Source of the DNA: Rickettsiales bacterium
Lineage (GTDB): Bacteria; Pseudomonadota; Alphaproteobacteria; Rickettsiales; UBA8987
DNA: 61,816 nucleotides
NCBI GenBank assembly: GCA_033762595.1
Contig: JANRLM010000049.1
Coordinates: 1 to 61,816 of the forward strand
Reading direction: 5' to 3'
Positions within the stretch are counted from its first letter, which is position 1. Each line of letters begins with the position of its first letter. The notes under the pieces are model-generated. The model was not told where the DNA came from and did not search any database. It saw only the letters and a program-made list of their open reading frames with translations. Shown here in pieces: positions 1-61,816 of this stretch. A program made the translations under genes and the position numbers.

Positions 1-150
1 TTTATTATTGATTTTTATTCCAAGTTCTTGAAAGGCGCAGAAAACTAAGCCAATACAATCAACGCCATATTTTTTACTTCTGCCTTGATGTAAAAATTTC
101 ACGCCAAGATATTCCCTAGCTTTTGATAATATTTCATTTTTTGAAGTCAT
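1..150 (-). CDS. NlpC/P60-family cell-wall peptidase, N-terminal part only (RcGTA g14-like), truncated by the window edge
   Basis: Not in the ORF track because it runs off the edge. Reverse-strand ATG at 148-150 translates to MTSKNEILSKAREYLGVKFLHQGRSKKYGVDCIGLVFCAFQELG, which has the G-x-DC-x-GL catalytic-Cys motif of NlpC/P60. It follows the g13-like gene, as in GTA clusters. Confidence 0.6.
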   Translation of the reverse strand, partial: MTSKNEILSKAREYLGVKFLHQGRSKKYGVDCIGLVFCAFQELGIKINNK

Positions 151-154
151 AATT

Positions 155-982
155 TTATATATTTGCAAAAATTTTATTAATTCCTGGAATGTGAGGCTCG
201 CCTCTAAAATTGACTGCATTATTGAATTTGCTAACACAGGTTGAAAATTTTTTATCGCACCCAGCAGAGATTTTATAATCATCGCCCACTTCAATATTAA
301 ACGGCAGAGGGGTTTTTAATTTTATAATTTGCTCTGAATATTCAGCTATTTCTCTAATGATTCCCTGATTTGCACCGCTGGTAAATTCCACCAGACCAAA
401 ATTAAAATATCCGCTTCCTTGAGTTAAAGAATCATCTTTGAATGAAATATTTGAGATTTCTTGGGTTACAGAGCCATTAAAGGAAAAATCTTCACGATTT
501 AATTTGCATTTTGCATCGCAAAATCTAGCCCTACAATTTGGTGAATAATTTTGCGTGATGATGTTTTCAAGATGCTTAGCATATGAAGAAATTTCAAAAA
601 TATATTTATTATTATCAAAGATAATTTTTGAGATAAAACCCTTCTTAAGAATTACTTTTCCATCAGAAGTATTTTTATAATTAAGCAAAAATATTTCAAT
701 ATCTGTATCATCAAAAAAACCAGATTTTATAATGTTTTCAGTGATTAAATCACTTTCAAAACTTCCCAAAAAATCTTCTTTGTTTTTTATAGAATTATTT
801 GAAGCGAAATTAAAATTTTCCGTGTCAATCAAGGGTTGATATTCAAGCGTTTCAAAGGTAAATTTTTCTTGCAGATTTGTAAGCCCCAAGAAAAAATCCC
901 CCTTTGAAATTTTGATAAATTTAGCGAGCGTTGTGAGATCGCTAGCTAAATGATTTCTCATATTTTCTGAAATATTTTTCAT
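155..982 (-). CDS. DUF2163 / phage BR0599-type protein (RcGTA g13-like tail hub)
   Basis: 275-aa ORF. C-terminal motifs CRARFCDAKCKL and CDKKFSTCVSKFNNAVNFRGEPHIPG are typical of the BR0599/DUF2163 family. Gene order is g12-g13-g14. Confidence 0.7.
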   Translation of the reverse strand: MKNISENMRNHLASDLTTLAKFIKISKGDFFLGLTNLQEKFTFETLEYQPLIDTENFNFASNNSIKNKEDFLGSFESDLITENIIKSGFFDDTDIEIFLLNYKNTSDGKVILKKGFISKIIFDNNKYIFEISSYAKHLENIITQNYSPNCRARFCDAKCKLNREDFSFNGSVTQEISNISFKDDSLTQGSGYFNFGLVEFTSGANQGIIREIAEYSEQIIKLKTPLPFNIEVGDDYKISAGCDKKFSTCVSKFNNAVNFRGEPHIPGINKIFANI

Positions 983-985
983 AAA

Positions 986-1591
986 TCACCCCTCTAAAAC
1001 TTCAATAAAACCAATTTTTTGAAGCGATCCTTTCCCGAAAGTTTCTTGAGAAAATTCCAAAAAATCATTTTCAAATCTAACGCAATTATCAAATTGAAAA
1101 CTTGCTTTTATCTGAACACTAACTGCAGGAGGATGTGTAAAACTAACCAAGCCAGCATCATTTGATATATTATATCCAGATGATTGGAGAACCCCGTCCA
1201 AATAAATTTTTTCAGAGTTTTGAAAAATTTTTGTAATTTTTCTAGTAATGTAATTTTGTTCATCGCCATAATTTTTTATAAGTTGGAATTGTGTTTTTTC
1301 GCCGTCTCCTATGCCAATTTGTTGATCAATCGCCTCAAAATCCTGCCAATCCTTGAAACGAAAACTATAGGCTTTGCCTTGCCTTGCGATAAAAAACCAT
1401 TGCACCTTTTCAGCTTGCAAATTTGAAATATCTTTGAAATTAATTTCAAATTTTCTGATAGGAATTTGCTGTAAAGAATTTCTTTTTTCATTGCCTTTTA
1501 GAAAGGAGATTACTTCAGTTTGAAATTCAATTTTGCTGGTGGCTTTTGCTGAAATATCTGCAGGAAACCTTATATTGTGAAATGAAACCAT
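986..1591 (-). CDS. DUF2460-type phage conserved protein (RcGTA g12-like)
   Basis: 201-aa ORF. The N-terminus FPADIS...EFQTEVISFLKGNEKRN...FEINF matches the pattern of the TIGR02217/DUF2460 family. It lies 3 nt upstream of the g13-like gene. Confidence 0.65.
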   Translation of the reverse strand: MVSFHNIRFPADISAKATSKIEFQTEVISFLKGNEKRNSLQQIPIRKFEINFKDISNLQAEKVQWFFIARQGKAYSFRFKDWQDFEAIDQQIGIGDGEKTQFQLIKNYGDEQNYITRKITKIFQNSEKIYLDGVLQSSGYNISNDAGLVSFTHPPAVSVQIKASFQFDNCVRFENDFLEFSQETFGKGSLQKIGFIEVLEG

Positions 1592-1602
1592 AACGCCCCC
1601 AA

Positions 1603-2160
1603 TTAAATTAAAACTCTACGATAAAGGTTGAAAACTTCACGAGAAGCAGGGTTCAAATCCACTTTATTGCGATTCTCATAAAGATACGCAACTTGGTTAA
1701 GAAGTGCGGTTTTTATCTGTGCTGGAACGCTCTGCAAAGTTTCCCCAAAGCCTGTAAAATAATCTATCGTGATAAATCTTCCGCTTGGAATTTTATCAAA
1801 AAATAGAAAATATTTTGCTGGTGAAAGTTGATAAAAACTTGAGTTAAAAAGGCTTTCTGAGCCATCTTTGCCAATTATATTTATTTCATCAATGGAAATA
1901 ACGGGGCCCATCGGCATTTCAATTTCATTATCAACATAATATTTGAAGGATAACCGCCATTTTTGCTTCAAGATGGAAGATTTCATATATCTTTCCGCAT
2001 CTTGCCTCGCTGATTTAATCAAATCTTGAATTGTGTTATTTTCATAATCGCCAGTAATACGAACAAATCTTTTTACTTCATCTATTGTAAGCGGCTCTAT
2101 GGTTGGCTCTTCAAGCTTCACTAATTCAGGATTTTTATTTTTTTTGAAAAAGGAAAACAT
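1603..2160 (-). CDS. phage head-tail connector/adaptor (gp6 / phiE125 gp8 family, RcGTA g6-like)
   Basis: 185-aa ORF. LTIDEVKRFVRITGDYENNTIQDLIKSARQDAERYM is the typical gp6-like head-tail connector N-terminus. It lies downstream of the capsid gene. Confidence 0.6.
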   Translation of the reverse strand: MFSFFKKNKNPELVKLEEPTIEPLTIDEVKRFVRITGDYENNTIQDLIKSARQDAERYMKSSILKQKWRLSFKYYVDNEIEMPMGPVISIDEINIIGKDGSESLFNSSFYQLSPAKYFLFFDKIPSGRFITIDYFTGFGETLQSVPAQIKTALLNQVAYLYENRNKVDLNPASREVFNLYRRVLI

Positions 2161-2190
2161 ATAATTTAGGTTTTGGGGGTTACTACTTTT

Positions 2191-2286
2191 TCTCCCCCTG
2201 TTTACGGGGGGAGATGGGGCGATAGACCCAGAGGGGGGCTTTGCTAATTTGCCCCCACCCTAACCCTCCCCCGCAAGCAGGGGAGG
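2191..2286. repeat. cluster of three GC-rich hairpins in the capsid/connector intergenic region
   Basis: TCTCCCCC-N-GGGGGAGA (2191-2214), GGGGGC-N11-GCCCCC (2234-2256) and CCCTCCCC-GCAAGCA-GGGGAGGG (2264-2286), all in an otherwise AT-rich spacer. Confidence 0.6.
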
Positions 2287-2295
2287 GAATTTTTG

Positions 2296-3492
2296 CTAAG
2301 CTGCGAGTTTCAAAATTTTGATTGCTTCAAAATTCACAACTTCACCGCCAACGCGTTTAGTTGTATAAAATTTCACGAAAGGTTTTTCTGTGTATGGATC
2401 ACGCAGAATTCTAACGCCGAACCTATCAACGATTTGATATGCACGCTTGAAATCCCCCACCGCAACTGAAAGCGAATTTGCCGCCGGAACAGGCATATCA
2501 GAAGCCTGCATCACAGGAACGCCAAGTAAAGTATCAGGCACGCCAAGGCTTAAACCTGGTTGCCATAGATATTGATTTGTAGTTGATTCTTTAAGAAGTC
2601 TCACCGCTTGAACGGCTGAACGATTCATCAAAAAAGTTGAATTAATCGCATATTCATCTTTTAGAGCGTAATATAAATTAATTAGGGAATCTGGGGTTAT
2701 AACGCCAGCAGTGCCAGAATTAATTTGCTGAATTTGTGAAGCCCCTGTGCCTGCTGCATAAGATAAAATTCCAGTAGGTTTTGCAGTTCCGTTACCAGTA
2801 ATAAATGCACTATTTTCCTTACGAGAGAAAACATCTGCAAGCTTTTCTGTCAACCATTGCTCAATATCAATAGAAGAATCATCGATTAGTTTTTGCGTTG
2901 CTTTTGGCTGTGCAACTAATTCGTGAACTTCAATAGAAATTTTACCTATTTCTGGCGTGGTAGAATCATCAACTTCAGCAGTTTCACTAGCTGCCCAATC
3001 TGCACCTGCTGAAGTATTATCTTCAATAATTTCTAACGCATCAGAAGAAATTTGCGTTACAGATGCGATTTTTCTCATCGGTGAGGTTTCAAAAATAGTG
3101 CGAGCTAAAATTGAACTCATTTGTGGCGTAACTAAATATCCGCCATCAGCGTCAGTGCCCACAGAAAGTGCCTTTTTCTCAAGGTAAGCAAGCTCACCTT
3201 CAACGCCTTTGCGAATATAATTTATAAAGGCAGATTTATGCTCATTTGCTTCACGAGAAGTAACATCTGATTTATATTCACCGCCTAAAGATGGCCTGTT
3301 TATTATGGTTTCAACGCCATCTAAACGAGATTTGAAATTATCAATCACATTGCTAATTTTTGAAAGATGATCATTTGTAAGGCTATCTGCACTCCCTTTT
3401 CTTTCAATTTCATTGAGTCTTCTATCGTTAATTTTTTTGAACTCTTCCCATGCATGGCCGAGATCATCAACTTTTCTATTTATTGTATTCAT
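2296..3492 (-). CDS. HK97-family phage major capsid protein (RcGTA g5-like)
   Basis: 398-aa ORF with an N-terminal coiled-coil scaffold-like segment, then GGYLVP...ELVAQPKATQKL...FLMN...ILRDPYT, typical of HK97-fold capsids. It follows a prohead protease gene. Confidence 0.85.
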   Translation of the reverse strand: MNTINRKVDDLGHAWEEFKKINDRRLNEIERKGSADSLTNDHLSKISNVIDNFKSRLDGVETIINRPSLGGEYKSDVTSREANEHKSAFINYIRKGVEGELAYLEKKALSVGTDADGGYLVTPQMSSILARTIFETSPMRKIASVTQISSDALEIIEDNTSAGADWAASETAEVDDSTTPEIGKISIEVHELVAQPKATQKLIDDSSIDIEQWLTEKLADVFSRKENSAFITGNGTAKPTGILSYAAGTGASQIQQINSGTAGVITPDSLINLYYALKDEYAINSTFLMNRSAVQAVRLLKESTTNQYLWQPGLSLGVPDTLLGVPVMQASDMPVPAANSLSVAVGDFKRAYQIVDRFGVRILRDPYTEKPFVKFYTTKRVGGEVVNFEAIKILKLAA

Positions 3493-3528
3493 ATATTTTA
3501 GTTGTTAGTTGTTAGTTTTTAGTTTTTA

Positions 3529-3566
3529 TTCTCCCTCTACCTCTGGGAGAGGGCAGGGGTGAGTGC
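3529..3566. repeat. GC-rich palindromic element (same family as 5406-5441)
   Basis: TTCTCCCTCTACCTCTGGGAGAGGGCAGGGGTGAGTGC aligns with TTCCCCCTCTCCCTCGGGAGGGGGTAAGGGTGAAGAC at 5406-5441. Confidence 0.55.
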
Positions 3567-3651
3567 TAAAATTAGTATTTAGTATAAGTATCAGTAGCAG
3601 TGATTTTTTATTCATTTCACTATTACTAACAACTGATACTAACTAAGGTTT

Positions 3652-4191
3652 CTACCCCCGCAAAACGCGGATTGCCTTGTTAAGCAAAGCAAGCAATTCT
3701 AATTCTTCTTCATTAGATTTTACGGAAGTAATTTTTGCGGATTCATTCGCAGGAAATGTTACAAGGCTGATTTCAAAGAGATCTGCACTTTTAATAAGCC
3801 TTATATTGCTTTCATTAATTTCAAAATCTGTAACTCTAAAACCGATGCTTAAACCTCGTAAAACGCCGGATTTCAAAAGAGCGTAAGCCTCTCTTGCCCT
3901 TTCAACTTCTAAAAGAAGTTTGCCTTCAACGAACAAACCCATCTCATCTTCTTCAATATGCGTGATGATGCCGATTGGCTCATCAGCTCTATGCTGCCAG
4001 AGTAGCTTGATGTTATTTTCACGCATTAAAGAATCTGAAAAAGCGAAAGGTAGAATTACATCATCGTGATTATCAATGATGTTATAAACACTTGCATAAC
4101 CAGTAAATACGCCAAGTTTGCTGATTGATTTAATTTCAAGTGTGTAATCTTTAGAAAAATTTTTCATCGTATAAGATATTTTGTTTCGCAT
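3652..4191 (-). CDS. HK97-family prohead protease (RcGTA g4-like)
   Basis: 179-aa ORF. FTGYASVYNIIDNHDDVI...LLWQHR...GLSIGF matches the HK97 prohead protease family pattern. The start could instead be the internal Met 7 codons downstream. Confidence 0.8.
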   Translation of the reverse strand: MRNKISYTMKNFSKDYTLEIKSISKLGVFTGYASVYNIIDNHDDVILPFAFSDSLMRENNIKLLWQHRADEPIGIITHIEEDEMGLFVEGKLLLEVERAREAYALLKSGVLRGLSIGFRVTDFEINESNIRLIKSADLFEISLVTFPANESAKITSVKSNEEELELLALLNKAIRVLRG

Positions 4192-4341
4192 TGAAGAAAT
4201 TATTTTCTGCCCTGCAAAATGATTGTGGAACGATAAAATTTTCTATGGAAGGGGGGAGGTGAAGATTTTTTTTATTTTTCTTGGAAGTGTTATAAAAAGA
4301 TGGTAGAAACTTAGAAACAAACTCTCAGAAAAGGAATATTT

Positions 4342-5370
4342 ATGGATAAGAAAAAAGCTCTTGAAACTGCACTTAGTCAAATTGAAAAATCATTCGGCAA
4401 AGGCTCAATAATGAAGCTCGGCGACAAGGAAGCAGTAAGCGTGGAATCAATTTCTACTGGCTCTTTGGGGCTAGATATGGCGCTTGGAATTGGCGGTATC
4501 CCTCGTGGTAGAGTGATTGAAATTTATGGGCCTGAAAGCTCAGGCAAAACCACTCTCACACTTCACATCGTAGCGGAAGCTCAAAAGAAAAAGGGAATCT
4601 GTGCGTTTATTGATGCAGAACACGCACTTGACCCAGTTTACGCTGAAAAACTTGGTGTAAATATCAATGATTTAATAATTTCTCAGCCAGATACAGGCGA
4701 GCAAGCTCTTGAAATCTGCGACACACTTGTTCGTTCAGGTGCGGTTGATGTTATAGTGGTTGATTCAGTTGCGGCACTTGTTCCAAAATCTGAGATTGAA
4801 GGTGATATGGGTGATGCCCAAATGGGTGCGCAAGCAAGGCTTATGAGTCAAGCTCTTCGCAAACTTACTGGTTCAATTTCAAAAACAAACTGCACGGTGA
4901 TTTTCATTAACCAAATTCGTCAAAAAATCGGCGTGATGTTTGGAAATCCTGAAACTACAACTGGCGGAAATGCTCTGAAATTCTATGCTTCTGTGCGTAT
5001 TGATATCAGAAAAACTGGCACAATTAAAGATAAAGAAAATGTTATCGGAAGCCAAACTCGTGCGAAAGTGGTAAAAAATAAAGTTGCCCCTCCATTCAAA
5101 CAAGCTGATTTTGAAATTATTTATGGTGAAGGAATTTCTCGCTTGGGTGAAATTATTGATATGGGTGTTGCTACTGAAATCATTGAAAAAGCTGGCTCTT
5201 GGTTCGCTTATGGTGGCACAAGAATTGGGCAAGGTAAAGAAAATGCTAAGCAATTCTTGAAAGATAATCCAAAACTTGCCGAAGAAATTGAGAAAAAAGT
5301 TCGTGCTTCAAATCTTTCTTTCAATACCAGCAATGATGAAGATAAAGAGCTTGAAAAAGCCTCAGCATAA
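4342..5370 (+). CDS. recA: recombinase RecA
   Basis: 342 aa. It has the Walker A motif GPESSGKTT, the FIDAEHALD motif and a full-length canonical RecA pattern. Confidence 0.97.
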
Positions 5371-5405
5371 TCTATCTAGTTTTACCTTAGTTATGTTTTA
5401 TAAAA

Positions 5406-5441
5406 TTCCCCCTCTCCCTCGGGAGGGGGTAAGGGTGAAGA
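5406..5441. repeat. GC-rich palindromic element downstream of recA (possible terminator)
   Basis: CCCCCTC-N-GAGGGGG hairpin. It is homologous to 3529-3566. Confidence 0.55.
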
Positions 5442-5506
5442 CTAAAATTAAATTAAATTATTAATGGGAGTTTTCACTATCCATAGATTTTAACCACTTA
5501 ACCGCT

Positions 5507-5610
5507 AATTGTCACCCCGCACAAGTTGCGGGGTTAATGGTTAAAAGTGCTTCTAAGCATTAGTTTTGAGCTTGTTTTATGGTTAACCCCGCAATAAATG
5601 CGGGGTGACA
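5507..5610. repeat. MITE-like palindromic element, copy 1
   Basis: Terminal inverted repeats AATTGTCACCCCGCAcaagtTGCGGGGTTAA ... TTAACCCCGCAataaaTGCGGGGTGACA. Each terminus is itself an 8-bp-stem hairpin. The internal core TAGTTTTGAGC(G/T)TGTTTTAT is shared with the other copies. Confidence 0.8.
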
Positions 5611-5703
5611 CTTAGGTGAAAATACAGCAGAAATTTATTAAAATCTATAGATACTAACACTCTTTTAATAATTTCATTTTACCCTGAATTAAATTAATTT
5701 GAT

Positions 5704-6768
5704 ATGTCGTTTGAAAGTAAGTTAGAAATTATAGTTAATAAGCATAAGGAAGTTGGCGAAAAATTACTCAACCCTGAAGCCTTATCCAGCAAAGATTACG
5801 CGAGTTTATCTAAAGAATTTTCTGCAATGTCGCAGAGTGTTTCTCTTATTGAAAAATATTTGAATTTGGTAAATTCCATTCCGGCCCTTGAGGAAATGCT
5901 CAAAGATGAAGAGCTGAAAGATCTCGCACAAGAAGAATTGCAAAACGCAAAAGAAATCCTGCCAAATTTAGAAAAAGAAGTCAAAATTGCATTGCTTCCA
6001 AAAGATGTTGCAGATGAAAAAAACGCAATTCTTGAAATAAGGGCTGGAACTGGCGGTGATGAAGCCGCAATCTTCGCAGGTGATTTGTTGAATATGTATA
6101 TGCGCTATGCCCAAAAGCAAGGCTGGAGATTTGAAATTATGGACGCATCTGATAGCGATATGGGTGGTTATAAAGAAATTATTTGTAGCGTTACGGGTGC
6201 AGGGGTTTTTGCTAAACTCAAGTTTGAATCTGGCGTTCACAGGGTGCAAAGAGTTCCAAAAACTGAAACACAAGGCAGAATTCACACGTCAGCTGCAACC
6301 GTTGCGGTGCTTCCTGAAGCTGAAGATGTTGATATTCAAATTGATGATAAAGACTTACGAATTGATGTTTTTCGTGCACAAGGGGCGGGTGGCCAGCACG
6401 TTAATAAAACTGAATCAGCAGTGCGTGTAACGCACCTTCCAACAGGCATTGCGGTTGCACAACAAACTGAAAAATCTCAGCATAAAAATAAAGCACAAGC
6501 AATGAAATTGCTTAAGTCAAAATTATATGAAATCCAACGCCAAAAACTTGATGAAGAGCGTGCTTCTTCAAGAAAAACCCAAGTTGGTAGCGGTGATAGA
6601 AGTGAAAAAATCCGCACTTATAATTTTCCACAAGATAGGGTTACGGATCACAGGGTAAATTTAAGCATTTTCAATATTGAAAAGATTATTGATGAAGGTG
6701 ATATTGATGACATTGTGAACGCCTTGATGCTATCTGAGCAAGAGGCAAAACTCTCAGAAATTGGGTGA
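5704..6768 (+). CDS. prfA: peptide chain release factor 1
   Basis: 354 aa. It has the GGQ motif ([15 protein letters not shown]) and a P-x-T motif ([14 protein letters not shown]). The gene ends in TGA. Confidence 0.95.
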
Positions 6769-8412
6769 TTATTTCTTCAACTTAACCGCAACCGCACGGG
6801 CTTCTTTAGTAATATCAACGCCGGAAATCATTCTTGCGATTTCCTCAGTGGTTTCTTTTTTATCAAGAATTTTAGCAGAAATCTCAGTTTTATTTGTAGA
6901 AGTTTTTTTGAAAACAAAAATATGATTACTTGCTTTTCCAGCAATTTGGGGCTGATGCGTAATGCATAAAACCTGCTGATTTTCACTAAGTTTTTTAATT
7001 CTATCCCCCATTAAATCAGCGGTTGCACCACCAATTCCAGTATCAATTTCATCAAAAATTAGGCAAGCGGAAGATTTTATTCCAGATAAAGCAATTTTTA
7101 ATGCAAGCATCACCCGAGAAATTTCGCCACCTGAAGCCACCTTCCCAAGCTCTTGCGGTGTTTGCCCGGGGTTAGTTGCAACCTTAAAAATTATATTATC
7201 AATTCCTTCTGCTGAAATTTTTTCTTTTTCAGAAGTAATATCAACAAGAAATTTTGCTCCCTTCATATTAAGCACTGGAAACTCCTGATTTACTAGGGTT
7301 TCAAGCTTATTAGCAGAAGATTTTCTTTTCTCAGAAATTTCTTCCGCTAGGCTAAAATATTTTTCTAATAAGTCTTTTTCACGATTTTTAAGCTCTGATA
7401 AATTATTATTTGAGTTTTCTAAATTTGCTAAATTTTCGCTATAAATATCAATCAAATTTGGCAGTTCATCACATAAAACATTATATTTTCTTGCAAGCTC
7501 ACGAAGGGAAAATAATCTTTCTTCAATTTCATCTAAATTATTTTCTTGGCCAGAAATTTCATCATTAATTTCAGAGATTAAAATTGCAGCTCTATCAGTT
7601 TGAACTATAGAGTTTTCAAGGGTTTCATTGATTAAATTAATTTTTTCATCAGCAACTAAACCAGATAATTTTGTAATAGATTTTTGGATTTGTAACAAAT
7701 TTTTTGCGATATTTAATTCTTCCAGCTGATTATTTGCACTACTTAAAATCTCCAAAATTTTCTTTTTATTTGATAGAAATTTCCTTTTTTCAACAAGTTG
7801 TTCTTCTTCATTATTTTCTGGAGAAAAATTCTCAATTTCCTTAATGGCGTGCTTTAAGAAATCTCTTTCTTTTTCTCTTTCTTCTGCTGATTTTTCAAGG
7901 GTTTCAATTTCTTTTTTTACTTGTTTTATTTCTCTAAAAATATTTTCTAAATTACTTTTTTTTGAATTCAAATTTGAATAATTATCTAAAATTTCAATGT
8001 GATTTTTGCTATTTAGCAAGCCTGTAAAATCATTCTGGCGATAAGATTCCACCAAAAATTCTGCAATATTTCTCACAAAATTTTGAGAAACGGGGGTTTC
8101 ATTTATAAAAATTTGTGATTTGTTTCCGATATTTCTGCGAATTATAATATCGTTTTCAGGCTCAATCTCAGCCTCTTTTAGAAGGTTTTTAACCTTTTCA
8201 TTTTCAGAAATATCAAAGCTTAAACTTATAAAACCTTTATCATCTGAAGTTATAATTCTATTGTTTTTCGTGCCGAGTGTGAAGGATATGCAATCCAGCA
8301 GAACTGATTTGCCAGAGCCAGTTTCACCAGTAATAATGTTCAAAGAATTGGAGAAATCTAGCGAGATAGATTTTATCAGAGTCAAGTTATTTATCTGTAA
8401 TGCAGTGAGCAT
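6769..8412 (-). CDS. recN: DNA repair protein RecN
   Basis: 547 aa. It has an N-terminal Walker A (GETGSGKS), a long coiled-coil middle and a C-terminal SGGE signature with FDEIDTGIGG. Confidence 0.9.
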   Translation of the reverse strand: MLTALQINNLTLIKSISLDFSNSLNIITGETGSGKSVLLDCISFTLGTKNNRIITSDDKGFISLSFDISENEKVKNLLKEAEIEPENDIIIRRNIGNKSQIFINETPVSQNFVRNIAEFLVESYRQNDFTGLLNSKNHIEILDNYSNLNSKKSNLENIFREIKQVKKEIETLEKSAEEREKERDFLKHAIKEIENFSPENNEEEQLVEKRKFLSNKKKILEILSSANNQLEELNIAKNLLQIQKSITKLSGLVADEKINLINETLENSIVQTDRAAILISEINDEISGQENNLDEIEERLFSLRELARKYNVLCDELPNLIDIYSENLANLENSNNNLSELKNREKDLLEKYFSLAEEISEKRKSSANKLETLVNQEFPVLNMKGAKFLVDITSEKEKISAEGIDNIIFKVATNPGQTPQELGKVASGGEISRVMLALKIALSGIKSSACLIFDEIDTGIGGATADLMGDRIKKLSENQQVLCITHQPQIAGKASNHIFVFKKTSTNKTEISAKILDKKETTEEIARMISGVDITKEARAVAVKLKK

Positions 8413-9255
8413 TTATTTTTCTAAAATTATATCTATTATTTCTTGAGGATTCCAAGTGATATGACCACAATTTTTAAGCGGATAAAGATAAACATCAAGC
8501 CCTTTTTCTTTTGCTATTTCAAATAATTTTTCAGAATGTTTGAAAGGTGTTGTTTCATCATCAATAGGGTGAAAAAGTAAGATTTTCCCTTGATATTTTG
8601 TCTCTTGTAAAATTTTTTTATTATCAAATTTATGACGAAGAATTTTTGATAAATCAAATTCTGCAAATTCTGGATATAAATCAGTGCTTTTATCAAAAAG
8701 GTCAGTAAAACTGGCGATTAAAGCGATTTTCTGAACATTTTTATAATTAAGTGCCTCATTCAGTTTTAGTGCAGTATTATTGCCAAGCGATTCAGAGAGG
8801 ATAATTAAGTTTGGATAGTTTTCATTCTCTAAAAATTTGGCAATTGCTTTAACATCTTTTTCAAAGCCAGCCTCAGAGGGCTTACCAGAGGAAGCGCCAT
8901 AACCCCTAAGTGAAACCGCCACAAAGCCATTACCAGTTTTAATAATTTCTTTAAGTAAATTCACCCGATATTCAGGCTCAAAAATATCATCTTTTGAGGG
9001 CGTTCCAACATTCCCTAAATGCCCAGTATTGCCGTGAAAAACAACAAAAACAATGCCATCTTCATTTTCAGGTTGCTTAACCCAGAGATTTATTCTTTCA
9101 AAATCTTCGGTTTCAAGGCTTATATTGTTTGTTTCAGGCAGGTGATATTCAAGCGGATGTTTTATTTTACCTACATCGCTAAGGTTTGGCTTAAAGATTA
9201 TAGAATCTTGCACAAGAGATAAAATCAGCAATTTTATGTAGGCAATAAAAGACAA
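8413..9255 (-). CDS. alpha/beta-fold hydrolase
   Basis: 280 aa with an HGN oxyanion-type motif (VVFHGNTGH), a SESLG nucleophile-elbow-like motif and a C-terminal GH. Confidence 0.55.
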   Translation of the reverse strand: MSFIAYIKLLILSLVQDSIIFKPNLSDVGKIKHPLEYHLPETNNISLETEDFERINLWVKQPENEDGIVFVVFHGNTGHLGNVGTPSKDDIFEPEYRVNLLKEIIKTGNGFVAVSLRGYGASSGKPSEAGFEKDVKAIAKFLENENYPNLIILSESLGNNTALKLNEALNYKNVQKIALIASFTDLFDKSTDLYPEFAEFDLSKILRHKFDNKKILQETKYQGKILLFHPIDDETTPFKHSEKLFEIAKEKGLDVYLYPLKNCGHITWNPQEIIDIILEK

Positions 9256-9325
9256 TTATTTAGTATAAGTTAATAACAAATATTATTAACCAAAATAAAA
9301 TATTCTACTAAAAATATTAGAAAAA

Positions 9326-9595
9326 TTATTTACCAGAAGCTTTTTTTAATGCAGAAGCAAGCCTTTTTGTAATTCTTGAAGCAGTATTTTTCTTAATTAG
9401 CCCCTTAGAAACACCTTTTGCAAGAGTGCTTTGAGCTTTTTTAACAGCTTCTTTTGAAGTGTTAGCATCACCAGAGGAAATCGCCTGACGAGCAGATTTG
9501 ATAATAGTTTTAATCTTGCTTTCAGTAGCGTTATTTCTTAACCTTCTTTTCTCAGCTTGGCGAGCTGCCTTTTCTGCGGATTTATGAGTTGCCAT
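9326..9595 (-). CDS. rpsT: 30S ribosomal protein S20
   Basis: 89 aa, basic. MATHKSAEKAARQAEKRRLRN is the canonical S20 N-terminus. Confidence 0.9.
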   Translation of the reverse strand: MATHKSAEKAARQAEKRRLRNNATESKIKTIIKSARQAISSGDANTSKEAVKKAQSTLAKGVSKGLIKKNTASRITKRLASALKKASGK

Positions 9596-9676
9596 ACTTA
9601 AATTTTAATGTTTTGAGGGTTTCATCTATGCCTTTTTTAGCTATATGTCAAGGATTATTTGGTTTAGACAACTAAC

Positions 9677-10450
9677 TCAAATATTTTTGAATAATTCCCG
9701 CACTTTAGCGAGTCTTAACATTTTTGCGTAGGCGTAGATTATGCTGGCAAAATAGCCATCAACGCCGTAAATGAAGTATCTTCTAAGGAAATAGGATTTT
9801 AGGAAAGCAAAAATTGGTTCAAAAATCATTCTTGCGAGAGTTGGAGGTTTTCTGCCAGATTTAACCCAATCTTCAGCTTGTAAAGTGCTGTAGGAGTTGA
9901 TTTTTTCCGCCCAGTGCTTCATAGATTTGAAACATCTATGATATACATATCCTTGCAAAATTCCTAATTTTTCTGAGGGGGTTTTAAGTAGAACTGAATC
10001 GTGAACTTTGCTTGCACTAAAGCCAGCTTTTTCCTTATTATAAAGCCGAACAAAATTGCTGCCGACTGCAAAAATGGGTGGCTTTTCTTGCCCCAGAAAA
10101 AGCATCTGCCAGAACATTTTATAGGCAGGAAATTCCTCAATTTTAGAATTCTGAAATAATTTAATGATGTTTTCTCTTAGAGATTCGCTTAATTCCTCAT
10201 CAGCATCAAGGTTTAATATCCAGTTATTTTTAGTTTGCTCTTCCGCAAAAATTTTCTGCTCGCCGTAACCATTCCAATCTTTATGAAATATTTTGCAGTT
10301 AAATTCTTTAGCGATTTGAAGGGTTTTATCAGTGCTACCACTATCAACCAAGATTATCTCATCAGCGATATTTTGCACTGATTTAAGGGTATAGGGCAGG
10401 CGTTCTTCCTCATTTTTAGTAATAATTGTAACCGAAAGCGGAAGTTTCAT
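9677..10450 (-). CDS. family 2 glycosyltransferase
   Basis: 257 aa. LSVTIITKNEEERL...ILVDSGSTDKT...LDADE is the GT2 (GT-A) signature. Confidence 0.75.
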   Translation of the reverse strand: MKLPLSVTIITKNEEERLPYTLKSVQNIADEIILVDSGSTDKTLQIAKEFNCKIFHKDWNGYGEQKIFAEEQTKNNWILNLDADEELSESLRENIIKLFQNSKIEEFPAYKMFWQMLFLGQEKPPIFAVGSNFVRLYNKEKAGFSASKVHDSVLLKTPSEKLGILQGYVYHRCFKSMKHWAEKINSYSTLQAEDWVKSGRKPPTLARMIFEPIFAFLKSYFLRRYFIYGVDGYFASIIYAYAKMLRLAKVRELFKNI

Positions 10451-10458
10451 AATTCATT

Positions 10459-11202
10459 TTATAAGCCGTATTCACTCGCCATTCTGAGCATTCTAGCTCT
10501 TCTATTAACACTTCTAATAAGTTGCCTTAGCAAAATAAATACTAGCAAAGAATTACAAACATGCCACAAGAAATGCGAGCCAGTTGGAAGAACTGAGCAA
10601 ACGCCCTTATCAATTATACGGAAGAATAAAGAACATATTCCAACAATTGAAGCAAGCAGGAATTGCCTTGCGGAAGCCCGCCTTTTTGAGTTGAGATAAA
10701 TTGCTACAAAAACTAGCGTACCCATTGAGGAAAGATAGGCAACGGAATCATTAAGTGCGTTCGGAAAGTGGCTTATCATAATATGTGTAGAGCCTATAAA
10801 GGCGAGGTAACAGATAGTTATTTGAAACCAATTCAAGCCGACAAGCCTAATCATCACACTAAAAAAGAAGACATTTATAAAAATCACAATAAATAATATA
10901 TCTAGAAGTTCAGTGTAATAGTTAGGCATCATGTGAAATAGCGTGCTTGCAACACCGATGCAGAAGGTTAGAATTGTTAGAATATGAATATCTAAAATTC
11001 TTTTTTGTGAAATTTCTGGATTATAAAAATAATAATGAAAATTTAAGAAGCCAGCGATGAAAAAACAGAGGCTACTAACTACATTCAGGGGTTCTTCCCA
11101 CATTCCGTGGCTGTGCCTTTCGCATACGCCAAATGAATGTGCAAGCGGTGTTGATAGCAAATCCGCAGGTGCATTCATCAATAGATATAACTTATCTGTC
11201 AT
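10459..11202 (-). CDS. ceramidase-family (PF05875-like) multi-pass membrane protein
   Basis: 247 aa with about 7 hydrophobic segments. Motifs CERH..WEEPLNVVSS, FHMMP...LLD and HFLWH resemble the alkaline-ceramidase family pattern. Confidence 0.5.
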   Translation of the reverse strand: MTDKLYLLMNAPADLLSTPLAHSFGVCERHSHGMWEEPLNVVSSLCFFIAGFLNFHYYFYNPEISQKRILDIHILTILTFCIGVASTLFHMMPNYYTELLDILFIVIFINVFFFSVMIRLVGLNWFQITICYLAFIGSTHIMISHFPNALNDSVAYLSSMGTLVFVAIYLNSKRRASARQFLLASIVGICSLFFRIIDKGVCSVLPTGSHFLWHVCNSLLVFILLRQLIRSVNRRARMLRMASEYGL

Positions 11203-11287
11203 TTATTTTTTTAAGATTTATACAATTCTTCAAGCTAATAGTTTCCATTAAAACTATCCATAAAAAACGCTTAAAATCAATATATTA

Positions 11288-12031
11288 CTAGATGTTATTA
11301 AGATTTTCAGATATTTTTACAACATCACCTATTATGATAATTGCAGGGTTTGAGATGTTAGATTCTATAATTTTTTGAGCAATATTTGAGATGTTTCCGT
11401 AAATTATTTTTTCTTCCTTTAGGCTTGCTGATTGAACTGCAGCGACATTTTTATTTTTATCCATTCCAGCTTGCATAAAATTTTCTGCAATAATTTTAAT
11501 ATTCCCAACTGACATATATAAAACTATTGTAACGCTAGCTTTTGCAAGGTATGCATAATCAATTTTGGGTGGATTATCATCATAAGAATGGCCACTTAAA
11601 TATATTACACCATCTGAAATTTCTCTAAAAGTAAGGGGGATATTAAAGCGAGATGCAGAGAGATTTGCGGCGGAAATTCCAGCGATAACTTCAAACTCAA
11701 TATTGGCATTTTTGAGTTCCAGAATTTCCTCGCCTCCACGGCCGAAAATGAAGGGATCTCCCCCTTTCAAGCGAATAACTTTTTTCCCTAAATTAACTTG
11801 ATTAATAATTTCATTATTAATTTCACCTTGCTTCATATGGTGAAATTTTGGCTCTTTACCTGCAAAGATTTTCTCAACATTTGGCGGAATTAAATTGATA
11901 ACATCTTCAGAAATCAACCTGTCATAAATCACAACATCGGGGTAAGAAGTAAGAATTTCAAAGGCTTTGAGAGTAAGATAATCCTTACTTCCAGCCCCCG
12001 CACCAATAATGTAGACTTTATGCTTTTTCAT
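11288..12031 (-). CDS. cobA: uroporphyrinogen-III C-methyltransferase (tetrapyrrole methylase)
   Basis: 247 aa. VYIIGAGAGSKDYLTLKA...VVIYDRL...LKGGDPFIFGRGGEE is the CobA/CysG methylase signature. Confidence 0.8.
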   Translation of the reverse strand: MKKHKVYIIGAGAGSKDYLTLKAFEILTSYPDVVIYDRLISEDVINLIPPNVEKIFAGKEPKFHHMKQGEINNEIINQVNLGKKVIRLKGGDPFIFGRGGEEILELKNANIEFEVIAGISAANLSASRFNIPLTFREISDGVIYLSGHSYDDNPPKIDYAYLAKASVTIVLYMSVGNIKIIAENFMQAGMDKNKNVAAVQSASLKEEKIIYGNISNIAQKIIESNISNPAIIIIGDVVKISENLNNI

Positions 12032-12903
12032 TTTACTTTATAAGGTTTTGGAATTCCATTTATCATAATTGCGGCTTTGCCATCTGAGCAACCGCAGGAG
12101 CGAACATCTCTTGTTCTGCATTCCATTACCGCCTCTGGATTCAAGCATTTCATATATTTTGATGGGTTACCAGTTATTAAAAATTCTGTTGGAATATCCC
12201 TTACCCATTCCTCTGCATCAATGCCTTTTGGTGGGTTTAGCTTGCCAATAGATGCACCTGAAAGAGATGGTTTCCTTGTTTTTATTTTGAGTTTTTTAGC
12301 TTTGCCAGTTTTTTTATCTTGAATCACAACCGCCATATTTTTCTTAATTGGCCTTTTCCTAAAATAATCAACTGGCGCAAGGCAAATTCTATAAACACAA
12401 CGCCAATATCTTTTCAAGCCATCATTGCAAAATTTCTTACTTTTCTCACATTCTTTTGCATCACCGCAATTTAATTTTACGCACGCCTGATATTCGTCAA
12501 GCTCTGGCTTGCAAGCAAGATGGCCTTCCACGCAAGAGGGGTTTGTTTTTGAAAGCTCAGGATCTCTACAGGTTTCATTCATGCAATCCCAATAAAATTC
12601 GGTTTCATTTTTCAAAACTTCACATCTTTTTTTGCCATTATCGCATATTTTTATAATTTCTAATTTAGCTTCCTCTTCATTGATTTCTGGGGTGGTTGAG
12701 ATAGTTTCTTTTTTGTTTTTGGGCAAATTTTTTGCATCATCTTGGAAGCAAATTATTCGCATACATCTGCTATATTTTTCGCCATAATTTTTGAGAGGTT
12801 TGCATCTTTCAACTCCTTTGGCACATATTTTTAACTCTTGAGCATTTACCTCAAGGCAAAAAAATGTTAGAATGAATATAAAAGTTGTAAAATATAATTT
12901 CAT
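12028..12903 (-). CDS. secreted cysteine-rich repeat protein, function unknown
   Basis: 291 aa with a signal peptide MKLYFTTFIFILTFFCLEVNA. About four repeats of a C-x(3)-G-x(2)-(R/A)C-...-C-x(5,6)-C module are present. Its stop overlaps the cobA start (ATGA at 12028-12031). Confidence 0.5.
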   Translation of the reverse strand: MKLYFTTFIFILTFFCLEVNAQELKICAKGVERCKPLKNYGEKYSRCMRIICFQDDAKNLPKNKKETISTTPEINEEEAKLEIIKICDNGKKRCEVLKNETEFYWDCMNETCRDPELSKTNPSCVEGHLACKPELDEYQACVKLNCGDAKECEKSKKFCNDGLKRYWRCVYRICLAPVDYFRKRPIKKNMAVVIQDKKTGKAKKLKIKTRKPSLSGASIGKLNPPKGIDAEEWVRDIPTEFLITGNPSKYMKCLNPEAVMECRTRDVRSCGCSDGKAAIMINGIPKPYKVK

Positions 12904-12944
12904 AGGTTTATTATATAAATAAAATCACAATAAATATATTTATT

Positions 12945-14102
12945 TTGAATCAAAATTCTAAAAAAACTATTTTGCAAGTGCTTCCAGCCTTAAATGATGG
13001 TGGGGTTGAACGTGGTGTTTATGATATATGCAGTTTTGCGGTTAAAACTGGCTTTGAGTATGAAATTCAGGTCGCCTCCTCTGGCGGAAAATTTGTTGAT
13101 AAACTCCGTCAAAAAAACATAAAACATCACAAATTAAATTTGAAAACTAAGAATCCGATTAAAATTATTCTTAACGCCTTTAGATTAGCAAATGTCTGCA
13201 AAGAAAATAATGTTGGCGTGATTCACGCAAGATCTCGTGCACCCGCTTGGAGTGCATTTATTGCCTCAAAAATCGTTGGAGTTCCCTACATAACAACTTT
13301 TCACGGCTTTTATAAATTTCAAAATATTTTCAAGAAATTTTATAATTCCGTAATGGTTTATGGCGATAAAATTATCGCAGTTTCTCACTTTGTGAAGAAT
13401 CATATTCTCACATTCTATAATGTTTCTGAGGAAAAAATTATTACAATTCATCGTGGCGTTGATTTAGATTTTTTTAATCCAGAAAAAATTTTAGCTGATG
13501 AAATTGCTCATTTGAAAGATAAACTTGGCATTACAAATCAAAAAATTATTTTGCTAGTTGGCAGAGTTACTCATTGGAAAGGGCAGGATATCGCAATAAA
13601 AGCGATGAAAAAAGTTAATTCAGATGCAGTTTTGGTTTTAGTGGGTGATGTGAAATCTTCTTCACAAAAATATTATGAAAATCTCAAGCGAATTGTTGTT
13701 GAGAATTCTCTTGAAAATAAGGTGATTTTCGCCGGTTCATCAGATAATCTTCCGCTTTACTATAAAGCCTGTGATGTTGCTCTTAATACCTCTAGGGAAG
13801 CTGAGACATTTGGGCGTGTAACAGCGGAAGCTGGCGCGTTTGGTAAGCCAGTAATTGCAACAGATATTGGCGGTTCACTTGAAATTATTAAGGAAGGCAA
13901 AACCGGCTATTTAGTGCCGATTGAAAACCCAGAAATTCTTGCCAATAAAATTGATGAAGTGTTAGTAATTTTTACTGATAAAAACTTCGCAGAAGAATTT
14001 TCAAAAAACACGATTGAAAGAATCCATCGCAAATTTTCCCTAAAGCAAATGTGTGAGAAAAACTTTGATTTATATAGGGGGATAATCTCAAACAGCCATT
14101 AA
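12945..14102 (+). CDS. GT-B fold glycosyltransferase (family 4)
   Basis: 385 aa with a TTG start. It has the EAETFGRVTAEAGAFGKPVIATDIGGSLEII motif (E-x7-E region). Confidence 0.8.
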   Translation: MNQNSKKTILQVLPALNDGGVERGVYDICSFAVKTGFEYEIQVASSGGKFVDKLRQKNIKHHKLNLKTKNPIKIILNAFRLANVCKENNVGVIHARSRAPAWSAFIASKIVGVPYITTFHGFYKFQNIFKKFYNSVMVYGDKIIAVSHFVKNHILTFYNVSEEKIITIHRGVDLDFFNPEKILADEIAHLKDKLGITNQKIILLVGRVTHWKGQDIAIKAMKKVNSDAVLVLVGDVKSSSQKYYENLKRIVVENSLENKVIFAGSSDNLPLYYKACDVALNTSREAETFGRVTAEAGAFGKPVIATDIGGSLEIIKEGKTGYLVPIENPEILANKIDEVLVIFTDKNFAEEFSKNTIERIHRKFSLKQMCEKNFDLYRGIISNSH

Positions 14103-15599
14103 TTTTCGGCTTCTTTTACGCTCTGCAGAGGTAGGGATATTCATAGCCTCACGATATTTTGCGATTGTTCTTCTTGCAACATCAATACCCTTTTCATTCA
14201 AGATTTTTGCAATATCATCATCAGATAAAATATCTTTTTCTGCTTCAATAATTTCTTTGATTAAATTCTTTACACTCTCAGTTGAAATATCATTTTCAGT
14301 AAAATTTGAGCTAAGTGAGTTAGTGAAAAAATATCTTAACTCCAGAACGCCCCTTGGCGTTGCTATATATTTATTTGCAACAACTCTGCCTATTGTAGTT
14401 TCATGAAGCTCAAGTTTTTCTGCTACTTGTCGCATTGTTAGCGGTTTTAGGAAATTAATTCCTTTATCAAAAAACTCAGTTTGGAATTCAGCAATTTCAG
14501 CACTAACCCTCAAGATTGAATCATATCTTTGGCTTAATGCTCTTAATAAAAAATTAGCGGAATTAATATTTTTATTTAGGAATTGCTTATCATTTTCATT
14601 GATGATTTTATCTTTAGATTTTCTAAAAAAATCTTTTTTAACTTTGAGTTTTGGGATAATATCATAATTAAGTTCAACGCTCCATTTACCAGATTTTTTA
14701 ATCAAATATAAATCAGGGATTTTTGTTTCGGCGTTGACTTCCGCAAAATTGCTAGCTGGACGAGGATTTAGAGCTTTAATTTCTGCAATCATTAATTTCA
14801 AATCTTCATCATCAACTTTGCATAATTTTTTAAGTTTTTGAATTTCCCCTTTTGCTAAAAGTGGTAAATTACCAAGCAGAATTTCCATAGCTGGATCAAG
14901 CCTATCAAGCTCTTTAAGCTGGATTTTTAAGCACTCCTCAAGGCTTCTTGCGAACACGCCGATTGGGTCAAGTTTTTGCAATTCTAAGATAAGATTTTCA
15001 ATTTCACAGATTTCACAATTTAATTTATTTGCAAGCGAGGAAATTTCTTCCTCTAAATTTTCGCCGCTTAAATAGCCTTTTCCATCAAGCATTTCAACAA
15101 GATATGCAGAGATAATTCTTTTCGCTGGATCAAAAAAATCTAAATTAATTTGCTCTAGAAGGTGATCTTTTAGAGTTTTTTCTTCAGAGAAGTTTTTTTC
15201 AATTATTGAAGTTGTATCAGAGTCATTATTATAATTGCCAGCTTCAATTTGGGAAATATCGCCATAATCTTCAACGCTGAAATCATCATTATCTTGGCTT
15301 TGGACTTCGTTATCAAGCCCGCTATCTTCCTTGAAGTTTTCCTCGCTTAGATTTTCATAGGAGTCTTTTTCTTGAGTTTCTTCAAACTCTTCATTCTTGT
15401 TTTCGTCAAGGTTAGCTTCATTTTCAACTATCTCATCATTTTCTTTTTCAAGCAAAGGGTTTTGCTCAAGTTCGGTTTCAATAAACTCATCAAGTTCAAG
15501 CGAAGATAATTGCAAAATCTTCAAAGATTGTTGCATTTGTGGGGTTAAAACAAGCTGTTGGGCTTGCTTTAGAACAAGTGATTGCATTTGACTAGCCAT
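14088..15599 (-). CDS. rpoN: RNA polymerase sigma-54 factor
   Basis: 503 aa. It has an N-terminal Gln/Leu-rich region I (LKQAQQLVLTPQMQQSLKILQ), an acidic linker and a C-terminal RpoN box (ARRTIAKYR). Confidence 0.92.
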   Translation of the reverse strand: MASQMQSLVLKQAQQLVLTPQMQQSLKILQLSSLELDEFIETELEQNPLLEKENDEIVENEANLDENKNEEFEETQEKDSYENLSEENFKEDSGLDNEVQSQDNDDFSVEDYGDISQIEAGNYNNDSDTTSIIEKNFSEEKTLKDHLLEQINLDFFDPAKRIISAYLVEMLDGKGYLSGENLEEEISSLANKLNCEICEIENLILELQKLDPIGVFARSLEECLKIQLKELDRLDPAMEILLGNLPLLAKGEIQKLKKLCKVDDEDLKLMIAEIKALNPRPASNFAEVNAETKIPDLYLIKKSGKWSVELNYDIIPKLKVKKDFFRKSKDKIINENDKQFLNKNINSANFLLRALSQRYDSILRVSAEIAEFQTEFFDKGINFLKPLTMRQVAEKLELHETTIGRVVANKYIATPRGVLELRYFFTNSLSSNFTENDISTESVKNLIKEIIEAEKDILSDDDIAKILNEKGIDVARRTIAKYREAMNIPTSAERKRSRKLMAV

Positions 15600-15650
15600 A
15601 ATTATAATTGTAAGATTTTTTGAATGAAAATCAAGTAAGCATAAATTTTA

Positions 15651-16148
15651 ATGCCAATTTTAGATAAAATTTCAGCGGGAGAATTGAAAAATTCTCGCAA
15701 GGCAGTTCTTGCCTTAGATCTCGGCGAGAAGAAAGTCGGCGTTGCTAAATCTGATGCAACTTGGCTAATTGCAAGCCCCTTGAAGGTTTTAGATAATAAA
15801 AAATTTTCTGTTTTAGCGGAAGAAATCTTCAAATTAATTATTGAAAATGAAATTATTTTAGTGGTAATTGGCTTGCCTTATAACGCTGATGGCTCAACTT
15901 CAAAAAAGCAGCAATCAATAATGCAATTTGGCAGAAATCTTGATAAATTTTATCAAGAAAAAATAATAATGCTTCCAAATAATATTTTGCCTACTAAACT
16001 GAATATTTATTTCCAAGATGAGAGATTTTCAACTCAGATTTCTCATAATCGCTTGCAAGAACTGAATCTAACTGAGGGAATGAAGAAAAAATTTATTGAT
16101 AAACTAGCTGCAGCAGAAATTTTACAAAGATTTTTAGATTTTTTTTAA
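15651..16148 (+). CDS. ruvX: Holliday-junction-resolvase-like putative pre-16S rRNA nuclease YqgF/RuvX
   Basis: 165 aa with the LALDLGEKKVGVAKSD motif. Confidence 0.85.
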   Translation: MPILDKISAGELKNSRKAVLALDLGEKKVGVAKSDATWLIASPLKVLDNKKFSVLAEEIFKLIIENEIILVVIGLPYNADGSTSKKQQSIMQFGRNLDKFYQEKIIMLPNNILPTKLNIYFQDERFSTQISHNRLQELNLTEGMKKKFIDKLAAAEILQRFLDFF

Positions 16149-16151
16149 TTT

Positions 16152-17348
16152 ATGAAATTCCATAAAAATTTAATTGAAGCGATTATAGATTGCCTTGAAG
16201 ATGTTTTTGAAGGCGGTTTTTACGCTGACAAAGTTATTGAAAGAAAATTCAAACAAAATAAGCAATTTGGCTCTCGTGATAGGGCTTTTGTTGCTGAAAA
16301 TTTTTACGATATTGTTAGAAATTTTCGTTTGCTTTATGAAATTTATGAGAAAATTCCAAACAATCGCAAAGCTTGGCAGTTACTGGTTTTAACGCATATT
16401 TATATTAGCAAAAATCAGTTTGTAGATATCCCAGAATATCAAAAAATTGATGTGGATTTTGTTAATAGTAGAATTGTGAAGCTCTCCAAAAACCCTGCGG
16501 TTTCAACTTCATTTCCTGATTGGTTGTATAAATTTTGTGAAAAAAATCTTGGGGGTATTTGGCCGGAAACAGCGATAGAATTAAGCAAAACCGCACCGCT
16601 TGTAATTAGGGCTAATACTCTAAAAATTTCACCTGCAGATTTAATAAATGAATTATCTAAAGAAAATATTAAAGCAAAAATTATTGAAGATGATGCAATA
16701 TTAATTCCAGAAAGGGTAAATCTTTTCAAAACTAATTCTTTTAAATTAGGCTATTTTGAAGTGCAGGATTATTCCTCGCAGCAAGTGGCTAAATCCATAG
16801 ATTTTAAGCCAAATTTAAGGGTTGTTGATGCTTGTGCTGGGGCTGGTGGTAAAACTTTGCATCTTGCAAGTTTGATGAAAAATAAGGGTAAAATTATTGC
16901 CTTAGATGTTGATGAAAGAAAGCTAACGCAACTAAAATTAAGAGCCAGAAGGGCAGGGGCTTGCAACATAGAAATGAAACTTATTGAAGGCACAAAAACT
17001 ATCAAAAGGCTTGAAAATTCAGCCGATATTTTACTTCTTGATGTGCCTTGCAGTGGGCTTGGTGTTTTGAAAAGAAACCCTGATAGTAAATGGAAATTAA
17101 CTTCAGAAAGAATTGCGGAATTAGAAAAAACTCAGCAAGAAATTTTACAAAATTATCATTCGGTTCTTAAGAAAAATGGTTATTTAATTTATTCAACTTG
17201 CTCAATTTTGCCTTCTGAAAATCAATTGCAAATTGAAAAATTTTTAGAGAATAATAAAGATAAATTTGAATTTATTTCGGATAAAAAAATCCTTCCACAA
17301 GATAAAGGCTTTGATGGTTTTTACATCGCAAAGTTAAGGAAATTATAA
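16152..17348 (+). CDS. NOL1/NOP2/Sun-family RNA m5C methyltransferase (RsmB-like)
   Basis: 398 aa with DACAGAGGKT (SAM binding), DVPCSGLG and YSTCS motifs. Confidence 0.8.
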   Translation: MKFHKNLIEAIIDCLEDVFEGGFYADKVIERKFKQNKQFGSRDRAFVAENFYDIVRNFRLLYEIYEKIPNNRKAWQLLVLTHIYISKNQFVDIPEYQKIDVDFVNSRIVKLSKNPAVSTSFPDWLYKFCEKNLGGIWPETAIELSKTAPLVIRANTLKISPADLINELSKENIKAKIIEDDAILIPERVNLFKTNSFKLGYFEVQDYSSQQVAKSIDFKPNLRVVDACAGAGGKTLHLASLMKNKGKIIALDVDERKLTQLKLRARRAGACNIEMKLIEGTKTIKRLENSADILLLDVPCSGLGVLKRNPDSKWKLTSERIAELEKTQQEILQNYHSVLKKNGYLIYSTCSILPSENQLQIEKFLENNKDKFEFISDKKILPQDKGFDGFYIAKLRKL

Positions 17349-18182
17349 AGTTTTAGATTTAATATCCGAAAGATAAATCTCATTTAATTCATTGGTTTTT
17401 TTGTATCCTTTGCCATTTTTGAAAAGGCTTGGTTCAATTATTTCAACCGGATAAACCCCAAGCGTAACATTTGTAATAAAAACTTCATCAGCACCTGATA
17501 AACTTAAATAATTAAAATCACCTTCAATTACTTCAAAAGGCGAGAGTTCAAGAATAATTCTTCTTGTTACGCCTGCTACACAGGGGCTTTTAAGGCTTGG
17601 TGTGTATAATTTATTGCCCTTAAACCAGAAGATATTTGCAGCCCCACACTCACAAATTTTATCATCTATTGAAAGCATTAAACCATCAAAAAAACCTTCT
17701 TTTCTGGCATTTTCTTTAACTAAGCTATAGCTTAGACCATTCATCAATTTTTGGTTACTAGGCAGACATTCAGATGGAATTTTGCGATATTTTGATATTT
17801 TCAATTTCGCACTTTGGCGCTCCATTTTAGGGCGTTCAACAATCTCAATTACAAGTGAAGGCTCAGTTTCGTAAGTAGGCATATAGCCTCGGCTTCCCTC
17901 ACCTCTTGTAATTATAATTCTAACAAAACCATCTTGAATTTGATTAAGATTTATAAGGTTTTCAACCTGGCTTTTAAGTTCAAGAAATGAATAATAAATA
18001 CCTATAGAATTAATCCCCTCCTTCAGCCTTTCCATGTGATAATCAAAATGATAGCAGATTTTATTGTAAAACGGAATTGTTTCAAACACGCCATCACCAA
18101 AGCGAAAACCCCTATCTCGCACAGAAATTTTGGCATTTTCTGCGTCTAATATCTCATTATTTATCAATATCTTAAGGGGCAT
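17343..18182 (-). CDS. class IV aminotransferase (branched-chain/D-amino-acid aminotransferase or ADC-lyase family)
   Basis: 279 aa. RGFRFGDGVFET near the N-terminus, with ...GVTR... and ...EVFITN..., is typical of PLP fold-type IV. Confidence 0.75.
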   Translation of the reverse strand: MPLKILINNEILDAENAKISVRDRGFRFGDGVFETIPFYNKICYHFDYHMERLKEGINSIGIYYSFLELKSQVENLINLNQIQDGFVRIIITRGEGSRGYMPTYETEPSLVIEIVERPKMERQSAKLKISKYRKIPSECLPSNQKLMNGLSYSLVKENARKEGFFDGLMLSIDDKICECGAANIFWFKGNKLYTPSLKSPCVAGVTRRIILELSPFEVIEGDFNYLSLSGADEVFITNVTLGVYPVEIIEPSLFKNGKGYKKTNELNEIYLSDIKSKTL

Positions 18183-18329
18183 ATTTTATATTTTAAGCAA
18201 ATTTATGAATCGCATAATATAAATTAAAAAATATATATAAAGCGATATTTGATTTATAGTATAATCAGGAATTTAGTTGATAAATTTGTGCATAGGTATA
18301 TTACATCTAATTAACAAAATCTCTCTCAA

Positions 18330-20177
18330 ATGTGCGGAATTATTGGTGTTACTGGCAGAATTGATTCTGCTGAAATTGTTGTGGAAGGCTTAAGAAGGCT
18401 TGAATATCGCGGATATGATTCCGCAGGAGTTGCAGTCAGCCAAAATGGGAAAATTTCAAGGGTTCGCTCTGAAGGTAAAATCAAAAACCTTGAAAAAGTT
18501 CTTGGAGTAAATCCGCTTAAATCTCAGCTTGCGATTGGCCATACAAGGTGGGCAACTCACGGCGCTCCATCTGAAAGAAACGCTCACCCGCACGCCACAG
18601 ATAAAGTTGCGGTGGTGCATAATGGAATTATTGAAAATTACCTTCACATCAGGGCGGAGCTTCAAAAATTAGGGGCAGAATTTCATAGCGAAACTGATAC
18701 GGAGATTATTCCGCATTTAATTACAAAATATCTAAATGATGGCAACAGCAAGAAGGAAGCCGTTATCAAGGCGGTGCATCGCTTAGAAGGTGCTTATGCA
18801 CTTGGTATAATTTTTGCTGATGATGATAAAACAATTTTCGCCACAAGGCACGGCGCACCTTTGGTTGTGGGTTACGGCAATTCTGAAAATTATATCGCCT
18901 CTGATGCGTTAGCACTAGCACCACTCACCTCAAAAATTTGTTATCTTGAAGAGGGTGACATTGCAGAAATTACGCCAAAAAATATTATAATTTACAATAG
19001 AAAAGGCGAAGAAGTAGCACGGAAAATCCAGCAATCAAACCTCTCCGCAATAAATATCGGTAAGGAAAATTATCGCCATTTTATGCAGAAGGAAATTTTT
19101 GAGCAGCCAAGCGTTATTGGTGATAATTTCCATGCATATTTTAATGGTGTTCAAAACACAATTTCAATGCCGAATTTACCATTTGATTTATCTGAAATTT
19201 CTGCGGTTACAATAATTGGTTGTGGCACTTCATATTACGCTGGAAAGGTTGCTACATATTGGTTTGAAAGACTTGCAAAAATTCAAGCAACGGCAGAAGT
19301 AGCATCAGAATTTAGATATAGAGAAGCAATTTTACAGAAAAACGGAATGTGTATTTTTCTCTCGCAATCAGGTGAAACGGCGGATACTTTAGCGGCTCTC
19401 AAATATGCAAAATCGCAAGGTCAGAAAACTATTGCGATTGTTAATGTAACACAAAGCTCTATAGCTCGTGAAGCAGATTATGTTCTGCCAATTTATAGTG
19501 GCCCTGAAATAGGCGTTGCATCAACAAAAGCCTTCACAACTCAGCTTTGCACTTTGGCGTTTTTGATGTTGAAAACTGCCAAGAAAAAAAATCCATCACA
19601 GGTTGATTTATATAATAATTCCGCTCGGATAATGCTTGAAATTCCCTCGCTAATTTCACAAATTTTGGAGAGCGATAAACATATAGAAAAAATCGCAGCC
19701 GAGCTTTCTGGCTATCGCGATATTTTATATGTTGGGCGTGGTGTTTCATATCCGATTGCTATGGAAGGTGCGTTAAAACTCAAGGAAATCTCGTATATTC
19801 ATAGTGAAGCAACTGCCGCTGGAGAGTTAAAACACGGGCCTATAGCCCTTATTGATGAAAATGTGCCAGTGGTTGCGATTGCCCCAACTGATGAATTGTT
19901 TGATAAAACCGCCTCAAATATTAGGGAAATTGCCGCAAGGGGCGGAAAAATAATTCTAATCAGCGATAAACTTGGGATTGACAATTTGAAAGATGTTACT
20001 GCTCACGCAATAGAAATGCCAATGATTGATTGTAGCAGAGTAGCTTTCATCTGCCAAATTATTTCTCCAATAATTTATTCAGTGCCAGTGCAGTTGCTTG
20101 CATATTATGTTGCAGTTGCGAAGGGAACAGATGTTGATCAACCCCGCAATCTCGCAAAAAGCGTAACAGTTGAGTAG
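18330..20177 (+). CDS. glmS: glutamine--fructose-6-phosphate aminotransferase
   Basis: 615 aa with N-terminal MCGI, two SIS domains and C-terminal NLAKSVTVE. Confidence 0.95.
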   Translation: MCGIIGVTGRIDSAEIVVEGLRRLEYRGYDSAGVAVSQNGKISRVRSEGKIKNLEKVLGVNPLKSQLAIGHTRWATHGAPSERNAHPHATDKVAVVHNGIIENYLHIRAELQKLGAEFHSETDTEIIPHLITKYLNDGNSKKEAVIKAVHRLEGAYALGIIFADDDKTIFATRHGAPLVVGYGNSENYIASDALALAPLTSKICYLEEGDIAEITPKNIIIYNRKGEEVARKIQQSNLSAINIGKENYRHFMQKEIFEQPSVIGDNFHAYFNGVQNTISMPNLPFDLSEISAVTIIGCGTSYYAGKVATYWFERLAKIQATAEVASEFRYREAILQKNGMCIFLSQSGETADTLAALKYAKSQGQKTIAIVNVTQSSIAREADYVLPIYSGPEIGVASTKAFTTQLCTLAFLMLKTAKKKNPSQVDLYNNSARIMLEIPSLISQILESDKHIEKIAAELSGYRDILYVGRGVSYPIAMEGALKLKEISYIHSEATAAGELKHGPIALIDENVPVVAIAPTDELFDKTASNIREIAARGGKIILISDKLGIDNLKDVTAHAIEMPMIDCSRVAFICQIISPIIYSVPVQLLAYYVAVAKGTDVDQPRNLAKSVTVE

Positions 20178-20180
20178 ATT

Positions 20181-21329
20181 TTATAGATTAATTGCTTCCA
20201 CTAAATTTTCAATTTGCTCTTTTGTGTGTGAGTTTGAGAAGGAAAACCTAAGCCTAGCTGTGTTTTTTGGTATAGTTGGTGGACGAATTGCGTGAACTAA
20301 AAACCCATTTTCTGCCAGTTTTTTACTCATCGAAACTGCTTTTTTACTATCGCCGATAATTATCGGAATTATTTGAGATTCTGGCTCTTTTATAATGAAA
20401 TCAGAATTTTTCTTTTTCATTAAACCATAAAAATATTTTGCATTTTCTAATGCAAATTTTCCGATATTTTTATTACTTAAAACAATTTCAACCGCTTTGT
20501 TGTTGCTTGCTAAAACTGAAGGTGGAAGTGCTGTGGAAAAAATTAGAGGCTTACATTTATTAACTAAAAAACTCTTAATGTTTTTAACGCCGCTTGCATA
20601 GCCGCCTAAGCCTGCAAAGGCTTTGGAGAGAGTTCCAATCTTAATAAAATTTTCATTTTTTATGGAATATTTTTGGGCAGAAAAATTAATATCATGAGCG
20701 AAATCAGCAATCACAAAAGAATCATATTTTTTGGCTATTTTATTTATTTTTTCAAGATCAGCTCTGTCGCCGTCCATACTAAAAACGGCCTCAGTAATAA
20801 TTCCGCAATTTTTGAAGTTTTTACGATTTTTTTCTAAAATCTGCTCTAAATTTTTATAATTATTATGATGAAATCTTTTAACTTCTGCACCACTTAAAAA
20901 ACTGCCTTCAATAATGCAAGAATGGCTTAATTTATCAATGACAAGCAAATCATTTTTACCAAAAATTGCTGAAATAATGCCAAGATTTGTAAGATATCCG
21001 CTAGAAAAAACCAAAGTTTCATCTGTTGAATTTAGCTTAGAAATATTATCTTCAAGATCTTTGTATAATTTATTATTGCCCGTTATAAGCCTGCTTGCAC
21101 CTGCACCCGTGCCATATTCATCAGTAGCTTTTTTGCTCGCTAGAATTAACCTTTTATCATTCGCAAGCCCAAGATAATCATTACAAGAAAAGCTGATATA
21201 TTCTTTATTATCACGAAATATTTTTGCAGGGCTTTTTCTTTCAGAAATGCTTAATTCCCTAAATCTATCCTCTGATTTCGCCTTTTCAATTTCTTGTAAA
21301 AATAAGTTATTTAATGAATTTTTTTTCAA
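20181..21329 (-). CDS. bioF: alpha-oxoamine synthase, most like 8-amino-7-oxononanoate synthase
   Basis: 382 aa with [20 protein letters not shown] and a SK lysine region (GTLSKAF). Other alpha-oxoamine synthases (Kbl, SPT) cannot be excluded by eye. Confidence 0.6.
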
Positions 21330-22234
21330 AAACTGCCTTTTTTAGTAACCTTATTATAATCAATTTCATTTGCTTGATTAAAATTATTTTCGCCTGCCAT
21401 TTGCTTCAATTTTTCAATGCGATTTGCAGGGTTTGGGTGCGTTGAAAACAAGCCATCAACTGCCCTTGCGTGTAGCGGGTTTATTATAAACATATGAGCA
21501 GTTGCTGGGTTTTCTTCCGCGGTTTGGTTATCAATAATTTGTGCTTTGCCAGATATTTTTTGTAAAGCTGAAGCAAGTGCAAGTGGTTTGCCAGAAATTT
21601 TTGCCCCAATTTCATCTGCTTGATATTCCCTTGTTCTTGAGATTGCCATTTGCACTAGCATTGCGGCAATTGGTGCAATAATTGAAACGATGAGAATTAC
21701 AAAACCATTTTGGTTGCGATTTTCTTGATTATTTCCACCACCAAAAAACATTGCAAAATTTGAAATCATAGAAATTGCCCCAGCAATAGTTGCGGTAATT
21801 GTCATTATTAGGGTATCTCTATTTTTTATATGAGCAATTTCGTGGGCAATTACGCCTTCAATTTCATCTTTATTTAGAATATTTAATAAGCCAGTAGTTA
21901 CAGCAACCACACCATTTTCAGGGTTTCTGCCTGTTGCAAATGCGTTCGGTTGCGGATTATTAATAATATAAATCTTCGGCATCGGAATTTCAGCGTTGTG
22001 CGATAATTTTTCAACCATTTCAAATATTTCAGGCGACTGCGATTTTTCAATCGGCTCAGCCTTATACATTTTTAGAACTATTTTATCAGAGTTATAATAA
22101 GCAAAAAAATTCATCAAAAATGCGATAAAAATGGCGATTATCATTCCACTCTGGCCGCCAATTAAAGCACCGACAAACCCCATAAAAGCGGTTAAGCCAG
22201 CAATTAAGATAAATGTTTTTGTATATGCAGGCAT
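21326..22234 (-). CDS. htpX: M48-family membrane protease HtpX
   Basis: 302 aa with the HEIAHI zinc motif, TM segments and the REYQAD motif. Confidence 0.9.
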
Positions 22235-22286
22235 AGTGTTATTTGATTAATATAATACCAATATATAGTTAAATAATACAAAAATT

Positions 22287-23438
22287 TCAACTAAGACGCA
22301 TTTTGAAATCTTGATAATTAAAGGATTTTACAATTTCATAATCGCCATTTTTTCTTAAGATAGCTATATCAGGCAGGGCAATTCCATTAAAGGTAGTATT
22401 TTTAACCATTGTATATTGCATCATATCTTCAAAGATAATTTTATCCCCTGCTTTCACTTCTTTATCAAAGGAATATTCGCCGATAATATCGCCTGAAAGG
22501 CAGGTGTTGCCACCCATTAAATAAGTATATTTTTTCTCATTTGAAAGCCCTGAATTTATCACCCTAGGGCGATAAGGCATTTCAATAACATCTGGCATAT
22601 GTGCGGTTGCGGAAGTATCTAAAATCAAAATATTTTTCTGATTTCGGACAACATCTAAAACTGAGGCAACAAGCCAACCTGCATCATAGGCAATCGCACC
22701 GCCCGGTTCAAAAATAACTTCAATATGTGGATATTTATTTTTGAAATTTTTGACACGAGAAATTAATTTTTCCAAATTATAATCTGGGTGATTAATATAA
22801 TGACCACCGCCAAAATTAATCCAAGAAATTTTGCGGAAATATTGGCTGAATTTTGCCTCAATTTCATCAATCATTTTGATGGAATCTTCTGCTAAATTTT
22901 CACATAAAATATGAAAATGTAGCCCTGAAATTTTTTCAAATAATGCATCATTAATATTTTCAATATTTTCACCAAGCCTTGAACAAGGCGAGCAGGGATT
23001 ATACATTTCGCTATTTTTAACAAGGCTAAGCAAGGGGTTAACGCGAAGCCCGATATGTAAATTTTTATTTTGTGATTTTATTTTTTGATAAAATTTTTCT
23101 AGCTGAGAGATTGTATTAAATGAAAGATGATTTGAAATCGGGATTAATTTTTCAATATCTTCCTCAGTATAAGCTGGGGAATAAGTGTGAACTTCCTTGC
23201 CGAAAGTTTCATAGCCGAGCATCGCTTCATTAAAACCACTGGCGGTTGTGCCATCTAAATATTCGCGGATTAGCGGGAAAATTGCGAACATTGAAAAGCC
23301 TTTGAGTGCTAACACAATTTTGCAATTTGCTTCAGTTTTTAGCCTTTTTGCGGTTTCAAGATTTTTGATTAATTTCGCCTCATCAAGCACATAGGCTGGG
23401 GTTTTTATGTCCTTAAAAATTTCTGTGATATTTTTCAT
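22287..23438 (-). CDS. nspC: carboxynorspermidine decarboxylase
   Basis: The start was trimmed to the Met giving MKNITEIFKDIKTPAYVLDE (ATG at 23438), which removes the overlap with prs. The family pattern TPAYVLDE...GGG is present. Confidence 0.75.
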   Translation of the reverse strand: MKNITEIFKDIKTPAYVLDEAKLIKNLETAKRLKTEANCKIVLALKGFSMFAIFPLIREYLDGTTASGFNEAMLGYETFGKEVHTYSPAYTEEDIEKLIPISNHLSFNTISQLEKFYQKIKSQNKNLHIGLRVNPLLSLVKNSEMYNPCSPCSRLGENIENINDALFEKISGLHFHILCENLAEDSIKMIDEIEAKFSQYFRKISWINFGGGHYINHPDYNLEKLISRVKNFKNKYPHIEVIFEPGGAIAYDAGWLVASVLDVVRNQKNILILDTSATAHMPDVIEMPYRPRVINSGLSNEKKYTYLMGGNTCLSGDIIGEYSFDKEVKAGDKIIFEDMMQYTMVKNTTFNGIALPDIAILRKNGDYEIVKSFNYQDFKMRLS

Positions 23439-23439
23439 T

Positions 23440-24387
23440 TTAATCAAAAAGTGCGGAGATCGAAGTTTCATTAAATATACTCTGAATGCCTTTCGCAATA
23501 AGGGGCGCAACGGAAATTGTTTTAATTTTACTTTCTTTTTTGCCTTCCTCACTTAATGGAATTGAATCAGTGATATAAAGTGCTTCAAGCGATGAATTTT
23601 TAACCCTTTCAACCGCTTTGCCAGATAAAACGCCGTGCGTAATATAGGCTTTTACTGATTTTGCGCCCTTTTCTTTAAGTGCTTTTGCGGCGTTACATAG
23701 CGTTCCTGCGGAATCCGCGATATCATCAAATATAATGCAATGCTTACCTTCAACATCGCCAATTATATTCATAACCTCTGAAACGCCAGCTTTTTCACGG
23801 CGTTTGTCAACGATTGCTAAATCTACATCATTAAGCTTTTTGGAAAGCGATCTTGCCCTTGCAACCCCACCAACATCAGGGGATACAACAATTACATCAG
23901 ATAAATCTTTATGTTCATCTGTGATTTCCTTCACGAAAGCTGGGAGGGAATATAAATTATCAAGAGGAATATCAAAAAAACCTTGGATTTGTGCGGCGTG
24001 TAAATCCATGGTTAGAACTCTATTTGCACCGGCTGAGGTTATGATATTCGCCATTAATTTTGCAGAAATTGGTGTTCTTGGCCCCGGTTTTCTATCTTGC
24101 CTAGCATAGCCAAAATATGGGATAACCGCCGTAATCCGCTTGGCAGAAGCCCTACGCAATGCATCGAGACAAATCAGCAATTCCATCACATTATCATTAG
24201 TTGGAAAGCAAGTTGATTGAATCAAAAAAACATCTTCACCACGAACATTTTCCTGAACTTCAACCCAAACTTCATTATCTGCAAAACGCTTAACATCTGC
24301 CTTCATTAGCGGCACTTTGAGATTTTCAGAAATCGCCTTTGCAAGCTCTGGATTGCTATTACCAGAAAGTAATTTAAGCCCTGTCAT
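23440..24387 (-). CDS. prs: ribose-phosphate pyrophosphokinase
   Basis: 315 aa with [10 protein letters not shown] and DLHA...QGFF motifs and the PRPP-binding loop VSPDVGG. Confidence 0.95.
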
Positions 24388-24476
24388 AGTATTCAGTTGA
24401 TGGTTGATAGTTGATGGTTGATAGTGTAAATAGAGGAAAAATTCGTTTTTGTTAACACTTTATATAAAATAATTTT

Positions 24477-25991
24477 ATGCAGTCAGTTTTACTTTGTATT
24501 TTAGATGGGTGGGGGGTTAAAAAAGGTGGCGATTATGATGCCATAACCCAAGCAAAAACACCAAATTTTGATAGTTTTTTGAAAAGTTATCCTAATTCTT
24601 CAGTTAAAACTTATGGCAGAGCCGTTGGCTTGCCTGAAGGACAGATGGGCAATTCTGAAGTTGGACATATGAATATTGGTGGCGGGCGGATTATCGCAGG
24701 TTCACTTGGTAAAATTGATAATGGCGTTGCATATGATACGCTTAAAAATCACCCAATTATTGCTAACTCAGTTGCTAATCTAAAAAAGAATAATTCGCAA
24801 ATTCATATAATGGGATTGGCTTCTGATGGTGGCGTGCATAGTCATATTGATCACATAATTTATATGGCAAAATCATATGCGGAAGCGGGCGTTAATGTTA
24901 AGATGCACCTATTTACTGATGGGCGAGATACTAGCCCGAAATCTGCCGAGAAATATATTTCATCTCTAATTGAAAAACTAAAACCATATAAAAATATTGA
25001 ACTCGCAACGCTTGGCGGAAGGTTTTATGGTATGGATCGCGATAATAGATGGGAAAGGGTTGAGGCCGCTTACAACGCAATAGTTAATGCGAAAGCTGAA
25101 AATAGTTTCTCAAATGCGATAGATTATATTAAAAATTCTTATGCAAATGATGTTACTGATGAATTTATCAAGCCTGCCACAAATCAATCCTATAAAGGCT
25201 TTCAAGCAGGCGACTCAATTTTAATGTGTAATTTTAGAGCTGATAGAGTTAGGGAAATTTTAACCGCAATAGTAGAAGAAAATTTTGATGGTTTTAATCG
25301 CACAAAACCTATTATATCCGAGTCGATAGGAATGGTGGAATATTCTGAAAAATTAAATCAAAAACTACAAACTATTTTCCCATCGGAATCTGTAAAAAAC
25401 ACTTTGGGTGAAGTAATTTCTGCAAATAATTTGAAGCAATTAAGAATTTCTGAAACGGAAAAATATGCTCATATAACTTTCTTTTTTAATGGCGGTGCTG
25501 AATCAGTTTTCAAGGGCGAGGAAAGAATTTTAGTGCCTTCCCCCAAAGTTGCAACCTATGATTTGAAGCCGGAAATGTCAGCATATCAAGTTACTGAAAA
25601 ACTTGTTGAAGCTATTAAATCAAAAGAATTTTCTCTGATTGTTTGTAATTTCGCAAATGGTGATATGGTTGGGCATACTGGCGTTTTACCTGCCGCAATC
25701 AAAGCGGTTGAAGTATTAGATGAGTGTTTAGGTAAGCTCAAAAAAGCAATTGATGAAACCGGAATGGCGATGATTATAACTGCTGATCACGGCAATGTTG
25801 AAGAAATGCTTGATGAAAACGGGCAACCACACACACAACACACAGTGGGTTCGGTGCCGTTTATAATTGTGAATTCAAATAAAAATATTTCTGTTATAAA
25901 AGATGGAAGCCTTTGCGATATAGCCCCAACAATCTTGAAATTGATGGATACCCCTCAGCCAGAGGAGATGACTGGCAAGGCTTTATTTTAA
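24477..25991 (+). CDS. gpmI: 2,3-bisphosphoglycerate-independent phosphoglycerate mutase
   Basis: 504 aa with MGNSEVGHMNIGGGR and ADHGN motifs. Confidence 0.93.
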   Translation: MQSVLLCILDGWGVKKGGDYDAITQAKTPNFDSFLKSYPNSSVKTYGRAVGLPEGQMGNSEVGHMNIGGGRIIAGSLGKIDNGVAYDTLKNHPIIANSVANLKKNNSQIHIMGLASDGGVHSHIDHIIYMAKSYAEAGVNVKMHLFTDGRDTSPKSAEKYISSLIEKLKPYKNIELATLGGRFYGMDRDNRWERVEAAYNAIVNAKAENSFSNAIDYIKNSYANDVTDEFIKPATNQSYKGFQAGDSILMCNFRADRVREILTAIVEENFDGFNRTKPIISESIGMVEYSEKLNQKLQTIFPSESVKNTLGEVISANNLKQLRISETEKYAHITFFFNGGAESVFKGEERILVPSPKVATYDLKPEMSAYQVTEKLVEAIKSKEFSLIVCNFANGDMVGHTGVLPAAIKAVEVLDECLGKLKKAIDETGMAMIITADHGNVEEMLDENGQPHTQHTVGSVPFIIVNSNKNISVIKDGSLCDIAPTILKLMDTPQPEEMTGKALF

Positions 25992-27146
25992 CCTCTTATA
26001 AACATTGATGGTAAGGTCATCATCAAAGGTAGTTTTGCCGATATAATTAGAAAATTTTGAGAATAATAAATCAGCAATTTCTTGAGCGGAACTTCCATTC
26101 ACTTTTGAGAGAGTTTTGCTTATTTTATCTTCATTAAAGAATTCTCCTTGAGAATTTACACTTTCATTAAGTGCATCACTGAACACAAGCAAAACATCAT
26201 TTTTGCTAAAATCTTCTGTAACAATGCTATATATTGTATCTCTATTTGCACCTATTGGCAATGCGTTTGAAACTAAATTTTTTACTTCACCATTTTCTTT
26301 ACATAACATTGGGTATGGCGCACCAGCATTAGAAAAACTTAGTGTATTTTTTGCTATATCAATAACACCAAAAAACATAGTGGCATATTGCCCAATTGGC
26401 ATAATTTCACAAAGGACATTATTTATTTTATGTAAAAACTCTGAGATATTAATGTCTGCTTTCAAATTTTCTTCAATTAGGCTGTGAACCCTAAAAGTAT
26501 TCATCGCAGAGGCTATTCCGTGGCCAGTCAAATCAACGCAATAAATAACAATTTGGTTTTCATTCAGTATTTTTATTGACCAAAAATCGCCACCTAATTC
26601 CGAGCTTGGTTGAAATATGAAGCCTGTTTCAATGCCAACTTTTTCCTTAATTAAATTTAGTTTTTCCGAAGATGGAATAATTGATGCCTGTAAGAATTTT
26701 GCTTTTTCAAGCTCCTCACTAATTCTTTTTCTATAGGTAGAGTTTTCAAGATGGATTGTGCATCTTGTAAGAAATTCTTCCTTCTGAACTGGTTTTAGAA
26801 TAACATCATTAGCACCATTTATGAAAGCATCATTTACATCTTTATTATTACTTGATGCGGTATGAACTAAAATTGCAATATCAGAAATTGCTGGGTTACT
26901 TCTAATTTCTTTAATAAGCTCAAAACCTGAAAGTTTAGGCATAAAAATATCGCAGACCAAAATTCTGGGATATATTTCTTTAACTAGATCAAGTGCTTCC
27001 TTACCATCTTTGGCAAAATGAAGGTTTCTAAATCCGGCTTCGCGAAGATATTTTTCAGAAATTTTTCTACTAATTTCACTATCGTCTGCAACCAAAACGG
27101 GCAAATCAAGCAAGCTAGATTGCTCTTTGAGAATTTTTTGATACAT
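25983..27146 (-). CDS. response-regulator receiver domain fused to a PP2C/SpoIIE-type phosphatase (RsbU-like)
   Basis: 387 aa. The N-terminal REC domain has VLVADD...D(I)FMP...K. The C-terminal part has GGDFW...DLTGHG...SDAL, typical of SpoIIE/PP2C. Confidence 0.8.
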   Translation of the reverse strand: MYQKILKEQSSLLDLPVLVADDSEISRKISEKYLREAGFRNLHFAKDGKEALDLVKEIYPRILVCDIFMPKLSGFELIKEIRSNPAISDIAILVHTASSNNKDVNDAFINGANDVILKPVQKEEFLTRCTIHLENSTYRKRISEELEKAKFLQASIIPSSEKLNLIKEKVGIETGFIFQPSSELGGDFWSIKILNENQIVIYCVDLTGHGIASAMNTFRVHSLIEENLKADINISEFLHKINNVLCEIMPIGQYATMFFGVIDIAKNTLSFSNAGAPYPMLCKENGEVKNLVSNALPIGANRDTIYSIVTEDFSKNDVLLVFSDALNESVNSQGEFFNEDKISKTLSKVNGSSAQEIADLLFSKFSNYIGKTTFDDDLTINVYKRLK

Positions 27147-27191
27147 TAATAAGTAATTATTCTATGATAACTAATTTTAATTTAACTAAAG

Positions 27192-27221
27192 CAAAAAAAA
27201 AGCCAACTTAAAAGTTGGCTT
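27192..27221 (-). terminator. rho-independent terminator after rpmG
   Basis: On the minus strand, AAGCCAACTT-TT-AAGTTGGCTT is followed by T8. Confidence 0.65.
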
Positions 27222-27245
27222 TAGGGTATAAAAACAATTAAAAAA

Positions 27246-27413
27246 TTATTTATATTTTTTCTCAACGAATTTAACATGCTTTCTTGCAACAGGGTCAAAT
27301 TTATTGAACTCCATTTTACCTTGTTGCTTTTTAGGATTTTTTTTCGCGATTTTGTAATAGCCAGTGCCAGCTGTGCTTTCCATTCTAACTATAACTGTGT
27401 TTTTCTTTGCCAT
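27246..27413 (-). CDS. rpmG: 50S ribosomal protein L33
   Basis: Not in the ORF track (55 aa, below cutoff). It translates to MAKKNTVIVRMESTAGTGYYKIAKKNPKKQQGKMEFNKFDPVARKHVKFVEKKYK, the canonical L33 pattern. Confidence 0.85.
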   Translation of the reverse strand: MAKKNTVIVRMESTAGTGYYKIAKKNPKKQQGKMEFNKFDPVARKHVKFVEKKYK

Positions 27414-27535
27414 ACTAAATTACCTTGCTTAATTTTATAGCTGTGAGATATATATTTATTAATGAATAAATCAAGTTTTATTTCTAGATAAAATAAGGTG
27501 CGTTCACGTAGGCAGATTTTAGCTTCTTAAGCACC

Positions 27536-27639
27536 AATTGTCACCCCGTGCTTGTCACGGGGTTAATGGTTGGAAGTGCCTTTATGTTTGAGGTTTGAGC
27601 GTGTTTTATTGTTAACCCCGCAATAAATGCGGGGTGACA
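27536..27639. repeat. MITE-like palindromic element, copy 2
   Basis: AATTGTCACCCCGtgcttgtCACGGGGTTAATGG ... GTTAACCCCGCAATAAATGCGGGGTGACA, with the same architecture and core as copies 1, 4 and 5. Confidence 0.8.
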
Positions 27640-27682
27640 AAGGTGGAAAAACATCAGAAAATATATTAAATCATTGATATAT

Positions 27683-28900
27683 ATGAGGATTATTACTAAC
27701 AACTCGGAAGCTAAACTAGTTGATTTTGCCAATTCCAGCAGGCATTCGCAATCTGATAACTACGCCGTTCACTTTAGGCTTAGTAAGCTAACAGAAACTT
27801 ATAAGAATGATTTTCACATAAAAATTGCTGTAAATATATTGAATGATATTTTCCGCGAAGAAATTGGCGAAATTGTTAGAATGTCAAATCTTGATGTATT
27901 TCTGCTTTATCGTGGGGCTGATAAATTGCTACTTAATAAGGCTATATTTCAGTTGAGGTATTTATTTTTTGATGATCCGCTTTCAAACCTTCCAGATGGC
28001 AGAGAAAATAAAGAATTCTGTGAAACTTATGATTTGAATTTTCAGTGGCAACAATTTTCAAGCCTAGCCTCCAAAATTATGTCTGAGGCTATGCTTAAAG
28101 AGCTTGGCAAAGACACGCTAACTCTCAGTGAAGAAAATTCCATTAAACAACCAGCGGTTAAATTATTTCCAGATATTGAAAAAGAAATTGCCGAAACAAA
28201 ATTAGATTCCGCCATCAGAAAACAACCAGTTTGCACTATTAAAGATTTAATAAATCCAATTCCAAAGCCATTATATAATGAAATTTATATAAATATTCCC
28301 TTTTTGCAAAGAATGCTTGATACAAATTTCAAGCTGACTTCAAATAAATGGCTATTTAATTTTTTGACTGAAAAATTAGATGAAAAAGTTTTGGAAATTG
28401 TAAGCACCAACCCAGAGAGCTTTCTTTACATGCCAATAAGCTTGAACTTAAATTTAAGCTCTGTGCTATCAAAAGATTTTGCAGAATTTAGTGAGATTGC
28501 AAAAGATTTCAAAAGCCAGCTTGTTATTGAAATAACTGCATCAGATGTGCTTTCTGATATTTATTCATTTCAAAAAGTAAAAGATTTATCTCAGAAAAGA
28601 AATCATAAAATATGTTTAGATGGGCTTAATAATGAGAGTTTTCTTCATATAAACCGCAAAAAACTAGGGTTTGACCTTGTAAAGTTGCAATGGAATGCTG
28701 ATGTTAAAGGGGATTTATTCTCTAAAAAAGAAAATCAACCCGTCCGAGATGCGATAGCAGATGCAGGTGCGAATCGCTTGATTTTATGTCGCTGTGATGA
28801 CATTCACGCTATAGAATATGGCCACGCTTTAGGAATTAGCTTGTTTCAAGGTAGATATCCTGATAGATTACTTAATCCACAAAGTATGGTTATTAATTAG
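27683..28900 (+). CDS. degenerate EAL-like domain protein (catalytic residues mostly replaced)
   Basis: The start was moved to the first ATG (the ORF track begins at a TTG at 27674). The C-terminal half aligns by eye to the EAL fold. IEITAS stands for ELTES, LDGLNNESF for DDFGTGYSS, VKLQ for (L)KID, and CRCDD...GISLFQGRY for AEGVE...QGY. Confidence 0.5.
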   Translation: MRIITNNSEAKLVDFANSSRHSQSDNYAVHFRLSKLTETYKNDFHIKIAVNILNDIFREEIGEIVRMSNLDVFLLYRGADKLLLNKAIFQLRYLFFDDPLSNLPDGRENKEFCETYDLNFQWQQFSSLASKIMSEAMLKELGKDTLTLSEENSIKQPAVKLFPDIEKEIAETKLDSAIRKQPVCTIKDLINPIPKPLYNEIYINIPFLQRMLDTNFKLTSNKWLFNFLTEKLDEKVLEIVSTNPESFLYMPISLNLNLSSVLSKDFAEFSEIAKDFKSQLVIEITASDVLSDIYSFQKVKDLSQKRNHKICLDGLNNESFLHINRKKLGFDLVKLQWNADVKGDLFSKKENQPVRDAIADAGANRLILCRCDDIHAIEYGHALGISLFQGRYPDRLLNPQSMVIN

Positions 28901-28905
28901 GGGTT

Positions 28906-29778
28906 ATGTATTTAAGAAAAGGAAATCTCAAATTTGTTATTGAACAAAATAACCCTGAAAAATCTCTCAAAATTTCGCAATTCAGAAAATCTGTAGATGA
29001 TAGAAGGGGCGGGGATTATTTCGGATATGACGAAGATGCAATAGTTGGTAAAGATTTTAGAATTTTACTGCCTGAGGATATAAAAGAAATTTTTGATGAA
29101 AACCTTGATTTTGCCTTTGATGGCAATGATCTTAAAGATATTGTAAGCCACATAATTACATTCAAAATAAAAAATGCAGGCGGTGAAGTTATTGATATGA
29201 ACGCCTTTGCTGAGCGTGATATTTCTACAGAAGAAAAACAGCAGTTTAACCTGATTTTAGAGAAAAAATATTTCCTTCGGGATAAAGTAAAATCAATCCT
29301 GCAAGAATTATCACACACTAAAAATGCTATTGATGAACACACAAAATTAATAAATCACGATGTGTTTGTTCATACCCTTGATGAAATAATGGATTATCTA
29401 TATGAAATTAAGGTTGAATCGGTGCTTTTAATTTTATCAGTGGAAGGTTTTTCAAATATTAGAAAAAGCGATGGCAAGGATAAATCAGATGAAATAATTT
29501 CAAAAATTGCTGAAGTTATAAGTTCAAACTTTAGAGCTAGAGATGTAGTTTCCTATTTAGGATTAGGCAAATTTGCGGTTGCAATGCTTAGAACCTTTGA
29601 TGATGAAGTTGTTTATCCCCTTAAAAGGCTTGAATCTAATCTTAAACTTGCAGACATCTTTAAATATGATATATCTATTAATGCTCGCTTCGAGAGGATA
29701 GATGTTGGTCTTAAAGCTGCTGATATGATTGATTTAGTTAAAGCATCGCAAGTTAAGCTTACCATAAATAAAAATTGA
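28906..29778 (+). CDS. PAS-like plus degenerate GGDEF domain protein (GLGKF in place of GGDEF)
   Basis: 290 aa. The N-terminal YFGYDEDAIVGKDFRILLPE is PAS-like. The C-terminal LLILSVEGFSNIRKSDGKDKSDEIISKIAEVISSNFRARDVVSYLGLGKFAVAML follows the GGDEF domain layout with the active site replaced. Confidence 0.55.
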   Translation: MYLRKGNLKFVIEQNNPEKSLKISQFRKSVDDRRGGDYFGYDEDAIVGKDFRILLPEDIKEIFDENLDFAFDGNDLKDIVSHIITFKIKNAGGEVIDMNAFAERDISTEEKQQFNLILEKKYFLRDKVKSILQELSHTKNAIDEHTKLINHDVFVHTLDEIMDYLYEIKVESVLLILSVEGFSNIRKSDGKDKSDEIISKIAEVISSNFRARDVVSYLGLGKFAVAMLRTFDDEVVYPLKRLESNLKLADIFKYDISINARFERIDVGLKAADMIDLVKASQVKLTINKN

Positions 29779-29781
29779 TTC

Positions 29782-30630
29782 ATGCTATTCAAAAAAGAAA
29801 AACAACAGCAACAATCTAACAAGCAAATTCCTGATTATGGGCAGAAGATTTTTAAGGCTGCCGCTTTTGTTTTTCTTATTTTTGTTTTATATGAAACATA
29901 TTCTAATGACTTAAAAAATAGGCTTTCAAATTCTAGCGAAGATGAAATTCCTGAACAAGTTTCGCAGGCTAGGATTAATCAAAAAGTGCAAGAAGCCTTT
30001 GATAAAATGTATGAAAATCCTGAATATAAGAAAATCCAAGATTTTGTTAATTACATTGATAAAAACATAGATAAAAACAACGGCACTGCACTTAAAACTC
30101 CCTCGGGTTACTTGTTATTTCTACCTTTTGATTCTGTTTTTAATAGCAACGCTATAAACAGTAAGATTGTTATAAAATCTGAAGAAACTGAATTTTATGT
30201 TGATTATAAAATTACTCATAAGGCAATCGAAGCCCCAAATTCAAACATTGTTCAGCAAGCTAGAAATAGCGATATTCAAGAGTTAAAAGAAAATATTGAA
30301 AAGACTGAAAAAAACATTTTATTAGAAGAAATAGCTAAGAAAAATGGCAAAGTTATTAATCTTATAGATAAAGATTTACCAAAGCCAGTTGCATATATAG
30401 AAAATAATCACTCAGCAAAAGCTAGTAATTTACCAAAATCTCTGGCTCAAAAAATTGAAACTAAACCAACAGATAATCCAGAAGAAAAGAAATTCAGAAA
30501 AGTTGCTGAGAAGCAAAAAAATAAACCTGTTGCTACTAGTAAAAAGCAGGAAACTCTCCCTTCGGATAATAATATAAAGCCTGTCTCGGAAGCAATAATA
30601 AAAAAGCCAATAGATTTGAAATTGGATTAA
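29782..30630 (+). CDS. membrane-anchored Lys/Glu-rich protein, function unknown
   Basis: 282 aa with a single N-terminal TM segment (AAAFVFLIFVLY) and a low-complexity lysine-rich tail. It starts 3 nt after the previous gene, so it is in the same operon. Confidence 0.4.
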   Translation: MLFKKEKQQQQSNKQIPDYGQKIFKAAAFVFLIFVLYETYSNDLKNRLSNSSEDEIPEQVSQARINQKVQEAFDKMYENPEYKKIQDFVNYIDKNIDKNNGTALKTPSGYLLFLPFDSVFNSNAINSKIVIKSEETEFYVDYKITHKAIEAPNSNIVQQARNSDIQELKENIEKTEKNILLEEIAKKNGKVINLIDKDLPKPVAYIENNHSAKASNLPKSLAQKIETKPTDNPEEKKFRKVAEKQKNKPVATSKKQETLPSDNNIKPVSEAIIKKPIDLKLD

Positions 30631-30791
30631 TTTTTTAATCAATTGTAATTTAGCCACATTTGTAAATTTTCATAAAATTTGAAATAAAATTGAACTGAAA
30701 GATTTTGCTAATCATCAAGTTTTAATGTAAATATTGTAATGGGCATGTAGCCTATACCTTTTTTTTAACAACAATCCAAGTAGGAGGTTCT

Positions 30792-33299
30792 ATGGTAGGT
30801 ATTAACTCAAATCTTGCTGCCGCGTCGGCATCAAGAAATCTAACTAGTGCAGGTTCTGTTGCATCTAGTTCAATCGCAAAACTCTCAAGTGGTAGCAGAA
30901 TTATTAAAGCATCTGATGACGTAGCTGGTCTATCCATCGGTACTTCAATAAGCACAACTGTTAAATCTTTAGAGATTGCGAAACTCAACACTGAGCAAGC
31001 TAGAAGCGTTCTTCAGATCGCTGATGGTGCGCTTAAACAAATCGGCGATATTTTATCTCGTCAAAAGGCTCTTGCAGTTCAATCAAACTCTGGTTCACTT
31101 GGTAACACTCAAAGGGCATTCTTAAACCAAGAGTTCTCGGCTCTTAAATCAGAGATTGATCGTATCGTTACCACGACTTCATTTAACGGAATTACTCTAT
31201 TAAATGGCTCTATTGCTGGTGATGCAAGCGTTCAAGTTTCTGGTCCACTTAATGCTGGTATTATCCAAGATCAAGATGTTTCAGTTTCTGCAACTGTATC
31301 TTCTTACAATGCTGTTGGAACACCTGGTTCAAGCGTTACAGCGGTGCAATCGCTTGCTTCATTTGATGATACTTCAGTTCAGCAAACTGGTTTTGGTACA
31401 TTTAGTGCAGTTTACTTCAATGAAAATGGAACGGGCGCTGAATCAGTAGTTGTTCAAACAATCATTGGTGATAAAACTTATATTGGAACAATCACTGCTT
31501 CTGGTAATGGTGGTAACATTGCCGCTGCAACTGATGTTGTGTTTACTGCTAATGATGGCTCAGGCTCAGCTTTCACTTTAAGGTTAGCTGCTGGAACTGG
31601 TTCTATCAACACTTCTGGTGCTGCAGATACTTATTTAGGCACATTAACAACTGATTTATCTGCTGTTGAATTGCAACAAACAAGAGTTGTTTCTGGCTTA
31701 AATTCAGTTACTGGAACAAGGCTTGGTGGTTTAACAATTGCTTCTGACGTTACAATTCGTGGTAAAACTTTTGATACTACAAACAACGATTTTGGAACGA
31801 TTGGTCAGTTCACAGCAGTTGCTGGTGCAGGCTCTGCTAATTACATCACTGTAACTTTAAATGGTAAAACATTCAGTGCTTCTGATATTGGTGGCGCAAA
31901 TGATACTTTGGCTGCTGCTGATGGCACTATAACTTTAATTGGTCGTGATGCAATTGGTGCTGATAACAATGAAAGGCTAATCATTAGCGTTGCAAACATT
32001 GGCTCTAACACCGTTGATTTAACTGATGCTGAGCAAGTTGCTGAGTTAGAATCAGCTCTTAACCAATTATTTGGCGTAGGTAACACTGGTGATGCTTACA
32101 CTACAGTTGGCACAGCTGATTCAACTTATGTTTCTGCGGTTTCTGTTTCTGAATTCAATGACGCATCTTTCCAAGGTGAAGGTTTTGGAACTTTTGAAAT
32201 AGTATCATTTGATGAAAATGGTTCAAACGCGGAAGATGTTGTTATTAGAACTCAAATCGGTGATAAAGTATATGTAAGTGCTAATTTAGTTGCTTCAGGT
32301 AATGGTGGTAATATTGCGGCTCAGGATCTAGAATTCACAGCTACTGATGGTTCTGGTTCTAAATTCAGCTTAAGTCTTGCTGCTGTGACTGGTGCATTAA
32401 ATACATCAACTACTGCTGCAACTTATGCTTCTAATTTAACCACAGCTTTAGCTAATGTTGATATTTATCAGATTAGAACAGTTAACAGCGTAACAGCTGC
32501 TAATATTAACGACACAGTTCTTGACGGCTTAACTGCTTCATCTGTAACTATCAGATCTAATAATTTTGATATTACTAATACTGATTTCGGTGATATTGGA
32601 AACTTTGTTGGTGTCGCTGGTGTTGGTGCTAACAATTCACTTTCTGTAATTGTTAATGGCACAACTTTCAGTGCAACTGATTTAGGTGGTGCTAATGATA
32701 TCCTATCTTCAGCTGATCAAACAATTACTTTAATTGGTCGTGATGCTGCTGGTAATGATAACAATCAAAGGATCACTATTGATATCACTGGTTTAACTGG
32801 TTCTATCAACCTTGAAAATGCTGATGAAGTTAAAGCATTAACAAATGCTTTAGATTCTTACTTTGGTGTAGGTGCATCTGGTTCTGGTGGTTTATCATTC
32901 CAAGTTGGTTCTGCATTATCTGATAAAATTGCTATCTCAATTAAAGATGTATCAACTAGCAAGATTTATCTTGATAATGATGGTGTTGCACAAACTCTAT
33001 CAATTGATACACAAGCTGGTGCACAAACAGCAGTTGAAGCACTAGATAACGCAATATCTTCAGTTATCTCTCGCAGGGCTGATGTTGGTGCTGCAATTTC
33101 AAGATTTGAATTTGCTTCATCTAACATTGAAGTATCAATCGCAAACCAAGATGCTGCTCGTGGTAGCTTCCTTGATGCAAATATAGCAGAAGAATCTACT
33201 AAATTTGCTACAAATCAGGTGAAATTACAGGCTTCTGTATCGGTTCTTGCTCAGGCAAACCAGATACCGCAGTTACTACTAAGACTAGTTCAGCAGTAA
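30792..33299 (+). CDS. fliC: large flagellin (835 aa) with duplicated central domain block
   Basis: A strong RBS (AGGAGG) precedes it. The N-terminal D0/D1 is GINSNLAAASASRNL...KLSSGSRIIKASDDVAGLSIG. The C-terminal D1/D0 is RADVGAAISRFEF...LDANIAEESTKFATNQVKLQASVSVLAQANQIPQ. About 530 residues of Ser/Thr/Gly/Ala-rich insert lie between them. Confidence 0.9.
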   Translation: MVGINSNLAAASASRNLTSAGSVASSSIAKLSSGSRIIKASDDVAGLSIGTSISTTVKSLEIAKLNTEQARSVLQIADGALKQIGDILSRQKALAVQSNSGSLGNTQRAFLNQEFSALKSEIDRIVTTTSFNGITLLNGSIAGDASVQVSGPLNAGIIQDQDVSVSATVSSYNAVGTPGSSVTAVQSLASFDDTSVQQTGFGTFSAVYFNENGTGAESVVVQTIIGDKTYIGTITASGNGGNIAAATDVVFTANDGSGSAFTLRLAAGTGSINTSGAADTYLGTLTTDLSAVELQQTRVVSGLNSVTGTRLGGLTIASDVTIRGKTFDTTNNDFGTIGQFTAVAGAGSANYITVTLNGKTFSASDIGGANDTLAAADGTITLIGRDAIGADNNERLIISVANIGSNTVDLTDAEQVAELESALNQLFGVGNTGDAYTTVGTADSTYVSAVSVSEFNDASFQGEGFGTFEIVSFDENGSNAEDVVIRTQIGDKVYVSANLVASGNGGNIAAQDLEFTATDGSGSKFSLSLAAVTGALNTSTTAATYASNLTTALANVDIYQIRTVNSVTAANINDTVLDGLTASSVTIRSNNFDITNTDFGDIGNFVGVAGVGANNSLSVIVNGTTFSATDLGGANDILSSADQTITLIGRDAAGNDNNQRITIDITGLTGSINLENADEVKALTNALDSYFGVGASGSGGLSFQVGSALSDKIAISIKDVSTSKIYLDNDGVAQTLSIDTQAGAQTAVEALDNAISSVISRRADVGAAISRFEFASSNIEVSIANQDAARGSFLDANIAEESTKFATNQVKLQASVSVLAQANQIPQLLLRLVQQ
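31299..32090 (+). repeat. flagellin internal duplication, unit A (aa 170-433)
   Basis: FDDTSVQQTGFGTF...ASGNGGNIAA...ITLIGRDAIGADNNERL...ALNQLFGVG recurs exactly 264 aa later as FNDASFQGEGFGTF...ASGNGGNIAA...ITLIGRDAAGNDNNQRI...ALDSYFGVG. Confidence 0.85.
32091..32882 (+). repeat. flagellin internal duplication, unit B (aa 434-697)
   Basis: See unit A. About half of the positions are identical by eye. Confidence 0.85.
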
Positions 33300-33317
33300 T
33301 TATCTTTTTTACTTACA

Positions 33318-33345
33318 GGGGTGGAAGGCAACTTCCCCCCTTTTC
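33318..33345 (+). terminator. rho-independent terminator after the flagellin gene
   Basis: GGGGTGGAAG-GCAA-CTTCCCCCC is followed by TTTTCT. Confidence 0.7.
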
Positions 33346-33375
33346 TATCTTAAAATATAACTCCCACCTAGAATT

Positions 33376-33391
33376 TGGCATAAATATAGCT
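33376..33391 (+). promoter_or_regulatory. candidate sigma-54 (-24/-12) promoter for flaG-fliD-fliS
   Basis: TGGCAT-AAATA-TAGCT compared with the consensus TGGCAC-N5-TTGCW. GG and GC are at the canonical 10-nt offset. It lies ~68 nt upstream of the flaG ATG, and rpoN is present in the window. Confidence 0.45.
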
Positions 33392-33458
33392 TTCATTAAA
33401 CTATAATTTCTATATTTTATTAAAGGCTATAAACATAAATAAAATTTTGGAGGTCTTT

Positions 33459-33863
33459 ATGGAAGTTAACGGAGTTTCAAATATTCAATCGGTTCAGGTT
33501 TCGCAAAATACTGCACCACAATCAGGGGTTGGAGCTGTTCAAACTATTGAACAAAGGCAAGATTTTACAGCACAAAGAGTTGTAAGTGCTGGTGAAAAAT
33601 CTTCAATTGAACAAAACGCCGCTCGCTCAGAAGAAAGACGCTTTGAAGCTCTAAAGGGCGTTGCAGTTAGCTTAGTTGGTGGTGATAACCCATATTTTAA
33701 TGATTATGTATTTACCATCTATAAAGGCTCTCAATCCAATAGTTTAGATAAATACTATATTCGCTTTACAGATATTTCTACTGGTAGAATTGAAACAAAA
33801 TCTGAAGTGGAAGTTTTCCAGCTTGGTGGTGGTTCTGGAAATGTTGTTAGTGGCTCTTTATAA
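33459..33863 (+). CDS. flaG: FlaG-family flagellar protein
   Basis: The start was moved to the ATG at 33459 (GGAGG RBS 5 nt upstream); the ORF track begins at an upstream TTG. Small size, position between flagellin and fliD, and the C-terminal IRFTDISTGRIETKSEVEV segment fit the FlaG pattern. Confidence 0.55.
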   Translation: MEVNGVSNIQSVQVSQNTAPQSGVGAVQTIEQRQDFTAQRVVSAGEKSSIEQNAARSEERRFEALKGVAVSLVGGDNPYFNDYVFTIYKGSQSNSLDKYYIRFTDISTGRIETKSEVEVFQLGGGSGNVVSGSL

Positions 33864-33880
33864 ACAAAAAACTATTTCCA

Positions 33881-36463
33881 ATGACAACTATAAATTTAGG
33901 AAATATTGTTGGAAATACCATCTCAGGAATAGCTTCTGGCTTGGATAGCACCAAGCTTGTTGAGGAATTATCGGCTCTAAGAAAAAGGCCAATTGATACT
34001 CTAAACCTTCAAATAAAAACAAATCAAACCAAAGTTACTGAATATAGTAGCCTTAATACGAATCTTAATGCGTTAAAAAATTCGGTTAATTTTTTGAGAA
34101 ACCCTACTGGGGTATTAAGCAATTTTTCTAACGCTTTTGAGTATAGATCAGCAAATCTTTTTTCTACCACACTTTCTGCTTCAAGTTATTTATCTGTAAC
34201 CGCAGATCCGGGGGCTCAGATTGGTAATAGCAAAATTGAAATTGGCTCTATTGCAAAAACTTTAGAGCAAAGAACTGGAAGCTTTAACACAAGAAGCCTC
34301 TCTGCAACAACAGCTTCATCAGGGTCATATTTTACTGCTGGAACATTTGAAATTGGCTCAGGTGTTACAAAAGAGGTTACAGGCACAACACTAACTGGCT
34401 TTCAGCTTGCATCAGGTGATTATTCCGTTGAGGGAAGTGCGACAGGTATTCTGACTGCCGCTGGTATAGAAAATTTCAATGTTGTGGGCGGAAGTGGTGG
34501 GTTAGTTGGTCTGCAAGGTTCAATTTCAGGCATTACAGCAAGCTATGATAATACAGCGAATACTACAACACTAAGCTTTACAAAAAATGGGGTTGTATAT
34601 ACATCAAATGCGATTACCTCTGATACCTCAATAAATGCAGGTGCAAATACAGGTGTTGCAAGTGGGGCGGTTATAACTTTTACAGGAAATTCAGGCGGTG
34701 TGAATGAAACATCTTTTACCCTAACACTTGATGAAGATATTATAATTGATGATTTACAATCAAACGCAAACAGCTTCGCAACTAACTTAAATTCAGCTTT
34801 ATCAAATCAAAAAATTTATCAAAGCAGAAGAATAAATAATTTCACTAATGCAGATGTTAAAGCACCATTAACCGGTTTAACATCTTCAAATGTTCGTTTT
34901 ATTTCGGATAATTTTAATACTTCAAATGGGCAATTTGGCACTATCAGAGATTTTCAAGTGCAATATAGCACTGGCTCAAATGGCATAATTTCAGTTAGGG
35001 TGGGTGATGAAATTTTTAGGGCTTCAAACCTTGGCACTACCCTTAATGCAAACCTTACCTTAGAAAGCACAACCAGCGATAAAAAAATTCAGATTAATTT
35101 GGGTGATGCTGGAGTTAGTGCAAATATCTCAACAAGGGAAAATGCTTCCTCTTTAGAAAAAGCACTTGGCTATGCTTTTGGAACTCGTGAATTAGTTGAT
35201 TTTACTATTGTAGAAGGGGAATCCTTAAATGATATAGTTTTCAATCTAAACCAGAAGAAATCACTCACTGGCTTATCCGCATCTATCGTTCAAGTTGGTG
35301 ATTTTGACTTCAGATTATCGTTAAAATCTGCTACAGAAGGCTTGGATAATTCATATCAGTTTTTTGATGCAGGTGGTGTTTTAACTAATGCTTCTATAAC
35401 TACAACACAATCGGCCTCAAATGCAATATTCTCAGTTGATGGTGTAGAAATTGAAAGAAGCACAAATACAATCGCCGATGTTAAAGAAAATGTTACATTC
35501 ACCCTTAGAAATGTTACACCTGATTATGGTGAAATTACTGCTGATAGCATTGATGTTGCAATAAATTTTGATGCAGATTTAGTTACTGAAAGAATCGTTG
35601 CTTTTCTTGATTCTTATAATGCTTTTAGGGTTTATGAAGCAAAGCAAAATGAGCGTGATCCCGCAACTCAAAAATACAAAGATACTGCAATCTTAGGCGG
35701 TGATACAATTCTTAAATCTCTCTCTGATTTACTTTCAATTGAGATTAACAGAATTGTTGATGGCACAACTGATAGCAATTTTAGATCACTTGCTGATATA
35801 GGCATTACACTTAATGATTTTGCTGGTGATGAAACTACTATCGCCACAAATAATATTCTTAATTATGATGAATCTGAGCTAAAAAACGCAATAGCAAATA
35901 ATTTTGAAAAAATTAGAGAAATTTTTGAGTTAAAATCAACTATTAGCTCGTCAAATCTAGTTTTATCTAAATCAAGCAATAGCATTACGCTTAATGAATT
36001 TAAGCTTGATATTGATACTTCAAGAGCTGTAGGCCAGCAAGTTAAACTTCTAAATGCTGATGGCACTGATTATCTTTCAGGGGGTCAAAATGTTTATCTT
36101 TCTTTAAGTGCAGGCATTATTTCTGGTGCAACTGGAACGCCAGTAGCTGGCTTAGAATTTATTTATACTGGTGATGGCACTGATGAAATTTCTGTATCAA
36201 TTACGCAAGGTATCGCAGATAAAATTTATAACATAGCAGATGATTATTTGAAAGATGGTGGAATTTTAGAAGTAACTATTGATGAAATAGTTGCTTCTAA
36301 TGAAGATTTTTCTTCAGAGGTTATCTCACTTGAAGATAGGCTTGAAGATTATGTTAAAAGATTAAGAGATCAATTCGCGGCATTAGAGCAGGCTATCAAT
36401 AGTGCAAACTCAGTTTTATTACTGCTAGAAGCACAAGATAATGTTCGTAATGCTAGGAATTAA
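33881..36463 (+). CDS. fliD: flagellar filament capping protein FliD (enlarged, 860 aa)
   Basis: The N-terminal cap motif is GIASGLDSTKLVEELSALRKRPIDTLNLQI...YSSLNT. A C-terminal coiled coil (EDRLEDYVKRLRDQFAALEQAINSANSVL) is present. Gene order is flaG-fliD-fliS. Confidence 0.85.
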   Translation: MTTINLGNIVGNTISGIASGLDSTKLVEELSALRKRPIDTLNLQIKTNQTKVTEYSSLNTNLNALKNSVNFLRNPTGVLSNFSNAFEYRSANLFSTTLSASSYLSVTADPGAQIGNSKIEIGSIAKTLEQRTGSFNTRSLSATTASSGSYFTAGTFEIGSGVTKEVTGTTLTGFQLASGDYSVEGSATGILTAAGIENFNVVGGSGGLVGLQGSISGITASYDNTANTTTLSFTKNGVVYTSNAITSDTSINAGANTGVASGAVITFTGNSGGVNETSFTLTLDEDIIIDDLQSNANSFATNLNSALSNQKIYQSRRINNFTNADVKAPLTGLTSSNVRFISDNFNTSNGQFGTIRDFQVQYSTGSNGIISVRVGDEIFRASNLGTTLNANLTLESTTSDKKIQINLGDAGVSANISTRENASSLEKALGYAFGTRELVDFTIVEGESLNDIVFNLNQKKSLTGLSASIVQVGDFDFRLSLKSATEGLDNSYQFFDAGGVLTNASITTTQSASNAIFSVDGVEIERSTNTIADVKENVTFTLRNVTPDYGEITADSIDVAINFDADLVTERIVAFLDSYNAFRVYEAKQNERDPATQKYKDTAILGGDTILKSLSDLLSIEINRIVDGTTDSNFRSLADIGITLNDFAGDETTIATNNILNYDESELKNAIANNFEKIREIFELKSTISSSNLVLSKSSNSITLNEFKLDIDTSRAVGQQVKLLNADGTDYLSGGQNVYLSLSAGIISGATGTPVAGLEFIYTGDGTDEISVSITQGIADKIYNIADDYLKDGGILEVTIDEIVASNEDFSSEVISLEDRLEDYVKRLRDQFAALEQAINSANSVLLLLEAQDNVRNARN
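34712..35182 (+). other. FliD segment (aa 278-434) homologous to the duplicated flagellin module
   Basis: FliD NLNSALSNQKIYQSRRINNFT...LTGLTSSNVRFISDNFNTSNGQFGTIRDF...ISVRVGDEIFRASNLG...ENASSLEKALGYAFG aligns with flagellin NLTTALANVDIYQIRTVNSVT...LDGLTASSVTIRSNNFDITNTDFGDIGNF...LSVIVNGTTFSATDLG...ENADEVKALTNALDSYFG. Confidence 0.75.
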
Positions 36464-36518
36464 TTTTAATAAGTAAAAATCAACAAGGCTAAAATGTATT
36501 TAGCTATAGGAGGTCAAG

Positions 36519-37007
36519 ATGACATACGCTATAAATAATTATAAAAATGCATTCCAAACGCTGGATAAATTCAGCAATCTTTTTTCATTATATGAAGGGG
36601 CAATTGTTAGCCTTATGCAAGCAAAAGATGCGATTATAAATAAAGATGTTCAAACCAGATATAACAAAATTGAAAAAGCATACCTTATAGTTTCTGGGCT
36701 CCGTGATTGTTTGGATATTGAAAATGGTGGTGAGGTTGCGGAAACCTTAAAAGATTGGTATACTGGTGTTTGCTACAGAATTTTAAGCATTAATTCTTCA
36801 GAAGATTTATCTATGTGCGATATGTGCATTAGACACTTAAAAGAAATGAAGGATTCTTGGCTGGAAGCAAAAAACACCTATGAAAAAGAATTAAAAGAAG
36901 ATTCAAAAAGCGGGGCGAATGATGGTTTTTTGCCTGATATTTCGATCTACTTCAACCCTGCAAATATAGGTGCTATGCAAGCCCAACCAATGGCATTCAG
37001 TGTTTAG
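36519..37007 (+). CDS. fliS: flagellin-specific export chaperone FliS
   Basis: 162 aa. LYEGAIVSLMQAKDAI...KAYLIVSGLRDCLDIENGGEVAETLKDWY...W matches the FliS four-helix pattern. It lies downstream of fliD. Confidence 0.8.
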   Translation: MTYAINNYKNAFQTLDKFSNLFSLYEGAIVSLMQAKDAIINKDVQTRYNKIEKAYLIVSGLRDCLDIENGGEVAETLKDWYTGVCYRILSINSSEDLSMCDMCIRHLKEMKDSWLEAKNTYEKELKEDSKSGANDGFLPDISIYFNPANIGAMQAQPMAFSV

Positions 37008-37015
37008 CTAATATA

Positions 37016-38158
37016 CTAAATCGTAGTAAAATCATCAGCGTCAAAAGTGAAATTTGAAGTTGTATTAACTTCAATTATTTGACCATCAGGTAAAGTAATT
37101 TCTGATATAGAACCAGTTTTAACAATCACTAAATCGCTGAAGTCAATTCCAGAATTTAGAGCAATTTTATCGCCATTGCGAAAGCCTTTAATAATATCTT
37201 TCTCGCCACTAGCGGTAAAATCAAAGGTGAATATATCATTTCCACCGCCACCTTCTAAAATATCATTTCCAAGCCCACCGCTGATATTATCATTACCACT
37301 ACTAGCTCTAATATTATCATCACCATCGCCGCCTTTAATAATATCATTTCCACTTCCACCAAAAATGCTATCATTACCAACACCACCATCAATTATATCA
37401 TCGCCACTGCCAGCATAAATTAAATCATCGCCATCATCGCCATTAAGTTCGTCATTCCCTAAGTTACCATACAATTTATCAGCACCATCTCCCCCTGAAA
37501 TCTTATCATCACCAAATCCACCTCTTATATCGTCATCTCCTGCATCACCATTAAGCTCGTCATCGCCTGATTTACCTCTAATAATATCCTCACCATCTCC
37601 ACCAGCTAAAATATCGTTACCTCTACTGCCATAAACTTGGTCATTTCCTGATCCAGCATCCGCAATATTTCCGTTAGCAGAGTTTTGAAAATAAATCCTA
37701 TCATTATCATCTCCACCAAAAACTAAGGCAAGCCCGCCATCTCTAACAAATATTGCATCATCACCAGTTCCACCATCTATTATATCTCCAACAAAATTTG
37801 TGCCGTTATATGAAATAGAAGCACCAGCACTATCAGAAGTGCCAGATCTTAAAGTGTCATTACCGCCATTGCCAATTATAAGGTCATTGCCAGAACCTCC
37901 ATAAACTACATCTCTATTTTCAGAGCCATTAACAACATCATTGCCTTCTCCTGCATCAACATATGAAAATCTTCTAGTGTTTGCGGGATAATTTGTGTTT
38001 GTGAGGTTTATTTCGTCATTGCCAGCTAGAGCATTAATTCTAACTAAAAAGCCACCATTATCAAAAATGTCATCATTTGTTGTCCCGGTTAATCTTTGTC
38101 CGTTTGCAGTTCCAAGAATAGTCATAAGCCCTCGAAATATAGTTGTTAGCCCACCCAA
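37016..38158 (-). CDS. RTX-type calcium-binding repeat protein (probable type I secretion substrate)
   Basis: 380 aa. About 25 consecutive GGxGxDxxx nonapeptide repeats are present, for example GGDGEDIIRGKSGDDELNGDAGDDDIRGGFGDDKISGGDGADKLYG. There is no N-terminal signal peptide. Confidence 0.8.
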   Translation of the reverse strand: MGGLTTIFRGLMTILGTANGQRLTGTTNDDIFDNGGFLVRINALAGNDEINLTNTNYPANTRRFSYVDAGEGNDVVNGSENRDVVYGGSGNDLIIGNGGNDTLRSGTSDSAGASISYNGTNFVGDIIDGGTGDDAIFVRDGGLALVFGGDDNDRIYFQNSANGNIADAGSGNDQVYGSRGNDILAGGDGEDIIRGKSGDDELNGDAGDDDIRGGFGDDKISGGDGADKLYGNLGNDELNGDDGDDLIYAGSGDDIIDGGVGNDSIFGGSGNDIIKGGDGDDNIRASSGNDNISGGLGNDILEGGGGNDIFTFDFTASGEKDIIKGFRNGDKIALNSGIDFSDLVIVKTGSISEITLPDGQIIEVNTTSNFTFDADDFTTI

Positions 38159-38310
38159 TATGAGGTTTCCTTAGCATAAAATTAGCTGTTAGTAAAGCTT
38201 TGATTAAAAAATTAATTTTTTGAAAATAATGCTTGAAGATGAGATTAATATCTCTATAAAACTCGCAAAATATTATTGATAATAGTTTTAATAATATTTC
38301 TTTTTTCTAT

Positions 38311-38386
38311 GATCCCGTAGCTCAGTCGGTAGAGCATCTGACTTTTAATCAGTGGGTCACAAGTTCGAATCTTGTCGGGATCACCA
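38311..38386 (+). tRNA. tRNA-Lys (anticodon UUU), CCA encoded
   Basis: GATCCCG acceptor stem pairs with CGGGATC. The anticodon loop is CTTTTAA, the T-loop is TTCGAAT, and the 3' end is ACCA. Confidence 0.9.
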
Positions 38387-38460
38387 TTTTTTGCATTCCT
38401 AAATTTTACTTAATAGAATAGATATTTGTATTAAAATTACTTCTTCAAAATCCCCTTTGT

Positions 38461-38537
38461 GTCGTGAAAGGGTTGGTTTTGCTAGTGATTATGAACTTTA
38501 GTGAACTTTGTGGGTTTTATAGATGGTCGAGCGGAGG
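38461..38537. repeat. distal att-type direct repeat of the island (contains a 14-nt copy of the tRNA-Pro 3' end)
   Basis: 77 bp matching 50497-50574 with 3 mismatches and 1 single-base indel. It ends in TGGTCGAGCGGAGG, compared with TGGTCGGAGCGGAGG at the real tRNA-Pro 3' end. Confidence 0.85.
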
Positions 38538-38601
38538 CTTTCATATTGTTTGATTAACCAGCTGTATATAAACAATTATCGGTCAATATGAAAAATGCTT
38601 G

Positions 38602-38621
38602 TACCCCCATTTATACCCCCA
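38602..38621 (+). promoter_or_regulatory. candidate integrase arm-type binding sites (distal arm)
   Basis: TACCCCCATTTATACCCCCA followed by GAATG. A near-identical TACCCCCAAATATACCCCCA ... AGAATG is found at 50427-50446, next to the integrase. Confidence 0.45.
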
Positions 38622-38799
38622 GAATGACTTTTTAGAGATATAAAGTATCGTTAATTTTTGTGTTATACTAAATATCAAAAATTTTTCAAGTGCGGTTATA
38701 TGCATTAAAAACACCCCTAAGGGAGATTTTGAAATTTTGATTAGGCTTTATAGGGGTGATTATTCAAGATAAACACTAATATTATTATGGTAATTCATA

Positions 38800-38817
38800 A
38801 AGGGGGGTAGCCCCCTT
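38800..38817 (-). other. G5/C5 hairpin bracketing the cas-distal end of the CRISPR array
   Basis: AAGGGGG-GTAG-CCCCCTT. On the minus strand it is followed by TTTATGAATT, so it is only a weak terminator candidate. Confidence 0.3.
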
Positions 38818-38836
38818 AATCTATAGGAGAGGTTAG

Positions 38837-39994
38837 GTTATAGCTTCCTTTTCCACACAGATACGCTATAATTGCTTGCAGGAAAAGCACTATCGCTATC
38901 TAGTTATAGCTTCCTTTTCCACACAGATACGCTATAATGTTTCACGATTATTTAAGTCGTGTTCGCAAGTTATAGCTTCCTTTTCCACACAGATACGCTA
39001 TAATATTTATTAAGTCCGTATGGCGGTATAATTGGTTATAGCTTCCTTTTCCACACAGATACGCTATAATAACAACTAACCAAAAGGAGCTTTATGATAA
39101 GTTATAGCTTCCTTTTCCACACAGATACGCTATAATGACGGCACATTAGCAGGCAATCCAGTTTTGGTTATAGCTTCCTTTTCCACACAGATACGCTATA
39201 ATGAAAGTAATTGTAAAGAGCTTGCTTTAGGTGTTATAGCTTCCTTTTCCACACAGATACGCTATAATTAAGCAGTATATCTGGTTGCATCTTGTGCGGT
39301 TATAGCTTCCTTTTCCACACAGATACGCTATAATCAAATTCTGATAGGGATATGGGAAATTGTAGTTATAGCTTCCTTTTCCACACAGATACGCTATAAT
39401 TATGCTCACGGGGTTTTAATTCTCCAGTTTGTTATAGCTTCCTTTTCCACACAGATACGCTATAATTGTGTGAAATATTACAATAAGCCCTATATGGTTA
39501 TAGCTTCCTTTTCCACACAGATACGCTATAATTCATAATTAATACTCATAAAATCCTTTTGTGTTATAGCTTCCTTTTCCACACAGATACGCTATAATTG
39601 TTCCAAAATTATAATCATAAGCAAAGCTGTTATAGCTTCCTTTTCCACACAGATACGCTATAATAACAATATCCTCTATTTCTAGCGATAATAGGTTATA
39701 GCTTCCTTTTCCACACAGATACGCTATAATTATTCAAAGCTATAAATTGCAACCAGAATTGTTATAGCTTCCTTTTCCACACAGATACGCTATAATTAAA
39801 AAGAAGTAGCAGTAATAGTACCTTGGGTTATAGCTTCCTTTTCCACACAGATACGCTATAATCAGAAGCTGAATTTATTAAAAATAACATAGGTTATAGC
39901 TTCCTTTTCCACACAGATACGCTATAATTAGGGGCAGTATATCGCTTTACAAACACTAGTTATAGCTTCCTTTTCCACACAGATACGCTATAAT
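38837..39994 (+). CRISPR. CRISPR array: 18 identical 36-bp repeats and 17 spacers, all 30 bp
   Basis: The repeat GTTATAGCTTCCTTTTCCACACAGATACGCTATAAT occurs at an exact 66-bp period, with starts at 38837, 38903 and so on up to 39959. All 18 copies were read as identical. The repeat resembles the Neisseria type II-C repeat, as recalled from memory, and ends in a perfect TATAAT. Plus-strand transcription is inferred (see findings). Confidence 0.97.
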
Positions 39995-40005
39995 CGGTTT
40001 TGGCT

Positions 40006-40038
40006 AACCCCCTGATAACAAAGGGGGTTTTAGCTTTT
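40006..40038 (+). terminator. rho-independent terminator at the cas-proximal end of the array (plus-strand sense)
   Basis: AACCCCCT-GATAACAA-AGGGGGTT is followed by TTAGCTTTT. The complementary strand has no T-run after the stem. Confidence 0.6.
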
Positions 40039-40052
40039 AGTTAACGAAAAAA

Positions 40053-40358
40053 TTACAATAAAACTAGCTGTTCTTTAGTTACTTTTTCTATTTTTTTTCG
40101 TTCACCAACTAATATTTTAATTCTTGAATATTGCTTATCAGTTACCTCTAAAACCCTTACACTACCCCTAGGCGGTAAATTATTTTTTAATCTTGTGATA
40201 TATTTATCAACTGCATCAAGCCCTTTGCAAATTCTGCAATACACAGAAAATTGAACCATAAAATAACCATCATTAAGAAGGTAATTTCTGAATCTGCTGG
40301 CACATTTTCTATCAAATTTTGTTTCAGTTGGAAGATCAAAGAAAACTAAAATTCTCAT
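40053..40358 (-). CDS. cas2: CRISPR-associated endoribonuclease Cas2
   Basis: The start was trimmed to MRILVFFDLPTETK, the typical type II Cas2 N-terminus (the ORF track starts 8 codons upstream at 40382). About 101 aa, adjacent to cas1 and the array. Confidence 0.9.
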   Translation of the reverse strand: MRILVFFDLPTETKFDRKCASRFRNYLLNDGYFMVQFSVYCRICKGLDAVDKYITRLKNNLPPRGSVRVLEVTDKQYSRIKILVGERKKIEKVTKEQLVLL

Positions 40359-40475
40359 ATATCTTTCCTCTTTAATTTTCATAATTTAACTGATTAAAGA
40401 GGCGAATTTATCAAAATTTTAGCTATTTTCCAAGAAAACACGCCACAAGTAAGCGAAGAAAATGTTTGAATTTTA

Positions 40476-41366
40476 TTAAAAACCTAAATTAGGAAGAATT
40501 AAGAAATTTGTATCTTTCTCTTTTGTTGCCTTCTGAAGGGTTTCAGCGGAGCGTTCAATTGCTTTTAGAATAGTAATTTTTTCACCATCAAACATACAAA
40601 ATTTAGTTAATACAGAAATAAGATTCTGCTTATCTTTCGGCGTTAAATCTGGCTTTTCGTTGTCTTGGAATTCTGTATAAACTAATTCATCTATAAAAGG
40701 TCTAAATGGCTCAATTAAATCATCAGCTAAATTAAAAGAATTTAGATTATTTGAGTGAAAAACGCCAAGAGACGGCATAAAGCCCGAAGAAACAACCGCC
40801 CTTGCAACTGCACCCCTTAAAATTGCGTAGCCATAATTTAGTGCTTTGTTTTTTATATCTTCTTTGCCTCTTTTGAAATTAGCAAATAATTCTTGCCAAT
40901 ATTCTTTTGCTGCTTGAGCTTCATTATTTTCTGAATCTCCAGATAATACAGATTTTGAGAGTTTAAGAAGCCTTATATTTTCGGTTTTATTGATTTTTTT
41001 TATAACCGAAAATTGATTGTAAATTTTTTGTTCAATAATTTTTTGCCATATTCTTTTTTTGAAAGGCTCAGACCAATTAATCTGCAAGTTAAAGATTTCA
41101 GTATATCTGCTATGCTTATGAAATGGAAGGAATATACCGCTTGGTAGATGGCTTTTATCTGTTATAAATAAAGCAATTCCATTATCTGCAATTGCTTGTA
41201 ATAAATTTGCAGAAAAGCTAATTTCGCTATTATCAGCCATTATAATGGCAATATCTTCTAAGGGTATTGTAACCTCTTCCGAGTTATCAGCAGGCTTGTA
41301 TAGAAGCTGATTGCTTTTAAGGCTTAACTTTGATTCTTTTGTAATATTTACAATTCGCCAAGACAA
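40476..41366 (-). CDS. cas1: CRISPR-associated integrase Cas1 (type II)
   Basis: 296 aa. It has MSWRIVNITKESKLSLKSNQL (the type II Cas1 N-terminus) and NYGYAILRGAVARAV...GVFH...FNLADDLIEPFRP motifs. It starts 2 nt after the cas9 stop. Confidence 0.93.
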   Translation of the reverse strand: MSWRIVNITKESKLSLKSNQLLYKPADNSEEVTIPLEDIAIIMADNSEISFSANLLQAIADNGIALFITDKSHLPSGIFLPFHKHSRYTEIFNLQINWSEPFKKRIWQKIIEQKIYNQFSVIKKINKTENIRLLKLSKSVLSGDSENNEAQAAKEYWQELFANFKRGKEDIKNKALNYGYAILRGAVARAVVSSGFMPSLGVFHSNNLNSFNLADDLIEPFRPFIDELVYTEFQDNEKPDLTPKDKQNLISVLTKFCMFDGEKITILKAIERSAETLQKATKEKDTNFLILPNLGF

Positions 41367-41368
41367 AA

Positions 41369-44300
41369 TTATACCTCGCTTTTTTTACCAATTGGCATTC
41401 TTTTTTCACCTTTAACTTCTGAATAATTTCCTAAAATATCAACAGAGTATTTTTTGAAGTTTTTTACCTTAGTTATTGAAAACATTTTTGAATATTCAGT
41501 CCTTAATTCCTTTGTTTTCTTATCCAAAATTTTAAATTTTCCGCTTCTATCTTGGGTTTCTAACTCAAATTGACCGCTACTAGGTTTATATTGAATTATG
41601 TAACCAAAATATTCTTTTTTATCACTTTCAAAGCTAATTAGTTCATCTTTAAATAAATGGAATTTGAAACTAAAAGAATTGTCAATAGAGATGTATTTTT
41701 CCCCTCTTTTGTTTGATAATGCTTTCATTTCATTATTTCGTATTCCTTTAATGTCGGTTTCATAAAATGGAACAATAAAATAAAAGTTGTCTTTTTCAAA
41801 CACATCTAGCCTTCTAACTTCCCCTAAATCAGCCTCTGCATTTCCGCTGTTTTTTAGATTAAGAACAGAATCGGATTCAAAATTCTCTGCAATTTTAAGC
41901 TTTTTAATTTGGTTTCCTATTTCATTATTACTTTTTTTAAGGAATACTTCTTTTTCAAACGCTTTAGTGCAATCAAAATTGTTTTCAGTAAGTAACTTCT
42001 TTATGGTGTTATATACTGAATACTCGCTATCAGAATCTTTAAATATTTTATTAGTTTCATCATAAATTCTGTAAGCTAGCATCTTATTTTCAAAATCTTC
42101 AAGGTTTTTGAAAAAATCTTTTTTAGATGCAATTTGTTTTAAACTGATATTTTTAGTAGTAAAATTAAGACCCCGATTTTTAAATTTTGTAGTTTTAAGG
42201 GTTGCTTTGTGAACCTCTCCACTTGCCTTCCTTCTTGCGGCTCTTGAAACAAAAACTTTTTCCAAATGGAAATTGACTTCATTTCTAAAACTTTCTTTAT
42301 CTCCCCACGGGGTAGGAATGTTAGATTTATTGGCAAATTTCTTAAGCCATTCTTTACCTTTTTCTTCCTTGCGTTTAGTGAAGTTGGATAGATATTGAAC
42401 CATTCCCTGCGTTGATACTGAACAAATTAATGCATCAACGGCGTGGTGTTTATCGCCTTCGGAGCGAACTTTTTCAAAGCCCCAATTATGACGCAAAAAT
42501 GCTGTTAATGAGCCGTTTCTGGTTTGAACCTTGTTTTTTATTTTATCGTTTTCATTTAATTTTAAGAATGATTTTATATATCCCGCTGTATATTTGGTTG
42601 CGTAAGAGGTATCTCTTAAATTCCTCTCTATAAAATCATCTGATTGTTCAAATTTTTCTTTTAAGAGCCTATTCTTTTTTGGTAATGGCAAATTTGATGC
42701 AACTATTCTATCTTTGAAAGCTCGCCATTTATCCGTATCAACACCAAAATATTCAGCAGGAGTTTTATTACCTTTTTGCCTATTTTCGCTAGCAAAGCAT
42801 AAAACCTTATTATTTAAGCTATCATCTAAACATCTGCTGTAGGGGATTATATGGTCTATATCTAAAGAGTTATAGTCTTTTAAGTTTTCAATTTTAATAT
42901 CATTTCCAGAATAAATACATTTTTCATTTTGTTGACGCCATAATCTTAGCCTTAATAAATTTGCTCCTTCATCTGGCTTTAATCCAAGATTTTCACATTC
43001 TTTTCTTGCTTGCTCTTTTTGGTCTTGAAAGGCTTTTTGCCCTTTCTCAATTTTTCTTCTTTCACTATGGGAATTCTTAGCATCTCTAGTAAATTCAATA
43101 TTAATTTGGTCTGGTCTGCCATGCTGTCTAATAACCGCATTTACTACTTTTCTAACTTGACAAACCGCCCTATGAACAACTGGGTTTCTTATAGGTTCAA
43201 AGTTAATTCCTTTTTTCTTAAGCTCTTCAAAAGATGGTAAATAGTCAAACTTTTCTGATTCAGAATTGGGGTTATAGTGTTTGTATCCCGCTAATTCACA
43301 AGCTTTTGAATAATTATAACCTTGTTCTAAAAAGGGATTAATTTTTCTTAATGCCCCTAATGAAAGATGCATATACTTAGAAAATGCTACTGATTTTAAC
43401 TTTTCTGCAATTTCAGGCTTGGTAATTTGTATTAGCTCATTATAAGCTTCCTCTTCTGATTTAGTCGTAGTTAAAATCTCGCAAATTTTATCAAATTTCT
43501 CACTATTATTTAGAAGGGCGTGGAATTCTTCTTTTCCAAATTCCTCGTGAATGTTTTTTATAGTATTGAAGCCTTTTAACTCTATAAATTTTTCTGCTTC
43601 AGGATCTTTCTCTTTGCCTTTGCTATTCTTAAAAGTTGAATAATTTAACCCCTTAAATATTATTGTTTCATCTAGCTTTAGAGCTTTTCTTAGAGTTTTA
43701 TAAGTTAATGTTTTTTGACTTAATGCAACCTCTTTTATAATCCTTTTTTGTTGTTCGGTTAACTCTATTTTTTCAGGGTTATCAATGGTTCTAAGGCTCA
43801 AATTTGAAATTTTAGTTAATAAATTAAAAATTTCTGCTGAGTAAGAATTCCTTGGTGCTCTAAGCTCATCTTTCTCAAAAGTGCATTTACCAATCATTTT
43901 TTCCATCTGCTTTCTATCTATTGCAGATTTTTGGCTAAAGGCTATTTCAATATATTTATTAACAAATTCAGTATTTATAAAATTTGCACCAAGCGAGGCT
44001 TGTTTTTCTAATATTAGTTTTGCTTCTTTCTCGGTTAGGTCTCTAGGAATTGAGTTTATATAAGTTTCAGATTTATTTCTGAACGGCTTATCATTAATAT
44101 TTGTGCGAACCAAAAGCTGAGGAAATGTTAACAAACCTTCCTCTTTAAGTCTCTGAGTATTTTCTCTGATTGCATTTTTTACAAGCCCATCTTCTGATTT
44201 TTTCTTTTCATCTGATATTTCGCCCTTTTGGGGTTTATATCCTCTAAGTTTTGCAATATGATATAGAACCCTAAATAATTCCGCTTCATTTATTCTTCTC

Positions 44301-44665
44301 TCAAGCCCTTCTGCTCTTAGTTGCCAAGGTGATTTTTCATATGCTTGTGGCTTCAAAATATCTTCTATTTGCTCGAGTGATAAAATATTATACTCTGCAA
44401 AAAGTTTTTTGATTTTTTCTAACCTAAATCTCCTTCTTCTTAGCCTTCTTCTTGATGACCTTTTTTCTCTTCTTGGCAAAGCAAGAGACTTACCATCTTT
44501 TGGGTTTTCTGCTTGTGTGAAAGCCCTTACGCCCAAGCCTAATAATTTGCCTTGAATAATTTCTCCAGTTTCTGGATCAATAGTTTGTAACTTATCTTCA
44601 TCAATTTCTGAAATTGCCCAGCCTATTGATGATATTCCTATGTCAAGCCCTAGAATTTTTTTCAT
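41369..44665 (-). CDS. cas9: Cas9 (type II-C size class, ~1098 aa), all nuclease motifs intact
   Basis: The start was trimmed to MKKILGLDIGISSIGWAI (RuvC-I). It has an Arg-rich bridge helix (RREKRSSRRRLRRRRFRLE), RuvC-II (INIEFTRD), HNH (DIDHIIPYSRCLDDSLNNKVLCFASENRQKGNKTP) and RuvC-III (HHAVDALI). No csn2 or cas4 is present, so the subtype is II-C. Confidence 0.95.
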   Translation of the reverse strand: MKKILGLDIGISSIGWAISEIDEDKLQTIDPETGEIIQGKLLGLGVRAFTQAENPKDGKSLALPRREKRSSRRRLRRRRFRLEKIKKLFAEYNILSLEQIEDILKPQAYEKSPWQLRAEGLERRINEAELFRVLYHIAKLRGYKPQKGEISDEKKKSEDGLVKNAIRENTQRLKEEGLLTFPQLLVRTNINDKPFRNKSETYINSIPRDLTEKEAKLILEKQASLGANFINTEFVNKYIEIAFSQKSAIDRKQMEKMIGKCTFEKDELRAPRNSYSAEIFNLLTKISNLSLRTIDNPEKIELTEQQKRIIKEVALSQKTLTYKTLRKALKLDETIIFKGLNYSTFKNSKGKEKDPEAEKFIELKGFNTIKNIHEEFGKEEFHALLNNSEKFDKICEILTTTKSEEEAYNELIQITKPEIAEKLKSVAFSKYMHLSLGALRKINPFLEQGYNYSKACELAGYKHYNPNSESEKFDYLPSFEELKKKGINFEPIRNPVVHRAVCQVRKVVNAVIRQHGRPDQINIEFTRDAKNSHSERRKIEKGQKAFQDQKEQARKECENLGLKPDEGANLLRLRLWRQQNEKCIYSGNDIKIENLKDYNSLDIDHIIPYSRCLDDSLNNKVLCFASENRQKGNKTPAEYFGVDTDKWRAFKDRIVASNLPLPKKNRLLKEKFEQSDDFIERNLRDTSYATKYTAGYIKSFLKLNENDKIKNKVQTRNGSLTAFLRHNWGFEKVRSEGDKHHAVDALICSVSTQGMVQYLSNFTKRKEEKGKEWLKKFANKSNIPTPWGDKESFRNEVNFHLEKVFVSRAARRKASGEVHKATLKTTKFKNRGLNFTTKNISLKQIASKKDFFKNLEDFENKMLAYRIYDETNKIFKDSDSEYSVYNTIKKLLTENNFDCTKAFEKEVFLKKSNNEIGNQIKKLKIAENFESDSVLNLKNSGNAEADLGEVRRLDVFEKDNFYFIVPFYETDIKGIRNNEMKALSNKRGEKYISIDNSFSFKFHLFKDELISFESDKKEYFGYIIQYKPSSGQFELETQDRSGKFKILDKKTKELRTEYSKMFSITKVKNFKKYSVDILGNYSEVKGEKRMPIGKKSEV

Positions 44666-44688
44666 AACTTCAATCTTAGGTTTATTTC

Positions 44689-44716
44689 TTGACATTACTA
44701 AACTTAGAATTATATT
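44689..44716 (+). promoter_or_regulatory. sigma-70-type promoter for the tracrRNA candidate
   Basis: TTGACA (44689-44694), a 16-nt spacer, then TATATT (44711-44716). It is divergent from cas9, and the anti-repeat begins ~17 nt downstream of the -10. Confidence 0.55.
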
Positions 44717-44723
44717 CAATAAT

Positions 44724-44831
44724 GAATTTCTCTTATAGAATATCTGTGTGGAAATGGTTGTTATAATAAGAAGAAATTCGTGGGTTCCTCCCGTGGCAAT
44801 ATTTTATATATTGTTTCGGGATACCCTTTTT
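44724..44831 (+). ncRNA. tracrRNA candidate
   Basis: The anti-repeat at 44733-44766 (TTATAGAATATCTGTGTGGAAATGGTTGTTATAA) is complementary to the plus-strand repeat at 27 of 34 positions, including a 14-nt perfect block. It is followed by the hairpins CGTGGG-TTCC-TCCCGTG (with G-U pairs) and GGG-ATA-CCC, then T5. The ends are estimates. Confidence 0.75.
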
Positions 44832-44850
44832 GATTAACTTATTTACGGCT

Positions 44851-45015
44851 TTAATAATTCTCAGGTTTATCCCCCCTCAGCTTATCTAAAAAATCTGCCC
44901 AATCTTGCATCATTTGTTTTCTTTCTTTTAGATATTCAGCCCTATCATATGCAGAACCCAAAGCACCTTTTTTGCTATGTGCAAGGTGAGCATCAACAAC
45001 ATCAAATTTGTAATG
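44851..45015 (-). pseudogene. C-terminal remnant of a second P4-type integrase
   Basis: The reverse strand reads HYKFDVVDAHLAHSKKGALGSAYDRAEYLKERKQMMQDWADFLDKLRGDKPENY-stop. It aligns with the intact integrase C-terminus GFKYDVIERQLAHGERNKVRASYNHAQYLKERREMMDWWGEFIEKLGG (about 40% identity by eye). An in-frame stop lies 5 codons upstream, and no N-terminal part is present. Confidence 0.75.
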
Positions 45016-45031
45016 TGTAATTTTTTGTTAT

Positions 45032-45496
45032 CTAACCCCTTATAATCTCCGCATATCTCTCCACTAATGCAAGCATTTGGTTAGCTTCTGAGGGGCTTAT
45101 TTTGCCAGTAATCATATTTTTAACTATTAACTCCCCTGCTTGTTTAATATCCTCTTTATTATTGAGTGTTATTTCTGAAATTTCAGCGGTTTCATCTTCA
45201 AGCAAGCAAACATTTTCAGGGCGTGGTGCAGGGATTATTTTATTTAATAGTAATTCTATAGCGTCTAAATGTCACCATTTTGCTTTTTCTATAAGCTTCT
45301 GCATTATCTGCTGGATATTCTCTTCGGTGATATGTTCAGCTAACCTTGTAAGTTTATTTTTACAACCTTTGGGCTTGCCTAGGGGGTTGCCACTCACCCC
45401 TTTTTGAAATAGCCATGACTTATGATTTTGAGAGCTAGAAATAACTAATTGCTGATTTCCAACTGAATTTTCAGATGTGGTAGTTATTTCAGTCAT
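45032..45496 (-). pseudogene. DUF5681-like phage/plasmid protein interrupted by an in-frame TGA
   Basis: The 74-aa ORF (45272-45496) contains FQKGVSGNPLGKPKG. Reading through the TGA at 45272-45274 in the same frame continues with HLDAIELLLNKIIPAPRPENV...ITGKISPSEANQMLALVERYAEIIRG to a TAG at 45032. Together these match the full-length family layout. Confidence 0.55.
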
Positions 45497-45499
45497 ATT

Positions 45500-45787
45500 T
45501 TATATGCGGTCGTAAATTTTTAAATAAAACTTCAACAATCTATAATTTTTTAGCAGATTTGCTCGACAAACCCATTTATTGCCTTCGTCCTCAACTTTTG
45601 GCTCTAAAAAAGTTCCACCTTGCTTAATTAGAAAGTCATCATAGTTGCCACTTAAACAAAATTTTGTATGTTCCCAGTCAATTTCACCAAAAACAACCTC
45701 AAAAGATTCAATAAATTCCTGAGTAAATTTTAGTAATACATCTTCTTTCATATTTATATTAGGTGTTAAGATTATTAAAGAAATCAT
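45500..45787 (-). CDS. hypothetical protein (island cargo)
   Basis: 95-aa ORF on the same strand, tightly packed with its neighbours. No recognisable motif. The start is uncertain (internal Met at codon 13). Confidence 0.35.
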   Translation of the reverse strand: MISLIILTPNINMKEDVLLKFTQEFIESFEVVFGEIDWEHTKFCLSGNYDDFLIKQGGTFLEPKVEDEGNKWVCRANLLKNYRLLKFYLKIYDRI

Positions 45788-46082
45788 ATTTTATCACATC
45801 ATTATAAGCTTCTCTTTCAGCAATGTTTTTAGGCATACCGCCATCATATTGCATTATTGAGGCTCGTTCTTCCCACCACTCATATTGTTTAGGGTTGAGC
45901 TGCTTTAGTTTTTTAAGTAACGAATAAGAAACATTAGGCTTTGAAACATTTTGTTTAGTTCTTACAACAAAATTATCGTTACTTGTTTCAACTTTATTTT
46001 TATTTTTGTTTCGCTCGATTACTAGCAAAGCCAAGTCTTTTAAGCTCATTGTTTCATAGTTGTTTATAGTTTTGTATTGCAT
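45759..46082 (-). CDS. hypothetical protein with an EERAxIMxYDGG...AEREA motif
   Basis: 107-aa ORF. The C-terminal WWEERASIMQYDGGMPKNIAEREAY resembles a short motif common in phage/plasmid replication-associated proteins. Confidence 0.4.
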   Translation of the reverse strand: MQYKTINNYETMSLKDLALLVIERNKNKNKVETSNDNFVVRTKQNVSKPNVSYSLLKKLKQLNPKQYEWWEERASIMQYDGGMPKNIAEREAYNDVIKYDFFNNLNT

Positions 46083-46141
46083 AAATATTTTTGTTTCATT
46101 GTTTCAAAACATAGTAAAAAAACAGCGGAACAACCTCCTTT

Positions 46142-47122
46142 CTATTTTGTTTTCTTTCTTCTTATCTCAATAAGTTTTTCAGCTTCCGCCTTCTTAATAA
46201 GCCGATTTACCTTGCTTAAATTTAAACCTGTTTCTGTGGCTATATCTCTTTGCTTTAATCCGTCATTGTGAAGTTCAATTACTCTATTTAGCTCTGCATC
46301 TTCTATTTCCGATATTTTCCACCCCCCTTCATTTAGCCAAGCTTCAAAAGGTTTCGCATCATCACCATAAAAACCACGAGATTTTTCATAATGAACTTCA
46401 AATCTTGCACCTTGCTCATTTTGATAATCTTGCGGGCGTTTAAGAGTGATTACGGTATCTAAGATATCCTCCTTCTTTGATGTTCCTCGCTGGCTTCCGC
46501 CTTTATTGGAGTGATGAATAAACAAAACGGATTTGCCTTTACTTCTGAGCTTCAAAACCCACTCTTGAATAAGCTTCCAGCTATCTTCGTCATTTTCTTT
46601 GCCAGACCTGCAAAGTGTAGAAAGATTGTCTAAAATTATTAACTTTGTATCTTCGTGAATATGTTGCTCTATTTTTGCCTGCCCCTCTGGCTCTGATAGA
46701 TTAGGAACGCCAAATTCTTGCATATCTGGCGTGATAATATCCAATGAAATACTTGAAATATCATAATCCTTAATCATTACAGCAAGCCTTTCTTGCAGAA
46801 CATTGGCTGGCATTTCGCCATCAATAAATAAAACCCTGCTTGGTTTTTTGCACTTCCACTTTTCACTAAAAAGTGATTTTCCAGAAGCAACAGCAAGCGC
46901 AATAGATAACGAAACTTGAGTTTTTCCTATTCCACGCAAAGCATAAAGCATCACCAGCCCTTGCGTTGGTATTATTGGCGAAAGCAACATTTCTCTTGGT
47001 GGAATAACTTTTGCCATAAACTCTTTTAAGGCAATGCAAATAACCTCTTTAGTGTCAGTTTTTTCTTTTGGCATAAATTCTTCTGCACTTGAAATTAATT
47101 CTTTTATTTGTGCTATTGTCAT
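46142..47122 (-). CDS. RecA-fold AAA ATPase (AAA_25/RepA-like) with a C-terminal HTH
   Basis: 326 aa with Walker A (LRGIGKTQVSL), Walker B (LIILD) and HHSNKGG. The C-terminal LKQRDIATETGLNLSKVNRLIKKA is HTH-like. It starts 1 nt after the primase stop. Confidence 0.7.
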   Translation of the reverse strand: MTIAQIKELISSAEEFMPKEKTDTKEVICIALKEFMAKVIPPREMLLSPIIPTQGLVMLYALRGIGKTQVSLSIALAVASGKSLFSEKWKCKKPSRVLFIDGEMPANVLQERLAVMIKDYDISSISLDIITPDMQEFGVPNLSEPEGQAKIEQHIHEDTKLIILDNLSTLCRSGKENDEDSWKLIQEWVLKLRSKGKSVLFIHHSNKGGSQRGTSKKEDILDTVITLKRPQDYQNEQGARFEVHYEKSRGFYGDDAKPFEAWLNEGGWKISEIEDAELNRVIELHNDGLKQRDIATETGLNLSKVNRLIKKAEAEKLIEIRRKKTK

Positions 47123-47123
47123 A

Positions 47124-48017
47124 TTAATTACCTTTTAATAACTCGTTGAAATCATTGGCATTTTCTGGCTTTACAACATTCACAGAGTAGCTTTGAGCAA
47201 CCAATCTAGTTGCTAGTTTCTCTGAGGCTTTTTGACCTGCTTCATCATTATCGGTTGCAATAATAATGCTGGAAACTTGAGTTATTGGCGGAGGTGAAAA
47301 ACTTTCAAAATTTGAGGCTGAAAGCAAAGCCCAAACTGGATAATTGACAGCTTCTAAAATTGATAAACCTGTTTCAATACCTTCGCACACTATTAAAGGT
47401 GCAAACAAAGCTCCACTAAGCCTAACAGCTCCTCCTGAAATGTTGCCAAGCATCATCTTGTTGGGCGTAATATCCGCTTTATTATTGGTGATTTCGTCTA
47501 AGTATGTTCGGTGCAAGCCAATTACTTCACCATCTATATTTTGAACAGCTGCTAACATTGCAGGATAGCTTTTCTGAGTTGCAGAGTGCCATAAATTGGG
47601 GTGGTATTTTAACGATGCAGGAAGCTCAGATTTTTCTACACCTCTATGTTTACGCAAATAAATTTCAACAGGTGTATTTTCTAGGTTAGAAGTTGCTTCA
47701 CTTAGAATGTTTTGGATATAGCTTTTCTTTTTATAATCTAATACTTTAGGATTTTTAGTATCTTTAGGGTTGCCTAAATTATAAACTTTACTAACATAAT
47801 TATTGTTGGTTTCAAAAATTACACCTAGCGAAGCTAACTTTTGCTTTATGTCGCTGTAACTGCAACCAGCAAAACACTTAGCACCAAGCTTGCCGCTCTT
47901 GGTTTCATAAAGATATAAACTAGGGTTTGCGTCTTTATGTGATGGGCAGCAACAAATATAGCCATTTCCAGATTTTTTGGCATTTAATGCTAACGCTATT
48001 TTATGGAGATTAAGCAT
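47124..48017 (-). CDS. zinc-binding plus Toprim-domain primase-like protein (P4 alpha N-terminal type)
   Basis: It has YICCCPSHKDANPSLYLYE...AKCFAGCS (a CHC2-like zinc ribbon) and a C-terminal Toprim region (IVCEGIETGLS...ATDNDEAGQKA). The start was trimmed to MLNLHKIA to limit the overlap with alpA. Confidence 0.7.
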   Translation of the reverse strand: MLNLHKIALALNAKKSGNGYICCCPSHKDANPSLYLYETKSGKLGAKCFAGCSYSDIKQKLASLGVIFETNNNYVSKVYNLGNPKDTKNPKVLDYKKKSYIQNILSEATSNLENTPVEIYLRKHRGVEKSELPASLKYHPNLWHSATQKSYPAMLAAVQNIDGEVIGLHRTYLDEITNNKADITPNKMMLGNISGGAVRLSGALFAPLIVCEGIETGLSILEAVNYPVWALLSASNFESFSPPPITQVSSIIIATDNDEAGQKASEKLATRLVAQSYSVNVVKPENANDFNELLKGN

Positions 48018-48225
48018 TATTATCTCCATTTTCTGTATTAATAGGGCGGGAAGCATCTATTTTTTGTTGAATATAAGCATCTACTTCCGCCTCTAAAAAT
48101 CCAATGGCTCTAATTCCCAGCTTGACTGGTTTTAGCTCCCCTTCTTTTATTAATTGGTATATTTTGGTTTTTTTGAAACCAATTTTATTCATCAATTGCG
48201 GCAATCTAATGATTCTCTTTTCCAT
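48010..48225 (-). CDS. alpA: AlpA-family transcriptional regulator / excisionase-like HTH protein
   Basis: 71 aa. RIIRLPQLMNKIGFKKTKIYQLIKEGELKPVKLGIRAIGFLEAEVDAYI is the AlpA/Vis pattern. Confidence 0.8.
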   Translation of the reverse strand: MEKRIIRLPQLMNKIGFKKTKIYQLIKEGELKPVKLGIRAIGFLEAEVDAYIQQKIDASRPINTENGDNNA

Positions 48226-48311
48226 ACACTCTCATTGAGGTTTATGGAGTAAATTGAATGAGTTACACAAATATACAATTTAACAAACTGCCCCCAGAAA
48301 GATGGGGACGG

Positions 48312-49205
48312 CTATTTATTGATGTAGCTATTTAATATATTGAGGAAGTCTTTAGATTTAATAAACAATTTTTCTGAGTTATCACTTTCAAATAGTATTT
48401 TTTGGAAATTATAATTATTGTTAACTATTATTGGCAGTTCTGTCTCATCATATAAAGTTACACTACTATTTTTGGATTTGGGTATTTCAATTAAATCTTT
48501 TCTGCAAGATTCTACAAAATTATACAGATACAATCCATAATTATCTGGAAGATTAGAATGCTTTGAAAACTCCGAATGAATTAATGCATATATAATATGA
48601 GTATATTTCTTATAAGTTTTTAGAGCATTTTCAATATCCTCTTTTCTCTTATAGCAGTAGCTATCTTCAAAAAATGGATTTTGCAAATTTATCATTAAAT
48701 GAATTATTAAATTTTTGCTTAGAGACTTTTCTCTTGTGGAAGCCATTTTATCTAAAGAAGAAAAAACTTGATTTTCCTCTCGTTTTAAGAGCAAAAGATA
48801 ATAAACAAATAAAAAAACTGTATTTACTTTTTTTGCAGTAGCTCTCTTATTCCCTTCAATATATGAAACGGTGATAGTTTCGTATGTATCAATTTCAGAT
48901 AAATGATCAGAGATATTATTTTTGAAATCTTGTCCCAAAAACTCAAATAATTTTAAATAAGCAACTTCAGAAGCGAATTTAAGCCATATTTCATTTTTAA
49001 ATTCACTTTTTATAACTTTACATAGAAAGCTATTATCCGATTTTTTAAAATCTCTGTAGAACCTGCATAAGCATAGCTTTTTTGCTTTATCAACATCGCC
49101 ATCAAAAATAATTAATCCTGAGAGAAATTCACGCAATATCTCATAACTAAGAGTATTTCCAAAGTCTAAGCCAGTAATATCAATAGTGTTTACTTCTTTT
49201 GACAA
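48312..49205 (-). CDS. hypothetical protein, integrase-adjacent cargo
   Basis: 297-aa ORF whose stop lies 1 nt before... strictly, the integrase stop at 49207 lies 1 nt upstream of this ORF's start at 49205. No recognisable motif or TM segment. Very AT-rich. Confidence 0.45.
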   Translation of the reverse strand: MSKEVNTIDITGLDFGNTLSYEILREFLSGLIIFDGDVDKAKKLCLCRFYRDFKKSDNSFLCKVIKSEFKNEIWLKFASEVAYLKLFEFLGQDFKNNISDHLSEIDTYETITVSYIEGNKRATAKKVNTVFLFVYYLLLLKREENQVFSSLDKMASTREKSLSKNLIIHLMINLQNPFFEDSYCYKRKEDIENALKTYKKYTHIIYALIHSEFSKHSNLPDNYGLYLYNFVESCRKDLIEIPKSKNSSVTLYDETELPIIVNNNYNFQKILFESDNSEKLFIKSKDFLNILNSYINK

Positions 49206-49206
49206 A

Positions 49207-50382
49207 TTACCCTCCTAATTTCTCTATAAACTCACCCCACCAATCCATCATTTCACGGCGTTCTTTTAAATATTGGGCGTGGTTGTAACTAGCTCTAACT
49301 TTGTTGCGTTCGCCGTGTGCAAGTTGGCGTTCAATCACATCATACTTAAAGCCGTGTTCATTTAAAATGGTGCTGGCAGTGGCTCTGAATCCGTGTCCTG
49401 TTGCCCTGCTGTGATAACCCATTCTATATAAAGCGTAAAGAATAGTGTTATTGCTCATTGTTTTATGAGGTGAATTTTGAGAAGGGAATAAAAAAGGGCG
49501 TAAGCCAGTTATGTTTTTTAGCTCATTCAATAGATTTAGAACTTGCTCAGATAAAGGAACTATATGTTTTTCCCTCATTTTCATTCTTTCTGGAGGAATA
49601 TGCCATTCTTTTTTGTCAAAATTAAACTCTTCCCATTTTGCATTTATTAGTTCACTGGTTCTAACAAAGGTTAAAATTAATAACTGTATTGCAATTGGAG
49701 TAATTATATCGCCTTTATAATCTTTTAGTTTTTGCATAAACTCTGGTAAATCTTTTTCGGTTAGGTAAGCATGGTGAACTTTCTTTCTGGTCTTTAATGC
49801 CCCTCTTAAATCTGCGGAAATATCTCTTTCAGCTTTACCTATTGAAATAGCGTATCTAAAAATCTGTCCGCAAGTTTGGCAAGCTCTATGAGCGATATCA
49901 ATTGCTCCACGCTCTTCAATTTTTCTAATTAAAGTTAAAAGCTCCTGAGCAGTAATAGAACTAACGGCTTTGTTGCCAATATATGGGAAAACATCTGCAC
50001 CAAGTCTTTTTAGAACATTTTTAGCGTGTTTAGATGTCCAAGTTGGTTTTTGGAGTTCGTGCCATTCATGAGCTATATATTCAAAAGTATTTTCGGGGTT
50101 AGTTTCTGATTTTAGCTTTTGTTCTTTTTTCTGTTCTACTGGGTCAATGTTTTGCTTAATTAGCTTTTTAAGCTTTTGCCTTTCCTCTCTGGCTTCAAGT
50201 AGGGTAATTTCTGGATAAGCTCCAATAGCATAAACCTTTTCTTTACCTGATATTCTATATTTTAATCTCCAATATTTAGAGCCGTTCGGATGAATCAATA
50301 AATATAACCCGCCATCATCTGAAAGCTTATATTGCTTTTCTTGTGGTTTAGCAGATTTAACTTTTATGTCAGTTAGGGGCAT
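49207..50382 (-). CDS. int: P4/CP4-57-type tyrosine integrase
   Basis: The start was trimmed to MPLTDIKVKSAKPQEKQYKLSDDGGLYLLIHPNGSKYWRLKYR (DUF4102-type N-terminus). The C-terminal catalytic region is HGFRATAST...LAHGERNKVRASY. It lies adjacent to the tRNA-Pro 3' end. Confidence 0.9.
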   Translation of the reverse strand: MPLTDIKVKSAKPQEKQYKLSDDGGLYLLIHPNGSKYWRLKYRISGKEKVYAIGAYPEITLLEAREERQKLKKLIKQNIDPVEQKKEQKLKSETNPENTFEYIAHEWHELQKPTWTSKHAKNVLKRLGADVFPYIGNKAVSSITAQELLTLIRKIEERGAIDIAHRACQTCGQIFRYAISIGKAERDISADLRGALKTRKKVHHAYLTEKDLPEFMQKLKDYKGDIITPIAIQLLILTFVRTSELINAKWEEFNFDKKEWHIPPERMKMREKHIVPLSEQVLNLLNELKNITGLRPFLFPSQNSPHKTMSNNTILYALYRMGYHSRATGHGFRATASTILNEHGFKYDVIERQLAHGERNKVRASYNHAQYLKERREMMDWWGEFIEKLGG

Positions 50383-50426
50383 AACAGGGTTAAAAATGGG
50401 GGTATAAATTAAAAGAGCAATTCTTA

Positions 50427-50446
50427 TACCCCCAAATATACCCCCA
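50427..50446 (+). promoter_or_regulatory. candidate integrase arm-type binding sites (int-proximal arm)
   Basis: TACCCCCAAATATACCCCCA, plus an inverted copy TGGGGGTA at 50397-50404. It matches 38602-38621. Confidence 0.45.
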
Positions 50447-50496
50447 TTTGTGCAGAATGTCAATGAACTGAGGTGAACGCCAATAAACAATAGAGC

Positions 50497-50574
50497 GTCG
50501 TAAAAAGGTTGGTTTTGCTAGTGATTATGAACTTTAATGAACTTTGTGGGTTTTATAGATGGTCGGAGCGGAGG
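50497..50574. repeat. tRNA-proximal att-type direct repeat (overlaps the last 15 nt of tRNA-Pro)
   Basis: 78 bp matching 38461-38537. Confidence 0.85.
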
Positions 50575-50636
50575 GATTCGAACCCACGACCCCCAGTACC
50601 CAAAACTGGTGCGCTACCAGGCTGCGCTACGCTCCG
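50560..50636 (-). tRNA. tRNA-Pro (anticodon UGG), CCA encoded
   Basis: The reverse complement is CGGAGCGTAGCGCAGCCTGGTAGCGCACCAGTTTTGGGTACTGGGGGTCGTGGGTTCGAATCCCTCCGCTCCGACCA. The anticodon loop is TTTGGGT. There is one U-U mismatch in the T-stem (50:64), inside the att overlap. Confidence 0.88.
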
Positions 50637-50722
50637 AACTAGAGAAAAGCTAGAATTTTTACATCAAAAACTCAGCCCTTATACATTAGAACTAAATAAT
50701 ATCAACAGCAAAAACTATAAGA

Positions 50723-50798
50723 TGGTGCTACAGATGGGAATCGAACCCACGACCCCTGCATTACCAATGCAGTGCAACTACCCCTGTGCTACTGTAGC
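50723..50798 (-). tRNA. tRNA-Thr (anticodon GGU), CCA encoded
   Basis: The reverse complement is GCTACAGTAGCACAGGGGTAGTTGCACTGCATTGGTAATGCAGGGGTCGTGGGTTCGATTCCCATCTGTAGCACCA. The anticodon loop is TTGGTAA. Confidence 0.88.
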
Positions 50799-50884
50799 GA
50801 AATAAATTTTTGCTTGCGATGTATAATCTATAATTTTTAATATTCAAATGTAAATTGAGATTGGTAATCAGGCATTTGGTTTAG

Positions 50885-50928
50885 CCCTAACCCTAACCCT
50901 AACCCTAACCCTAACCCTAACCCCTAAC
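50885..50928. repeat. telomere-like hexamer microsatellite: (CCCTAA)x6 plus one variant unit
   Basis: Six perfect CCCTAA units at 50885-50920, then CCCCTAAC. It lies in the intergenic region between tRNA-Thr and the rluD stop. Confidence 0.95.
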
Positions 50929-50941
50929 TATCAACCTTTAA

Positions 50942-51928
50942 CTAACGACCATCAACCGAAGAAAGAATCGCCTTGATATCCTTAGGGTAGGGGGCTTGGA
51001 AGGTAAGATTTTCGAGTGTTTCAGGGTGGGTGAAAGAGATTTCGTAGGCGTGCAGAAATTGGCGATTGAGCTTTTCAAATTTCTCCAAAATTTTGGCTGG
51101 AATTGAGCCAATTTTCTTCTGATTTTGATTGCCGCTATAAACTTTATCACCAACAACGGGCATTCCAAGATGTTCCATATGCACACGAATTTGGTGTGTT
51201 CTGCCAGTTTCAAGCGTAACTTCTAGCAAAGAAATTGCCCCATCAAAAAAACTATTTAAGAGTTTATATTTTGTGATTGCAACCTTACCAGATGTCTTAA
51301 AAACGGCTCTCTTTCTGCGGTCAGCTGGGTGTCTGCCGATATTAGTTTGCAAATTTCCTGCGATCATTTTTGGCTTATTCCAAACCAGTGCGTGATAAAT
51401 TCTTTTGGCGGTTCGCTCTTTAATTTGATTAGCAAGTTCCCGATGCGTAAAATCATCTTTTGCAAGAAGTAAAACACCCGTAGTATCACGATCCAAGCGA
51501 TGCACAATGCCAGCTCTTGCCTTGCCATTTACCATAGATAAATTATTTTTATAGCGATGCAGCAAGGCATTCACTAGAGTATCCTTATGGTTTCCAGCCC
51601 CAGGGTGAATTGTAAGGCCTGCTTGTTTGTTGATTACAAGCAAAAATTCATCTTCATATAAAACATCAATTTTTATATTTGGATTTGCCTCAATTTTTTT
51701 ATCAATATTATCATCATTTGGAATTGGGCTTGTCTCGGAAATTTCAATAAAATCGCCAGTTTTTACTTTTTCAGAGATATTATCACAGATTTTTCCATTC
51801 AGCTTTAACTGCGAGTTTTTTATAATTTTTTGAACTAGTGTTCTTGAAATTCTTGGGTTTATAAGGCTAATTGCCTTATCTAGCCTTAATCCGTTGTGAA
51901 TTTCTTCTATGTTAAATTGATTTTGCAT
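50942..51928 (-). CDS. rluD: RluA-family 23S rRNA pseudouridine synthase (RluD-like)
   Basis: 328 aa with an N-terminal S4 domain, the catalytic HRLDRDTTG motif and the GRTHQIRVH motif. Confidence 0.88.
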   Translation of the reverse strand: MQNQFNIEEIHNGLRLDKAISLINPRISRTLVQKIIKNSQLKLNGKICDNISEKVKTGDFIEISETSPIPNDDNIDKKIEANPNIKIDVLYEDEFLLVINKQAGLTIHPGAGNHKDTLVNALLHRYKNNLSMVNGKARAGIVHRLDRDTTGVLLLAKDDFTHRELANQIKERTAKRIYHALVWNKPKMIAGNLQTNIGRHPADRRKRAVFKTSGKVAITKYKLLNSFFDGAISLLEVTLETGRTHQIRVHMEHLGMPVVGDKVYSGNQNQKKIGSIPAKILEKFEKLNRQFLHAYEISFTHPETLENLTFQAPYPKDIKAILSSVDGR

Positions 51929-51987
51929 TTATATTGCTACACTTAAAAATCTAATCTATATAATCATTTCAAAACAAAAAATAAGCG

Positions 51988-54759
51988 ATGTTTTCAAGTT
52001 TATTAAAATCTATTTTTGGCACTTCTAATGAAAGATATTTGAAATCTTTATCAAATATCGTTGAGAAAATAAACTCTTTTGAAGTGGATTTGCAAATTCT
52101 TTCTGATGAGCAACTAGCCAATAAAACCATTTACTTCAAGGAAAAACTAGCCGATGGGCAAACCCTTGATGATATTCTGCCAGAGGCCTTTGCGGTTGTT
52201 CGTGAAACTTCAAAAAGGGTTTTGGGGCAAAGGCATTATGATGTTCAGCTTATCGGTGGCATAGTTTTACATCAAGGAAAAATCGCAGAAATGCGAACTG
52301 GTGAAGGCAAAACCTTAGTTGCAACTCTTGCAACTTATTTGAATGCACTCTCAGGAAAGGGCGTTCACATTGTAACCGTCAATGATTATCTTGCAAAAAG
52401 AGATGCGGAATGGATGGGGAAAATCTATAAATTCCTTCAGCTTTCAGTGGGTGTTATAGTTCACGGCCAAACCGATGATGAGAAAAGGGAAGCCTACGCT
52501 TGCGATATAACTTACGGCACTAATAACGAATATGGCTTTGATTATCTGCGTGATAATATGAAATTTTCTTTAGAGGAAATGACGCAACGCCCCTTTAATT
52601 TCGCCATAGTTGATGAGGTGGATAGTATTTTGATTGATGAAGCTAGAACTCCTCTAATCATCTCAGGGCCTGTGGAAGATAGAAGTGATTTATATCAAAA
52701 AATAAATAAATATATTCCAAAACTTGATGAAAAAGATTTTGAAAAAGATGAAAAAAATCACTCAATAGTTTTAACCGAAGAAGGAAATAATAAATTAGAA
52801 ATTTTATTCCGTGAAGATGGAATTATCAGGGAAGCCTCTACCCTTTATGATGTTGAAAATTTAAGCGTTGTTCATCACGCAAACCAAGCCTTGAAGGCTC
52901 ATAAATTATTCACTCGTGATAAAGATTATTTAGTTAAAGAAGGCAAAATTTTAATCATAGATGAATTTACTGGCAGGGTGCTTGAAGGCAGAAGATATTC
53001 TGATGGTTTGCATCAAGCGATTGAAGCAAAAGAAGGGGTAAAAATTCAAAGCGAAAACCAAACGCTTGCCTCAATAACTTTCCAAAATTATTTCAGGTTA
53101 TATCCAAAACTTAGCGGTATGACAGGCACTGCAAGCACTGAAGCGGCTGAGTTTCAAGATATTTATAATCTTGAAGTGATTGAAATTCCAACCAATAAAG
53201 CCGTTGCAAGAATTGATGATGAAGATCATATTTATCGCACGGAGATTGAAAAATTTGAAGCAATTACAAAATTAATCATTGAGTGTAATCAAAAGAATCA
53301 GCCTGTTTTAGCGGGAACCGCAAGCGTTGAAAAATCAGAGCTTCTTTCAAAGCATCTCAAAAAAGCAGGGATAAAACATTATATTCTAAACGCTAAACAG
53401 CACGAAAAAGAGGCCTATGTTATCGCACAAGCAGGCAGGCCGGGTGCGGTTATGGTTGCAACTAATATGGCGGGTAGAGGAACGGATATTCAGCTTGGTG
53501 GCAATGCGGATTTGCTTATTGAAGAAAAAATTTTGCAGCTAAAACAATCTGGAATTACTGACGCAAAAATTTTTGAAGATGCTGCAAACAAGATAAAATC
53601 TGAAGTTGAGCGAGATAAAGAAATTGTAAAACAAGCTGGCGGGCTTTGTGTAATCGGCACTGAAAGGCACGAAAGCCGCAGGATTGATAATCAGCTTCGC
53701 GGTAGATCAGGCAGGCAAGGCGATAATGGTTATTCAAAATTTTTCCTCTCTGCAGAAGATGATTTAATTAGAATTTTCGGTGCAGATAAAAAAATGGATT
53801 GGGTGCTTGGCAAAATGGGAACACCAGGTGAGCCTATAGAACACCCGCTAATTACCAGAATGATGGAGAAAGCACAAGCAAGGGTGGAAGCCAGAAACTA
53901 TGAGATAAGAAAAAACCTCCTCAAGTTTGATGATGTAATGAATGAGCAACGCAAAGTTATTTATGATCAGCGAATAAATATTATGCGTTCGGAAAATGTT
54001 CGTGAAAAAGTTACTGAAATTATTGATGCAACGCTTGATAAAATTGTCAGCACTTACATACCAAAAAATTCTTATAAAGAGCAATGGCAAATTGACGCCC
54101 TAAAAATTGATGTGAACAAAATTTTTGGCTTAAACCCTAATGTTTCAAGCTGGCTTGATAATGATGAAATTGACGATGAAAAAATCTTTAACCTCATTTT
54201 TGATGAGCTAGAAAATTTTATCAAAAAGCGTGATAATGAATTTTCGCAAGCCTCAATGTATGATCTTGAAAAACGCATTATGCTTTTCAGCCTTGACGAA
54301 GTTTGGAAGGAGCATCTGCACTTTTTAGATATGCTAAGACAGGGGATTAACCTTCGCTCATATGCTCAAAAAGATCCGTTAAACGAATATAAGCAAGAGG
54401 CATTTGAGGCTTTTGGGCTGATGATTGAGAGCTTCAACGAAAAATTTTTAACAAGGCTTTTCCATATTCATATTCAAAATGATGAGGAGATTGCTGAGGA
54501 ATTTAGAAGATTACAAGAGCAGAAAAATCAAAAAATTCACGCAACTCATATTGATCCAAATAGCAAATTTGGTTTTTCTGGATCGCAAATGAACCCTAGT
54601 GAAAATGGTCAAAGGCAGGCTCAAGTTACAATTCGCACGCATATAAAATCAGAGGATAGAAATCCAAATGATCCTAGCACTTGGGGCAAAGTTTCTCGCA
54701 ATGAGCCTTGCCCTTGCGGAAGTGGTCAAAAATACAAAAACTGCCACGGAAAAATTTAG
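51988..54759 (+). CDS. secA: preprotein translocase ATPase SecA
   Basis: 923 aa with MRTGEGKTL (Walker A), DEVDSILIDEARTPLIISG and the C-terminal zinc motif CPCGSGQKYKNCHG. Confidence 0.97.
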   Translation: MFSSLLKSIFGTSNERYLKSLSNIVEKINSFEVDLQILSDEQLANKTIYFKEKLADGQTLDDILPEAFAVVRETSKRVLGQRHYDVQLIGGIVLHQGKIAEMRTGEGKTLVATLATYLNALSGKGVHIVTVNDYLAKRDAEWMGKIYKFLQLSVGVIVHGQTDDEKREAYACDITYGTNNEYGFDYLRDNMKFSLEEMTQRPFNFAIVDEVDSILIDEARTPLIISGPVEDRSDLYQKINKYIPKLDEKDFEKDEKNHSIVLTEEGNNKLEILFREDGIIREASTLYDVENLSVVHHANQALKAHKLFTRDKDYLVKEGKILIIDEFTGRVLEGRRYSDGLHQAIEAKEGVKIQSENQTLASITFQNYFRLYPKLSGMTGTASTEAAEFQDIYNLEVIEIPTNKAVARIDDEDHIYRTEIEKFEAITKLIIECNQKNQPVLAGTASVEKSELLSKHLKKAGIKHYILNAKQHEKEAYVIAQAGRPGAVMVATNMAGRGTDIQLGGNADLLIEEKILQLKQSGITDAKIFEDAANKIKSEVERDKEIVKQAGGLCVIGTERHESRRIDNQLRGRSGRQGDNGYSKFFLSAEDDLIRIFGADKKMDWVLGKMGTPGEPIEHPLITRMMEKAQARVEARNYEIRKNLLKFDDVMNEQRKVIYDQRINIMRSENVREKVTEIIDATLDKIVSTYIPKNSYKEQWQIDALKIDVNKIFGLNPNVSSWLDNDEIDDEKIFNLIFDELENFIKKRDNEFSQASMYDLEKRIMLFSLDEVWKEHLHFLDMLRQGINLRSYAQKDPLNEYKQEAFEAFGLMIESFNEKFLTRLFHIHIQNDEEIAEEFRRLQEQKNQKIHATHIDPNSKFGFSGSQMNPSENGQRQAQVTIRTHIKSEDRNPNDPSTWGKVSRNEPCPCGSGQKYKNCHGKI

Positions 54760-54775
54760 TTTGTGTATTCACTTC

Positions 54776-54900
54776 ATTCCCGCGGAAGCGGGAATTCATA
54801 AAATAGACTAGATACCCGCTTACGCGGGTATGAAATATGAAGTTAAGTGATGACACTAGCTGTTTTACCATTAACCCCGCAACAAGTGCGGGGTGACATT
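54776..54900. repeat. composite of three CCCGC-N4/5-GCGGG hairpins, the last being one terminus of the MITE-like family
   Basis: ATTCCCGC-GGAA-GCGGGAAT (54776-54795), ATACCCGC-TTAC-GCGGGTAT (54812-54831) and TTAACCCCGCAacaagTGCGGGGTGACATT (54871-54900). Confidence 0.7.
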
Positions 54901-54913
54901 CTATTATAAGGCA

Positions 54914-55801
54914 TCAGATTTCATTCAAAACATCAGATAAATAAAGGTGATAATCAGAGGATTTGCTGTAATTGCCGATTAATTCTTCAAACTGATTTTT
55001 AGAAATAAATTTTTTTCTGAATGCAATTTCTTCTAAGCAAGCAATTTTTATACCTTGCCTTTTTTCAATAGTTTGAATGAAATTTGCCGAATCCAAAAGG
55101 GAATCAGGTGTGCCGGCATCAAGCCAAGCAAAGCCTTTACCAACGCTGATTACATTAAGCTCGCCCTTTTCCATATAGGCTTTGTTGACATCAGTAATTT
55201 CAAGCTCCCCCCTTGCGGAGGGCTTGAGATTCTTAGCAATTTCAACAACATTTTTATCATAAAAATATAAACCTGTTACCGCCCAATTTGATTTTGGCTG
55301 CTTAGGTTTTTCCTCAATTGAAATTGCTTTGTTGTTTTTATCAAGTTCAACAACGCCGTATCTTTGTGGGTCGCTAACTCTATATGCCATCACTGAAGCA
55401 CCTTTTTTTATGTTAAGAGCGTTTTGAAAATCTGCACTTATTTCATTTCCTAAAATTTCAGAGCCGTAAAAAATATTATCACCAAGTATCAAGCAAGAGG
55501 AATCACCATTGATAAAATCTTCCGCGATCAAGAAAGCCTGTGCAATTCCTTCAGGTTTTTCCTGAACTTTGTAAGAGAATTTCACACCATATTGAGAACC
55601 ACTACCAAGAAAATTTTCAATGATTGGTAAATCTCTAGGCGTGCTAATAATCAGAATTTCTTTGATGCCAAAATTCATTAATATCGCCAGTGGATAATGA
55701 ATCATTGGCTTATCATAAACCGGCAGAATCTGCTTACTGATTGCGTTTGTCATAGGCTGTAAGCGTGTTCCGCTGCCACCTGCTAAAATTATTCCTTTCA
55801 T
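54914..55801 (-). CDS. rfbA: glucose-1-phosphate thymidylyltransferase
   Basis: 295 aa with MKGIILAGGSGTRL and a full RmlA pattern. Confidence 0.93.
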   Translation of the reverse strand: MKGIILAGGSGTRLQPMTNAISKQILPVYDKPMIHYPLAILMNFGIKEILIISTPRDLPIIENFLGSGSQYGVKFSYKVQEKPEGIAQAFLIAEDFINGDSSCLILGDNIFYGSEILGNEISADFQNALNIKKGASVMAYRVSDPQRYGVVELDKNNKAISIEEKPKQPKSNWAVTGLYFYDKNVVEIAKNLKPSARGELEITDVNKAYMEKGELNVISVGKGFAWLDAGTPDSLLDSANFIQTIEKRQGIKIACLEEIAFRKKFISKNQFEELIGNYSKSSDYHLYLSDVLNEI

Positions 55802-55805
55802 AAAG

Positions 55806-56687
55806 TTAGTTGTTAGAGTTTAGACCCCTTGGGTTTCCAGCCTCATCAAAGGCTTTAGCCCCGAGTAAAAAATTTATTCCGCCTGCTAAGCGAGCTTTAT
55901 ATTTTATCGCTTTTAATTTATTAAAGCTAATTATGTAAAGCAAATATTTTAACAAATAACTAAAACTTAAACTTAAAGATTTCTTTCTAAAGTTTTGAAG
56001 TGATAAATGTTTTTTGTAAAAATAAAATTTTGACCAAGAAGAATGCCAATATTTCAAATATTCAATTTTTGGATTAGGCGTTGAAGATTTTCCAACCAAA
56101 TGTTTTAGCAGAATATTTTTACAAATTAATATCTCAAACCCTGCTTTTTCTATGCGTTTGCAGAGATCAGTTTCTTCGTAATAGAGGAAAATATTTTCAT
56201 CAAAAAAGCCGATTTTTTTAAGATTTTCCATCTTAAAAAGCATAGTTGCACCAACTACCCAATTTGTTTTTTCAGCAATAAAATTTTCAGATTTTATATA
56301 TTCATTTTCATCAGTTGCTGGTGCTAAAACGCCAAGATTTTTTGTATTTTTTGCAACTTCCAGCAGGTTTATAATTGCGGCTTCATCAGAAATTATATCT
56401 GGGTTTAGCAAAAAAGCGTAATCAGTTGAAAGACTCTGCAAGCCTAGATTTGCACCCCTGCCATAGCCGAGATTTTTTTCAGATTTTATTATTTTTACTT
56501 CTGGAAAATTATCCCTCACAAAATCGGCAGTTCCATCTTTGCTTGCATTATCAACAATTATAATCTCAAATTTTTGATAAATATCCTTTAGGAATTGCGA
56601 AATTATTTCCTTGCTGTTATAGGTTACTGAGATAATTGTTAAATCTTGATTTTTCATGGAATATAAAAAATTTATAACCCGTAACAT
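55806..56687 (-). CDS. family 2 glycosyltransferase (rhamnosyltransferase-like)
   Basis: 293 aa with LTIISVTYNS...IIVDNASKDGT. The alternative start MKNQDL at 56657 would share the tetranucleotide CATG with the divergent gene starting at 56656. Confidence 0.75.
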   Translation of the reverse strand: MLRVINFLYSMKNQDLTIISVTYNSKEIISQFLKDIYQKFEIIIVDNASKDGTADFVRDNFPEVKIIKSEKNLGYGRGANLGLQSLSTDYAFLLNPDIISDEAAIINLLEVAKNTKNLGVLAPATDENEYIKSENFIAEKTNWVVGATMLFKMENLKKIGFFDENIFLYYEETDLCKRIEKAGFEILICKNILLKHLVGKSSTPNPKIEYLKYWHSSWSKFYFYKKHLSLQNFRKKSLSLSFSYLLKYLLYIISFNKLKAIKYKARLAGGINFLLGAKAFDEAGNPRGLNSNN

Positions 56688-57627
56688 AGCGATTCAAAAT
56701 AAATCCGCAAATTATAATCGTTTGTGCGTTTTTTCTCATTTTGATCGGGATTCAAAAATTGATGATTATGTTTTGCATTACTTAAAAGCCTTGAAGTCAG
56801 CTGATTGTGATATAATTTTTGTTAGTAACTGCCCCAATATTGATGATTCTGAAATCGCAAAAATTGAAAATCTTGCCCATAGAATAATCTTGCGAAAAAA
56901 TGAAGGTTATGATTTTGCCTGCTATCTAACTGGTTTTTATGAGGAAACCGAGAAGGAAAAATATAAGCAAATAATCTTCGCAAATGATAGTGTTTACGGG
57001 CCTTTCTATAATTTGAATAAAGTTTTTAACGCTATGCAACCCAAAAATTTAGATATGTGGGGCATTAGCGATAATGTTGCGAGTGTTTATCATATTCAAT
57101 CTTATTTCTTAAGTTTTTCAACTAAGATGCTGAAATTTTTAGATAATCATTTCCGAGCTTTCAAATTTGAAAATGATAAGGAAAACATTGTTACAAATAA
57201 TGAAGTAAATTTAAGCAGAAAGGCTTTGGAGCAAGGTTTTAGCTTGGGTGCGTTCTGCCCACACGCAGATGTTCTTGCATTTGAAAGCACGAATTTTGAT
57301 GAAAAATATATCGCAAAAATTAAGAAAAATATTTCTGAAAATTTATTTTACAAAGGTGGAATTAAAAAGTTTTTTTCAAAAAAATTAAATCGTGAAATAA
57401 ATTTTAGAAAATATTTTGATACTTATTTGACGCCTCATCTTTCAAGCTGGTATTCGCAAATTCAATATTTTAATGCACCTTTTATAAAAACTTCTCTGCT
57501 CAAAGACCCGCGATTAGTTCATTATCACAGCTTTTTATATCGTGAGGTGATAAAAAATAAATATCCAGAATTTGATTTGGCTTTGATAGAAAATCATCTA
57601 AATAGAGTTAGAAATTTAAGTTTGTAG
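56656..57627 (+). CDS. rhamnan-synthesis protein F (RgpF)-family protein
   Basis: 323 aa. VFSHFDRDSKIDDYVLHYLKALKSADCDIIFVSNCP and NDSVYGPF are typical of PF05045. It lies within the dTDP-rhamnose gene neighbourhood. Confidence 0.65.
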   Translation: MEYKKFITRNIAIQNKSANYNRLCVFSHFDRDSKIDDYVLHYLKALKSADCDIIFVSNCPNIDDSEIAKIENLAHRIILRKNEGYDFACYLTGFYEETEKEKYKQIIFANDSVYGPFYNLNKVFNAMQPKNLDMWGISDNVASVYHIQSYFLSFSTKMLKFLDNHFRAFKFENDKENIVTNNEVNLSRKALEQGFSLGAFCPHADVLAFESTNFDEKYIAKIKKNISENLFYKGGIKKFFSKKLNREINFRKYFDTYLTPHLSSWYSQIQYFNAPFIKTSLLKDPRLVHYHSFLYREVIKNKYPEFDLALIENHLNRVRNLSL

Positions 57628-57650
57628 TTTTTTAATTTTATCATATTACA

Positions 57651-57756
57651 AATTGTCACCCCGCATTTATTGCGGGGTTAATGGTTGAAAATATATATAA
57701 ACCTTAGTTTTGAGCGTGTTTTATAATTAACCCCGCAATAAATGCGGGGTGACATT
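57651..57756. repeat. MITE-like palindromic element, copy 4
   Basis: AATTGTCACCCCGCATTTATTGCGGGGTTAATGG ... TTAACCCCGCAATAAATGCGGGGTGACATT. This copy has the best-preserved terminal inverted repeats. Confidence 0.85.
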
Positions 57757-57789
57757 AGCTGAGATTTTGATAAAAAATATAATTAAATA

Positions 57790-58773
57790 ATGAAAACGAT
57801 ATTAGTTACAGGCGGTTTAGGTTTTATTGGTAGCAATTTTGTTCTGCAAGAAATTGCTTCTGGCAACAGGGTTATAAACCTTGATAAAGTTACTTACGCC
57901 GCAAATTACGCCAATGTTAAACCCGTTGAAAGCAATGCAAATTATCAATTAATCAAGGGTGACATTTGCGATAATAATCTTGTCAAAAAAATTTTTGATG
58001 AAAATAAAATTGATTGGGTCGCTCATTTTGCAGCGGAATCTCATGTTGATAATTCCATAGAAAAACCTTCGGAATTTATTGAAACCAATATTTTAGGCAC
58101 TTATAATTTGCTACAAAATTCTCTGCAATATTATAAAGATAAAAAGCCTGAAGGCTTCAGATTTCTGCATGTTTCAACTGATGAAGTTTTCGGCAGTCTT
58201 GAAGAAAATTCTCCCAAATTTAATGAGGATACAAAATATGATCCATCATCGCCTTATTCATCTTCAAAAGCGGCTTCAGACCACCTTGTTAAAGCGTGGC
58301 ATCGCACTTATGGCTTGCCTATATTAATGACAAATTGCTCTAATAATTACGGGCCTCGCCAGCATAAAGAGAAGCTAATTCCAAAAATAATTTTTTGTTG
58401 TTTGGAAGAAAAGCCAATTCCAATTTACGGCAAAGGAAACAATGTTCGCGATTGGATTTTTGTTGAAGATCACTGCAAGGGCATCAAACTGACCTTTGAA
58501 AAAGGCAGAATTGGTGAATCTTATCTGTTTGGTGGAAATTGTGAAAAAACAAATATTGAAGTTGTGAACACAATCTGCGATATTATGGATAAAAGAAAAC
58601 CTCGTAAAAATGGGGCTTCTTATAAAGATTTAATAAATTTTGTAACAGATAGGCTTGGCCACTATTTCCGCTATGCGATTGATGGCAGAAAGGCACTAGC
58701 GGAGTTTGGTTATAACCCAAAGCCAGATTTTGCTGGATATATAAACAAAACAATTGATTACTACATCTCATAA
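57790..58773 (+). CDS. rfbB: dTDP-glucose 4,6-dehydratase
   Basis: 327 aa with ILVTGGLGFIGSNF, the Y-x3-K motif (YSSSKAASD) and a full RmlB pattern. Confidence 0.93.
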   Translation: MKTILVTGGLGFIGSNFVLQEIASGNRVINLDKVTYAANYANVKPVESNANYQLIKGDICDNNLVKKIFDENKIDWVAHFAAESHVDNSIEKPSEFIETNILGTYNLLQNSLQYYKDKKPEGFRFLHVSTDEVFGSLEENSPKFNEDTKYDPSSPYSSSKAASDHLVKAWHRTYGLPILMTNCSNNYGPRQHKEKLIPKIIFCCLEEKPIPIYGKGNNVRDWIFVEDHCKGIKLTFEKGRIGESYLFGGNCEKTNIEVVNTICDIMDKRKPRKNGASYKDLINFVTDRLGHYFRYAIDGRKALAEFGYNPKPDFAGYINKTIDYYIS

Positions 58774-58774
58774 A

Positions 58775-59317
58775 ATGCAAATTACTAACTTAGAAATAGA
58801 AGGGCTTAAACTAATTACTCAAAAGATTTACCATGATAATCGTGGTTTTTTTAATGAAAAATATGTTGAGCAAAAATTCCACGATTTAGGAATTACTAAT
58901 AAATTTGTGCAGGATAATCATTCTTTTTCTCATAAAGGTGTAATTCGTGGGCTTCATTATCAAGCAAACCCAAGCCAAGCAAAATTAGTCAGTTGTATTC
59001 GTGGTAAAATTTTAGATGTAGCCGTTGATATTAGAAAAAACTCTAAAACTTATGGCAAATATTTTTCTGTAGAGCTTACTGCTGAAAACGGCTTGATGCT
59101 CTATATCCCGGCGGGCTTTGCTCATGGCTTTGCAGCTCTTACTGATTGCGATGTTCTTTATAAAGTTGATGGTGGTTATAATCCAAGAGGGGAGGGTGGT
59201 ATAATCTATAACGATAAAACCCTTAACATTGATTGGAAAGTTACAAATGAAATAGTTTCAGAAAAAGATTTAAGCCTACCCAATTTTTTAGATTATCAGA
59301 GAAATCCAGTTTTTTAG
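58775..59317 (+). CDS. rfbC: dTDP-4-dehydrorhamnose 3,5-epimerase
   Basis: The start was trimmed to the ATG at 58775 (MQITNLEIEGL), 1 nt after the rfbB stop. It has RGLHYQ and PAGFAHGF motifs. Confidence 0.9.
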   Translation: MQITNLEIEGLKLITQKIYHDNRGFFNEKYVEQKFHDLGITNKFVQDNHSFSHKGVIRGLHYQANPSQAKLVSCIRGKILDVAVDIRKNSKTYGKYFSVELTAENGLMLYIPAGFAHGFAALTDCDVLYKVDGGYNPRGEGGIIYNDKTLNIDWKVTNEIVSEKDLSLPNFLDYQRNPVF

Positions 59318-59697
59318 AATCTTAGAGTCATACCTAGGTTGATACCTCTATTTCTTCTATCCACGCCTAAATCAAACATTGCTCTATCAATATAGGTTTT
59401 GTTTTCATTTTTAGTTTGGAATAAAGTTGCTTCGCCAAAAAACTCGTTTTTCTGCCTTTTTAGAGCCACAGCAAATGCGTTACCTTCTTCTCTAATTCCT
59501 TTTGAGCTATCTTTTTTGAAAACTAAAGCACCATATTGTTTCGCTCCGTTTGAAGTATCAAACAAGTTTGAGTCTTGTCTAAAGTTAGTTCCCTCAAGCT
59601 CGGCTAGTGATGAGTTACTCATATAACTAACGCCCGAGCACGCATTGCAGGTAAAAACCAAACCTAAAAGCGATAATAATTTGAAACCCCTAAACAT
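59314..59697 (-). CDS. small secreted/lipoprotein-like protein, function unknown
   Basis: 127 aa with an N-terminal signal-like segment, MFRGFKLLSLLGLVFTCNAC. Confidence 0.4.
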   Translation of the reverse strand: MFRGFKLLSLLGLVFTCNACSGVSYMSNSSLAELEGTNFRQDSNLFDTSNGAKQYGALVFKKDSSKGIREEGNAFAVALKRQKNEFFGEATLFQTKNENKTYIDRAMFDLGVDRRNRGINLGMTLRF

Positions 59698-59966
59698 TAG
59701 TAAAATTTTAGTTAATTTATTATCATTATACCATATTTTAAGGTGCTAGTCTAGGAAATAACTATACAAATAAAATATTTTTTTTCGGGTGAAAAATACT
59801 GCTGAAAGATACAATTTTAATTAAAAAATATTGGCAAAAATAACAATCTGTAGCTTTTTGGGAATTTAATAATCTATATTTATGTCAAGGGATAAATATT
59901 TGAAATTTAATCAAATTTTAGATTTGCAATAGACATTTTAATGATTTTAAGAATTTAGCAATTTTA

Positions 59967-60515
59967 TCACCTTTTTATATCACAAGGGATTTGAGGGAAG
60001 TTTTCAATCATTGCAGAAATTCTAGCTTTTTCTTTTTCGTCTAGTTTAGGCTCTAAATTAGCCATATACCAATCAATTTCAGGGTTACCACCGCCACTTG
60101 CGAAGTGGAAATAAGTATAGGCTATTGCTTCATCATAAGGTATTACAGTGGCTTCGGGCGTGTTTTCATTCAGATATAATTTGCCAATTTCAAACATACT
60201 CGGTTTGTGCCAAGCCCTTGCCGCAAGACAATAATTACTAAGTGTTACTGCATCATCTTTTTGAGTATCATCACCGCAACAGCTAGCTTTTGCGGCTTTG
60301 TAAGCCCCCTCAACATCGCCATCATTAGCTCTTGCTTGCCAGTCAGCACGCTTAGATTCATTAACAATTTTTCTAAGTGTTGCTGGAACGCGATCGCAGG
60401 AAGTTATTAGAATAAGCGAGATAAGTAAAATGATAGGTTTGAAGGATTGAAAGATTGAAGGTTTGAAGGAGTGAAGGAACAAAGGTTTATTACCTTTCAA
60501 CCTTCCAGCCTTCAT
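59967..60515 (-). CDS. putative lipoprotein (possible Sel1/TPR-like repeat); start uncertain
   Basis: The ORF-track start at 60695 overlaps leuB by 160 nt. It was trimmed to the Met at 60515. A lipobox-like LILITSC is present. The N-terminal ~27 codons fall inside the GAAGG-periodic palindrome, so the true start may lie further downstream. Confidence 0.4.
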   Translation of the reverse strand: MKAGRLKGNKPLFLHSFKPSIFQSFKPIILLISLILITSCDRVPATLRKIVNESKRADWQARANDGDVEGAYKAAKASCCGDDTQKDDAVTLSNYCLAARAWHKPSMFEIGKLYLNENTPEATVIPYDEAIAYTYFHFASGGGNPEIDWYMANLEPKLDEKEKARISAMIENFPQIPCDIKR

Positions 60516-60534
60516 ACCTTCTAGCCTTCTAACC
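60436..60534. repeat. imperfect ~42-bp-arm palindrome built from 8-bp-periodic (N)TTGAAGG units, abutting the leuB stop
   Basis: The left arm is GGTTTGAAGGATTGAAAGATTGAAGGTTTGAAGGAGTGAAGG. The right arm is CCTTTCAACCTTCCAGCCTTCATACCTTCTAGCCTTCTAACC. 30 of 42 positions are complementary. Confidence 0.7.
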
Positions 60535-61629
60535 TTAAAAAAAGCTCTTTTCAAAATTTTTTGCAATTTTATCTCCTGCTTCTTCAGTTCCAACTTTTGT
60601 GCAGCCTTCCTGCATAATATCTGCGGTTCTGAAACCATCAGAGAGGAATTTTTTGACTGCAAAATTAAGTTTATCCGAAACCTCAGCCATATCAAAAGAA
60701 TATTTGAACATCATCGCTAAAGAGAGGATTGTTGCTATCGGGTTTGCGACATTTTTGCCTGCAATGTCAGGTGCGCTGCCGTGGATTGGCTCATATAGTG
60801 CATTACAAATTTTTTGAGATGCCTCCCCAAGAGAAGCCGAGGGCAACATTCCAAGTGATCCAGTTAGCTGTGCCGCCTCATCTGAAAGTATATCGCCAAA
60901 AATATTACCAGTTACAATTACATCAAACTGCTTAGGGTTGCGAACAAGCTGCATTGCGGCGTTATCAACATACATATGCGAAAGCTCAACATCTGAATAT
61001 TCCGCCTTGTGAAGTTTTATCACCTCATCACGCCATAGTTCAGAAGCTGCTAGAACATTTGCTTTATCAATAGAGCAAACTTTTCTGCCACGCTTCTTGG
61101 CAAGCTCAAACGCAACTTTTACGACTCTCTTAACCTCATAATCATAATATACCATATTGCTATAGCCCATTCTGCCTTGTGGGGTTTCTGTAATCCCTTT
61201 TGGCTCGCCAAAATAAACATCACCCGTTAGCTCACGAACGATAAGAATATCAAGCCCGCTAACAATTTCCTTTTTAAGAGATGACGCATCTGCAAGTTCA
61301 TCATAAACAATCGCAGGGCGTAGATTTGCGAATAAACCAAGATGCTTACGAATCGCAAGTAAGCCTTTTTCAGGGCGGATAGAGCTTTCCAGTGAATCCC
61401 ACTTAACGCCACCCACCGCACCAAGTAAAATAGCATCGGCCTTTTCGGCTAAATCAGCGGTTTGCTTAGGGTATGGGTTGCCATATTCATCAATTGCCGA
61501 GCCGCCAATTTTTGCATGTGAAACATCAGAAATTTTACTTTTCTTATTGATAATGTTGATAATTTTCTCTGCTTGCTTTGTAACTTCTGGGCCAATACCA
61601 TCGCCAGCTAGGATAAGAATATTTTTCAT
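60535..61629 (-). CDS. leuB: 3-isopropylmalate dehydrogenase
   Basis: 364 aa with [15 protein letters not shown] and DNAAMQLV motifs and GSAPDIAGK. Confidence 0.93.
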
Positions 61630-61715
61630 TAGATTAAGTGTTGGTTTTTTGTTGCTTCTTAATGCCGTAGGCTCAAAAAATCAATTAGTTTAATTTCTGC
61701 ATTTTTCCTCTTAGG

Positions 61716-61816
61716 TGTCACCCTGCACTTATTGCGTGGTTTAACATAAAACACGCTCAAAAGCTAGTTTGAAAACGCTTTTAACCATTAACCCCTATAA
61801 ATGCGGGGTGACAATT
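61716..61816. repeat. MITE-like palindromic element, copy 5 (inverted orientation, one arm degenerate; touches the window end)
   Basis: GTGTCACCCTGCACTTATTGCGTGGTTTAAC ... CCATTAACCCCTATAAATGCGGGGTGACAATT. Its internal core is the reverse complement of the core in copies 1, 2 and 4. Confidence 0.75.

Follow-up and report, generated by a model that had tools for sequence, protein, structure and literature searches.

The filament cap protein FliD and the flagellin FliC of a Rickettsiales bacterium carry a common domain of about 260 residues, which occurs once in the head of the cap and twice, in tandem, in the outer part of the flagellin. Both genes lie in a 61,816-nucleotide stretch of DNA (contig JANRLM010000049.1 of assembly GCA_033762595.1), which is referred to here as the window. 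The account that we consider likely, with good confidence, is that this module is an accessory domain that was transferred a single time, long ago, between fliC and fliD, has descended vertically in both genes since then and has an accessory role at the flagellar surface. What is new here is that the common domain belongs to the canonical architecture of neither protein, can be recognised in sequence across a clade and has been amplified in both genes. The module defines a domain family outside the Pfam and NCBIfam models, with clear boundaries, a two-lobe internal duplication and variable copy number. It provides a sequence-level, clade-wide case for outer domains built by exchange and amplification among neighbouring flagellar genes, an idea that has so far rested mainly on fold comparisons. 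A known idea, that flagellar genes swap outer domains, is thereby extended, and the system itself is of a familiar kind. The result is incremental, not surprising, because the function is assigned by inference and fold-level precedents exist. The family also lends itself naturally to testing whether the head domains of caps interact with the outer domains of filaments.

The fliC–fliD–fliS locus

The genes fliC, fliD and fliS follow one another in the window (Table 1), an order that recurs in the related loci L001, L002, L005, L006, L007, L011 and L012. In these same loci, the gap between fliC and fliD holds an ORF of 122–147 aa; the corresponding small ORF of the window has no family match in Pfam or NCBIfam. 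The product of fliC is identified as a flagellin by the helical Flagellin_N and Flagellin_C ends that Pfam recognises around a variable outer region, and in the window that outer region consists of two tandem modules between the conserved D0/D1 ends. FliD belongs to the cap family by both of its Pfam terminal domains, by the cap-like overall structure of its AlphaFold2 (AF2) model and by gene context. A six-frame scan of the window found the module in fliC and fliD only.

Table 1. Genes of the fliC–fliD–fliS locus, module copies and subdivisions of the FliD head in the window
Feature	Position	Strand	Evidence and remarks
fliC, flagellin, 835 aa	30792..33299	+	Pfam Flagellin_N 4-140 (E=8e-29), Flagellin_C 749-832 (E=3e-17)
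Flagellin module copy 1, aa 170-433	31299..32090	+	module HMM i-E=3.5e-57
Flagellin module copy 2, aa 434-697	32091..32882	+	module HMM i-E=9.4e-64; best BLASTP partner of FliD
Small ORF, 138 aa, at the usual FlaG position	33447..33863	+	kept in relatives
fliD, filament cap, 860 aa	33881..36463	+	Pfam FliD_N (PF02465) 19-126 (E=1.2e-14), FliD_C (PF07195) 512-843 (E=1.5e-35)
FliD module, aa 179-440; by profile alignment an insertion in D3 of the head	34415..35200	+	module HMM i-E=2.1e-74
FliD lobe A, aa 211-308	34511..34804	+	five beta-strands and a C-terminal helix (AF2 secondary structure); hhalign
FliD inter-lobe linker, aa 309-350	34805..34930	+	IYQSR and L.GLT..V motifs; BLASTP match
FliD lobe B, aa 351-434	34931..35182	+	hhalign; AF2 secondary structure
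Canonical FliD D3, C-terminal half, aa 436-510	35186..35410	+	Flagellin_IN-like beta-alpha-beta-beta unit; similarity to solved FliDs restarts here
fliS, flagellin export chaperone	36519..37007	+	Pfam FliS, E=1.5e-23

The two flagellin copies, each a unit of 264 residues, are 52% identical (E=7e-80), and the tandem duplication that had been noticed by eye in this protein is thereby borne out. In FliD, the original prediction placed the module at residues 195–434 (positions 34,463–35,182). It does lie there, inside the envelope given in Table 1, and the predicted range was slightly too narrow, with the broader profile extending it to residues 179–440. Lobes A and B of the FliD module are homologous to each other (hhalign probability 96%, E=3e-9), and the module itself is thus an old duplication of a unit of ~85–100 residues, in which some five strands are followed by a terminal helix. 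The linker between the lobes is the stretch with the highest conservation between FliD and flagellin, and its residues Q314 and R316 are nearly invariant in an alignment of 55 sequences.

Homology between the FliD and flagellin modules

BLASTP with compositional matrix adjustment aligns FliD 296–385 with FliC 542–632 at 41% identity over 91 residues (E=2e-12) and FliD 162–385 with FliC 122–367 at 27% identity (E=2e-7). Smith–Waterman scores of FliD against the flagellin repeats are 170 and 192, while shuffled sequences have mean scores of ~70–74, a standard deviation of ~11 and a maximum of 131. The resulting z values of 8.8–11.6 hold under global shuffling and also when shuffling is confined to blocks of 20 residues, which preserves local Ser/Thr/Asn/Gly bias, so the similarity is not compositional. 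The motifs IYQSR, FG.I..F and INGxxY are in register between the FliD and flagellin copies. Four motif pairs had been proposed in the original prediction: the first three all fall inside the first BLASTP match, and the fourth (ENASSLEKALGYAFG) lies beyond both matches, yet is aligned by MAFFT. These alignments confirm that FliD ~179–440 is homologous to each flagellin repeat (170–433 and 434–697). The proposal that the cap and the flagellin repeats carry a common module thus holds as genuine homology, and its significance survives correction for composition in both the adjusted BLASTP and the block shuffles. That the similarity is a by-product of the Ser/Thr/Asn/Gly-rich composition of flagellar outer regions has next to no probability and is refuted: both regions are compositionally biased, and word-index searches with the three-copy alignment and with FliD 135–510 each gave 8000 low-complexity candidates and no matches, but the composition-adjusted E value, shuffles that never reach the observed scores, conserved motifs in register and an exhaustive profile search that drew 57 flagellins and FliDs and two unassigned proteins from 1.84 billion (E down to 1e-97) all stand against it.

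Distribution and possible roles of the module

A profile built from the three module copies was used in that exhaustive HMMER search of 1.84 billion representative proteins, which gave 59 clusters at E≤1e-3, a number that falls to 40 at E≤1e-10. Judged by their termini, the 59 clusters comprise 28 flagellins, 29 FliDs and two unassigned, one of which is a fragment and the other a protein without a flagellin or FliD Pfam match. The module has no match in Pfam, NCBIfam or PDB sequences. The Pfam family Flagellin_IN (PF07196) matches none of the three module copies at E values up to 10; a weak match at FliD 438–485 (19.3 bits, below the cut-off of 22.7) lies just past the module, in canonical D3.

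Related loci beyond L001 were gathered by 11 exact-protein look-ups. Both genes are visible in nine loci (the window, L001, L002, L005, L006, L007, L009, L011 and L012); L004, L008 and L010, which were found via flagellin, stand outside this count because no fliD adjoins the flagellin gene or the contig stops. The module is present in both fliC and fliD in nine of nine, which answers in the affirmative the question, raised in the original prediction, of whether it co-occurs in relatives. In every locus fliC and fliD are neighbours and point the same way. Flagellins carry one or two copies per locus, at times beside other outer sequence, and FliDs carry from one to more than three, in proteins of up to 1243 aa. 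The two genes vary in copy number independently of each other: fliC against fliD has two copies versus one in the window, one versus more than three in L002 and one versus more than two in L012. FliD modules are better conserved between taxa than flagellin modules, with cross-taxon scores of 291–766 for FliD copies and of 90–868, mostly below 360, for flagellin copies.

In flagellin the module occupies the outer, hypervariable sequence and in FliD it belongs to the head, in agreement with the surface-region placement in the original prediction. We propose that it would be situated on the filament exterior and, in the cap, on the distal or outer face of the plate, outside the flagellin-insertion machinery (the D0/D1 legs), as part of an accessory surface layer. 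An accessory surface domain on filament and cap head is most likely its nature, and this functional reading is drawn by analogy with the head domains of Pseudomonas aeruginosa FliD, where D2/D3 are dispensable for filament formation and replaceable (PMC8533109), and with the extra domain D4 of Campylobacter jejuni FliD, which is far from the cap cavity (PMC12221982). Candidate roles include adhesion, stabilisation of the outer layer or filament via outer-domain contacts, and surface chemistry or glycan display/glycosylation. In L009 and L012, fliC has glycosyltransferase, Maf and methyltransferase genes as neighbours. The stronger conservation of the FliD module could mean that it does something more specific in the cap than decorate it passively.

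Such a specific role might be that of a like-for-like template or docking partner, in which homotypic contacts of the cap module with the outer domains of newly inserted flagellins guide folding or packing of the outer layer and both genes must retain the domain. The strict co-occurrence in nine of nine loci and the greater conservation of FliD modules are consistent with this, and templating has been raised for P. aeruginosa FliD D3 and FliC D2 (PMC5072837; discussed in PMC8533109). We nevertheless regard it as unlikely: the P. aeruginosa head domains can be dispensed with, copy number in fliD does not follow that in fliC and shared ancestry explains the co-occurrence equally well. There is only a small chance that the cap module contacts the outer domains of identical fold in the top flagellin layer and in this way either anchors the cap to a thick filament clad in outer domains or nucleates the lattice that these domains form. 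If true, homotypic docking would explain why both genes retain the module in every lineage examined and why conservation is stronger in the FliD copy.

Insertion site and predicted structure of the FliD module

Alignment of a FliD-family profile with Salmonella FliD pairs profile positions 20–154 with Salmonella residues 7–127 and positions 445–679 with residues 143–376. Profile positions ~154–445 are left unmatched between Salmonella residues 127 and 143, a segment that we take, from published domain limits, to be head domain D3. In phmmer comparisons with the solved Escherichia coli and Salmonella FliDs, alignment begins at window FliD residues 447–456, and the NCBIfam FliD models pick up again at residue 437. 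The module is therefore extra sequence in the D3 segment, with canonical D2/D3 segments flanking it on both sides, and these profile comparisons indicate that it is an insertion in a loop of D3.

The full-length AF2 model of FliD has a mean pLDDT of 92.7 and a pTM of 0.76, with the module blocks mostly at 93–98, and the module is thus predicted to fold confidently. These values were obtained with the alignment of 55 sequences (FliD relatives and flagellin modules) as input; single-sequence AF2 gave a pLDDT of 33.5. Foldseek searches with the whole model place solved caps at the top (9gnz, 9m67, 6sih and 5h5v; E about 8.6e-19 to 1e-13) and also return the Geovibrio thiophilus flagellin 9au6 (E=2.9e-10). 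From their sequence relationship, the FliD and flagellin modules would have a common fold.

The module could in principle be the plain canonical D2/D3 head fold of FliD, in which case its resemblance to flagellin would reflect the known kinship of FliD, flagellin and FlgK and not a specific common insertion. Likeness of the FliD D3 fold to a flagellin outer domain has been published (PMC5072837), and the Foldseek match of the whole model to G. thiophilus flagellin is in keeping with it. This is quite improbable, however, since canonical D2/D3 segments exist besides the module and around it, the module has no profile similarity to the D2/D3 segments of its own FliD family (hhalign probability 0.1–0.6%) and no more than 29 FliD clusters among all the proteins searched contain it. 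A second FliD insertion (aa ~640–775) likewise has no similarity to the module in hhalign. It is conceivable that the lobes and D3-type domains share a very distant ancestor.

Comparison with known flagellar proteins

Sharing of a module between filament subunit and cap had been thought to be without a described case, which is not so. In P. aeruginosa, head domain 2 (D3) of FliD shares its fold with the outer domain (D2) of the organism's own FliC, with 17% identity and an RMSD of 2.7 Å (Postel et al. 2016, eLife, PMC5072837). The likeness to the present case is that one organism uses a common fold in the head of its cap and in the outer part of its flagellin; in addition, P. aeruginosa D3 is itself a loop insertion in D2 (PMC5072837), as the window module would be in D3. 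The P. aeruginosa relationship is a structural likeness only and concerns canonical D3, whereas the module of the window is detectable by BLAST (41% identity locally) and is an extra two-lobed domain of ~260 aa that is amplified in both proteins.

The second precedent is an outer-domain survey in which D4 of G. thiophilus flagellin is related to FliD D2 and recombination among flagellar genes is proposed (Nat Commun 2024, PMC11532411). There too a flagellin outer domain is kin to a FliD domain, and D5 duplicates D4 (PMC11532411; PDB 9au6). In that case a canonical FliD fold occurs in flagellin and an added FliD copy is not reported (PMC11532411), whereas the domain described here is non-canonical for both proteins, occurs in both across a clade and has no sequence similarity to D2/D3.

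Epsilon-proteobacterial FliDs (C. jejuni D4 and Helicobacter pylori D4–D5; PDB 6sih, 9gsx and 6iwy) resemble the window FliD in their enlarged heads with accessory beta-rich domains beyond D2/D3, and these accessory domains are thought not to be involved in flagellin insertion (PMC12221982). They differ in that sequence homology to the outer domains of the cognate flagellin is not reported for them. In a profile search of the PDB that covered these D4/D5 domains, the best matches of 6sih, 9gsx and 6iwy fall in profile positions 440–680, and no chain matches the module positions below an E value of 0.36. The short Pfam motif Flagellin_IN (PF07196, ~55 aa), which bears the name of flagellin, matches FliD proteins of the module family, and its matches here are confined to proteins of FliD type; it does not match the module.

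Evolutionary history

A neighbour-joining tree of 67 module copies places every one of the 35 FliD copies in a single group. The exact FliD-only split was recovered in 57 of 100 bootstraps and the root of the tree is a midpoint; with this moderate support and a root of this kind, the transfer was probably, not certainly, a single one, and it may have run in either direction. The scores of FliD modules with their own flagellin do not exceed those with foreign flagellins; the window FliD module, for example, reaches 192 with its own flagellin and 223 with that of L007. At the DNA level, repeats between fliC and fliD are limited to matches of ≤37 nt, which is at chance level. The single FliD group, the lack of an excess toward the own flagellin and the lack of a DNA repeat together fit one old transfer and speak against ongoing conversion.

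Continuing gene conversion or recombination between the adjacent genes would keep cap and filament surfaces alike and provide antigenic or functional uniformity. The neighbouring, co-oriented position of fliC and fliD in every locus would favour such exchange. It is nonetheless very improbable, given a FliD–flagellin identity of just 27–41%, inter-gene repeats that nowhere exceed 37 nt, own-genome scores that are not elevated and FliD copies that group with other FliD copies. The suggestion in the original prediction that the module gives cap and filament the same outer surface, with antigenic uniformity, is not supported, for similar reasons: with low identity, no preference for the own flagellin and no DNA repeat, nothing homogenises the two surfaces. 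Its further implication of domain shuffling between adjacent flagellar genes is supported.

Under the preferred account of one old transfer, a unit of ~85–100 residues would have been duplicated to give a two-lobed, beta-rich accessory domain of ~260 residues. This module would then have moved once between neighbouring fliC and fliD genes in an ancestral genome, followed by vertical inheritance in both genes and repeated tandem amplification in each. This genome would have been that of an ancestor of a probably alphaproteobacterial group that contains Rickettsiales. Among the nine loci, L001 comes from an uncultured Rickettsiales MAG, and its FliD is 85% identical to the window FliD and has an identical architecture. 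L002 holds GTA genes and L009 holds ATPaseInh_sub_z, both of which we take to be alphaproteobacterial markers; an alphaproteobacterial origin is thus hinted at for loci other than L001. The GC content of the nine loci ranges from about 33% to 51%.

Variant carriers of the module and a second FliD insertion

Giant FliD proteins of 1125-1243 aa are encoded at three of the related loci (L002, 10001-13732; L006, 10001-13378; L012, 7001-10390) and carry the accessory module in tandem, with 2 to >3 copies, including partial copies that consist of its last ~55 positions. Two proteins recovered in the module-profile search of 1.84 billion representative proteins have the module between atypical ends: P0054 (605 aa) has no Flagellin or FliD match in Pfam, and the sole Pfam end match of P0055 (562 aa) is a weak one to Flagellin_C. 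Each could be a flagellin-like protein that has diverged or that does not belong to a filament. The FliD_C region of the window FliD, in which 235 profile positions are spread over 332 residues, contains a second insertion that Salmonella FliD lacks, at a site between Salmonella residues 376 and 379. No similarity was found between this insertion and the module, to which, judged from sequence, it is unrelated.

Features of the window around and downstream of the flagellar genes
Feature	Position (nt)	Strand	Description
Three genes directly 5' of fliC	27674-30630	+	EAL-like, GGDEF, unmatched
138-aa ORF	33447-33863	+	Between fliC and fliD, usual FlaG position
Second FliD insertion	35900-36210		Beta-rich, within FliD_C region, FliD aa ~683-775
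RTX calcium-binding repeat protein	37016-38158	-	HemolysinCabind, 7 stretches, E=4.5e-40
Type II CRISPR-Cas locus	38837-44719	- (genes)	
CRISPR array	38837-39994		~18 copies of 36-nt repeat, 66-nt period
Cas1	40476-41366	-	
Cas9	41369-44719	-	1116 aa; HNH_4, RuvC_III, Cas9_RuvC, Cas9_a
AAA_25/HTH protein and primase-like protein	46142-48056	-	

Genes adjoining the flagellar genes

Of the trio upstream of the window fliC, one gene encodes a degenerate EAL-like protein (24.4 bits, under the cut-off), the next a GGDEF protein and the last a product without a family match. ORFs of ~400, 290 and 142-158 aa occur at the equivalent place, after rpmG and before fliC, in related loci L007 and L008, with GGDEF recorded among them in L007 only. 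The trio and these same-position ORFs are a hint that flagellin expression is linked to c-di-GMP. Immediately 5' of module-bearing flagellins, locus L012 encodes Maf, a GT41 glycosyltransferase and methyltransferases (1-4550) and locus L009 a GT1 glycosyltransferase (4331-6067), which are candidate flagellin modification genes; no modification genes of glycosyltransferase, Maf or methyltransferase type were seen beside fliC in the window. The ORF between fliC and fliD matched no Pfam or NCBIfam model, and an ORF of 122-147 aa is kept in this position in seven related loci. Directly downstream of fliS lies the RTX protein gene, and HemolysinCabind proteins are also encoded near fliD in L012 and L013.

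CRISPR-Cas and replication-like genes

The type II CRISPR-Cas locus, whose array (repeat GTTATAGCTTCCTTTTCCACACAGATACGCTATAAT) is adjoined by tRNA-Lys (38311-38386), would be notable if the host is Rickettsiales-like. Flanked by this locus and a tRNA-Pro/tRNA-Thr pair are the AAA_25/HTH gene and the primase-like gene, the latter encoding DUF7146, Toprim and a zinc ribbon; both look like genes that serve the replication of plasmids or mobile elements.

Follow-up and report, generated by a model that had tools for sequence, protein, structure and literature searches.

A 12.0-kb segment of the window, the stretch of 61,816 nucleotides from a Rickettsiales bacterium analysed here, is bounded by two direct repeats of 77 nt (38461-38537) and 78 nt (50497-50574). 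As an earlier note on this DNA had described, they differ by three mismatches and one indel, i.e. at four positions, one of which is a deletion within the stretch derived from the tRNA. The tRNA-proximal copy comprises the last 15 nt of an intact tRNA-Pro(UGG) gene (50560-50636, minus strand; ARAGORN; Rfam 62.5 bits), the putative integration target, and the 63 bp downstream of it. The distal copy contains the same 63 bp, normally found downstream of tRNA-Pro, and a 14-nt pseudo 3' end, which is the same 15 nt minus a 1-nt deletion. Both assignments agree with the earlier description. The flank outside the distal end carries tRNA-Lys(UUU) (38311-38386, plus strand; ARAGORN; Rfam tRNA 74.6 bits), and tRNA-Thr (50723-50798, minus strand; tRNA gene search) lies beyond tRNA-Pro. 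With only 15 nt of the repeat inside the tRNA gene and 63 nt outside, the arrangement is atypical for tRNA-targeting integrases. Two sub-patterns of the repeat, of 30 and 28 nt, have exactly two copies each in the window when up to 3 mismatches are allowed, where shuffles expect none; thus, within the window, the repeat is not the generic, dispersed sequence whose possibility the earlier note had raised. The empty site would consist of tRNA-Lys, 74 bp, the 63 bp of the repeat that lie outside the tRNA gene, and tRNA-Pro, which corrects the spacing between the tRNA genes from ~63 bp to about 137 bp. An empty tRNA-Lys/tRNA-Pro junction was not found (in the only close genome, synteny stops at RluD), and a scan of metagenome contigs with the att sequence gave no match, so that excision or insertion can only be inferred.

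The 10-bp motif TATACCCCCA is present in four exact copies in the 61.8 kb, all at most about 110 bp inside the island ends, while 0.05 copies would be expected and four were reached in 0 of 100 shuffles. Three of these copies are at the right end (50397-50463; minus strand at 50397, plus strand at 50425 and 50437) and represent candidate P-arm sites. At the left end, two tandem copies on the plus strand (38600-38621; candidate P' arm sites), one of them a fifth copy with one mismatch, sit 62 bp inside the distal att. This placement inside both ends fits integrase arm sites. A predicted integrase promoter, TTGACA-17-TATATT (50463-50435, minus strand), overlaps the right-end copies.

All of the genes previously listed between the repeats (cas genes, integrase, integrase remnant, ATPase, primase and alpA) were found, on the minus strand. 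The P4-type tyrosine integrase (49207-50382, 391 aa; Pfam Arm-DNA-bind_3, Phage_int_M and Phage_integrase) adjoins the tRNA-Pro 3' end, as had been noted, and is intact: the motifs VRTSE, HGFRAT and SYNHAQY and an arm-binding domain are present, and homologs align across residues 1-389. Directly downstream, an ORF of 297 aa (48312-49205, minus strand) has no assigned function and no match in Pfam, PHROG, PADLOC or NCBIfam, but has positional analogues of 230-350 aa in six related elements (L001, L052, L053, L055, L136 and L139). It is followed by an AlpA-family excisionase or regulator (48010-48225, minus strand; Pfam Phage_AlpA, E 1.5e-12; PHROG family 'excisionase and transcriptional regulator') and by a DNA primase with a CHC2 zinc finger, DUF7146 and Toprim domains (47124-48056, minus strand; Pfam DUF7146, Toprim_3, Zn_ribbon_DnaG; PHROG DNA primase, E 9e-31). 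The next gene encodes an AAA_25 (RecA/DnaB-like) ATPase with a C-terminal winged helix (46142-47122, minus strand; Pfam AAA_25, E 2e-26; HTH_24). It matches PHROG primase/helicase families and has 5988 homologs, of which those named in their source are 'putative DNA primase/helicase', making it a candidate replicative helicase or initiator. Two small ORFs of 95 and 107 aa (45500-46082, minus strand), of unassigned function and with neither Pfam nor PHROG matches, precede a DUF5681 pseudogene (45032-45496, minus strand). No relaxase, capsid or other transfer gene was detected in the element.

In the satellite phage P4 of E. coli, the attP core is flanked by arm-type repeats. The element shares with P4 an arm-binding integrase at a tRNA 3' end, an AlpA-family protein, and primase and helicase functions, although the latter are encoded by separate genes of different families and the repeat reaches 63 bp past the tRNA. 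The 'P4-like' designation proposed earlier is thus retained for the integrase type and AlpA only: none of the P4-specific genes psu, sid and delta, nor cos or cI-like functions, were detected in the element.

The remaining part of the segment contains a type II-C CRISPR-Cas9 locus, which is complete, as had been claimed, and apparently functional. The array (38837-39994, plus strand) consists of 18 repeats of 36 nt, all identical (GTTATAGCTTCCTTTTCCACACAGATACGCTATAAT), which are separated by 17 spacers of 30 nt, all unique; its repeat differs from those of L001, L003, L004 and L006 by just 2-4 substitutions. The cas2-array intergenic region (39995-40052), a candidate leader or terminator with a G+C hairpin (terminator-like, 40006-40029), is 76-81% identical in nucleotides to its positional counterpart in L001, L004 and L006. 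Next are cas2 (40053-40382, minus strand; Pfam CRISPR_Cas2, E 2e-16; TIGR01573), a type II cas1 of the NMENI subtype (40476-41366, minus strand; Pfam Cas_Cas1; TIGR03639 cas1_NMENI, 319 bits) and cas9 (41369-44665, minus strand; TIGR01865, 713 bits). The latter encodes 1098 aa from the start MKKILGLDIG, with HNH and RuvC domains (Pfam HNH_4, RuvC_III, Cas9_RuvC, Cas9_a). Its closest relative is 67% identical, and the nearest named ones, from Sulfurimonas and Clostridium, about 34-39%. The predicted tracrRNA gene (44689-44831, plus strand) comprises a promoter (TTGACA-16-TATATT, 44689-44716; an 11/12 match, among the two best in the region), an anti-repeat (about 44732-44767) and, further downstream, hairpins that end in a T run. 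The repeat:anti-repeat duplex has a predicted energy of -39.9 kcal/mol versus -18.1 for a reverse-complement control, and sequences of 88-97% nucleotide identity to this gene lie upstream of cas9 in L001, L003, L004 and L006. A search for protospacers found none that would reveal the targets of the spacers.

The type II-C system of Neisseria meningitidis is reportedly minimal, with cas9, cas1, cas2, 36-nt repeats and a tracrRNA. As in that system, every repeat in the window bears at its 3' end a -10-like element (TATAAT on the tracrRNA-pairing strand) on the strand opposite the cas genes, which suggests putative repeat-internal promoters, although the two Cas9 proteins are only distantly related.

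Comparison with other genomes places the cassette on more than one kind of element. The nearest genome, a Rickettsiales MAG (L001; SecA 94.5% and RluD 87% identical to those of the window), has in common with the window the cassette DUF5681-tracrRNA-cas9-cas1-cas2 (tracrRNA 97% nucleotide identity; cas9 67%, cas1 86% and cas2 93% amino acid identity). There it is located at tRNA-Arg and occupies the distal end of an integrative primase element of another type, which has a DUF6538-type integrase, PrimPol and PriCT_2/AAA_25. This backbone gave no tblastn match to that of the window at E<=1e-4, and the AAA_25 domains of the two types yielded one weak 40-residue blastp match. That the two genomes carry this Cas9 cassette in unlike elements and at different tRNA genes suggests that it moves between genomes on such elements. 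The L001 backbone is shared by L052 and L053 (integrase 61% and 48%, PrimPol 73-75%, helicase 69-71%), in which other genes follow DUF5681 as cargo; both have identical tRNA-3'-end-like termini and a repeated motif, TGCTACAC, inside both ends. In another genome, L047, the sequence after tRNA-Pro contains these 63 bp at 92.5% identity, one right-end copy of TATACCCCCA at the same position and the initial 45 codons of an integrase with 93% identity; this junction has decayed, and homology beyond the repeat is on the integrase side only.

Most probably, then, the segment between the repeats is an integrative element that carries the Cas9 locus as cargo and entered the 3' end of tRNA-Pro(UGG) via its P4-type integrase. 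The arm motifs, the L047 junction, the L001 cassette and the sister elements of the L001 type with alternative cargo in the same slot all support this reading, which the earlier note had put forward together with the mobility of the whole module that it implies.

The history of the element may have been more complex. The last 47 codons and the stop of a second, diverged P4-type integrase (44872-45012, minus strand; tblastn) lie exactly between the stop of DUF5681 and the terminator of the tracrRNA, oriented like the intact integrase and only 43% identical to it (E 6e-10). It is possible, though we hold it to be slightly short of an even chance, that a cargo-less integrase-primase-DUF5681 element and a separate Cas9 island that had a P4-type integrase of its own (int'-tracrRNA-cas9-cas1-cas2-array) integrated in tandem at tRNA-Pro, and that deletion of the internal att and most of int' left one unit between the outer att sites. 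Tandem fragments are common in this integrase family, with a partial integrase beside a full one in each of L008, L009 and L012, and a DUF5681 element lacking cas genes exists in L055 (P4-type integrase, 48% identical, AAA_25, DUF5681 and, immediately after it, PgpA). In L001, however, DUF5681 is joined straight to the tracrRNA, with homologous sequence on either side and no remnant, where the window has an extra segment of ~190 bp in the alignment; a fusion would therefore have to predate the split of the cassettes, after which the remnant would have been lost cleanly and the backbone exchanged. A third att copy or pseudo-tRNA end is also not detectable near 44830-45030. This scenario is about how the element arose more than about what it is now, and is compatible with the mobile-element reading.

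Another proposal, which we consider rather unlikely, is that the family represents phage satellites (PICI/PICMI-like), whose DUF5681 small terminase would redirect the packaging motor of a helper to the excised, replicated element, with CRISPR-Cas9 as anti-phage or anti-competitor cargo. Of 42 cases of DUF5681 in phage contigs from IMG/VR, about 35 have a large terminase as the next ORF of at least 250 aa (Terminase_6N 26, Terminase_3 8, GpA_ATPase 1), a position immediately upstream of the large terminase that makes DUF5681 a candidate small subunit by gene position only, and the family possibly satellite-like. In five related elements, DUF5681 is also conserved as the final gene of the backbone. 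Size and gene order resemble those of PICI, PICMI and VEIME satellites (PMC10085698, PMC10803314, PMC9618062), including marine ones described with an integrase, AlpA, primase/helicase and small-terminase homologs (PMC9618062; PMC10803314): at the level of genes, the window element is likewise small, with an integrase, AlpA, a primase/helicase module, accessory (often defence) cargo and a candidate small terminase, and devoid of capsid, other structural and lysis genes. But no link of DUF5681 to a solved small terminase was obtained by sequence or fold: its profile against PDB sequences gave at best E 0.015, with unrelated proteins, and the AF2 model, with a pLDDT of only 64, had no Foldseek match below E 0.1. 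The copy in the window is a pseudogene with an in-frame TGA in place of the GGA of L001; its two halves are 70% and 67% identical to the 143-aa L001 protein. Moreover, there is no known helper phage, IMG/VR yielded no relative when searched with Cas9, and a MobA/MobL relaxase in L136, in an element with close relatives of the primase/AAA_25 pair, suggests that this type of backbone is mobilised by conjugation. Satellites are described with innate defences, and the only Cas9-bearing PICIs found were engineered; no natural satellite with a full CRISPR-Cas9 was described in the satellite literature searched.

An ordinary chromosomal CRISPR-Cas9 locus, with a repeat arising by local duplication or by rearrangement between two tRNA-Pro downstream regions and unrelated to integrase activity, is highly improbable: the position of the repeat mostly outside the tRNA, the composition, not clearly foreign, and the housekeeping genes around some Cas9 relatives would agree with it, but the distribution of TATACCCCCA, the L047 tRNA-Pro/63-bp/integrase junction, the recurrence of the cassette at tRNA-Arg, within a second integrative element, in the near relative and the analogous att and arm architecture of L052 and L053 all argue against it. 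Some observations weigh against the mobile-element reading: in the composition check proposed earlier, the island is only mildly atypical (GC 32.5% vs 34.6%) and the neighbouring flagellar/RTX region deviates as much, and the Cas9 relatives L004 and L006 have no integrase next to the locus.

CRISPR-Cas systems on tRNA-integrated islands are known from Vibrionaceae (McDonald et al. 2019, PMC6360697): V. natriegens has a type II-B Cas9 island at tRNA-Met, Salinivibrio has one at a tRNA locus, and V. cholerae has the type I-E island GI-24. Like the element in the window, these have a complete CRISPR-Cas, an integrase adjoining a tRNA gene and att repeats, but they are larger (about 30 kb in V. 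natriegens), carry further cargo, for example a restriction-modification system, belong to subtypes II-B and I-E rather than II-C, and are described without the primase/helicase/DUF5681 backbone. Excision as a circle was demonstrated by PCR for GI-24 (PMC6360697), whereas for the element in the window we infer it from sequence. CampyICE1 of Campylobacter jejuni/coli, a conjugative element of 70-129 kb (van Vliet et al. 2021, PMC8743540), also bears a type II-C Cas9 on an integrated mobile element; its system is degenerate, with short arrays and no cas1 or cas2, and its Cas9 has been read as a weapon that the element uses against rival mobile elements. In contrast, the window element is 12 kb, lacks conjugation genes and has a complete system with cas1, cas2, tracrRNA and 17 spacers.

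For the mobile element with Cas9 cargo, the backbone order is integrase, 297-aa ORF, AlpA, Toprim primase, AAA_25 ATPase, two small ORFs and DUF5681, a layout common to related small tRNA-integrating elements, whose variable cargo lies between DUF5681 and the distal arm and att. AlpA and the integrase would excise it as a circle, whose attP would be the 78-bp core with TATACCCCCA arm sites on either side, and the primase and helicase would replicate the circle. Transfer would require a helper, and the occurrence of DUF5681 in the small-terminase position of phages points to phage packaging. The integrase remnant and the DUF5681 nonsense codon show that the element is composite and partly decaying; together with the diverged repeats, they indicate that the present copy may be immobilised. 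While in place, the Cas9 module would guard both host and element from competing mobile DNA. The earlier view of this arrangement as unusual needs narrowing, since Cas9 on tRNA islands (PMC6360697) and on an ICE (PMC8743540) has been published; what is new here is the compact 12-kb variant in a Rickettsiales-like host.

The direct repeats described in the earlier note were reproduced by the repeat search, both in their coordinates (38461-38537 and 50497-50574) and in their divergence (77/78 bp, with three mismatches and one 1-nt indel between the copies). The right copy consists of the last 15 nt of the tRNA-Pro(UGG) gene (50560-50636, minus strand) and the 63 bp downstream of it, and the left copy of the same 63 bp and a 14-nt pseudo 3' end of tRNA-Pro; that is, att-type direct repeats that include a tRNA 3' end bracket the element. 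The remaining two of the three tRNA genes found in the window by ARAGORN, with which Rfam agrees, are tRNA-Lys(UUU) (38311-38386, plus strand) and tRNA-Thr (50723-50798, minus strand). The alternative that this is a generic dispersed repeat can be dismissed, since two sub-patterns of it occur exactly twice each in the window, even at three mismatches, where shuffled sequences are expected to contain none. The empty site had been pictured as tRNA-Lys, about 63 bp and tRNA-Pro; the implied gap between the two tRNA genes is about 137 bp (74 bp + 63 bp).

A 10-bp motif, TATACCCCCA, is present in four exact copies in 61.8 kb, against an expectation of 0.05, and none of 100 shuffles reached four. 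The copies are located at 38612 on the left and at 50397, 50425 and 50437 on the right, in each case no more than about 110 bp inward of an island end, and one more copy with a single mismatch was found at 38600. This distribution is highly non-random and positioned as arm sites would be, suggesting that the motifs are candidate arm-type sites of the integrase. Circularisation by recombination between the two repeats would place them on both flanks of a 78-bp core, and arm-type sites flanking a core are the arrangement established for integrases with an arm-binding domain, such as those of lambda and P4. The other of the two top promoter matches (50463-50435, minus strand) points towards the integrase gene and overlaps the motifs on the right.

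The integrase, located 177 bp from the tRNA-Pro 3' end, is an intact P4-type protein of 391 aa with Arm-DNA-bind_3, Phage_int_M and Phage_integrase domains and the motifs VRTSE, HGFRAT and SYNHAQY, read as the R, H-x-x-R and Y positions. A search of metagenome contigs with this protein retrieved 45 loci at several tRNA genes and tmRNA, none with cas genes or the backbone of the window, and a single one, L047, was informative. Its tRNA-Pro(UGG) gene is followed by the 63 bp of the repeat, at 92.5% identity to the left copy, by a TATACCCCCA copy that is conserved, and by the initial 45 codons of an integrase (93% identical), where homology breaks off. Since homology between L047 and the window continues past the repeat on the integrase side only, the repeat boundary at about 38460 is the true junction between element and host. 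L047 itself reads as a decayed occupied site, not an empty one. No empty tRNA-Lys/tRNA-Pro junction was found in the genome contig scan, in which the sole RluD-bearing contig of a relative loses synteny at RluD. A 36-nt att pattern had no match in metagenome contigs or IMG/VR, and no sequence identical to the RluD-like protein and SecA of the window was present in a large protein collection. The composition of the island relative to its flanks was too weak as evidence either way.

The right flank contains, in the intergenic region that separates tRNA-Thr from the RluD-like gene, a telomere-like array of six perfect CCCTAA units and a variant seventh (50885-50928); no other run of this kind is present in the window or in any of the 139 fetched loci. 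On the left, a gene encoding an RTX calcium-binding nonapeptide-repeat protein with a 27-bp periodicity (37016-38158, minus strand; Pfam HemolysinCabind, E 4.5e-40) sits between fliS and tRNA-Lys, with the flagellar genes fliD and fliS immediately upstream. The composition of this fliD/fliS/RTX region deviates as much as that of the island.

All genes between the repeats are encoded on the minus strand, in the order, from the tRNA-Pro side, integrase, a 297-aa ORF, AlpA, primase, AAA_25 ATPase, two small ORFs, DUF5681, cas9, cas1 and cas2, and the gene content listed in the earlier note was matched by Pfam, PHROG and NCBIfam-type profiles. The primase carries CHC2 zinc finger, DUF7146 and Toprim domains, and the ATPase has a winged helix. 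The 297-aa ORF belongs to no recognised family, and PADLOC detected nothing beyond a generic HTH in this protein and in the cargo genes of sister elements. The element had been termed P4-like, which holds for the integrase type and AlpA. An integrase, AlpA and primase-helicase functions are present as in P4, primase and helicase being two separate proteins here; beyond integrase and AlpA the label was rejected because psu, sid and delta were not detected, no element ORF having a Pfam or PHROG match to these or to cos-type functions.

The CRISPR-Cas9 locus looks complete and functional, as judged from its sequence. Cas9 contains RuvC and HNH nuclease domains (Pfam HNH_4, RuvC_III and Cas9_RuvC) and reaches 713 bits with the TIGR01865 profile, whose cut-off is 100, and Cas1 reaches 319 bits with cas1_NMENI. 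The region from the tracrRNA to the array contains cas9, cas1 and cas2 only, with no other ORF of at least 50 aa on the coding strand of 38538-44719. As neither csn2 (II-A) nor cas4 (II-B) is present, the locus is of type II-C by gene content, in line with the earlier assignment. The 36-nt repeat of the array is present in 18 copies without a mismatch, and its 17 spacers of 30 nt are all unique, which suggests an active system. A promoter of the form TTGACA-16-TATATT (44689-44716, plus strand), one of the two best matches in the region (11/12), is followed closely by a sequence that pairs with the whole repeat at -39.9 kcal/mol, compared with -18.1 for the reverse-complement control. Four related loci share this sequence upstream of cas9 at 88-97% conservation; this conserved, promoter-linked anti-repeat is the tracrRNA. 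In the type II-C system of Neisseria, promoters are located within the repeats. At the end of every repeat of the present array, the strand that would give the crRNAs, on which no cas gene is encoded, reads TATAAT; this recalls the Neisseria arrangement and makes these repeat ends candidate promoters. No credible protospacers were found in the window, the 139 fetched loci, phage and plasmid collections or IMG/VR (the last searched with four spacers only), and a 23-nt spacer match to Bacteroides traK (E 0.5) was set aside as being at chance level.

The five closest Cas9 proteins are 54-67% identical, the best one being encoded by a MAG titled 'uncultured Rickettsiales bacterium' (GCA_964445765.1). 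The SecA (94.5%) and RluD (87%) of this MAG match those of the window in identity and order, and the window therefore belongs to a close relative of that organism. Its cas locus, L001 on contig 3, is located away from RluD, on another contig, in the order tRNA-Arg(ACG), DUF6538-type integrase, 282-aa ORF, 190-aa ORF, PrimPol, PriCT_2/AAA_25, DUF5681, cas9, cas1, cas2 and the first CRISPR repeat, at which the contig ends. Homology to the window is confined to the cassette (DUF5681 70%, tracrRNA 97% at the nucleotide level, Cas9 67%, Cas1 86%, Cas2 93%). The integrase and replication genes of L001 gave no tblastn match to the window at E<=1e-4, and the AAA_25 domains share a weak blastp match of 40 residues (E 4e-4). 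Beyond the array of L001, a pair of TTGCTACACA motifs and then a copy of the tRNA-Arg 3' end are predicted. As to the other Cas9 relatives, L003 encodes AlpA and a P4-type integrase (64% identical to that of the window) in a stretch that begins some 6.5 kb past its array, and no integrase was found on the sequenced side of L004 and L006. Immediately upstream of tracrRNA and cas9, L003 encodes a Macro-domain protein with a weak DarG-like match (7383-7880) and L004 a 600-aa protein without a family match, beside tRNA-Thr (7854-9656).

The strongest support for reading Cas9 as cargo comes from sister elements in which the same architecture recurs with variable cargo. Close homologs of DUF5681 are few, and all occupy the same position, last in the backbone. 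In L052 the order is integrase, 243-aa ORF, AlpA, 175-aa ORF, PrimPol, PriCT_2/AAA_25 and DUF5681, then a 568-aa ORF; L053 and L054 have the same type of backbone followed by different small genes, six of them in the complete L053 contig, including an HTH protein. L055 encodes a P4-type integrase (48% identical), ORFs of 234 and 180 aa, AAA_25 and DUF5681, with PgpA directly after and no cas genes. The backbone of L001 is homologous to those of L052 and L053 (integrase 61% and 48%, PrimPol 73-75%, helicase 69-71%). L052 and L053 are whole contigs with identical ends (L052 1-30/7685-7714, 30 nt; L053 1-26/8726-8751, 26 nt), which look like tRNA 3' ends, and the motif TGCTACAC is repeated just inside both ends of each and also precedes the integrase start in L001. 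Identical ends in these Logan contigs are expected from excised circles, or from occupied and empty sites in one sample, and could be direct evidence of excision. From end to end, the predicted common plan reads att, arm motifs, backbone, DUF5681, cargo, arm motifs and att. Elements with either of two integrase types follow it, the motif differing between the types, and CRISPR-Cas9 is the cargo in two members. The proposal that Cas9 is cargo of an integrase- and primase-bearing element is supported by the second backbone at tRNA-Arg and by the other cargo of the sister elements.

The present copy is composite. Relative to L001, about 190 extra bp separate the DUF5681 stop from the tracrRNA terminator, and they hold a remnant of a second, diverged integrase (44872-45012; its last 47 codons, 43% identical to the intact one, tblastn E 6e-10). 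An assignment of the remnant to a particular integrase lineage was rejected, as it is at most 53% identical to any retrieved integrase. The simplest reading is that a Cas9 island with its own integrase stood in tandem with an element ending in DUF5681, that a deletion fused them and that the L001 lineage later lost the remnant; such a history does not conflict with reading the present element as a single unit between the outer att sites. Partial integrases beside full ones are common in this integrase family. N-terminal fragments of about 80-95 aa, 42-48% identical, immediately precede a complete integrase gene belonging to this family in L008 (605-841), L009 (228-509) and L012 (304-570), and these pairs suggest repeated tandem insertion and decay at the same att sites.

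The element encodes no relaxase, capsid or lysis genes, and no relaxase domain was found in any ORF. Its backbone had nothing beyond a weak integrase match among plasmids, and no Cas9 relatives were found in IMG/VR. The primase/AAA_25 pair has thousands of relatives, of which the source-named ones are annotated as 'putative DNA primase/helicase', one of them from an Alphaproteobacteria MAG. The two contexts examined for this pair (L136/L137 and L139) share the order integrase, ~345-aa ORF, ~78-aa ORF, primase and AAA_25, followed in L136/L137 by a 145-aa ORF and variable genes. L136, whose primase/AAA_25 pair is about 54% identical to that of the window, has as its cargo genes for a MobA/MobL-TraI-like relaxase and an ATPase_2 protein (14650-18036); therefore this type of backbone also occurs in conjugatively mobilisable islands. 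For the element of the window, conjugative mobilisation and phage packaging could both be routes of transfer.

Packaging by a phage appears to be favoured over conjugation by the position of DUF5681. Among the 80 IMG/VR contigs encoding this domain, 47 have an ORF of at least 250 aa starting within 1 kb downstream on the same strand, and about 35 of the 42 such ORFs scanned, five near-duplicates having been dropped, are large terminase subunits (Terminase_6N 26, Terminase_3 8, GpA_ATPase 1). The classical position of a small terminase gene is directly before the large one, and by gene position, its sole basis, DUF5681 may be a small terminase. A profile search of PDB sequences linked it to no small terminase of solved structure, the AF2 model is of low confidence (pLDDT 64), and Foldseek with this model against BFVD and PDB was uninformative. 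The DUF5681 gene of the window contains a single in-frame TGA (45272-45277), where L001 has GGA (Gly), with the frame intact on both sides, most simply a recent nonsense mutation.

The order integrase, AlpA, replication module and DUF5681 in 12.0 kb, without structural or lysis genes, is a minimal PICI-like layout. It is conceivable, if rather doubtful, that elements with the order integrase, ORF, AlpA, primase, helicase and DUF5681 are natural phage satellites of Rickettsiales-like bacteria, whose cargo slot has at least once taken up a complete CRISPR-Cas9 system, which then passed between backbones that differ in integrase and primase. Satellites have been described with innate defence systems (PMC10085698, PMC9618062). 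In a literature search, no natural satellite with Cas9 was found, Cas9 being present there only as an engineered payload. No CRISPR-Cas locus of Rickettsiales surfaced in titles and abstracts, and in the full texts consulted CRISPR came up only under methods or in reference lists, which is weak evidence given the incomplete coverage of that search.

The observation of the Cas9 locus on the island is confirmed, and its interpretation is supported, with the caveats that no empty site was found, that this copy is composite and partly decayed, that 'P4-like' is too specific and that systems of this kind are already known. Cas9 on an integrative island is less unusual than the earlier note states. 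A study of Vibrionaceae (PMC6360697) describes complete CRISPR-Cas systems on integrase-bearing, tRNA-adjacent islands, including type II-B Cas9 and the excisable I-E island GI-24, and CampyICE1 carries type II-C Cas9 on a conjugative element (PMC8743540). What is new is the compact form, a 12-kb element with no cargo other than Cas9, the recurrence of one cassette on two unrelated backbones in sister genomes, the Rickettsiales-like host lineage and the possible satellite nature of the family.

Horizontal movement of CRISPR-Cas is known, but what carries it has rarely been resolved; in the present case the vehicle is small, with both of its limits defined, and its combination of att sites, integrase and Cas9 in a compact form could interest designers of self-integrating Cas9 delivery cassettes. 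Should DUF5681 prove to be a small terminase, adaptive immunity would be seen here for the first time in natural satellite-like elements. If the satellite reading were true, particles of a helper phage would take the satellite, and with it a programmable nuclease that acquires spacers, between cells; the satellite could turn this nuclease against the helper, rival phages or rival satellites, and would be a natural counterpart of engineered Cas9-delivering PICIs. The presence of the cassette on a second, unrelated backbone at another tRNA gene gives a concrete and testable picture of Cas9 circulating among small integrative elements.
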